From Macrostomum lignano (lineage: Eukaryota), in assembly GCA_002269645.1 (NCBI GenBank), contig NIVC01001175.1, positions 124,001 through 188,000 of the forward strand: a stretch of DNA of 64,000 bases, given 5' to 3'. A model generated the notes under the pieces. That model was not told the origin of the DNA and made no database searches. It saw only the letters and a program-made list of their open reading frames with translations. A program made the position numbers and the translations under genes. Positions 1 to 64,000 of the stretch are shown one piece after another (positions within the stretch are counted from its first letter, which is position 1; each line of letters starts with the position of its first letter).

Positions 1-1460
<1,460 letters not shown>

Positions 1461-3298
1461 GCAAGACGGACCCTAACCGATGGCGTGCTGCTCTAAAAGT
1501 CCTGACTATCTTTGTGTGCATCAATCAGTTCTCAAAAAAGCAGCACTGACCGTGAGCAGTGTGTTGCAGGCTACGCAGGAAGCAGTCGGACAGAACAATG
1601 TGAAAGTATCTCTTAACTGGTAGCCATGGCTACCTTGAGGGAGAGGGAGAGAATGAGAAAGGGAGAGAATGAGAGAGTGACAGAGTGAGAGAGTGGGAGA
1701 GTGGGAGAGTGGGAGATTGGGACAGAGAGCTACGCCTCTCCAGCCCCCCCCCCACGTTCAACTCTGTGCATGCATCGCTTTGTCGGGTAGAGGCGGAAGT
1801 GTTGCACTGGTCTTGAGACAATGAACTCCCAAATGAGTACTGAGCTCTTTTTCTCAGAGCGTCCTTGACGACTAGCTCAAGGAAGCTAGTTGCTAGTAGT
1901 AGAAGCAAGTTGAGAGAATTTGGTTGAGTCATTGAGTACTAGTACAGTAGATCTTAGCCAAGTCAGTTGCTTCTTTCGCTGATGATAAGCATTTAACGTC
2001 AGATTTGATGTAAAAAGCATTTTGCGTATTAAACTCAAATATCAGGCAAAACATAAGAGGCACATCCACAGACACCGTGGCAACAGTTTTGAACAATCGT
2101 TGCAAAACACTCTTGACCGTCACTACGAATCTCTCTTGACCGTCACTCCGAATCTCTCTTGACCGTCACTCCGAATCTCTCTTGACCGTCACTCTGAATC
2201 TCTCTTGACCGTCACTCCGAATCTCTCTTGACCGTCACTCCGAATCTCTCTTGACCGTCACTCCGAATCTCTCTTGACCGTCACTCCGAATCTCTCTTGA
2301 CCGTCACTCCGAATCTCTCTTGACCGTCACTCCGAATCTCTCTTGACCGTCACTCCGAATCTCTCTTGACCGTCACTCCGAATCTCTCCTGACATTCACT
2401 CCGAATCTCTCTTGACCATCACTCCGAATCTCTCTTGACCATCACTCCGAATCTCTCATAACCATCACTCCGAATATCTCATGATCATCACTCCGAATCT
2501 CTCATGACATTCACTCCGAATCTCTCATAACCATCACTCCGAATCTCTCATAACCATCACTCCGAATATCTCATGATCATCACTCCGAATCTCTCATGAC
2601 ATTTACTCCGAATCTCTCATAACCATCACTCCGAATCTCTCATGACCATCAGTCTTTTCAATTTCATCACTACCGCGATCCAGGAGACCATCGAAGAAAA
2701 TGTGCCGGTCAGAATAGGTCTTGACATTGCTAGTCCGCTATGCTAAAAATGGTTTGTCTCTAGTTCAGTTTGGTAGGTAAATCGGTAGGCGGCAGAAGTG
2801 GCACAGCGGCTTTCTCCCAGCCTGCATGGTTGCTATGACAAAGTGGTAGGATGAGAGACTCCACTGTTCTCACCCAAACCGCGTGCCCCCAGCACTCAAC
2901 AGTTTTGTCAGTGAACAAGCTCCCAGCTGCGTACTCAGCCCTCTGTCAGAGGCTTTGTTGGGGAATGAGTCGTTAATCCGCCGTTGCTATGGGCAGCCTG
3001 GCAGGGCTCGCTTAACTCCCCTCCCCACTAGCAGCAGCTCCTGGCCCCTTCCATTTCCATTGCTTAGGGCGCTTTAAAGACATGAAAGCTCACTAAAAGT
3101 ACTTTTATTTTAGCAACTTTGCAAATGGATTGGTGTTAGCAGAAATTCGGATGAAGTATGATAAAGCAGATAGTTTAAGTTGAGCCTTTACAATGTGGAC
3201 TAGCAATCTGCGCCCCCTCCCCCCAGTTCGGGGAGGCAATAAAGAAAGTAATAATTTTTTTTGAATAAACAGCATGTAATTTTTTACCTCGAACAATA
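1461..3298. repeat. Segmental duplication, copy 1, left block (paralog 14318-15715)
   Basis: Starts gcaagacggaccctaaccgatggcgtg directly after a GATA array in both copies. ORFs 2883-3077 and 15295-15489 differ at only 2 residues. Confidence 0.95.
2126..2650. repeat. 23-bp minisatellite (gaccgtcactccgaatctctctt)
   Basis: Tandem units, drifting to accatcactcc/acattcactcc variants at the right end. Confidence 0.95.
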
Positions 3299-4679
3299 AA
3301 TGTTGTTACTTTTTTGAGGAAATTGATGTTTAAAACCTTCAGCAGTCTGACGGTAGGCGCTGCTTACCACAGTGACACCCTAATCTAAGCCTGATCTTTC
3401 GAGAAAGAAACAAGTCTATGGTTGACCACAGACCATTTCAGTCGGCTCTGGCAAGCAAGGCTTACCCTAACAGATGTTTACAATACAAGGAATTAAGCAA
3501 CTGTTCCTTAGACCATTTTTCGGCCTGACTTAGAGCTCCAAAGCGTTTGTGGAAAATTTTGGAAATCTTTACTTAGTAATTTTACTTAGAGAGCATTAAA
3601 ACGATGGTTGATCGATTTCACATAGTTTCAACGAAGAATTGAAATTGTAGTTCGAGTAACATATTTATAATCAGTTAGGACACGTATGAACAAATAATAG
3701 GAGCAGTGCAACGCAAGACAAATATCTATCTCCTTTTGATTGAACAGGATTTTCAAAAGTTTTTAGCAATAAGGCAGGTGAGAATCCGATGGAAATGGGG
3801 ATATTTTGGGAGCAATAAACTGGCAGCAGGCTCGTTCACACCGCCCTCAAACGATGTATTAACTAAATTTTACATGTGTGCAAAGATATGAACTTTGAGG
3901 TGCAATGAAGAGTTTAATCGGGTGGTGATCAGTCACCCGAAAACTCCCACTCTCAGACCTTAAGCCTGGGAACAAAATCAGTGATCACTTACGGGTAATC
4001 CGTCGACGTCGAAGTATTCCTCGAGTGCAGAAGTCAATATTATCAGAGATGCGCCCTAATAACAAAGTCAACTCTATAACAATGACGAGGTCCTCCAGAA
4101 AGAGCGTCTTCTTCTAGAAATAACGGAATGGGAGTCGTGTGCCCCAATCGGTTACTCTAGGGTATCAAAATCAATCAAATCAATAATCCTCTAAGAGTAT
4201 CAGAATCGGTCCGCAGATCCTATCTAATCCCTTAGAAATAGGGAGGCCTCAAATTCAATTTATTTTCAAATTCACTCAGTAATTCAACTGATCAGTAACA
4301 GCCGGTAATAAAATCGCTCTCAATAATCAAATAAGGAAGACTCGAACAAAGGCTTACCAATCGGTTTAATTCTCCCTCAGAGATATAGCATCGCTTAGCT
4401 GCTCCAGCAAGCTTAAAATCTTTGGAGGCTGCTCCGAGTATGAGGTTTCAGCTCGGATTTTTCGCTTGTATTTATACACAATTTTCGCGAACTATAAATA
4501 GTAACGTGACTCATCTTTTCGTTATAAATAGTAACATGATTCATAGTTTAAGTTTTGCTGCGTATGTGTGCATTGTTCTACTTTTTTACAGTAGCATTCT
4601 ATGAATGAATCTCTACAGTAAAACTTCTGAGAATTAGGACTCATTTTGTGACGGTGCGAGTGAGCCTTTATCAAACAGA

Positions 4680-5690
4680 TTAACAAATTCCTTGGGTATC
4701 ATTTTGCATTCTCACAAAGTACGAGTACAGTCTAAGAGTTACGTTTTCAAGCATGCCACTGCTGAAAGTAAACTTCCAAACAGAGCCCGGTTCTCCTGGG
4801 CACTCGGGGCAGCAGTAGATCGTGCGCTTGCTGCTTCCAGCCCGGTAGCAGATGCGACAGCGCTTTGTTGGCCTTGGCTGGCTGTCCCGTGGCGTGATCT
4901 TCTTTGGGAAATGCGAATTCACAGGACCGGCTGTCTGAGCAGCCTGAACGGCAGTCGCTGGTCGCCTCCTGCTCCTTCCAGTGCGCTCCACCAGTTCCCG
5001 AATGCTGGCCTCCAAAAACTTAGCAAATGTTTTTTGTCCATCGCGTTGCGAATCATCTGCGTACATATGTGTAAACCGAGCTTTAAAAACCACTTTTTCG
5101 TTTTCCTACCTGGCAGATGGGGCTGCATGTGGCTGTCCATTCTGTCAACACCGCCCATACACCGATTGTAGGAAAGTGCTGACCTACTCTTCTGCACCGT
5201 TGTTTCTACTCCTCCTCGAACAATTCGTTGGGTCTGAACCTTCTCAGCCGCCTCTTTGGTGTCCAGCAAATACAGCGTCTTCAATCCACTCTCCTTTCTT
5301 TCGACGATATTTACAGCCAACACACGGTCTTTGCGCATGAAGGCAACATCGTTAGGTGGAACATACAGCTCTCTGAGTTCAACCGGAACGCATCAGTCAG
5401 CTCGGACCGTACAAGTCAGGTGCGTTCCTTGAGCCAGAAGGTACTCCGACAGCCGATAGGATCCGAACCACTTGTCGACGAAGATGCGGTAGCCTTGGTG
5501 CAGCAGATGGTAGCAGAGCTCGACAACAACTTTCTTGCTGAAAGACAGGGTGTCTCCTTGCAATGGTTCATCAAACCGGCGATTCTCCTCTGGGCTTGAG
5601 TGGACACGAAAGTTGTACAGGTAGCCAGTTGCCGCCTCACAAGCACAATTACAACTTTATGCCATACTTTGCCCGCTTCGTTGGAATACC
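4680..5690 (-). mobile_element. piggyBac-family transposase remnant (PGBD4-like DDD domain + C-terminal Cys-rich domain), inactive
   Basis: Minus-strand motifs in order: IPTKRAKYGIK, EAATGYLYNF, GYRIFVDKWF...THLTCTVR, YNRCMGGVDRMD...RKTKKWFLKL, and HFP...KRCRICYRAGSSKRTIYCCPECP. In-frame stops and a frameshift near 5040. No TTAA/TIR found. Confidence 0.9.
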
Positions 5691-6702
5691 TCGACCGCAG
5701 CTACGACCTGAAACAACGAACACAGCGATTGAGGAAAGCCGGCTACGTGGTACAACGGAGACTAAAACACTCCAGGCTCCCAAAGAAGATACAGGCCAGG
5801 GTCGTCGAAGCCTGCGTGGAATCTACCGCCCTCTTCGACTCAGCGATACGCCCATGGCACAAGAGAGAGATAAAAAACTACAAGCAAGTATCGACAAAAT
5901 ATATCGGCACATCTGGAGCAACAAAACAAAACAGCCTTTACGCGAGATGGAAGAACGGGGAGTGAACATGTTCGAAGTGCGTAGACAACTACAAGTAAGG
6001 AGCATCGAAACTAAAATAGAAATCAGAACGCTGGAAAGGACCGGCCACCTACTCCGTATGGAGAACTCCCGGATCACGAAGCAGGTAGCTCTAGGATGGC
6101 CAAAGAAGAAATTACCAAGGACGACAGCAAGAAAGCGCAAACAAACAACCATCGATTACTGGCGAAAAGTAATAAGAAAAGCTGGATACGAACCGGACGA
6201 CATCGAGCAGATCGCAAGAGACCGAGGATCTTGGAAAGCGGTAATCAAAGAAAGATTGGAACACATAACAAAATGAGAAGAGATGAAAGCGATGAACAAG
6301 AACACGGTCATGCCAAGGGACCAGACAGGACGTCAAACAGAGGACAGATACTGCACCATCTGCAACAGAGAGTTCAAGACTCACACGGGTCTGAAGATTC
6401 ACAACACCAGGATGCATCGAGAACAAAGAGAAGAGGAGAAGAAGTGCCCAAGATGCGGAGACATCCTAAACAACAAAGCCAGCGAAACGAACCACCTGAA
6501 GACCTGCAAAGGCGCCCCGAAAGAGACATGCCCGTACTGTCTCCAGCCCAGAAGCGCCAGCAACATGGCGAGGCACATACGCACCTGTGCGCAGTACAAC
6601 GACTTACAAACAGGATACCAACAAGAGGAAGAGGACCAAGACGCCGACACGACGGACAGGCCTGAACCCACCGAAGCACCGAGAAGAGCAAGACAAATTT
6701 AG
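5686..6702 (+). mobile_element. 5'-truncated non-LTR retrotransposon (RTE-like) ORF 3' end: post-RT thumb region plus C-terminal zinc fingers
   Basis: RLKHSRLPKKIQARVVEACVES..LFD...W, IDKIYRHIW, LERTGHLLRM, ARDRGSWKAVI, then CTIC...H....H, CPRC...H...C, CPYC...H...C. Frameshift in the A-run near 5875; in-frame TGA at 6274-6276. Confidence 0.8.
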
Positions 6703-7126
6703 AAAGACACCGGAGAGTTTGCACCGCAGAAAACCAATGAGTGGCATGCCTCTTAGGAGGTCGATTGGCCATACAAGAAAAGACAAGGCAAGCAACAGAC
6801 TCTTCCAATTGTTATGGGAGATTGATGGACCTGGCCAGGAAAAAGCTGCACTGACGGAGTTGGACCAGGATTTGCATGAATTCCTCAACTACCGCAGTTG
6901 GGCCATCCAACTCACAAGATTCGTCTTCTGATATGAAGGCCTCTTCATCATCAGCCCTCATTATGTCGGAAATCGATTGATTGTCTGTTATGACTAGTAG
7001 ATACTGTACTTTAAGAATGATCTAATTCAGTCGCAAATAATAGTTTATGAACGCTTTGATTTATACTTTTTCTTAGACTAATACATTCTTACCAGACTCC
7101 TGAAAGCCAGCTATCTAGTCGAAGAC

Positions 7127-8118
7127 ATTAGCACCTCTTGTGAGCTTTGGAATCAAAGCCTCCCTATAGGCCATAGCTTAATCCATATCTCTCCATTCGA
7201 TTCTTGACCTACCAAAAACTTCCAAACTGACCTTTGGCATCTCACTGATCTCACATCTATGAGTCTTTTATAATTGAACCCTTTCCCTAGAACTTTGAGC
7301 AATTCCCCTCTTTAAACTTGAATCGAAAGCTACATATAAATCTAAGTGTACGCACTGAGGATCAGAAAAGTAATTAGGACACTTTCACAACTGGCACAGC
7401 AGCTCCGAAGTGGCGCGTCTGACCTGGGCTCGACTCATGACCAACTAAAGCAGGACACTGCATTCGTAACTCGTGAACCAGAGCATGGATGTCGAGTTAG
7501 TCCCGAAAAGGAAGCAATGCGCCGCTTTCACTGCTGCCTGCTGCATCCCTCCCTATAGAATCATCGAAAATCCTGTTTTTCTATCTAGACCCCAGAGGGA
7601 AAATAATAAATAATAATCATTGATTACACCTGTCCATATGGGAAGATGTGCAACCGACAGCTCAGCCGCTGCTATTGCGCGGCTCATCTGAAGACTGCGT
7701 ACGGCTGTTCAGTCCAATGACTGGGGGGTCGCCACACACACCCTCAGTTATCCCAGCTAATGCTGGCACCCATTTAACAGCTGGGTGAGCTGAAGCAATT
7801 GCAGAGTTAAGTGCCTTGCTCAAGGACACAACTTGTTCTAGTGGGATCGGGAGTCGAACCCCGGACCTTCAAGTCGTGAGTTCGACGCTCTAACCACTAG
7901 GCTAAAAACCCCAGTGGGATAATATGGGATAAAAGGGGATCTATGGCAATTTAAAGCTTCAGAACACCGGCGACAGAGTTTTTACCGGTTTTTAACATGA
8001 GTTCCTCAATGGCATACCTACTAGGCATTGGAATGCCAAGTACTACCGAAGACTAAATCAAAAAATCCAGAATGCTGGAACATGAAATCAGTTTTTAATG
8101 TTTGGTCAGATTGTAAGT
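7127..8118. repeat. Segmental duplication, copy 1, right block (paralog 15733-16730)
   Basis: Near-identical sequence; ORFs 7346-7558 and 15952-16164 translate identically; both copies contain the same SINE. Confidence 0.95.
7600..7912 (-). mobile_element. tRNA-derived SINE (family 1), full length
   Basis: Reverse complement has A box TAGCCTAGTGG and B box GGTTCGACTCC, a CORE-like centre (tgtgtccttgagcaaggcacttaac...cagctgttaaatggg) and an AT-rich tail. Flanks ccccagaggga (7590-7600) / ccccagtggga (7909-7919) look like a TSD. Confidence 0.9.
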
Positions 8119-8687
8119 CAGATTGTATTTTAATGGTAGAACTATTTTTACTTTAGAAATAAAAACTTCCGTGTCATAAGCTGGGTTGGACACCGCCTGA
8201 ATGAAGATCAGCTTGAAAAAGGCTCGTAGATTTAAAGATGTTTTAATACAAAACTGCCTACTTCCAGTAGTTTAAGTAGAACAGGAAAGATAATATTATC
8301 TTAATTAGGCTTGTTTAAAAAACGTTATTTCAATTAAAAAGCTGTACTTAGGGATATCTGGCAAATTAGAGTTTTTTAGATTAGCTGGACCAATGTGGTG
8401 CAGCAAGAATACGGCAGGAATGCGGGATTGCTTGAGTTCACACAGTTACAGTGCCCCCCTTACTTGGCACTGAAGCACTGGTCATTTGGTCATTTGGCCA
8501 TAGACATCCGCAGGAGGCATGTCTTGGCGCGCTCCAATAGGTCAGTTCCGCTGTGCCCTGACTCTGCACCACTTTAGTGCAGAAAAAACAACATTAGTAG
8601 AGAATGAGAGTACTAAACAAGTACAAAGAGTACTAAAATTTCAAATAGTTGAACTTTTTCTGTTTGTTGAAATAGCTGATTCTGTCT

Positions 8688-8894
8688 TTAGAAGCTGCGC
8701 AGCAGGCCGGCGACTGGTCGGTGTTGCCGGTGGAGCAGCTGTAAGAGGACGGACAGGAGCTGCTGCACACGCTACAGCCGCCGATGTATTGCTGCAAAAT
8801 AGAATTCAATGCGAGCAGCAGGTCAGCCATGCAGTGTCCCTATGCCATTTTGATAGATTAGGAGGCTTGAAATACTAATGAAACTGCCTACCGT
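8688..8894 (-). pseudogene. Ly6/uPAR-like pseudogene fragment (exon 3 + intron 2 only)
   Basis: QYIGGCSVCSSSCPSSYSCSTGNTDQ, then an internal deletion removes the CN motif and most of the GPI signal and shifts the frame. The intron matches intron 2 of the 20532-21076 gene. Exons 1-2 are absent except the last codon of exon 2. Confidence 0.85.
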
Positions 8895-8935
8895 ATCAGT
8901 GCACAATCACTCGTAAAGTTTGCTTCCGGCCTGCC

Positions 8936-11900
8936 CCGACCATCACTCCGAATCTCTCCTGACATTCACTCCGAATCTCTCCTGACATTCACTCCGAATC
9001 TCTCCTGACATTCACTCCGAATCTCTCCTGACATTCACTCCGAATCTCTCCTGACATTCACTCCGAATCTCTCCTGACATTCACTCCGAATCTCTCCTGA
9101 CATTCACTCCGAATCTCTCCTGAAATTCACTCCGAATCTCTCCTGACATTCACTCTGAATCTCTCCTGACATTCACTCCAAATCTCTCCTGACATTCACT
9201 CCGAATCTCTGCTGACATTCACTCCGAATCTCTCCTGACATTCACTCTGAATCTCTCCTGACATTCACTCCGAATCTCTCCTGACATTCACTCCGAATCT
9301 CTGCTGACATTCACTCTGAATCTCTCCTGACATTCACTCCGAATCTCTCCTGACATTCACTCTGAATCTCTCCTGACATTCACTCTGAATCTCTCCTGAC
9401 ATTCACTCCGAATCTCTCCTGACATTCACTCTGAATCTCTCCTGACATTCACTCCAAATCTCTCCTGACATTCACTCCGAATCTCTGCTGACATTCACTC
9501 CGAATCTCTCCTGACATTCACTCTGAATCTCTCCTGACATTCACTCCGAATCTCTCCTGACATTCACTCCGAATCTCTCCTGACATTCACTCTGAATCTC
9601 TCCTGACATTCACTCCGAATCTCTCCTGACATTCACTCCGAATCTCTCCTGACATTCACTTAGAGTATCTACTGACGTTCACTCCGAATCTCTCCTGACA
9701 TTCACTCCGAATCTCTCCTGACATTCACTCCGAATCTCTCCTGACATTCACTCCGAATCTCTCCTGACATTCACTCTGAATCTCTCCTGACATTCACTCC
9801 GAATCTCTCCTGACATTCACTCCGAATCTCTCCTGACATTCACTCCGAATCTCTCCTGAAATTCACTCCGAATCTCTCCTGACATTCACTCTGAATCTCT
9901 CCTGACATTCACTCCAAATCTCTCCTGACATTCACTCTGAATCTCTCCTGACATTCACTCTGAATCTCTCCTGACATTCACTCCGAATCTCTCCTGACAT
10001 TCACTCTGAATCTCTCCTGACATTCACTCCAAATCTCTCCTGACATTCACTCCGAATCTCTGCTGACATTCACTCCGAATCTCTCCTGACATTCACTCTG
10101 AATCTCTCCTGACATTCACTCCGAATCTCTCCTGACATTCACTCCGAATCTCTGCTGACATTCACTCCAAATCTCTCCTGACATTCACTCCGAATCTCCT
10201 GACATTCACTCCGAATCTCTCCTGACATTCACTCCGAATCTCTCCTGACATTCACTCCGAATCTCTGCTGACATTCACTCCAAATCTCTCCTGACATTCA
10301 CTCCGAATCTCCTGACATTCACTCCGAATCTCTCCTGACATTCACTCCGAATCTCTCCTGACATTCACTCCGAATCTCTCCTGACATTCACTGTGAATCT
10401 CTCCTGACATTCACTCCGAATCTCTCCTGACATTCACTCTGAATCTCCTGACATTCACTCCGAATCTCCTGACATTCACTCTGAATCTCTCCTGACATTC
10501 ACTGTGAATCTCTCCTGACATTCCCCCAAATCTCTCCTGACATTCCCTCTGAATCTCTCCTGACATTCACTTTGAATCTCTTGACATTCACTCTGAATCT
10601 CTCCTGACATTCACTCTGAATCTCCTGACATTCACTCCGAATCTCTCCTGGCATTCACTCCGAATCTCTCCTGACATTCACTCCGAATCTCTCCTGAAAT
10701 TCACTCCGAATCTCTCCTGACATTCACTCCGAATCTCTCATGACATTCACTCCGAATCTCTCCTGACATTCACTCCGAATCTCTCCTGACATTCACTCCG
10801 AATATATCATGACATTCACTTCGAATCTCTCCTGACATTCACTCCGAATATATCATGACATTCACTCCGAATCTCTCCTGACATTCACTCCGAATATATC
10901 ATGACATTCACTTCGAATCTCTCCTGACATTCCTCCGAATCTCCTGACATTCACTCCGAATCTCTCCTGACATTCACTCCGAATCTCTCCTGACATTCAC
11001 TCCGAATCTCTCCTGACATTCACTGTGAATCTCTCCTGACATTCACTCCGAATCTCTCCTGACATTCACTCTGAATCTCCTGACATTCACTCCGAATCTC
11101 TGCTGACATTCACTCCGAATCTCTCCTGACATTCACTCTGAATCTCTCCTGACATTCACTCCGAATCTCTCCTGACATTCACTCCGAATCTCTGCTGACA
11201 TTCACTCCAAATCTCTCCTGACATTCACTCCGAATCTCCTGACATTCACTCCGAATCTCTCCTGACATTCACTCCGAATCTCTCCTGACATTCACTCCGA
11301 ATCTCTGCTGACATTCACTCCAAATCTCTCCTGACATTCACTCCGAATCTCCTGACATTCACTCCGAATCTCTCCTGACATTCACTCCGAATCTCTCCTG
11401 ACATTCACTCCGAATCTCTCCTGACATTCACTGTGAATCTCTCCTGACATTCACTCCGAATCTCTCCTGACATTCACTCTGAATCTCCTGACATTCACTC
11501 CGAATCTCCTGACATTCACTCTGAATCTCTCCTGACATTCACTGTGAATCTCTCCTGACATTCCCCCAAATCTCTCCTGACATTCCCTCTGAATCTCTCC
11601 TGACATTCACTTTGAATCTCTTGACATTCACTCTGAATCTCTCCTGACATTCACTCTGAATCTCCTGACATTCACTCCGAATCTCTCCTGGCATTCACTC
11701 CGAATCTCTCCTGACATTCACTCCGAATCTCTCCTGAAATTCACTCCGAATCTCTCCTGACATTCACTCCGAATCTCTCATGACATTCACTCCGAATCTC
11801 TCCTGACATTCACTCCGAATCTCTCCTGACATTCACTCCGAATCTCTCATGACATTCACTCCGAATCTCTCCTGACATTCACTCCGAATCTCTCCTGACA

Positions 11901-12078
11901 TTCACTTCGAATCTCTCCTGACATTCACTCCGAATATATCATGACATTCACTCCGAATCTCTCCTGACATTCACTCCGAATATATCATGACATTCACTTC
12001 GAATCTCTCCTGACATTCCTCCGAATCTCCTGACATTCACTCCGAATCTCTCCTGACATTCACTCCGAATGTCTCCCG
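8936..12078. repeat. 23-bp satellite array (ctgacattcactccgaatctctc), about 3.1 kb
   Basis: Well over 100 tandem units, with higher-order internal duplication. Confidence 0.98.
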
Positions 12079-12493
12079 ACTATCAGTGCAAATTTTTTCG
12101 AAAATTAACTTTACAGCGTGCCAAACTCTACGAAACAGTATTTTTTAACTTTTCTGAAGGTGTCTTAAATTTTATTTAAAAGTCAGCCTGTCTCTTTGGT
12201 ATTGTATTTGGTTGGTTGACAAGAAATTATACGAAAAATTAAATAGCTAAAAGATTATGCTTGCAAGAGACTATTAGAGAGGATAAATTATTATGAGGAA
12301 AAATTTAAATCCAAGTAATTAAACTTAATCGTGAAACAAATTCAACGCTGCCAAAGAGTAAAAAAACTGGATGATTGATTCGTGTAACAAAGTTGATCTT
12401 CAGTATCAGGGAACGCTACGAGCATATTAAAGTTATTTCGAGAATATTTCTTGGCGTTACTTTCTCTCCAACTCTCCAGTTTGCTTGCTGCTT

Positions 12494-13081
12494 TTAGAAG
12501 CTGCGCAGGGCAGCGGCCATCAGGAGCGGCACAGTCAGCGTCAGAGGAGCGGCAGCGCGAACAGCACCGAAGGCGGAGTTGCACTGGTCGGTGGTGCAGT
12601 TGGTGCAGGTGTAATAAGACGGGAAGATGCCAATGCAGGCGCCGCAGTCGCCAGTGTAGGCCTGAGAATGCGAGTGCGGTGAGAGCTCAGCTGCTTTGGA
12701 TGGGGCCAAAAATTCTGAGACAGACTCAATCAGCTCATGCATTTACTACTCACAGTACTGCTGAAATTGGCTTTATAGGTCGTAGGCGAATGGGTATGAT
12801 ATCGCACAATGCTTATCTTCTTGCAGGTGGTGACGGCGCTGCCGCACTCCACTACAGTGGGGGTGCCGCGGAGACCTTCAATGCCCTCATGGCCATATAC
12901 CAGACAGCTGATGGCGTGTCCGACACCTGCGTGTGAGCAGTTTTAGCAGATGATATTCAAATTCAGTTTATTTTATTGGCAGTACAAGAAAACTGCGTAT
13001 TTCACATGCTTCAGTCAGCTTACCAACTAAGGCGGCCAGGACGCTGAGTCCCAGGAGAATCGAGTTGGTCTTCTTCAGCAT
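12494..13081 (-). CDS. Secreted GPI-anchored Ly6/uPAR (three-finger)-like protein, 132 aa, apparently intact; exons 13081-13024, 12926-12754, 12661-12494
   Basis: Signal peptide MLKKTNSILLGLSVLAALVG. Phase-1 and phase-0 GT-AG introns keep the frame. 8 Cys ending CTNCTTDQCN, then hydrophobic tail SAFGAVRAAAPLTLTVPLLMAAALRSF*. Kozak-like gccaccaaaATG. Confidence 0.88.
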
Positions 13082-13434
13082 TTTGGTGGCGTATTCAGCA
13101 GTTTCTGTGGCAATGAGGCGACTATGAAGAGGAGTGTGAAACCTAAATCGGGCCCCAGAATCCCGAGAGTGGTGTGGCTTTTTATGCAGATTGAGAACAT
13201 GGGGATGGGGTGACTGCAGGGGTGGCTGTTAGGGATAGAATCCCCGAAATTTTTGCCCACCTGTGCGATGGCCGGCTTGCCAACTAAGGGGGGATTTTGT
13301 GTCCATGGCAACTAGACTGACTCAGATCCCGCTCCTAGCAACCCAAAGAATTCATCTATTGGATGGAAGTCGCTTGAGCAGCGTGTGGTATGGAAGACTT
13401 CAATCCTCCTAGCTGAGCAATTCTCTCAAAACTT

Positions 13435-13878
13435 CTTGTGACTGTCACTCAAAACTCACTTGTGACTGTCACTCAAAACTCACTTGTGACTGTCACTCAG
13501 AACTCACTTGTGACTGTCACTCAAAACTCACTTGTGACTGTCACTCAAAACTCACTTGTGACTGTCACTCCAAGCTTCTTGTGACTGTCACTTCAAGCTT
13601 CTTGTGACTGTCACTCAAAACTCACTTGTGACTGTCACTCCAAGCTTCTTGTGACTTTCACTCCAAACTCACTTGTAAGTGTCATTGCAAGCTTCTTGTG
13701 ACTGTCACTCCAAACTCACTTGTGACTGTCACTCAAAACTCACTTGTGACTGTCACTCCAAGCTTCTTGTGACTGTCACTCCAAGCTTCTTGTGGCTGTC
13801 ACTCCAAACTCACTTGTGACTGTCACTCAAAACTCACTTGTGAGTGTCACTCCAAGCTTCTTGTGACTGTCACTCCAA
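13435..13878. repeat. 24-bp minisatellite (ttgtgactgtcactcaaaactcac / ...ccaagcttc)
   Basis: Tandem units with two alternating variants. Confidence 0.95.
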
Positions 13879-13887
13879 CCATCACAA

Positions 13888-14317
<430 letters not shown>

Positions 14318-14864
14318 GCAAGACGGACCCTAACCGATGGCGTGCTGCTTTAAAAGTCCTGACTATCTTTGTGTGCATCATTCAGTTCTCAAACAAGCAG
14401 CACTGACCGTGAGCAGTGTGTTGCAGGCTACGCAGGAAGCAGTTGACAGAACAATAGGGAAGCATCTCTTAACTGGTAGCCATGGCTACCTTGAGGGAGA
14501 CGGAGAGAATGAGAGAGGGAGAGAGGGAGAGAGGGAGAGAATGAGAGAGAGAGAGAGGGAGAGAGGGAGAGAGGGAGAGAGGGAGAGTGGGAGAGAGTGG
14601 GAGAGTGGGAGAGTAGGACAGAGAGCTGCGCCTCTCCAGCCCCCCCTCCCACGTTCAACTCTGTGCATGCATCGCTTTGTCGGGTAAATGCGAAAGTGGA
14701 TCTTAGCCAAATCAGTTGCTACTTTCGCTGATGATGCATTTGACGTGAGATGGAATGAATGCAGACAATGAGTGAAGAGCATTGTGCATTAAACTTAAAT
14801 ATCAGGCAAAAAATAAAAGGCACCGCAGACACCGTAGAAACAGTTTTTAACAATCGTTGAAAAC

Positions 14865-15065
14865 CTCTCCTGACATTCACTCCGAATCTCTCCTGACATT
14901 CACTCTAAATCTCTTCTGAAATTCACTCCGAATCTCTCCTGACAGTCACTCCGAATCTCTCCTGACATTCACTCCGAATCTCTCCTGACATTCACTCCGA
15001 ATCTCTCCTGACATTCACTCCGAATCTCTCCTGACATTCACTCCGAATCTCTCAAGACCATCACT
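14865..15065. repeat. 23-bp minisatellite (ctgacattcactccgaatctctc)
   Basis: Short array at the position equivalent to 2126-2650. Confidence 0.95.
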
Positions 15066-16204
15066 CCTTTCAATTTCATCACTATCGCGATCCAGGAGAC
15101 CAACGAAGAAAATGTCCCAGTCAGAAAAGGACTTGACATTGCTAGTCCGCTATGCTAAAAATGGTTTGTCTCTAGTTCAGGTAGGTAGGTAAATCGGTAG
15201 GCGGCAGGAGCGGCACGGCGGCTTTCTCCCAGCCTGCATGGTTGCTATGACAACGTGGTAGGATGAGAGACTCCACTGTTCTCACCCAAACCGCGTGCCC
15301 CCAGCACTCAACAGTTTTGTCAGTGAACAAGCTCCCAGCTGCGTACTCAGCCCTCTGTCAGAGGCTTTGTTGGGGAATGAGTCGTTAATCCGCCGTTTCT
15401 ATGGGCAGCCTGGCAGGGCTCGCTTAACTCCCCTCCCCACTAGCAGCAGCTCCTGGCCCCTTCCATTTCCATTGCTTAGGGCTCATTAAAGACATGAAAG
15501 CTCACTAAAAGTACTTTTATTTTAGTAACTTTGCAAATGGATTGGTGTTGGCAGAAGTTTGGATGAAGTCTGTTAAAGCAGATAGTTTAAGTTGAGCCTT
15601 TACAATGTGGACTAGCAATCTGCGCCGCTCCCCTCTCTCGTGTTGGGGGAGGCAATATTATGGGGGAAAGTAATATTTTTTGAATAACCTACATGTAATT
15701 TTGTATCTTTAACAATATAATATAGTCTCAGAGATTAGCACCTCCTGTGAGCTTTGGAATCAAAGCATACCTATAGGCCATGGCTTAATCCTATCTCTCC
15801 ATTCGATTCTTGACCTACCAAAAACTTCCAAACTGACCTTTGGCATCTCACTGATCTCACATCTATGAGTCTTTTATAATTGAACCCTTTCCCTAGAACT
15901 TTGAGCAATTCCCCTCTTTAAACTTGAATCGAAAGCTACATATAAATCTAAGTGTACGCACTGAGGATCAGAAAAGTAATTAGGACACTTTCACAACTGG
16001 CACAGCAGCTCCGAAGTGGCGCGTCTGACCTGGGCTCGACTCATGACCAACTAAAGCAGGACACTGCATTCGTAACTCGTGAACCAGAGCATGGATGTCG
16101 AGTTAGTCCCGAAAAGGAAGCAATGCGCCGCTTTCACTGCTGCCTGCTGCATCCCTCCCTATAGAATCATCGAAAATCCTGTTTTTCTATCTAGACCCCA
16201 GAGG

Positions 16205-16518
16205 GAAAATAATAAATAATAATCATTGATTACACCTGTCCATATGGGAAGATGTGCAACCGACAGCTCAGCCGCTGCTATTGCGCGGCTCATCTGAAGA
16301 CTGCGTACGGCTGTTCAGTCCAATGACTGGGGGGTCGCCACACACACCCTCAGTTATCCTAGCTAATGCTGGCACCCATTTAACAGCTGGGTGAGCTGAA
16401 GCAATTGCAGAGTTAAGTGCCTTGCTCAAGGACACAACTTGTTCTAGTGGGATCGGGAGTCGGACCCCGGACCTTCAAGTCGTGAGTCCGAAGCTCTAAC
16501 CACTAGGCTAAAAACCCC
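16205..16518 (-). mobile_element. tRNA-derived SINE (family 1), duplicated with the segment
   Basis: Near-identical to 7600-7912, with the same flanks. Confidence 0.9.
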
Positions 16519-16731
16519 AGTGGTATAATATGGGATAAAAGGGGATCTATGGCAGTTTAAAGCTTCAGAACACCGGCGACAGAGTTTTTACCGGTTTTTA
16601 ACATGAGTTCCTCAATGGCATACCTACTAGGCATCCGAATGCCAAGTACTACCGAAGACTAAATCAAAAAATCCAGAATTCTGGAACATGAAATCAGTTT
16701 TTAATGTTTGGTCAATTGTAAGTCAGATTGT

Positions 16732-17003
16732 AACTGGTACTTGAAGCAGGTGGTGACGCTGCTGCCGCACTCAACGGCTAGAATTGAGCCACCAGCGATG
16801 CCCGAGTAGGTGTACACCAGGCAGGTGATGACGTGTCCCGCACCTGTTGATCAAAAAAATTCAGTTGATATTTACGACGTAATATCGAAAGACATCGATT
16901 CATTTTTCTAGCACTAGCATGCAGATCGAACAGCCGCATCTTACCAACTAGAGCGGGCCAGGACTAGAATAGCCAAGCAGTTTGAGCTGGTTGCGTGCCG
17001 CAT
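16732..17003 (-). pseudogene. Ly6/uPAR-like pseudogene fragment (exon 1 + 5' part of exon 2)
   Basis: Exon 1 (17003-16945) is 59 nt, one extra C relative to phase 1 (could be a homopolymer sequencing error). Exon 2 from 16843 reads GAGHVITCLVYTYSGIAGGSILAVECGSSVTTCFKY and is cut at about 16732 by the duplicated block. No exon 3. Confidence 0.85.
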
Positions 17004-18265
17004 TGTCAATTGCTGACTGCGAGTCACCTGATGGACAAAGTGTAGTGTTTAAAGACAAATCAAGCGATTTGTGGGAGTTCCTAAATGGAGCAGACGGCTT
17101 TAAATACACATTGACTGAATCGTGTACAGCTCGGAATTCTCCGGATTCCAGATTTCAACACTGGGAGCGAAAGGCAGGAAGCTTCACATTGAAGGTTTTA
17201 AATTTTAAAGCTAAGATCGAATTGCGCTGAAATTTTGTTGAAATACATGCAATTAAAATACAGGCTTTCGGACTGCTCCAAAACTGCTTTTAAAATCACT
17301 CGCAATGATTTACTATATAGTTTCTTGTTGCACATTAGAAAGAAGCCAAAAATCTTCCGAGCTATTCAATAAAATGCTTGAAATAATTTCTTCATGTGAA
17401 TGTCCATGATACTACTTTTGTACGCAGTAGCATGCGTGCGCAAATATTCTAGATTTGAACTGGTTTAACGGCTTTTTTCACTATAAAACTTTCACAACCC
17501 TCAGATACAAAAAATTTTCCACACCTCCACACCTCTACATCTCCATATTCTCCAGATTGGAAAAGGGGGTCCACGGACATTCGACTTTCAAGAAGCAAGC
17601 TCAGACACAAGATCTACGCAGGTACACGCACTTATGCACACGCTCACACAGGGTGTACATCGTCCCAAACTTTCAAATCGTCAGGCGAATGCGTTGTCCT
17701 ACGTTGCGTTTCATGCGCTCTCGTCCCATTTCTCTTAGGTCTTTTTGTTTGATGAGTCGCATCTGCCGGCGGCTCTCTAGCTATCTACTGTGACAGCGAG
17801 GCTCTCGCTTGAAAAGCTGGGAACAGGCCGCGAAGATCTCTAAATAAACTTACCTGAAGTGTTTCTGAATTACGTCGTATGCTGGCACTCCACTGCAGGT
17901 GGTCTTATTGTAGTTCTCTCCCTATCCAGACCTTCAATAATAAGTGACAGAAAATCTGAGGCTGTTTCATTGTTGTTAGCAACGCTGAGATTTGCAGTAT
18001 GCTTTTGTAAAAGCCTGACAGCTAGGCTAATTTCTTTTAAAGGTAGTCGCTTTCCTTAGTTTTCTACCTAAGCTTTATTGCTTCACTTAATTGAAGTATT
18101 CTTGACAGGTCTATTTTTAGCAAGAATTGTAACAGCTATTTCAGCCACGGTACAGTATTAGTTAGTACTAATATCAAGTAAGATCATGTAACATGTTGAG
18201 ATTTCACTGCATGTAGCTTACTTTTGATGGAAACAAAATCTAGATATCAATATCAATGCAGGAGT

Positions 18266-19855
18266 AAGTACAGTCTTAAGTACAGTACTCAAGTACAGCC
18301 TCAAGTACAGTACTCAAGTACAGCCTTAAGTACAGTACTCAAGTACAGCCTCAAGTACAGTACTCAAGTACAGCCTTAAGTACAGTACTCAAGTACAGCC
18401 TCAAGTACAGTACTCAAGTACAGCCTTAAGTACAGTACTCAAGTACAGCCTCAAGTACAGTACTCAAGTACAGTACTCAAGTACAGTACTCAAGTACAGC
18501 CTCAAGTACAGTACTCAAGTACAGCCTCAAGTACAGTACTCAAGTACAGCCTCAAGTACAGTACTCAAGTACAGCCTCAAGTACAGTACTCAAGTACAGC
18601 CTCAAGTACAGTACTCAAGTACAGCCTTAAGTACAGTACTCAAGTACAGCCTCAAGTACAGTACTCAAGTACAGCCTTAAGTACAGTACTCAAGTACAGC
18701 CTCAAGTACAGTACTCAAGTACAGCCTCAAGTACAGTACTCAAGTACAGCCTCAAGTACAGTACTCAAGTACAGCCTCAAGTACAGTACTCAAGTACAGC
18801 CTCAAGTACAGCCTCAAGTACAGTACTCAAGTACAGCCTCAAGTACAGTACTCAAGTACAGCCTTAAGTACAGTACTCAAGTACAGCCTCAAGTACAGTA
18901 CTCAAGTACAGTACTCAAGTACAGTACTCAAGTACAGCCTCAAGTACAGTACTCAAGTACAGCCTCAAGTACAGTACTCAAGTACAGCCTCAAGTACAGT
19001 ACTCAAGTACAGCCTCAAGTACAGTACTCAAGTACAGCCTTAAGTACAGTACTCAAGTACAGCCTCAAGTACAGTACTCAAGTACAGCCTTAAGTACAGT
19101 ACTCAAGTACAGCCTCAAGTACAGTACTCAAGTACAGCCTCAAGTACAGTACTCAAGTACAGTACTCAAGTGCAGCCTGAAGTACAGTACTCAAGTACGG
19201 CCTCAAGTATAGTACTCAAGTACAGCCTCAAGTACAGTACTCAAATACAGCCTCAAGTACAGTACTCAAGTACGGCCTCAAGTACAGTACTCAAGTACAG
19301 CCTCAAGTACAGTACTCAAGTACAGCCTCAAGTACAGTACTCAAGTGCAGCCTCAAGTACAGTACTCAAGTACGGCCTCAAGTATAGTACTCAAGTACAG
19401 CCTCAAGTACAGTACTCAAGTACAGCCTCAAGTACAGCCTCAAGTACAGTACTCAAGTACAGCCTCAAGTACAGAACTCAAGTACAGCCTCAAGTACAGT
19501 ACTCAAGTGCAGCCTGAAGTACAGTACTCAAGTACGGCCTCAAGTATAGTACTCAAGTACAGCCTCAAGTACAGTACTCAAATACAGCCTCAAGTACAGT
19601 ACTCAAGTACGGCCTCAAGTACAGTACTCAAGTACAGCCTCAAGTACAGTACTCAAGTACAGCCTCAAGTACAGTACTCAAGTGCAGCCTCAAGTACAGT
19701 ACTCAAGTACGGCCTCAAGTATAGTACTCAAGTACAGCCTCAAGTACAGTACTCAAGTACGGCCTCAAGTACAGTACTCAAGTACAGCCTCAAGTACAGT
19801 ACTCAAGTACAGCCTCAAGTACAGTACTCAAGTACAGCCTCAAGTACAGTACTCA
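18266..19855. repeat. Alternating 12/13-bp minisatellite (ctcaagtacagc + ctcaagtacagta; 25-bp dimer)
   Basis: About 1.6-kb tandem array. Confidence 0.97.
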
Positions 19856-20531
19856 CGTGCAGCCTGAAGTTATCGTATCATTTTAAAGAGATTTTTTAGA
19901 GTCCACCATAGATCTTGTTTATGATCTTTGGAGTCCACTAACTAATCTAGCGCGATCGCCGTCTTTATTGTCTATGGCCACGACTTGCTAACCCCGTCGC
20001 TCTGTTTACAGAACCAACCTTCGCGAATATTTCATGAAAATATCGGCTGTTATCCTCTATGATATTTAAACGGCACCCTCTGATTTCCAATTTACGCCCT
20101 TAAACATGGGTATTAATATACTATTGACAGAAAATAACAAATTAAAAATAAAAAGAATAAATTAAAGACGAAAAACAGATCTATTGTGCCTTTCAGGTCT
20201 AATCTATTAAGAAAAACTGTGATTTTTGTCAAATGAAGGATCAACTTTATTTAATATCTATGAAATAGCGGTAGTCTCTATAGCGCACACAGATTGATCA
20301 TCTAAAAACATTTATTGTGCTACAGAAGTACTTTGATTAAATACGAGTCGTACTTATAAAAAACTTATCAAAATCATCAAGGTTTTGTTGTCGAAATTAG
20401 TTCATAAAAAAAGAGAAATTAAAGAGTGTAAACTTTCGGGCAACTGGTCAGCTGGTACAGTGTTCCCTACAGACTCTGATGAAGAGTATTGTTAAATCTG
20501 CAATTTGCGGTCGCACATGCAGTTGAATTGT

Positions 20532-21076
20532 TTAGAAGCTGCGCAGCATAGCGGCGATCAGGAGCGGCAGAGCCAGCGTCAGCGGCACGGCGGCGCGCAC
20601 GGCACCGAAGGCGGAGTTGCACTGGTCGCTGGCGCAGGCAGAGCAGCCGTACGAGGATGGCAAGAGGCTGCTGCACGTGCCACAGCCGCCGACGTATTGC
20701 TGCAAAAGAGAATTCAGTGCAAGCAGCAGGTCAGCCATTTTGATAGATTAGAAGGCTTGAACTACTAATGTAACTGCCTACCGTGCCGGTGTACGATTCC
20801 GCGAAAGTGATGCTCGATGCCGCTGTCGTAGTGGTGACGGAGTACTTGAAGCAGGTGGAGTAGCTGCTGCCGCACTCCAGAGCCAAGGGAGTGCCACCGG
20901 TGATGCCGCTGTAGCTGTACACCAGGCACTTGATGGCCTGGCCAGCGCCTGAGGGAGTGACGAAGGTGAAACGGTGCGAGTCCCGCAGTGCAACTCAAGC
21001 ACAACTTCCCTAATCACTTACCGATCATGGAGGCCAGGACCAGCAGTCCCAGGCAGATGTAACTGGACTTGTTCAT
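20532..21076 (-). CDS. Secreted GPI-anchored Ly6/uPAR (three-finger)-like protein, 129 aa, apparently intact; exons 21076-21022, 20948-20782, 20699-20532
   Basis: Signal peptide MNKSSYICLGLLVLASMIG. Same intron phases and same 168-nt last exon as the 12494-13081 gene. 8 Cys ending CSACASDQCN. GPI-type tail SAFGAVRAAVPLTLALPLLIAAMLRSF*. Confidence 0.9.
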
Positions 21077-21171
21077 ATCGGTGCTGCTTGGTAAAGCTTG
21101 ACTGATTCTGGGCGATTAATAGATGCAGGAGAAGGCGCGCTCTGGAGCGGAGAAGCGCGAGTTTGGGCGGC

Positions 21172-21179
21172 TTTATATA
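21172..21179 (-). promoter_or_regulatory. TATA box candidate for the 20532-21076 gene
   Basis: TATATAAA on the minus strand about 96 nt upstream of the ATG, in a GC-rich context. Confidence 0.5.
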
Positions 21180-21765
21180 GACTTGCTGGGGCGGCACGCT
21201 CCCGCGGGAAAACGTGCGGCTGAGGGTGGGTTGGTCAGAGACTGCAAATCCTGCGTTTTAGGGCAGGTTGGGGTGTAGGGTAGAGTCTTAGGGCCCTGTT
21301 AGTAGCACCTTTGTATCTTCTTACTCCGTTGCTACCGCGTTCCTAGCAACTGGCGCAACCCCTCCTCCTACTTAAATGCTTTGATTGTGTGAGAATGCTT
21401 TGATGCTTTGATACTTTGAACACAACCACTACGTCTGCGCTACGGGGCCAGAGAGAAGTGGGTGAGGGGATGAAGAACGCCTTGAGTGCAGATAGCAGGC
21501 ATTTTTAAAATGAAAAAATGAATACTTGCACAATGCCGCGAGAAACACAATACCGCTGGGCCAAAACTTTCTTATTAGGGGGGGGGGGGTTGGCTGAGAT
21601 TGAATACTACTGGCATTGGATACCATGGCAACGCAACTTCTCTTCTGTATTCTCTGCTCCCTCTCTGCTGTCTGCCTCTCTTTTACTCATTCTGTGAGTC
21701 TTTTAATCTCTTCCAAAGGCGCATTGCTGTCGAAGTAGTTTAGCCATTCTCAAAACTAGTTTGAC

Positions 21766-23874
21766 AATCACTTCGATCTGTATGAGGATCACTCCAATCT
21801 GTGTGGGAGAGTCACTCCAATCTCTGTGTGAGAATCACTCCAATCTGTGTGAGAATCACTCTAATCTCTTTGTGAGAATGACTCCAATCTGTGTGGGAGA
21901 ATCACTCCAATCTCTGTGTGAGAATCACTCCAATCTGTGTGAGAATCACTCTAATCTCTTTGTGAGAATGACTCCAATCTGTGTGGGAGAATCACTCCAA
22001 TCTCTGTGTGAGAATCACTCCAATCTGTGTGAGAATCACTCTAATCTCTTTGTGAGAATGACTCCAATCTGTGTGGGAGAGTCACTCCAATCTCTGTGTG
22101 AGAATCACTCCAATCAGTGTAAGAATCACTCCAATCTCTGTGTAAGAATCACTCCAATCTCTGTGTCAGAATCACTCTAATCTGTGTGAGAATCACTCTA
22201 ATCTCTTTGTGAGAATGACTCCAATCTGTGTGGGAGAGTCACTCCAATCAGTGTGAGTCGTGTGAGAATCACTTCAATCAGTGTGAGAATCGCTCCAATC
22301 TCTGTAAAAGAATCACTCCAATCTCTGTGTGAGAATCACTCCAATCTGTGTGAGAATCACTCCAATCTGTGAGAATGAGATCTAGAGTGTGAGAATCACT
22401 CTAATCTCTTTGTGAGAATGACTCCAATCTGTGTGGGAGAGTCACTCCAATCTCTGTGTGAGAATCACTCCAATCAGTGTGAGTCGTGTGAGAATCACTC
22501 CAATCAGTGTGAGAATCACTCCAATCTCTTTGTGAGAATGACTCCAATCTGTGTGGGAGAATCACTCCAATCTGTGTGAGAATCACTCTAATCTCTTTGT
22601 GAGAATGACTCCAATCAGTGTGAGAATCACTCCAATCAGTGTGAGAATCACTCCAATCTCTGTGTGAGAATCACTCCAATCTGTGTGAGAATCACTCTAA
22701 TCTCTTTGTGAGAATGACTCCAATCTGTGTGGGAGAGTCACTCCAATCTCTGTGTGAGAATCACTCCAATCAGTGTGAGAATCACTCTAATCTCTGTAAA
22801 AGAATCACTCCAATCTCTGTGTGAGAATCACTCCAATCTGTGTGAGAATCACTCCAATCTCTGTGTCAGAATCACTCCAATCTCTGTGTGAGAATCACTC
22901 CAATCTGTGTGAGAATCACTCTAATCTCTTTGTGAGAATGACTCCAATCTGTGTGGGAGAGTCACTCCAATCTCTGTGTGAGAATCACTCCAATCAGTGT
23001 GAGTCGTGTGAGAATCACTCCAATCAGTGTGAGAATCACTCCAATCTCTGTAAAAGAATCACTCCAATCTCTGTGTGAGAATCACTCCAATCAGTGTGAG
23101 TCGTGTGAGAATCACTTCAATCAGTGTGAGAATCGCTCCAATCTCTGTAAAAGAATCACTCCAATCTCTGTGTCAGAATCACTCCAATCTCTGTGTGAGA
23201 ATCACTCCAATCTGTGAGAATGAGATCTAGAGTGTGAGAATCACTCCAATCAGTGTGAGAATCACTCCAATCTCTGTAAAAGAATCACTCCAATCTCTGT
23301 GTGAGAATCACTCCAATCTGTGTGAGAATCACTCTAATCTCTTTGTGAGAATGACTCCAATCAGTGTGAGAATCACTCCAATCTGTGTGAGAATCACTCT
23401 AATCTCTTTGTGAGAATGACTCCAATCTGTATGGGAGAGTCACTCCAATCTCTGTGTGAGAATCACTCCAATCTGTGTGAGAATCACTCCAATCTGTGTG
23501 TAAGAATCACTCTAATCTGTGTGTAAGAATCACTCCCAATCTCTGTGTGAGAATCACTCCAATCTGTGTGTGAGAATCACTTCAATCTGTGTGTAAGAAT
23601 CACTCACAATCTCTGTGTGAGAATCACTCCAATCTGTGTGAGAATCACTCCGATATGTATGTGAGAATCCTCCAATCTGCGTGAGAATCACTCCAATCTG
23701 TGTGAGAATCACTCCGATGTGTATGTGAGAATCCTCCAATCTGCGTGAGAATCACTCCAATCTGTGTAAGAATCATTCCAATCTTCGGGAGAATCACTCC
23801 AATCTCTGTGTGAGAATTACTCCAATCTGTGTGTGAGAATCACTCCAACCTGCCTGAGAGTCACCCCAATCTGT
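21766..23874. repeat. 21/23-bp composite minisatellite (gagaatcactccaatct[ct]gtgt)
   Basis: About 2.1-kb tandem array with higher-order units. Confidence 0.97.
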
Positions 23875-25898
23875 ATAATATATAAATGTAAAATCTGTAT
23901 AAAATTTCTATAATGACACACGGAAGCAGTTTAACCGATATATTGTTTTATAATTTGTAGCTAGCTGTTCCATTGTTACCTAATATGAACTCGTACCTTA
24001 TTAGCCTTATGGCAATGCTATTGCTATATTTTATTTAGTAAATTTGTTTTTTTGTTGAATTCAGATTCTGTTGACTTGCTAGAAGTTGTGGAAGGCATGA
24101 CTGTAGCTTGCAGTTGTTAATTTAGAATGGAGAAAGGAGAACCCTTTTTAAAGACCATAGGCCTACTAGTGAGGTGGGGGGGAAGATTTAAAATTTGAAA
24201 GTTGGTAATTTTGAAAAGTTGGGTCTCTTCGAAACCGAACGGCGTTGAGTTCGCACGAATTAAATCCGGAAAATCGCGCAGACGAATCACAACGAGTTTT
24301 CTCCTTTGTTACTCCGACAGCCGGGTTCCTCAAGTCCGGGGGGAGGGTAGTCGTCGTCGTAGCAGAGCGGTCATTAGAGTGGCACGGTCGTTCAGATGAT
24401 AGACACCGTAGATTTTGAATTAGACGTTGAATTCGCTGAATTGCTTACTGTCAGTAGGGTAGAGCTGCCACCACCGTAATTTACGTATTACGGAACGTTG
24501 AAGTCTCAGACTTTCTTTGAGTTGAGAACTTGGTTGTTTTACGCCCCACGGGCAAATGACAATATAGACTAACGAGGCTTCAGTTAATTGATAAGAAAAT
24601 TAAACAGCACTTATTAAGGTTTATTAAGTTTAACGGCGAGTAAATGTTAATGGTTGACACACGATGGAATCTAGTGATTATTAATGCGACAGAGTGCTAA
24701 ATTTGGAACGGCGAGACTGAACCGACGTGCCGGGGTGCTAAATTATTACCACAAAATCCAAAATCCTAAGCTTAATTAATGAGCGGATAAACGAAGTTTC
24801 CGAAGCAATAGAAGGAAAAGTTAAAAGTGGAAAAAGTGGAAAAACAAGAGCAAGAGAGAGCGAGGGCACAGCGAAAGCATGCTTGAACACTAAAATTTCC
24901 CATACATTAAATATTGAGCCAAAATTGTATGGGCATCAATTGGGATAAGCAAAGGCCAACACTGGGGCCATAACCGGAACCTAACAGTGGTACATTGATT
25001 GGCACAACAAAATAATAGACAAAAATTAGACACAAGTAAATGAGAGCACGGGGGTGGGGCCACAAGGGGGACCCCAGACGGGAAAGAACAGACCACACAA
25101 GGGCGCAACAGCGGGACCAACCAAAGGGGCAAACCCGGGAACAGGAGATGGCGGGACTACGTCATTTCACCTCATGGTGGACAAAGTGGGCCAAAACCCA
25201 GGAAACAACACAAAAACACCGTGGTAGCCCCACCTACCACACTAGCTTAAAAGCTTTGTTACGTCCTGATACAACGCCAACTTTTAGTGGTCCTTGCGCG
25301 CAAGCGTGTTTAGGACTCACCGGAAGTGAGAGCGTTTCCGCCTCCGCCCCCGCCAGCAGCCAGAAGAACGTCGGAGTCGAGCTCGGGGCCGGCCGCGTAC
25401 ACGAACGAACCTATTTGTGATGCTTGCATTTCGAGTCCAGATGGAGACAAAAATTGGGATCCAAACCACAAGTGGTCTTCTTTAGTTTCGTCTTACTGTC
25501 GAATAACAACTTCATTGATATACTTCAGGAATGTATGATAGAAGCGTTTTCGGTTTGGATCTTTATCGGAATAAGTGTATCTCAATGAAAATATCTGACT
25601 CACGGATACCCTACATACCCTGGCGCACAATGAATTAAGACCACCAAGTAAAATTATTTATTTCCCATACTGGTCTTTAAACTAAGTTCGTGTGCTAAAT
25701 TGTAAGCAAAACTTGTAGGAAAATTGCTTTATGCTATTTGTATAGTATTTTGGTTCAATTTCCAGCAGTTTTTATTTTTAGTTCAAAAACTGATATTTGA
25801 ATGGGAAGTACAGCTTTAGGTTAAACATAGTAATAAGACCATGTATAAATACTAGGGAAATAAGTAAAGCAACCGTCACTGTTATCCAACTAACTACT

Positions 25899-26425
25899 CT
25901 AATACTTTGTAGCATGTCCTTTTGACTTAATCACAGCACTGCACCGCCTAGGCATGCTGTACACCAGCTTCTGGCACACTTCTGCCGCAATGGCAGTCCA
26001 CGAGTCCTCAATGATGCGGTACAGCTGATCAAGAGAAGCTGGCTACTGCCTCTGGATGTCTCACTCGACCCAGTTCTCAGATTATCAATCGGATTGAGGT
26101 GTGGTGACTGCGCTGGCCAGTCCATGGTGCGGAGTTTGTTCTCAACAAGCCGTGCCTTCACAAGCTTGGGGGTGTGCTTTGGATCGCTGTCCTGTTGAAA
26201 CTGCCAGCTGTTCACTGCACCCAGTGGCAGCACATCTGCTGCCTCTGGTAGGTGGCTGCCAAGGATGTCACGGCACTTCGGACTGTCCATGATGCCCTCA
26301 ATGCGAGATATTGACCCCGGTCCAGCTCTGGAGAATGCAGCCCACACCATGACATTGCCACCTCCATGCTTCATGGTACCAACGGTGCACCTGGGATCGA
26401 ATTCCTGACCAGCTCGGCGGCGCAC
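25899..26425 (-). mobile_element. Tc1/mariner transposase 3' fragment (DD34E-type), inactive
   Basis: KHGGGNVMVWAAFS, WQFQQDSDPKHT, WPAQSPHLNPIDNL, then after a frameshift LVYSMPRRCSAVIKSKGHATKY*. Confidence 0.92.
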
Positions 26426-26439
26426 ATACTGGCGGCCAT

Positions 26440-28365
26440 CAGAACCGTGCGGGAAAATTTTCTCTCGTCACTCCAGATGGCCTCGGCCCAGTCCTGGGGT
26501 GTCCAGCTTGCATGCTGCTTCGTATCGGAGACCGAGCCTCATTACGCAATGATAGAACTTGAACTGCTGGCTGCTGCTGCTTGGGCAGCGAAGAAATGCC
26601 GTCTTTTTCTCGAATGATTGAAACACTTCAAAATAGTAATCGATCATAGACCGCTGGAGCCGATCTTAAATAAGTATACTTTGGACCAAATCGATAATCC
26701 AAGGTTGCAGCGACAGCGCCAGAAGTTAGACTGTTTCAGACTGTTTCCAGTATACAGCCAGATGGATTAAAGGCAGTATTCACAAGGACGCAGATGCACT
26801 ATCAAGGGCCCCAGTGGATCAGGCTAAGAGTGATGATGAAATTGCAGAGGATCACAAGGAGAGTCTTACTCTAGCCATTAACGAGTTGTCTGCTTCGGAC
26901 AGTAAAGTACTGCAAGTGTCCAAAAGCGATTCCGAATATCAAGAACTGAAGTTGATGATTCTCGATGGATTTCCTGACGAGAAAGATAATTTTCCGCTGT
27001 CTCTGAGGCCATACTGGAGCATGCGTGAGAATTTCGCTGTTGAAGCAAAACTAATACTAGTTGGAAAGAGATTATTGATACCGAAAGAGATGAGACGAGA
27101 AGTGCTCGAACACCTGCTAAGTATGCACCACGGAGCAGCAAAGATGAAGGAGAGAGCGCGCCTGTCGTTTTATTGGCCTGGCATTGACAACGACATTGTG
27201 AATGTAGCAAAACACTGTGTAAGATGTCAAGAGAATCTTCCGAGTCAGCAGAAGGAGCCAATGTTTAGGGGAGAAGAGCCCGATAGAGTGTTCCAGCCCC
27301 TTCACATTGATCTGTTCGAATTTGGAGGGAAGAGTTTCTTGGTAACAGCCAATGGCAAGTCCGGATGGGTGAGACTCGACAGTCTGGGTTCTCACGCGCC
27401 AACATACAAAATTATAAATTACCTGAGGCAGAGATTTTGCCAGAAAGGAGTTCCCGATGTCATTTGGAGCGACAACGGACCGCAGTTCACGGCAAAGCCA
27501 TTCCAGCGATTCCTGGAGCGATGGGAAGTTGAGAGTCGGACGTCATCTCCAAGGTATCCGCAAAGTAACGGAAAGGCGGAGGCCGCAGTAAAGGCCATGA
27601 AAAAAACTGATGAGAGGCAGCTGGAACTCCATCTACGTGAGCCAGACTGGGACAAACTGAGCAAAGGACTCCTGATCTACATCAACTCACCTCGATACGA
27701 TGGCCGATCACCAGCACAAATAGTGTTCTGACACCCAGTCAAGGACACATTACCAATTCATCGGCGTGCATTTGCCAAAGAGTGGCAACAAGCAGCTGAC
27801 GAAGTAGAAGCAAGGGCAATTTCCAAGCACGAGAAGGTGAAACAGCACTACAACACGTCTGCAAAGGAGTTACCGAAATTGAAGGTGGCTGATCGCGTGG
27901 CAATTCAAGACTCACAGACCAGGAAATGGGACCACTACGGAGTGATCGTTGAGGTAATGCGCAACAACGACTTCCTAGTCAGACTAACCAGCGAAAGAGT
28001 TCTACGTAGGAACCGGAGGTTTCTGGCGAGGCGATTGCCCATGATGGTTGAGAACCGACAAAGGAAGCCAGAACCACAAGGCGCAGGACTAGGGACCAGT
28101 GGAATCGAATAGAATGAACCTCGTTGCAGCCGGCGAATCAGGAGACCCCCGGAGAGGATCCAAGCCGATCCCCGCAAAAAGTCCTATACGTGAACAATTT
28201 AATTTGAAAAGGGGGTATGAGGGCTGCTGACTTTAAAGGGGGAGATGTTGTATTGTTGTCTGTTGTCTATGTTATACCCAAGAAATACGAGCGTATATCG
28301 TATTGAGCTCGAGCTCTCAAGTGAGAGAGCTAAGTTTTTCTGTTCGCTCAACTCGCATCGCAACA
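26440..28365 (+). mobile_element. Ty3/gypsy LTR retrotransposon 3' half: RNase H, integrase, PPT, 3' LTR; degenerate
   Basis: RNase H-like YAMIELELLA...DHRPL...NPRLQR; ADALSRAP; HHCC zinc finger HHG...YWPGIDNDI...CVRC; integrase core IDLF...SDNGPQF...PQSNGKAEAAVK; C-terminal LRRNRRFL. Several stops and frameshifts. Confidence 0.93.
28246..28365 (+). repeat. Putative 3' LTR (120 bp) preceded by a polypurine tract
   Basis: PPT aaagggggaga at 28235-28245, immediately followed by TGTTG...CAACA termini. No second LTR in the window. Confidence 0.7.
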
Positions 28366-28985
28366 CATGGAATGGTACTTTATAATTTTTAGATGTTTTT
28401 CACGAGGGAAGGGACTCCAATTGAGCACACTCAATTGCGAGTAATTGCCCAACGCATCACTCATTTAATTAATTGATACCATGTTTTCTATAACTGATTA
28501 GATTAAAATGCTCCCGCAATCTGTGTAGGTTATGAAGTTAAAAGTTCAAATTTATGTTAGGCGGTCTTAATTCATTGTGCGCCACTGTACATGTTTGCGC
28601 TCAGCTCTTAATTCGCTTCCAGTGAAGTTAGTTTTTTTTCACTGGCAGCGTTGCGAAACAGGTTCCCTTTAAGAACCCTCGATCACCAGGAAGGACCCTG
28701 GTCTCAGCTCACCTTCACCAGACTGCTGACACTTTGACAACCCCGACAACTGAGTTCCGCGTGCGCGCTGCACCCTATTAAACCCGGCAAAACTCAAACT
28801 TTTTCTTCCGTAGTCACTGTGTGTTTCCCAGTTGGCTGTTTGATAAGGCACAAATCTGTAACTGCGTGCTTACAGAAATGTATGAGATAAGGATCAATGT
28901 TTGCAAAATTTTCCCTGCGACCAGAACACAGTGGCTGTTTGATAAACACTTTATCATTTTTAATTTCACTATCGGACTCGACTTT

Positions 28986-29231
28986 GGGTTCGATTTCCGA
29001 TCCCACTGGAACAATTTGAGTCCCTGAGCTGAGGACACTTAACTCTGCATTGCTTCAGTTCACCCAGCTGTAAAATGGGTGCCAGCATTAGCTGGGGTAA
29101 TTAAGGGTGTGTGGCGACCCCCCAGCAGTCCTTGGACTGAACAGCCGTACGCAGCCTTCAGATGCGCCGCGCAATTGCTGCGGCTGAGCTGTCAGTAGCA
29201 CGTCTGCCATAAGGGCAGTTGTAATAAAAAA
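28986..29231 (+). mobile_element. tRNA-derived SINE (family 1), 5'-decayed
   Basis: B-box remnant ggttcgatttcc, cacttaactctgcattgcttcagttcacccagctgtaaaatggg core, shared 3' body. Confidence 0.88.
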
Positions 29232-30104
29232 AATATTGAACATAATTAACAGTGCAAACTATAGGCTCTGACCGTAGAAGGAGGCGCTGAAGCTTCCAGG
29301 TTCCGGGTAATATCTGTCGAAGCTCAAGGATATTAAGGCAGAGTCTGGTTGCAGAGAGATGTTAAAATCTTACCGTAATGTGCTACTTAAAGTAAAAATC
29401 TAAGAAAAATCAATCTAAATCTGCAGCCAAATCTTTTAATTTTTTAATGAGTCGTGTAAACAGTGGCAAAAAAGCCTACATAGGACTAAAGTTTGTTTGA
29501 TCAAGTTACCAGAATTCAGCAGCTTCCATTGCTTCTGATTCGATCTCGCTTTTGGTCAACTTCAGATAAAGTCAAGCAAGCACCCCCTGAGACAAGCAGA
29601 AAGCTCACGAACACCTTTCGAGACCACAGCCAGATGTCGGAAAATCACAGGAGCACGCATAGGTTTCAAAGTTAGTTTAATGCCGAAAATTTGTATATAG
29701 CTACATAGGCATTTGTTCCCCAGTGTCTAGAAGTGGAAGTTTTGAGTGACTGATCACCACTCTTAAACTCTTCACTGTGGTTTCGGCGAAGCTGGCAGAC
29801 ACGCAGATGCCAGCAAGGGAGCCGATGACAACCGCTAAGAATTGAGAATAATCTCTGCGTGATACGTTAAGAGAATTTTCTAGAAAAAGATTCAATGGGA
29901 AACTTGACTTTACACTAGTGACAGAGTATAGTACCTGTGGGTTCGAATCAGAGTGCGGTCACACTTCAACTAAAGTTGGCCCCGTGCGCTTCACGACAGC
30001 CAATGACGGCCAACCCTCGAGGCACAGAAAAGTATGGCCACTGTACACTTTAAGTGGCACTGTACATGCTAGAGGTCGGCCTCTCTCTCTGGAAGAACAT
30101 GTCG

Positions 30105-30787
30105 AGGTTGTAGACTAGTAGGGGGGTTGTAAACTAGAAGTACGCTCGTAGGAGGGTTGTAGACTATCTAGTAGTTGGGTTGTAGACTAGAAGTACGCTC
30201 GTAGGAGGGTTGTAGACTAGTAGGGGGGTTGTAGACTAGTAGGGGGGTTGTAGACTAGTAGGGGGGTTGTAGACTAGTAGGGGGTTGTATACTAGTAGGG
30301 GGTTATAGACTAGTAGGGGGTTGTAGACTAGTAGGGGGGTTGTAGACTAGTAGGGGGGTTGTAGACTAGTAGGGGGTTGTAGCCTAGTAGGGGGTTGTAG
30401 ACTAGTAGGGGGGTTGTAGACTAGTAGGGGGTTGTATACTAGTAGGGGGTTGTAGACTAGTAGGGGGGTTGTCGACTAGTAGGTGGGTTGTAGACTAGTA
30501 GGGGGTTGTAGACTAGTAGGGGGTTGTAGCCTAGTAGGGGGGTTGTAGCCTAGTAGGAGGGTTGTAGACTAGTAGAGGGGTTGTAGCCTAGTAGGAGGGT
30601 TGTAGACTAGTAGAGGGGTTGTAGCCTAGTAGGAGGGTTGTAGACTAGTAGGTGGGTTGTAGACTAGTAGGGGGTTGTAGACTAGTAGGAGGGTTGTAGC
30701 CTAGTAGAGGGGTTGTAGCCTAGTAGGAGGGTTGTAGCCTAGTAGGAGGGTTGTAGCCTAGTAGGGGGTTGTAGACTAGTAGGGGGG
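30105..30787. repeat. 18-19-bp minisatellite (ggggg[g]ttgtag[a/c]ctagta)
   Basis: Tandem array running directly into a SINE copy; the unit matches the SINE 5' end. Confidence 0.95.
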
Positions 30788-31021
30788 TTTTTAGAGCGTC
30801 GAACTCCCGATTCCCGATCCCACTGCAAGAATTTGTGCTGTAAAATGGGTGCCAGCATTAGCTGGGGTAATTGAGGGTGTGAGTGGCGACCCCAGCAGTC
30901 CTTGGACTGAACAGCCGTACGCAGCCTTCAGATGCGCCGCGCAATAGCTGCGGCTGAGCTGTCGGTTGCACGTCTGGCCCAATTGGGCAGATGTAACCAG
31001 TTATTATTATTATTATTATTT
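30781..31021 (+). mobile_element. tRNA-derived SINE (family 1), internally deleted head
   Basis: ttagagcgtcgaactc head remnant, shared body, (ATT)n tail. Confidence 0.9.
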
Positions 31022-31621
31022 TGCGTTAAGCATTGTTTGGGAACTGTATTATACACCGTTGCCATGACTACAGCATTACAAGGATATGCAGCGCTGATTG
31101 CCAACCTGATATTATTTACTTCCAAAGAGTCAGGCGCACTGCGGATTTAAGCCGAAGCGAATTTCAGTAGATATTCTGTCCGATTAACTGTTTTGCTCTA
31201 CAAAAGCAATTCAATTCAACCGGATTAGCAGTCACTGCAAGCAATGTATCTACTTAAATTTCCAAATTCTGACAGTCATGCGAGCCAAAAAATATGATTC
31301 CCAAAATTTTATCGACAGAGCTGATTGACCTTAAGTGGAATTTCAAATCAGAATTCATATCGCATTTATGAGTCATAGCAACAGGGTGGGAGCTTGCGAG
31401 TACTGAGTGCGACAGTCTAATAAGCGTGGTCAATGAAGGAAGAATATGTGAATATTGAAGTAATGACGTGGACCAAACTAGCTTTACCTGTTAACAACAA
31501 CAAAAGCATTTTTTGGCTTCAGCTGCAACAGCGAAGTTGTCATTCTTGTGTCTTGTGTTCTCCGGTATTCTTTGGTTCGTGCAACCAAAGAGTTCTATAA
31601 TTAGCATCTGGAGAATGCTTC

Positions 31622-31760
31622 TTAGTCTTAGTGTCTTAGTGTCTTAGTGTCTTAGTGTCTTAGTGTCTTAGTGTCTTAGTGTCTTAGTGTCTTAGTGTCT
31701 TAGTGTCTTAGTGTCTTAGTGCCTTAGTGTCTTAGTGTCTTAGTGTCTTAGTGTCTTAGT
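31622..31760. repeat. 8-bp repeat (ttagtgtc)n
   Basis: Perfect tandem octamer. Confidence 0.97.
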
Positions 31761-31765
31761 GTATT

Positions 31766-32100
<335 letters not shown>

Positions 32101-33216
32101 TTCTTACTGTCTTAGTTCTATGGCAGAGTATTTTGAGAAGATTCTTAAAACAATTATTGGTAAGGTACGAGTAGTTGCTCCTAAAAATTACAAAGACGTG
32201 GGTAGGAATTGATGACAACGAGATCAATGAGAACTCTCAAAGTAAACACCATTTATTTATATATCACTCACTGTTAGGATAAAGCTATTAGATAAAATTT
32301 GATTAGTGCACAGTTTTAATTAATCAAAGTTATTCGAAAAAAATTAAAAAAGCCACCATTTTCATTGTTGTTTAAGAGAGATGAAATTTTTCTTTACTGA
32401 CTTTTTGGACCGAAAGAAGGCCAAAGTGGTTGGCAATTGACGACAGTCAAAGATGCATCGAGATTTAATGAAAGCTTTCAAGAAAGAAAACCTGATTTAA
32501 TGTGGTGCTTTACATTGAATAAAAACTTGAAAAGAACGCAATGTACTTTAACTGGGAACTCTGGAAGGGTAAGAAAGGTAGCAGTTTATGTGAATAATAT
32601 CTTTTCTAATTACACGCAAAGTTTGGTTAATACATTCAAATGGCGCTAGAGATCGATCGATACAAAAATGCCGAATGCAATGGTCGATGCGGATATCACT
32701 GGATTTCAGATTTCGAAGTCAGTTCTTTGTATTGTGAAATATTTTCGGGCTTAACAGCATGTGGTGAGTTTGAACTTGCTATGTAAGCAGGAGTTGTGCT
32801 TTTGAGTTACATTCAAGTCTGGTAGGGTATTAATGTTTACTGTTGAAGTTCATAGACTTGCTACTGTCTTCACTGCTGCAGGTCATAGACCTGCTACTGT
32901 CTTCACTGCTGTAGGTCATAGACCTGCTACTGTTTTCAATATTGTAGTTAGTTCATAGAAAATTCCATGATCAGTAGGATGTCGTAGGGATATCCGAGTA
33001 TGTAAGGATCACTATTTAGTGCCGTTTAACACACAATCGATAATAATAGTAATGAGCAATCAGAGTGAAATGAAAACGCATCTGTCAGTAACCGACACTA
33101 TATTGGTACATTCGCGATAGAAAAATGTTCACATGTAGGTCATTACAAAAATATCTGCTCAATTCAATTGTGAAATTTAAGCTCCTTCGTACTTAATTAT
33201 TAATATTAATTAATAC

Positions 33217-52907
<19,691 letters not shown>

Positions 52908-54394
52908 CTCGCAGTCTGAAGTGTGTCCCCAGCCCGGGCAGCTGTCCCCTGCCCTGCCTGTGCACTGCTGAAGAGGCCGCTCGTGACTAATTGGCGCAGA
53001 AGATCCTGGCAGAAGAAAAAGAGAAAAAAATCAGGCAATAGCGGCAGTTTTTTTAGTTTATGCGACAAGAGAAAATACGTTTGCATGTTTATATGTAAGG
53101 GGATCACCCTGCTTTCCCAAGTCCGCAGTTTCATTTTGGTCGCTAGAGCGGCCTCGATCTGTTTACGCGTGTTGCAGCAGCAGAAATTGAGCAAAAATAT
53201 GTTATGCGCACTTCAATGGCTGCTGCTGCAGGGGGCTGCGGGAAATTTGGGGAAGCCAATGAAGCCAATGTTCTTGCGAAAGGCGTCTTGCTAGAAAGCT
53301 ATTTTTGATCTTCTAAGTTTCCTGCTTCTGAAGTTGCAGAAATTGCCTTCGATAGCCCGTGTTTTACTTGGGACGAAAGCTTTGCAAATTTATTTTCCTG
53401 AAATTTTCTTCTTTGAGTCGCCTCAGGTGCGATTCGACCACGTCATAGGCCAGAACTGGATTCCGCGTTCTCACTCTCTGTAAACTGGTCTTTACCGCTG
53501 ATGCTACAGATGGACCCCATCTGTAGACACGAATCGAACCAGTGGATCCGACAAACTTTCGAATTTCTAATTAAATCATATAGTTACTGGCATCCAGGAT
53601 ATGAAGGGTTCGGGTCTTTTAGACACACAATGCACGCACCAAGAACTAAATATGATACTCGCAGTAGCCTATGTGAAATCTGACGGCAGAATACCAAAAA
53701 AGAATTTTGTGAAATATTTATTAAATAAAATTAGGTCAGATTATGTGTGTTGCTGCTCAGACTTCTGACTTAAGCGAAAATTTTGTAAAAAGCGAAAAAC
53801 TGTTTAATATAAGGCATGCGTTAGAAAGAATTTAAGGTATAAACGCTACCATAAAGAATATTGCGACATGTTAGAGGTGTTCTAATTAAATGCACATAGA
53901 TTGCAGATGTTTTGTAAATAATATAATTACTTGATGGCTCAGCTCTGTAGGTACTGTAGTAAAAAGCAATCCCTGAAACTCAACCCAAAGTAAGAATACT
54001 ACAGTTTCTAGTTAGCTCACTGATTGCTGAATTAGTGAATATTATTTTCTCGATAAACTCTTTCTAAACTTGCACACCCGGGGTTTTAAAGTTTGCAGGC
54101 AGACCTTCATAAGTCACGAAGCCGTCCGAAACGCTTTGGCTAGAAGCGAAAAAATGATAAGTCGCGTCAGGAACAGTTGAAAGGCGAAGACCTGTCAAAA
54201 TGCTTTTAATACACGAAAGGTAGCAATTAGAAAGAAATCGGCCTAAGAATCTTCACGGGGAGCTAAGAGCAACAAAAGGATTAAAACAATATTTTTGCAT
54301 TCTAAACTGCTTGTATTAAAATGAAAATTTATGATTTTGTATGAATATGATTTATATCAACTTATTCCGTAGAGAAATTGAGCGGAAAACACCA

Positions 54395-55350
54395 CAAACT
54401 AAACACTTCACTGCTAAACACTACACAATAAACACTACACACTACACACTAAACACTTCACTGCTAAACATTACAGAATAAACACTACACAATAAACACT
54501 ACACAATAAACACTACACAATAAACACTACACAATAAACACTACACAATAAACACTACACAATAAACACTACACAATAAACACTACACAATAAACACTAC
54601 ACAATAAACACTACACAATAAACACTACACAATAAACACTACACAATAAACACTACACAATAAACACTACACAATAAACACTACACAATAAACACTACAC
54701 AATAAACACTACACAATAAACACTACACACTACACAATAAACACTACACAATAAACACTACACAATAAACTCTACACAATAAACACTACACACTACACAC
54801 TAAACACTTCACTGCTAAACATTACAGAATAAACACTACACACTACACACTACACACTACACACTACACACTACACACTACACACTACACACTACACACT
54901 ACACACTGCACACTACACACTGCACACTACACACTGCACACTACACACTGCACACTACACACTGCACACTACACACTGCACACTACACACTACACACTAC
55001 ACATTACTCAACTACACACTACACACTGCACACTACACACTGCACACTACACACTACACACTACACATTACTCAACTACACACTACACACTACACACTAC
55101 ACTCTACACACTACACACTACACACTACACAGTACTCAACTACACACTACACACTACACACTACACAGTACTCAACTACACACTACACACTACACACTAC
55201 ACACTACACACTGCACACTACACACTACACACTACACACTACACACTACACACTGCACACTACACACTACACACTACACACTACACACTACACACTACAC
55301 ACTACACACTACACACTACACAGTACTCAACTACACACTACACACTACGC
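54395..55350. repeat. 14-bp (aataaacactacac) array grading into 7-bp (actacac)n
   Basis: Tandem array upstream of SK. Confidence 0.96.
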
Positions 55351-58300
55351 AACTGTGCACTAGATATTAAACACTAGAGACTACTTCTTAGAGACTAGAG
55401 ATTAAAGACTTGAGGCTTGCCCTGTACAAGCAGATGTTGATTCTATTAAAAAGTACTGCATATCACATTAGCATATTTAATATAACTAAGCACACTTACT
55501 TCAGTCTGACTCTGCAGTTATAACTTCAGGCTTTCATTATAAAGGCCGCTTGACGAATACTTAAACCTTGCCAGCTCTGCGCCAAAGTTTGACTTAGCTA
55601 TTAACAGTACTTGCGATGAATAGTTGGACTTAATGCTGAGTGGACAGAAAAGTCCAAGCTTTCCGGTCACATCTTGAAGAGGAGATCGAGCAGTTTCTCT
55701 CTTCTACTTCTAGAAGACTTATTTACCGACCCGCGGTGAATAGATTGAAAGAATTTCGTTAAATATTCGTCTTCCGGACTGATAACAATTCCGGAGATAG
55801 TGGGGCAGGGTTAGAGAGGGGATTAGGCTGCAGTCCTGTGGGGATTTGTTCAGTTGGGGAGCCAAGCTTAAGGGGAGGGAGGGGCAGCGACCGAGTTCTG
55901 ACCGAGAAGGAATTGGTCGGTCGGTTACCAATGGCGGAGATCGCCCCTAGTGCGCAGCAGCACCAACAACAGTTGCGCACAGATGGTGGCCTACATGCGG
56001 GTCGGAACAGGTCTAAGCGAGGCATTCTTCAAATCCGCGATTTCTTTTCCGTTGCATTTACTATTGATTTACAACACAACCACTATCGCTTGTAAATAAC
56101 TTATGAAAAGGCCCAGCTCTGTTAGTTTGTTTACGCGGAAAAGCACTTTTGAAACATTTCTGAATTTCAAGAGAACACCCATTCGCTGTCTTGTATTTTA
56201 GTTCTTTAAAAGTTTTCACATTTAATCTTCAATCCTAGTGCAACAAAAAAATTAGACGCCCTAAATTCACTCAAAAATCTTTTCATCCTACGGCTGATAT
56301 TATTTACTTAGGACTTTAACACTAAGTCCCTTAGGACTTTTAATTGGTAGGGGCGCAAACACTTTGGTGGGAGGCGATTGGCAGGGCATACGCCACTGCT
56401 TGATGCATCTCCGGAAACCAATATCGTCCATCCGTGCAGGAACTCTCAGTACAGTAGGATTGCCGCTTTTCGAACTCGACTTTGTCGGCCAGCAATTCGC
56501 GCTCTCATTCTTCTTCAGCATGCATAATTTACACTTCAACCCCGAGCAAAACTCATCTCTATGTAGAGAGGAGAGGGTGAGACGGCCAACGAGATGCATG
56601 TTGCAGCTCTCTCGGGGGGTTGGGGGGGGGAGAAGTGGTTTTTTCTCCGCAAAAACCGACCGTATGCCGTTTGCATGTAAAGTGTTTTTTAAGCTGACGC
56701 GGCATTGAGATATGGAGGCGGCATCGCGTGCTGAAACAATGTGGGCAGTGCGAATGACGGGGAGCAAGTCGGCCATCTGTCTCTCTTGGCTCTGTTGCAA
56801 TGTCTTGCTGTGCCCACCCAATGCGGAATAGTGCAGCAACTACAGCTGATGCGCCACTTTTATAAATTGGCTTGAAACACGAGGCACTGTGGCTATGTTA
56901 TTGGCTCCGGCTACAAGGTTATGCCGGGCGGAGAAGGGGAAAAAGCTAAAGTATGCAAGAGGGTTGTCGTGTTGCTTTGTATGTCTAGCATATAGATAGA
57001 TGGAGAAAAAGCATGGTGGAAAGATTGGGGGAGCTGCTGCTATTGCGCACCAAAGATTTAAGCTGCCTATAGACAGGTGAGGCAAAATGCCAAGCACCAC
57101 AGACCCTTTCCATGGCGATGTTCGCGCAGCCAAAACCCGAACAGACCCGCCTTCATCGGCCCCAGGTGCTCGCGAACGATTTCCTTGGACCTCGTCAACC
57201 GAACTACATGGAAGAATATAGCAGACTTCGCGTTAGCAACTATACAGTCCGCTGCAGGTGCAACGGGGGGGGGTTCGATTGCGTTAGAAGATAAAATTTG
57301 CCAGATAGACAACTAACGGTCCGGCGCTACCGCTGGCGCACAATTTAGCGCACGTCAGTCAGGGCATTCGGACGATTGTCCTTTTACAGCCGCTGCGAGG
57401 CTAAATATAGGCTGCAGAAGGCGGAACAGGAATTCTTTGAAGCATAAAAATATCAAGTATTTAATAAAGAAGTCATACATGTATGTGCTAAGCAATTTAG
57501 ATAGGAAATCCCTGAGTAGATAAACCGATCATGAAAAGCTGGGGCTGTTTCGTAAACGACTTTTAGTGACTGACTCAGTTTCTTGACCTCAACTACCAAT
57601 ACTACTGTGCTTAATTTTGCATAAACTATTATGTTATTAGTCAAAGAGCGCGTCAATTTCATCTGGTACATCAACTAAATCAATCACCTGTCAACTTTTC
57701 TGTCATCGCCGACGCTCATGGCGTGTCCACCAAGCCAGCTGGTCCTCAGAGACGCAGACGCTCTTACCATAGACGATTAAGCAGAACAGCTGAGGGCTTA
57801 TAAACTTGTAGATTGTTTGGCCGGAATTTAAAAGTAAGCCTTCTTCTTTAATTTGTAGCTTGAAACTTGCAAAATCTATGAAACGCCCACTGAAATAGAA
57901 AGATTTTCGGATGCTCGGAACTATTCTAGAACGCTAACGAGTGCGTCATTGAAGGAATCCAGCACGCTGACGAGTGCGTCAATGGCTGCAACACGAGTGC
58001 GTAGCGCACAAGTCAAAGTGCTTGATTCCCATTCTTATTTGATCCAACATGTGTGGCTAAAGTAAACAAGGGTGGAGCTGGGGGTGTGGAGTTAGACTTG
58101 AACCATAGACAAAATATGCGCGAGCTAGTCTGAACATTGTCGGCTGATTTTCCATGCAAGAATGGCATTCTTGCACTCTTTTGCGTGCAGGAATGGATGT
58201 CTATGGTAAAATCTCACTGAAAAAGCATTAGGCGCAGAAATGCATTCCTGCACGGTTTTGTGCATTCCTGCACGATGAATCATCCGACAATGGAATTCCT

Positions 58301-59206
58301 TCACGTTCACTCGTGCGTGAAGGACATCGTGCACTCGTGCGCTAGCGCGCACTCGTGCAGATGTCATTCCCGCACTCGTGACCGTGCAGGAATATATCAT
58401 TCTTGCACGATGGAAAGAAGATTATGCTTGTAGTCTATGGCTGTTATGCTAAATATAGAAACATTGCGCATTACATTCTTGCACGATTGACATTCCTGCA
58501 CGGAGTGCACATGTAAATTCAAGGTGCTTTTACCATAGACACTTGCATTTCTGCACGCATATGGCGACTTCCAAAGCATTCTTGCACGCTGGATCAAATA
58601 AGAATGCAAAATCGCGAGTTTGCATTTGCGTGAATCAAATTAGCTCATTTTACTCTGCGTGCGTGAATGATGTTTTGCCATTGACGCACGAGTTCCCATA
58701 GACAATTTCATTCCTGAGAAAATCACGTGGCGTATTGTTTAAGCTGCCCGCAATCCACAGGTTACTGTGCAACGTGCGTGGCATTTTCAAAGCAAACTTC
58801 ATCGATGCAATGCATTCCGAAATGCACCGGATGCAAGCTGACATTTACCACCGGGAATGGGGTACCGAGGCGGCCGATAAACCAGCGTACTTGCACAGAT
58901 CCCAGCGCTAAGTTGCACCAGCTGGACTTTTTATTCGGTAAAGACGATCGCAGCCTCTCCAGAGAACCGAAAATCTTCCATCCTGTTGACCGAAATTGTT
59001 CTAAACAAATTTGTGCGCTAGAGCAAAATAATTAAGAAACTGTTTTCAAGTTTACTGTTCACTCGAGTTGTTGTGCACGTAGCAATTACAACTTTAGCAC
59101 AATGACACCAATTTCTTAAAAATGGGGGTTTCAAAAGGGTTTCATATGGTAGCTTTGGTATGAAGCTCCTCCATCTTACATGCATAGCTAGCGGAGCTTA
59201 GCCAAT

Positions 59207-59510
59207 GGGGTTGTAGCCCAGTGGTTTACGACTGAATGGTCGGGGGTTCGACTCTCGACCGATTCGGAACAGTTTGTGCCCAATTTTGTTATTTGACACT
59301 TAACTCTACATTGCTTCAGTTCACCCAGCATTAGCTGGGGTAACTGAGGGTGTGTGTGGCGACCCCCCAGTCCTTGGACTGAACAGCCGTACGCAGCCTT
59401 CAGATGCGCCGCGCAATAGCTGCGGCTGAGCTGTCGGTTGCACGTCTGGCCCAATTGGGGCAGGTGTAATCAATTATTATTATTATTATTATTATTACTA
59501 TTATTATTAT
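59207..59510 (+). mobile_element. tRNA-derived SINE (family 1)
   Basis: ggggttgtagcccagtggtt A box, gggttcgactc B box, shared body, (ATT)n tail. Confidence 0.9.
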
Positions 59511-60720
59511 ATAGGTAGCGAAGCTCATAGAAAATGAAAATTAACAAAGCAAAATTAACAGCTGGTAAATATTCGCTTTAAACATAAAGATAGTAAAAAT
59601 AAGCCCTCCAAGTCTGTTAGGAAATCTTGGTGTCTATCTTTAATAACATGGTAATAAGGACGCACTTTTCAATCTTTAAATCACACTTGAGTTTTCATAT
59701 CTTTTTCTCTTACTCTTAGTAGGCCAGTTAAGCGTTTTTTCTTTGTTTATTATGCGCTCGTTTTTTGAAACAATTTTTACATCTTTTAAAGGACTTTTTT
59801 GCCTGAGTTATTTGTCCGCAAACGCTCGGTGATCAATTTCTGTCCTCAAAGACCCAGTGAACCTTCTAATCAAAGGCTAGAAAAATGGTCGACAATGAAA
59901 TTTTTGTTAAAATATTAGCTCGTAAATTCTGAAACGAAAGTATGAAATTCAAAGTGATAATTATTGACCGGCAATTTTATAAGGGACAAAAACTCAAAGC
60001 TTTCCACCAGACACGAGTTGTAAAGTTCAAATTTTTGCAGTAAATATGGCGGCCACAATGAAAAGTGATTACAAAATATCAGCACTTCACAATTATCGAA
60101 TAGGTACGAACAGCTAATTGACAGCTCCAGCCATCTAACTATTTAAAACTCTACTAAATTTAACAAAAACATTATGACAGAATGCCTACTATTGAGTCAT
60201 TAACGTTAAGCTATTTAATAATTAATAACAATCAATAAATATATTTTACAGCAGTTCTCTTAGTTTTTATAAACGAAGGAGATTACAGACAAATTATGAA
60301 TTAAAGCGGGGCCAGAATGAAAAAAGGAGCGTTTTGATTAAATAAGCACAAATCTGCGTCAAGCCAGTAAATTGTTTTAATGGTGCGTTTATTAAAACGA
60401 AAGAATCGGAATTTTTTTTAAAAAATTAAAAGACAATAAGTTGAGAAGTTCAGTTATAAGTGAAAAAGTTTAAAAAGTTTAAAATAATTTTATGTGTTAG
60501 TTTATCTTACAAGCATTTCTTGGTAGCCAATAGTCATTTCTATAGCCATGCAATCTCGAAAATGATGCCATCTCTCATCACTCTCTCAACCCATCGAACG
60601 TCCTTCATTCAATCATTCGTAATGTCTGCAGAAAAAAAAATTGTCCCGGAGCTAAATATTTGAACAGTTGATTTTCGAGCTTCAGACACAGCAGCAGCTT
60701 CTCTTTGAACGCAGTTCAGC

Positions 60721-63700
60721 TCAGTGCATCCACAGACCGGCCCAGAAGGCGGCGGCCAAGGCCAAGAACACGCAAGCGTAGGCCACCAGCCAGCCTTCGC
60801 TGACGTGCTCGAGCTGCTTGCCTTTGATCTTCGGCTCCGGCTCGCTGCTGGTGGCAGCCACGGATTCGGTGGACTTGTCAGTCAGCTCAAAGCGTCGGCT
60901 GATGGCGCCCTCCAGCTTCTTGTTGCGGACGGCGCCTTTTGGAAAGTGGAAATGGAAGGGCAGATTAAATTAACTATTTTCCATGCGGACAGCTCAGTCT
61001 ATGAGAATTACCCACAGGAATTTTTCCCGCGTGAGTTTTTCCCACAGCGAGATTTCCCCGCCGAGATTTCCCCGCCGAGATTTCCCCGCCGAGATTTCCC
61101 CGCCGAGATTTCCCCGCCGAAGTTTTCCCACAGAGATTTCCCCCACCGAGATTTCCCCACCGAAATTTCTCCACCGAGATTTCCCCACCGAGATTTCCCC
61201 ACCGAGATTTCCCCACCGAGATTTCCCCACCGAAATTTCTCCACCGAGATTTCCCCACCGAGATTTCCCCACCGAGATTTTCCCACCGAGGTTTTCCCGC
61301 AGGGTTTTTACAGTCGGAATTTCAAGTCAAATCATATCGGATTGGAAGTCTAATTTAGTCTAGTTTTTTATCTAGTCTAGTTTATGTCATGTCTAGCCTA
61401 GCCTAGTCTAGGTTAGTTCTAATCTAGTCCAGCACTGTCGATAGACTGCATTTGACTTGAAATTCCGAGTGTAAAAACCCTGCGGGAAAACCTCCGGGAA
61501 ATTCTCGTGCTCCCGTAAACTGGGTGTACAGTGATTGTCTACTGCAGCTGTCCATGACAGAAACCCTGTGGGCACTCAGAAGCATGCGGCACTCACGGAT
61601 GCGCAGGCACTCGAACAGAATCATGGCGATAATCTGCATTCCCGTGTAGATGGCCAGCACGATGACGGCCCAGAAACGGAACTCCGGCCTGAGACTTTCG
61701 AATGTGGCGCCCAGCCAAATGGCGACGGCTGAAATGTTTGAAATTTAAGTAAGCGTCGTTTACTGAAAAGCTACAGATAGAATTTTTTTTTAAATAGGGA
61801 GTAGTAGCTAAATAAGTACACCTTGATTATTTTATAAAATGGGACCGTAGCCCAGTGGTCTGGCGCAATGCTTACATGTATGTGCCAGCGGCCCAGGCTC
61901 GATTCCAAGTGCAGTCACATTAATTTGAGGCTAAGTTGGAATCTTGGCTTGGCTCTACTCGTGCAATTAACTCTCATGATGGCCAACCCCCAAGGCACAG
62001 TGAAGTGTACATGTACATGCCTAACGATTAACAAAGGTAGGGCCGCTGTACACTCCTGTAAGTGTGTGCCTGTGCGAATGACTGCGTACGTATCCGCGCG
62101 CTTGTGTGCCTGCTAAGGGAAGTCGGCAAAATGTGCAATAATGCCTCTCGTCGGTTGTGTGACAATGTCGCTTAAAGTGCACTAGAATGAATCCAGCCCC
62201 TGCAGCTAAATAAAACTTAAACTAAGATTGAGGAACAATTAATAAAGTAAGTGCCCACATGAAGAGCCATGCTGCCCATTGGGGCCTAAATGATCACCGG
62301 AGCGTCAAACAGAGCCCATCTTCAACAGCATGAACTCTTGCTGGATGCAGGGATCGCATCCCAATACCCAGTCAAGCCTGCGACTTACTGGCGAAAGCCA
62401 TCGCCAACAGGCCGTTCCAGCGATGCAGCCGGTTAAAGATCGACCTGTGCTTGGTGCCCGGGTGCGGCCGGAAAATGCCGGCAATGATGTTGATGAGGCC
62501 GAGCGACATGCCGATGACGCCGAAAATTCCGTGCACCTGGGAGTCGGTCTCCCACTCGCCCTGCTTCACCAGGATGTAGATGAAGCCAGCCAGCGCGATA
62601 ACGTAGCCAATGACCATTGCGCAGACGTGGATGAGGAACCAAAGTTGCTTCTTGACCAGCTTCTGCGTCAGGACCGGGCGAGAGTGCCGGGCAACGACGA
62701 TAGACAGGCCGCATAGGAAGAGCCAGAAGGTGGTCATGAGGGTGCCTGAGGTGCGATGCACGGGCTTTTTGGATAATTTGATAAGGATAATGACAAAGAT
62801 GATCGCAATAACAACTCACCGTGAGTCTGCACTTTCGCCTCGATACCGCTAAAGTACACGGTGGCTTTGTTGCCCATCGGAGTGAGTCGCACCGGAGATC
62901 TCAATGGAAGATGCGTGTGCTTTCCGATATTTGGGGTGTCTGCAATGGCGAGTTTCAACCGCTTGAGATACGCTATTGATTTGAACAGCTTTCAACTACT
63001 TATCCGTTCCTCGTGTAAACGGATGGCTAACAAAAAACGTAAACATGATCAAAGTTGGGACACTAAACGTCACAGCGAATTTAGTTGAGAAGCACTTACT
63101 CGCCAAGTTCATTCCCTGACCCAGTATCACGAACTTGCCCTCGCCGGACATCTTTCTAGTGACAGAGATCAGCGAGCTCGACTTGCTGGACATGTTGTAC
63201 TTGTAGTAGGAGAAGGTTGCGTCGACAGGTCGAACAAACTGGCAGCTGATTCTGTTCGGCTGAACAGGCAGGCTGGCTGCGTCTCCGGTGCCCAAATCAA
63301 TTCGAGTCTTCATGTCGGTGATGTCCGACTGTAATGTAGTTGGCGCATTTTTGTATAAAGAGTGATACAAAAATTCCTATTCCTGTATCCATTGTGTATT
63401 TTTGCGTGTGACCTCGCCTCGATCAAGCATATCTTCCAACTGTTGCTATTTTTAGCCCCTGCTGTATGTGTTTAGTCATGAGTTTCGTCTTCGTTAGTAA
63501 TTGCCATGCTAGCAATTAGACAATTATACCTTTAAGCTTTAAGCTTAGCCTAAGGCTTCTCCAGCACACCCAAGTTCTGTGTCTCAAGCTACTGAGTGAG
63601 CAGACTGAGTCACACAGCTACAGCTGAGGTTGCTGCAATAGAGAATTAAACTTTTGTTGCCAAAATATACTCGAATAGAGATTTCTTACCCTGTACAGCG

Positions 63701-63791
63701 GAAAGACGCACTTGTCAGCAACAATTCCGAAATCCAACCGAATTTTCGATCTCTTTGAATTGTAGCCGCAGCTGAAAACCTCGAGCTTGTC
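60721..63791 (-). CDS. FRRS1: DOMON + cytochrome b561 protein (ferric-chelate reductase 1-like), 3' portion; exons 63791-63690 (probable), 63328-63100, 62939-62820, 62745-62389, 61728-61597, 60935-60721
   Basis: DOMON end (ISCQFVRP...GKH..LP), then b561 with four heme-ligand His motifs: QTHGTLM, LWFLIHV, QVHGIFG, FRPHPG...RSIFNRLH. Two further TM helices and stop at 60721. Junction phases are compatible. The 5' end probably lies beyond the window (a possible 39-nt exon at 63985-63947 is weak). The symbol denotes family similarity, not proven orthology. Confidence 0.88.
60995..61515. mobile_element. MITE-like foldback element with internal 14-bp tandem repeats (cgagatttccccac)
   Basis: 44-bp inverted repeat 61289-61332 / 61450-61493 (1 mismatch), ctag-rich spacer, tandem repeats in the left arm; lies in the last FRRS1-like intron. 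Confidence 0.65.
61841..62225 (+). mobile_element. Second tRNA-related SINE-like element (candidate)
   Basis: gggaccgtagcccagtggt A-box-like start, ggctcgattcc B-box-like motif about 55 nt downstream, A-rich end; single copy in the window. Confidence 0.45.
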
Positions 63792-64000
63792 CTGTCGAAT
63801 AAGAAGTTTGTCAAGTTTAATAGTTTTCTTTTCAATGGCTGTTTTGGAAAGTTGTGTGTGTTGGCACTGTAAACCAATCGGTTACAAACATTTTTGTGTG
63901 AAGCGGAGTAGCTTGGCGGTTAACGATTCTGACTCTGTAGTCATACATGCGCAAGGACCAACCCCAAAGCACAGAGCGTACATGCCTGATGATTAAAAAG

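Follow-up and report, generated by a model that had tools for sequence, protein, structure and literature searches.

The 64-kb stretch of Macrostomum lignano contig NIVC01001175.1 analysed here (hereafter the window) carries two functional and two dead members of a small gene family that evolves fast and encodes probably lipid-anchored Ly6/uPAR-like surface proteins. This reading draws on the observed gene structure, identity to annotated models derived from RNA-seq, constraint, remote homology and rearrangements. All family copies, the intact genes A and B and the broken psi1 and psi2, are located on the minus strand, and tblastn found no further members in the window. An earlier note on this DNA had described two intact three-exon genes and two broken paralogs; splicing and the tblastn search of the window confirm both counts. 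The cluster is real and tidy but ordinary in kind, and both genes are already publicly annotated.

Gene structure, annotation and constraint

Genes A and B have the same three-exon organization (Table 1). All four of their introns have GT...AG boundaries, exon 2 of gene B being flanked by an AG acceptor and a GT donor. Intron 1 is in phase 1 and intron 2 in phase 0 in both genes, so the intron phases are shared, as the earlier note had claimed. The mature parts of the spliced products have the cysteine spacing C-19-C-6-C-28-C-2-C-9-C-2-C-4-C-N (gene A) and C-17-C-6-C-28-C-2-C-9-C-2-C-4-C-N (gene B), an exact match to the spacing listed in that note, including its CxxCxxxxCN ending. TATA-like boxes precede genes A and B and psi2, and we infer that they act as promoter elements.

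Table 1. Features of the gene cluster and its surroundings (positions in the window).
Feature	Position	Strand	Description
Gene A	12494-13081	minus	three exons, 399-nt CDS, 132 aa
Gene A exon 1	13024-13081	minus	58 nt; start codon and signal peptide, ends in phase 1
Gene A exon 2	12754-12926	minus	173 nt
Gene A exon 3	12494-12661	minus	168 nt; GPI-like signal and stop codon
Gene B	20532-21076	minus	three exons, 390-nt CDS, 129 aa
Gene B exon 1	21022-21076	minus	55 nt; start codon, signal peptide MNKSSYICLGLLVLASMIG, ends in phase 1
Gene B exon 2	20782-20948	minus	167 nt; signal cleavage region, Cys1-3, most of long loop 2
Gene B exon 3	20532-20699	minus	168 nt; Cys4-8, Asn, GPI-like signal, stop codon
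TATA-like box (gene B)	21169-21180	minus	CTATATAAAGCC; 93-104 nt upstream of the ATG
TATA-like box (gene A)	13176-13187	minus	before the ATG, motif and distance as in gene B
TATA-like box (psi2)	17096-17107	minus	motif and distance as in gene B
psi1	8688-~8925	minus	end of exon 2, intron 2, exon 3 remnant (tblastn)
psi1 exon 2 remnant	to 8892	minus	last ~30 nt
psi1 intron 2	8792-8891	minus
psi1 exon 3 remnant	8688-8791	minus
psi2	16732-17003	minus	exon 1, intron 1, 5' part of exon 2 (tblastn)
psi2 exon 1	16945-17003	minus	59 nt
psi2 exon 2, 5' part	16732-16843	minus	~112 nt, ends at junction with S'
Segment S	1028-8127		duplicate of S'
Segment S'	13887-16732		duplicate of S
23-bp tandem array	8943-12080		~138 copies, between gene A and psi1; core CACTCCRAATCT
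Related arrays	2110-2651, 13435-13878, 14865-15067, 21777-23874		related to the 23-bp array
25-bp array	18266-19862		unrelated to the 23-bp arrays

The spliced product of gene B is 100% identical to GenBank PAA71300.1 (BOX15_Mlig014353g3), and that of gene A is UniRef A0A1I8HIG0, also contained within PAA71299.1. The GenBank PAA/BOX15 gene models derive from a genome-guided RNA-seq transcriptome (PMC5730564); therefore, the two genes are not chance open reading frames, and the splicing proposed for them in the earlier note agrees with these models. Both proteins are present in GenBank and UniProt as hypothetical proteins. Some paralogs were named by UniProt pipelines as 'UPAR/Ly6 domain-containing' or 'Protein quiver', and other names in the family are inconsistent (DUF3707, variant-specific surface protein). 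Neither an expression pattern nor a phenotype was found for the window genes.

The window copy of gene B (locus L003) differs from each of its homeologous loci, L002 and L004, by one synonymous change in 390 coding nucleotides; in the non-coding part of the locus, 29 changes in 905 nt separate L003 from L002. For gene A, the homeologous comparison yields three synonymous and three non-synonymous codon differences. Between pairs of paralogs, dN/dS is 0.54-0.90 in the mature domain versus 0.20-0.46 in the GPI signal. Divergence is fast in the mature domain, whereas signal peptide, cysteine scaffold and GPI signal are retained.

It is hardly credible that genes A and B are non-functional relics or annotation artefacts of a repeat-rich region. 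The region does consist of approximately 40% tandem repeats, two neighbouring copies are clearly dead, and several database models in the family are mis-spliced (P0017, P0018 and P0022). However, the reading frames are open, the splice sites are canonical, the TATA-like boxes are conserved and the gene models originate from RNA-seq (PMC5730564), all of which argues against it. Homeologous copies, moreover, show far fewer differences in coding than in non-coding sequence, and none at the amino-acid level in gene B.

Relationship to the Ly6/uPAR superfamily

The putative membership of the A and B proteins in the Ly6/uPAR (LU) superfamily rests on remote homology. In an exhaustive search of 1.8 billion proteins, the family profile reached P0024 (E=1e-5) and P0025 (E=5e-5). 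The latter is a Pfam-QVR protein (34.4 bits, cut-off 27.3), and its nearest relative is the tardigrade 'Protein sleepless' P0030. Comparison of the family with QVR-type proteins by hhalign gave 96% probability for full-length sequences; for the mature domains alone it gave 78% probability, E=1.7e-5 and a score of 32.0, while 200 column shuffles of the mature domains yielded a mean score of 11.4 (SD 2.5, maximum 20.9). Quiver/Sleepless-type Ly6/uPAR proteins are the only outside relatives that could be detected, and among the 1.8 billion proteins the family seems restricted to Macrostomum, in line with the lineage-specific subfamily that had been suggested before.

None of the window proteins passes the Pfam gathering threshold of PF00021, PF00087, PF17064, PF21947 or any of their relatives. 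The gene A protein and the paralogs have no Pfam matches at all; the best match of the gene B protein is Toxin_cobra-type (E=0.36, 11.5 bits versus a cut-off of 25.3). Against QVR itself (PF17064, gathering threshold 27.3 bits) A, B and the paralogs have no match. Hence, the initial assignment to the Ly6/uPAR family stands as far as remote profile homology and gene architecture are concerned, but not at the level of Pfam thresholds. Profile searches of PDB sequences revealed no three-finger protein at a meaningful E-value; this result carries little weight, because a bona fide QVR protein also matches nothing there. The AlphaFold2 models are of low confidence (mean pLDDT 45.2 for the full length and 48.8 for the mature domain); the mature-domain model, with six beta strands in three hairpins, is unreliable, and neither model is good enough to establish the three-finger fold. 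A Foldseek search of PDB with the models gave no significant match (best E=3.4); among the non-significant ones are uPAR, SLURP-2 and two snake three-finger toxins.

The mature domain of the window proteins has 79-82 residues, within the 60-90 expected of an LU domain, and eight cysteines, versus the canonical ten. According to the alignment to P0030, the missing ones are Cys 2 and Cys 3. All four core bridges could still form, and LU proteins that have lost the loop-1 disulfide are well known (PMC6600238). The window proteins end in C-x2-C-x4-C-N, in contrast to the adjacent Cys 8 and Cys 9 of the canonical CCxxxxCN. However, P0025 and P0030 also have these two cysteines spaced, as C-x-C-x4-C-N, and the Cys 8-9 distance therefore varies within the superfamily. 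The variant cysteine pattern reported earlier, with eight cysteines and a CxxC ending, is thus present but less unusual than implied. The asparagine directly follows the last cysteine, and N-S-A does not form an N-x-S/T sequon. All seven core clusters of M. lignano that were aligned (P0001-P0006 and P0016) have C-N-S-A without variation, and more distant family members have CNGA or CNTG instead.

In the archetypal LU gene, the first of three exons encodes the signal peptide, an intron in phase 1 follows, the domain is divided within loop 2 and exon 3 carries the GPI signal; such genes form small clusters with lineage-specific expansion, and their products carry a non-glycosylated asparagine directly after the last cysteine (PMC6600238). 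Genes A and B match this exon plan, with intron 2 placed within loop 2, though off its tip.

An alternative is that a Macrostomum-specific family of cysteine-rich GPI-anchored proteins with its own fold resembles LU proteins by convergence, that is, by having a short, secreted, cysteine-rich domain with a Cys-Asn at its C-terminal end, ahead of the anchor site. The absence of Pfam matches above threshold and of PDB sequence matches would fit such a family, as would the low-confidence structure prediction (pLDDT 45-49) with no significant Foldseek match, the mere eight cysteines with unusual CxxC spacings and the inconsistent pipeline names. We consider this origin unlikely, since the mature-domain profile-profile score lies about 8 SD above composition-matched shuffles and the blocks that align, namely N-terminal xCxxY, (E/D)CGxxxxxC(F/Y)K and CxTDxCNxA, are hallmarks of LU proteins. 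The agreement of the exon-intron plan with the LU archetype (PMC6600238) also speaks against it, and the lack of PDB sequence matches is shared by the bona fide QVR protein.

For a Ly6/uPAR-like protein, the eight cysteines would map to the four core three-finger disulfides (plesiotypic 1-5, 4-6, 7-8 and 9-10), which corresponds to a predicted pairing of 1-3, 2-4, 5-6 and 7-8 in the family numbering. The optional loop-1 bridge (2-3) would be absent, and two residues would be inserted between Cys 8 and Cys 9. Exon 1 is predicted to encode a cleavable signal peptide, and exons 2 and 3 a cysteine-rich domain of about 80 residues followed by a C-terminal hydrophobic signal.

The assessment of signal cleavage and GPI anchoring relies on visual inspection and hydropathy. 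Both termini are hydrophobic (KD(9) maxima 2.4-3.1), positions -3/-1 and the omega site are occupied by small residues, and in A and B the omega triplet of small residues, N-S-A, is followed by a spacer and then by a hydrophobic C-terminal end. A signal peptide and a GPI-like tail are therefore present by these measures, as expected for the GPI-anchored proteins that the earlier note had postulated. At the conserved asparagine (Asn-Ser-Ala), a GPI anchor would most likely replace the C-terminal signal. It is quite improbable that the proteins are LU-like but not GPI-anchored, with the tail acting as a transmembrane or retention segment, or with the proteins being secreted. Arg-Ser-Phe at the end of the tail and a hydrophobic core of just about 15 residues would suit this reading, and the anchoring is judged from sequence layout. 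On the other hand, the tail begins directly after the small-residue triplet and is followed by no cytoplasmic domain, which with the short spacer makes a classic GPI signal layout; moreover, no other part of the protein is as well conserved among the paralogs, and the tail is encoded in exon 3, as in LU genes (PMC6600238). By analogy with other GPI-anchored LU proteins, the anchored protein would sit on the outer membrane leaflet, where its variable loops could bind a receptor, channel, recognition partner or other membrane or extracellular protein.

Duplication, decay and tandem arrays

Segments S and S' belong to a tandem segmental duplication carrying an A-type gene. They are 98% identical over 1015 bp and 81-94% identical elsewhere, and S has an extra 3.8 kb (3301-7113) relative to S'. 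A further A-type copy, A2, is located 3.1 kb left of the window. It and gene A share an identical tract of 420 nt that runs from exon 1 to the end of intron 2; over the 200 nt upstream of this tract they diverge by about 10%. The gene for P0003 is a mosaic, in which the 5' flank and exon 1 are 96% B-like and the sequence thereafter is about 80% A-like.

Both remnants are truncated. In psi1, the 23-bp array has taken the place of the 5' side; the exon 3 remnant has Cys7 changed to Gly, and an internal deletion of about 60 nt takes out Cys8-Asn and most of the tail and causes a frameshift. Exon 1 of psi2 is one base longer than the 58 nt of gene A, so the frame is lost. The psi2 region also lacks 825 bp that are present in the homeologous contig NIVC01001388.1, where the counterpart keeps three exons, has lost the ATG and contains an in-frame stop.

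Segmental tandem duplication produced A and A2, copies decay, as in psi1 and psi2, recombination between paralogs created the mosaic P0003 gene, and gene conversion left the identical A/A2 tract. The pseudogenes, the copy-number differences between homeologous contigs, the mosaic paralog and the gene-conversion tract support the birth-and-death evolution proposed in the earlier note. Its further proposal, that satellite arrays flanking each copy could drive unequal crossing over, finds no such support. Tandem arrays occupy about 35-40% of the whole window (about 41% in bases 1-24000 and about 34% in bases 24000-64000); as they are abundant throughout, the arrays next to the gene copies represent local background. 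Those rearrangement breakpoints that could be mapped fall within intron 1 or exon 2 or around the gene body, and none is in the arrays.

Comparison with known systems

The Ly6/CD59-like tegument proteins of parasitic flatworms (Schistosoma SmLy6 and SmCD59; Fasciola FhCD59 and FgLy6) come from the same phylum. They are GPI-anchored, single-LU-domain proteins of multigene families ending in Cys-Asn (PMC8763315; PMC3812095; PMC4492491), and are defined by at least 10 cysteines within 120 aa, C1-XX-C2 and C10-N (PMC8763315). The window proteins have the Cys-Asn motif but neither the 10 cysteines nor C1-XX-C2, and no protein search, including that of 1.8 billion proteins, found a trematode homolog.

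Vertebrate Ly6 clusters (human 8q24, 19q13 and others) are likewise tandem and lineage-specifically expanded, with fast-evolving loops. Their genes are also built of three exons, the signal peptide being followed by a phase-1 intron and the GPI signal being encoded in the last exon (PMC6600238), whereas intron 2 of the window genes is in phase 0 and interrupts the descending strand of loop 2, not the tip. Canonical vertebrate members have CCxxxxCN, unlike the window proteins. LU members with eight cysteines include short-chain three-finger snake toxins and the BMPR2/ACVR2 ectodomains, loss of the 2-3 disulfide being a known variant (PMC6600238). Neither these nor the vertebrate Ly6 proteins have detectable sequence similarity to the window proteins.

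Judging from sequence, Quiver/Sleepless Ly6 proteins (PF17064; Drosophila quiver/sleepless; P0030) are the closest family, of which the window proteins are nevertheless not strict members. The latter fall below the Pfam QVR cut-off and have eight cysteines instead of ten, the N-terminal CxxC and its partner being absent; with 28 residues between cysteines, their loop 2 is far longer, and their loop 3 is short. Both groups are small proteins with a signal peptide and a single LU-type domain. In both, Cys 8 and Cys 9 are non-adjacent (CxC in P0025 and P0030, CxxC in the window proteins), and both share a C-terminal xTDxCNxA followed by a GPI-like tail.

Gene structure and decayed copies

Splicing by hand on the minus strand between 8 and 22 kb yields two intact three-exon genes, A and B, and the window also holds two broken paralogs, psi1 and psi2, so that the cluster described in the earlier note is found where it had been placed. 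All introns of A and B are bounded by GT...AG; intron 1 is in phase 1 and intron 2 in phase 0. Both spliced products carry the claimed cysteine spacing, C-19/17-C-6-C-28-C-2-C-9-C-2-C-4-C-N, with a first gap of 19 residues in A and 17 in B. In A, B and psi2 the ATG is preceded, at a distance of 93-106 nt, by a TATA-like box, (T)ATAWAAAGCC.

Positions of the family members and of two groups of repeats in the window
Feature	Position	Strand	Remarks
Gene A	exons 13024-13081, 12754-12926, 12494-12661	minus	hand splicing; 132 aa
Gene B	exons 21022-21076, 20782-20948, 20532-20699	minus	hand splicing; 129 aa
psi1	8688-~8925	minus	end of exon 2, intron 2 and damaged exon 3 retained
psi2	16732-17003	minus	start codon present; exon 1 of 59 nt; exon 2 ends after ~112 nt
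Related 21-24-bp arrays	2110-2651, 8943-12080, 13435-13878, 14865-15067, 21777-23874		core CACTC(C)RAATCT; all in one orientation
Short dispersed element	7600-7861, 16206-16467, 28986-29225, 30837-31022, 59325-59490		five copies, 86-92% identical

Gene B encodes a protein with 100% identity to PAA71300.1 (BOX15_Mlig014353g3) of Macrostomum lignano, and the A product is UniRef A0A1I8HIG0 and is contained in PAA71299.1. Since the GenBank annotation comes from a genome-guided RNA-seq transcriptome (PMC5730564), both splice models agree with RNA-seq-derived gene models; the expected spliced transcripts are thus found at the level of gene models, not of junction-read counts. Among the database proteins P0017, P0018, P0022 and P0021, several (P0017, P0018, P0022) are mis-spliced or frameshifted versions of gene A, and in one model of 700 aa a family member is joined to a reverse-transcriptase-like ORF.

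Both genes are under constraint, as follows from the few coding changes between homeologous copies. Gene B in the window differs from each of its copies on two other contigs by one synonymous change in 390 coding nt, and the B region has 29 changes in 905 non-coding nt relative to NIVC01001388.1 (hereafter contig 1388, homeologous or allelic to the window). Gene A and its copy on contig 1388 differ in three synonymous and three non-synonymous codons.

A tblastn search of the window with the A and B products found only two further loci, psi1 and psi2. Exon 1 of psi2 is one base longer than the 58 nt of gene A, and the frame is therefore lost. The locus reflects an 825-bp loss relative to contig 1388, where the psi2 ortholog keeps three exons, lacks the ATG and has an in-frame stop; the gene was therefore dead before the 825-bp loss. 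In exon 3 of psi1 the seventh cysteine is replaced by glycine, and a deletion of ~60 nt takes out the Cys8-Asn pair and causes a frameshift; a 23-bp array stands in place of the 5' part. The two remnants could be read as halves of one gene split by an insertion. The simple version of this reading is rejected, because the psi2 ortholog on contig 1388 has its own, different intron 2 and exon 3, and because psi1 has a B-like intron 2 and is placed in the next unit of a segmental duplication.

Copy turnover and the surrounding repeats

The window matches contig NIVC01001175.1 of assembly GCA_002269645.1 at 100% identity, with a coordinate offset of 124000 between window and record. The cluster extends beyond what the earlier note described, with four consecutive annotated family genes on this contig: PAA71297 (P0004), PAA71298 (A2), PAA71299 (A) and PAA71300 (B). 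The A-type paralog A2 lies at -3651..-3067 in window coordinates, i.e. 3.1-3.7 kb left of the window. Homeologous or allelic copies of the region are present on NIVC01001388.1 and NIVC01000978.1. Such contigs are expected in the sequenced line, DV1, which carries additional large chromosomes and in which duplicated blocks with an identity of at least 95% add up to 180 Mb (PMC5730564). The family content of contig 1388 is P0003, P0002, one A-type gene and B, and hence copy content differs between the homeologous regions.

Segment 13887-16732 duplicates segment 1028-8127 and is part of a tandem segmental duplication that carries an A-type gene. A 3.8-kb insertion (3301-7113) in the second of these segments is absent from the first (junction at 15720) and from contig 1388. 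The ORFs inside the insertion are 137-237 aa long, and the two that were scanned, 5563-6276 and 6096-6665, have no Pfam match.

Genes A (12494-13081) and A2 (10001-10588 of its locus, L005) show no difference in the 420 nt that span exon 1, intron 1, exon 2 and intron 2, and their flanks are ~10% or more diverged; the identical stretch looks like a recent gene-conversion tract. The gene for P0003 on contig 1388 (positions 9680-10780 of locus L001) is a recombinant of B- and A-type paralogs with a breakpoint in intron 1. It shares 96% identity with B in the 5' flank with the promoter region, in exon 1 and in the first part of intron 1, and from there on, 3' flank included, it is ~80% identical to A; a B-type array lies upstream and an A-type 23-bp array downstream. 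Between paralogs, dN/dS is 0.54-0.90 in the mature domain versus 0.20-0.46 in the GPI signal. Between A and B, dS is only 0.27 in the GPI-signal part versus 1.03 in the mature part, and this inequality suggests mosaic histories. The birth-and-death evolution proposed for the cluster, now with gene conversion, is well supported by the duplication, the decay of psi1 and psi2, the conversion tract, the recombinant P0003 gene and the copy differences between contigs.

The earlier note also held that satellite arrays flank each copy and could drive unequal crossing over. The first part stands: arrays flank each copy, and most share a unit of 23-24 bp whose core is CACTCCRAATCT. Arrays abound throughout the neighbourhood, with tandem arrays covering ~41% of bases 1-24000 and ~34% of bases 24000-64000, and a genome-wide cover of 15% (PMC5730564). 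None of the mapped rearrangement breakpoints falls inside an array; they are genic instead. Given arrays throughout the window and breakpoints within genes, satellite-mediated unequal crossing over is a possible driver of copy turnover but has no specific support.

Several further features were noted in the window. Two long ORFs on the minus strand, 47413-48813 and 51546-52907, match different parts of the Pfam SK_channel model (each E~5e-12). Both probably belong, as exons, to a single SK channel gene at a distance of ~26 kb from the Ly6-like cluster. SK channels are calcium-activated potassium channels, and in flies Ly6 proteins of the Quiver type act as potassium-channel modulators; that an SK channel gene lies near this cluster is probably a coincidence. 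A further related array (47908-48821) is located far from the cluster, inside this SK-channel region. The plus-strand ORF 26814-27731 has integrase zinc-binding and rve core domains, which indicates an LTR-retrotransposon remnant. The short dispersed element looks like a tRNA-derived SINE; ARAGORN called no tRNA genes in the window. At 40434-42529, an array of ~118 copies of the 14-bp unit TCTTCCCCTCTCCC leaves several reading frames of both strands open for 500-670 aa; these ORFs were rejected as genes, being artefacts of the repeat. The same array accounts for the GC-skew spike at 40-42 kb.

Relationship to the Ly6/uPAR superfamily

The A and B products begin with a hydrophobic N-terminus that has Gly-x-Ala ahead of a predicted cleavage site, followed by a Cys-rich domain of ~80 residues. 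A short spacer and a hydrophobic end come directly after Cys-Asn-Ser-Ala, which is the layout of a GPI signal; GPI anchoring is thus predicted, as are signal cleavage and the disulfide pairing. The gene plan matches the archetype of the Ly6/uPAR three-finger (LU) superfamily. In that archetype the signal exon is the first of three and is followed by a phase-1 intron, the exon boundary that divides the domain falls in loop 2, exon 3 encodes the GPI signal, and a non-glycosylated asparagine follows the last cysteine (Leth et al., PMC6600238). LU genes also form small tandem clusters with lineage-specific expansion (Leth et al., PMC6600238).

The proposed match to UPAR_LY6 or related Pfam families was not obtained: direct scans of A, B and their paralogs gave nothing significant, the best being a Toxin_cobra-type match at E=0.36. 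The profile comparisons fared better. An exhaustive HMMER search of 1.84 billion representatives with the family profile gave 13 matches below 1e-3, and the real relatives among them are mostly M. lignano proteins. One outside match, P0025 (E=5e-5), scores 34.4 bits on Pfam QVR, above the threshold of 27.3, and its nearest relative is a tardigrade 'Protein sleepless' (P0030); another, P0024 (E=1e-5), scores 19.5 bits on QVR. In profile-profile comparison of the Macrostomum family with the two QVR proteins P0025 and P0030, the probability is 96% for full-length sequences and 78% for mature domains alone (E=1.7e-5). The mature-domain score of 32.0 exceeds all of 200 column-shuffled controls (mean 11.4±2.5, maximum 20.9). 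The aligned blocks are LU hallmarks, namely the first cysteine, (E/D)CGxxxxxC(F/Y)K and CxTDxCNxA. According to the QVR alignment, the eight cysteines are plesiotypic Cys 1, 4, 5, 6, 7, 8, 9 and 10, and the loop-1 pair 2-3 is missing.

Structure prediction gave low-confidence models. AlphaFold2 reached a mean pLDDT of 45.2 for an alignment of six full-length sequences and 48.8 for one of 14 mature domains; the second model shows six beta strands in three hairpins but is untrustworthy. A Foldseek search of the PDB with the 14-sequence model returned no match below E=3, and uPAR, SLURP-2 and two snake three-finger toxins occur solely among the non-significant matches. With three family alignments as queries, profile searches against PDB sequences reached no three-finger protein at a meaningful E-value; true QVR proteins, used as a control, equally fail, and this negative is therefore uninformative. 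Positions 63-112 of the full-length profile (alignments A1 and A2) weakly match a Cys-containing stretch of an alphavirus E2 glycoprotein entry in the PDB (E=0.007-0.6). The match disappears once the signal peptide and tail are trimmed, and the relationship was rejected as probably due to chance.

Possible function and comparison with known families

Genes A and B probably encode surface proteins with a GPI anchor, the variable loops of which would bind a membrane or extracellular partner protein. It is a long shot that the Macrostomum eight-Cys proteins are a structurally distinct LU offshoot (no loop-1 bridge, CxxC at Cys 6/7 and 8/9, a very long loop 2), with loops that diversify fast, with shuffling and homogenisation of promoter/signal-exon modules and gene bodies among tandem copies, and with a fast-evolving recognition role at the animal surface or in fertilisation, for which Bouncer/SPACA4 would be the comparison. 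M. lignano is known for sexual conflict, and such a role would fit this species.

We found no mention of the A and B genes in the literature, and full texts and supplement sets searched by Mlig gene identifier yielded no data on expression or function. Family members are already in public annotation under uninformative or wrong names. UniProt pipelines name P0003, P0009 and P0012 'UPAR/Ly6 domain-containing protein' and P0033 'Protein quiver'; other automatic names are inconsistent with these, gene A being assigned to DUF3707 and relatives called variant-specific surface protein or major surface glycoprotein. With the present analysis, a set of "hypothetical" or misnamed M. lignano proteins gains a name and a testable function. 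The known flatworm spread of Ly6/uPAR-type proteins is widened from parasites to a free-living, transgenesis-ready model, in which GPI anchoring, localisation and knock-down phenotypes are directly testable. The locus also shows, in a small space within a neopolyploid genome, how duplication, decay, recombination between paralogs and gene conversion act together.

The working criteria for Ly6/CD59-like proteins of parasitic flatworms are at least 10 cysteines and a C1-XX-C2 motif (PMC8763315); A and B have neither, and none of the searches brought up a trematode protein. Among known families, Ly6 proteins of the Quiver/Sleepless type come closest. A and B are not strict members of that family, as they have eight cysteines versus 10, lack the N-terminal CxxC and score under the Pfam cut-off. 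The variant disulfide pattern of the earlier note, with eight cysteines and spaced Cys 8/9, is a modest variation, because LU proteins without the 2-3 bridge are already known (PMC6600238) and Cys 8/9 of QVR proteins are also spaced, as CxC. The cluster leaves the current understanding of the LU superfamily unchallenged.
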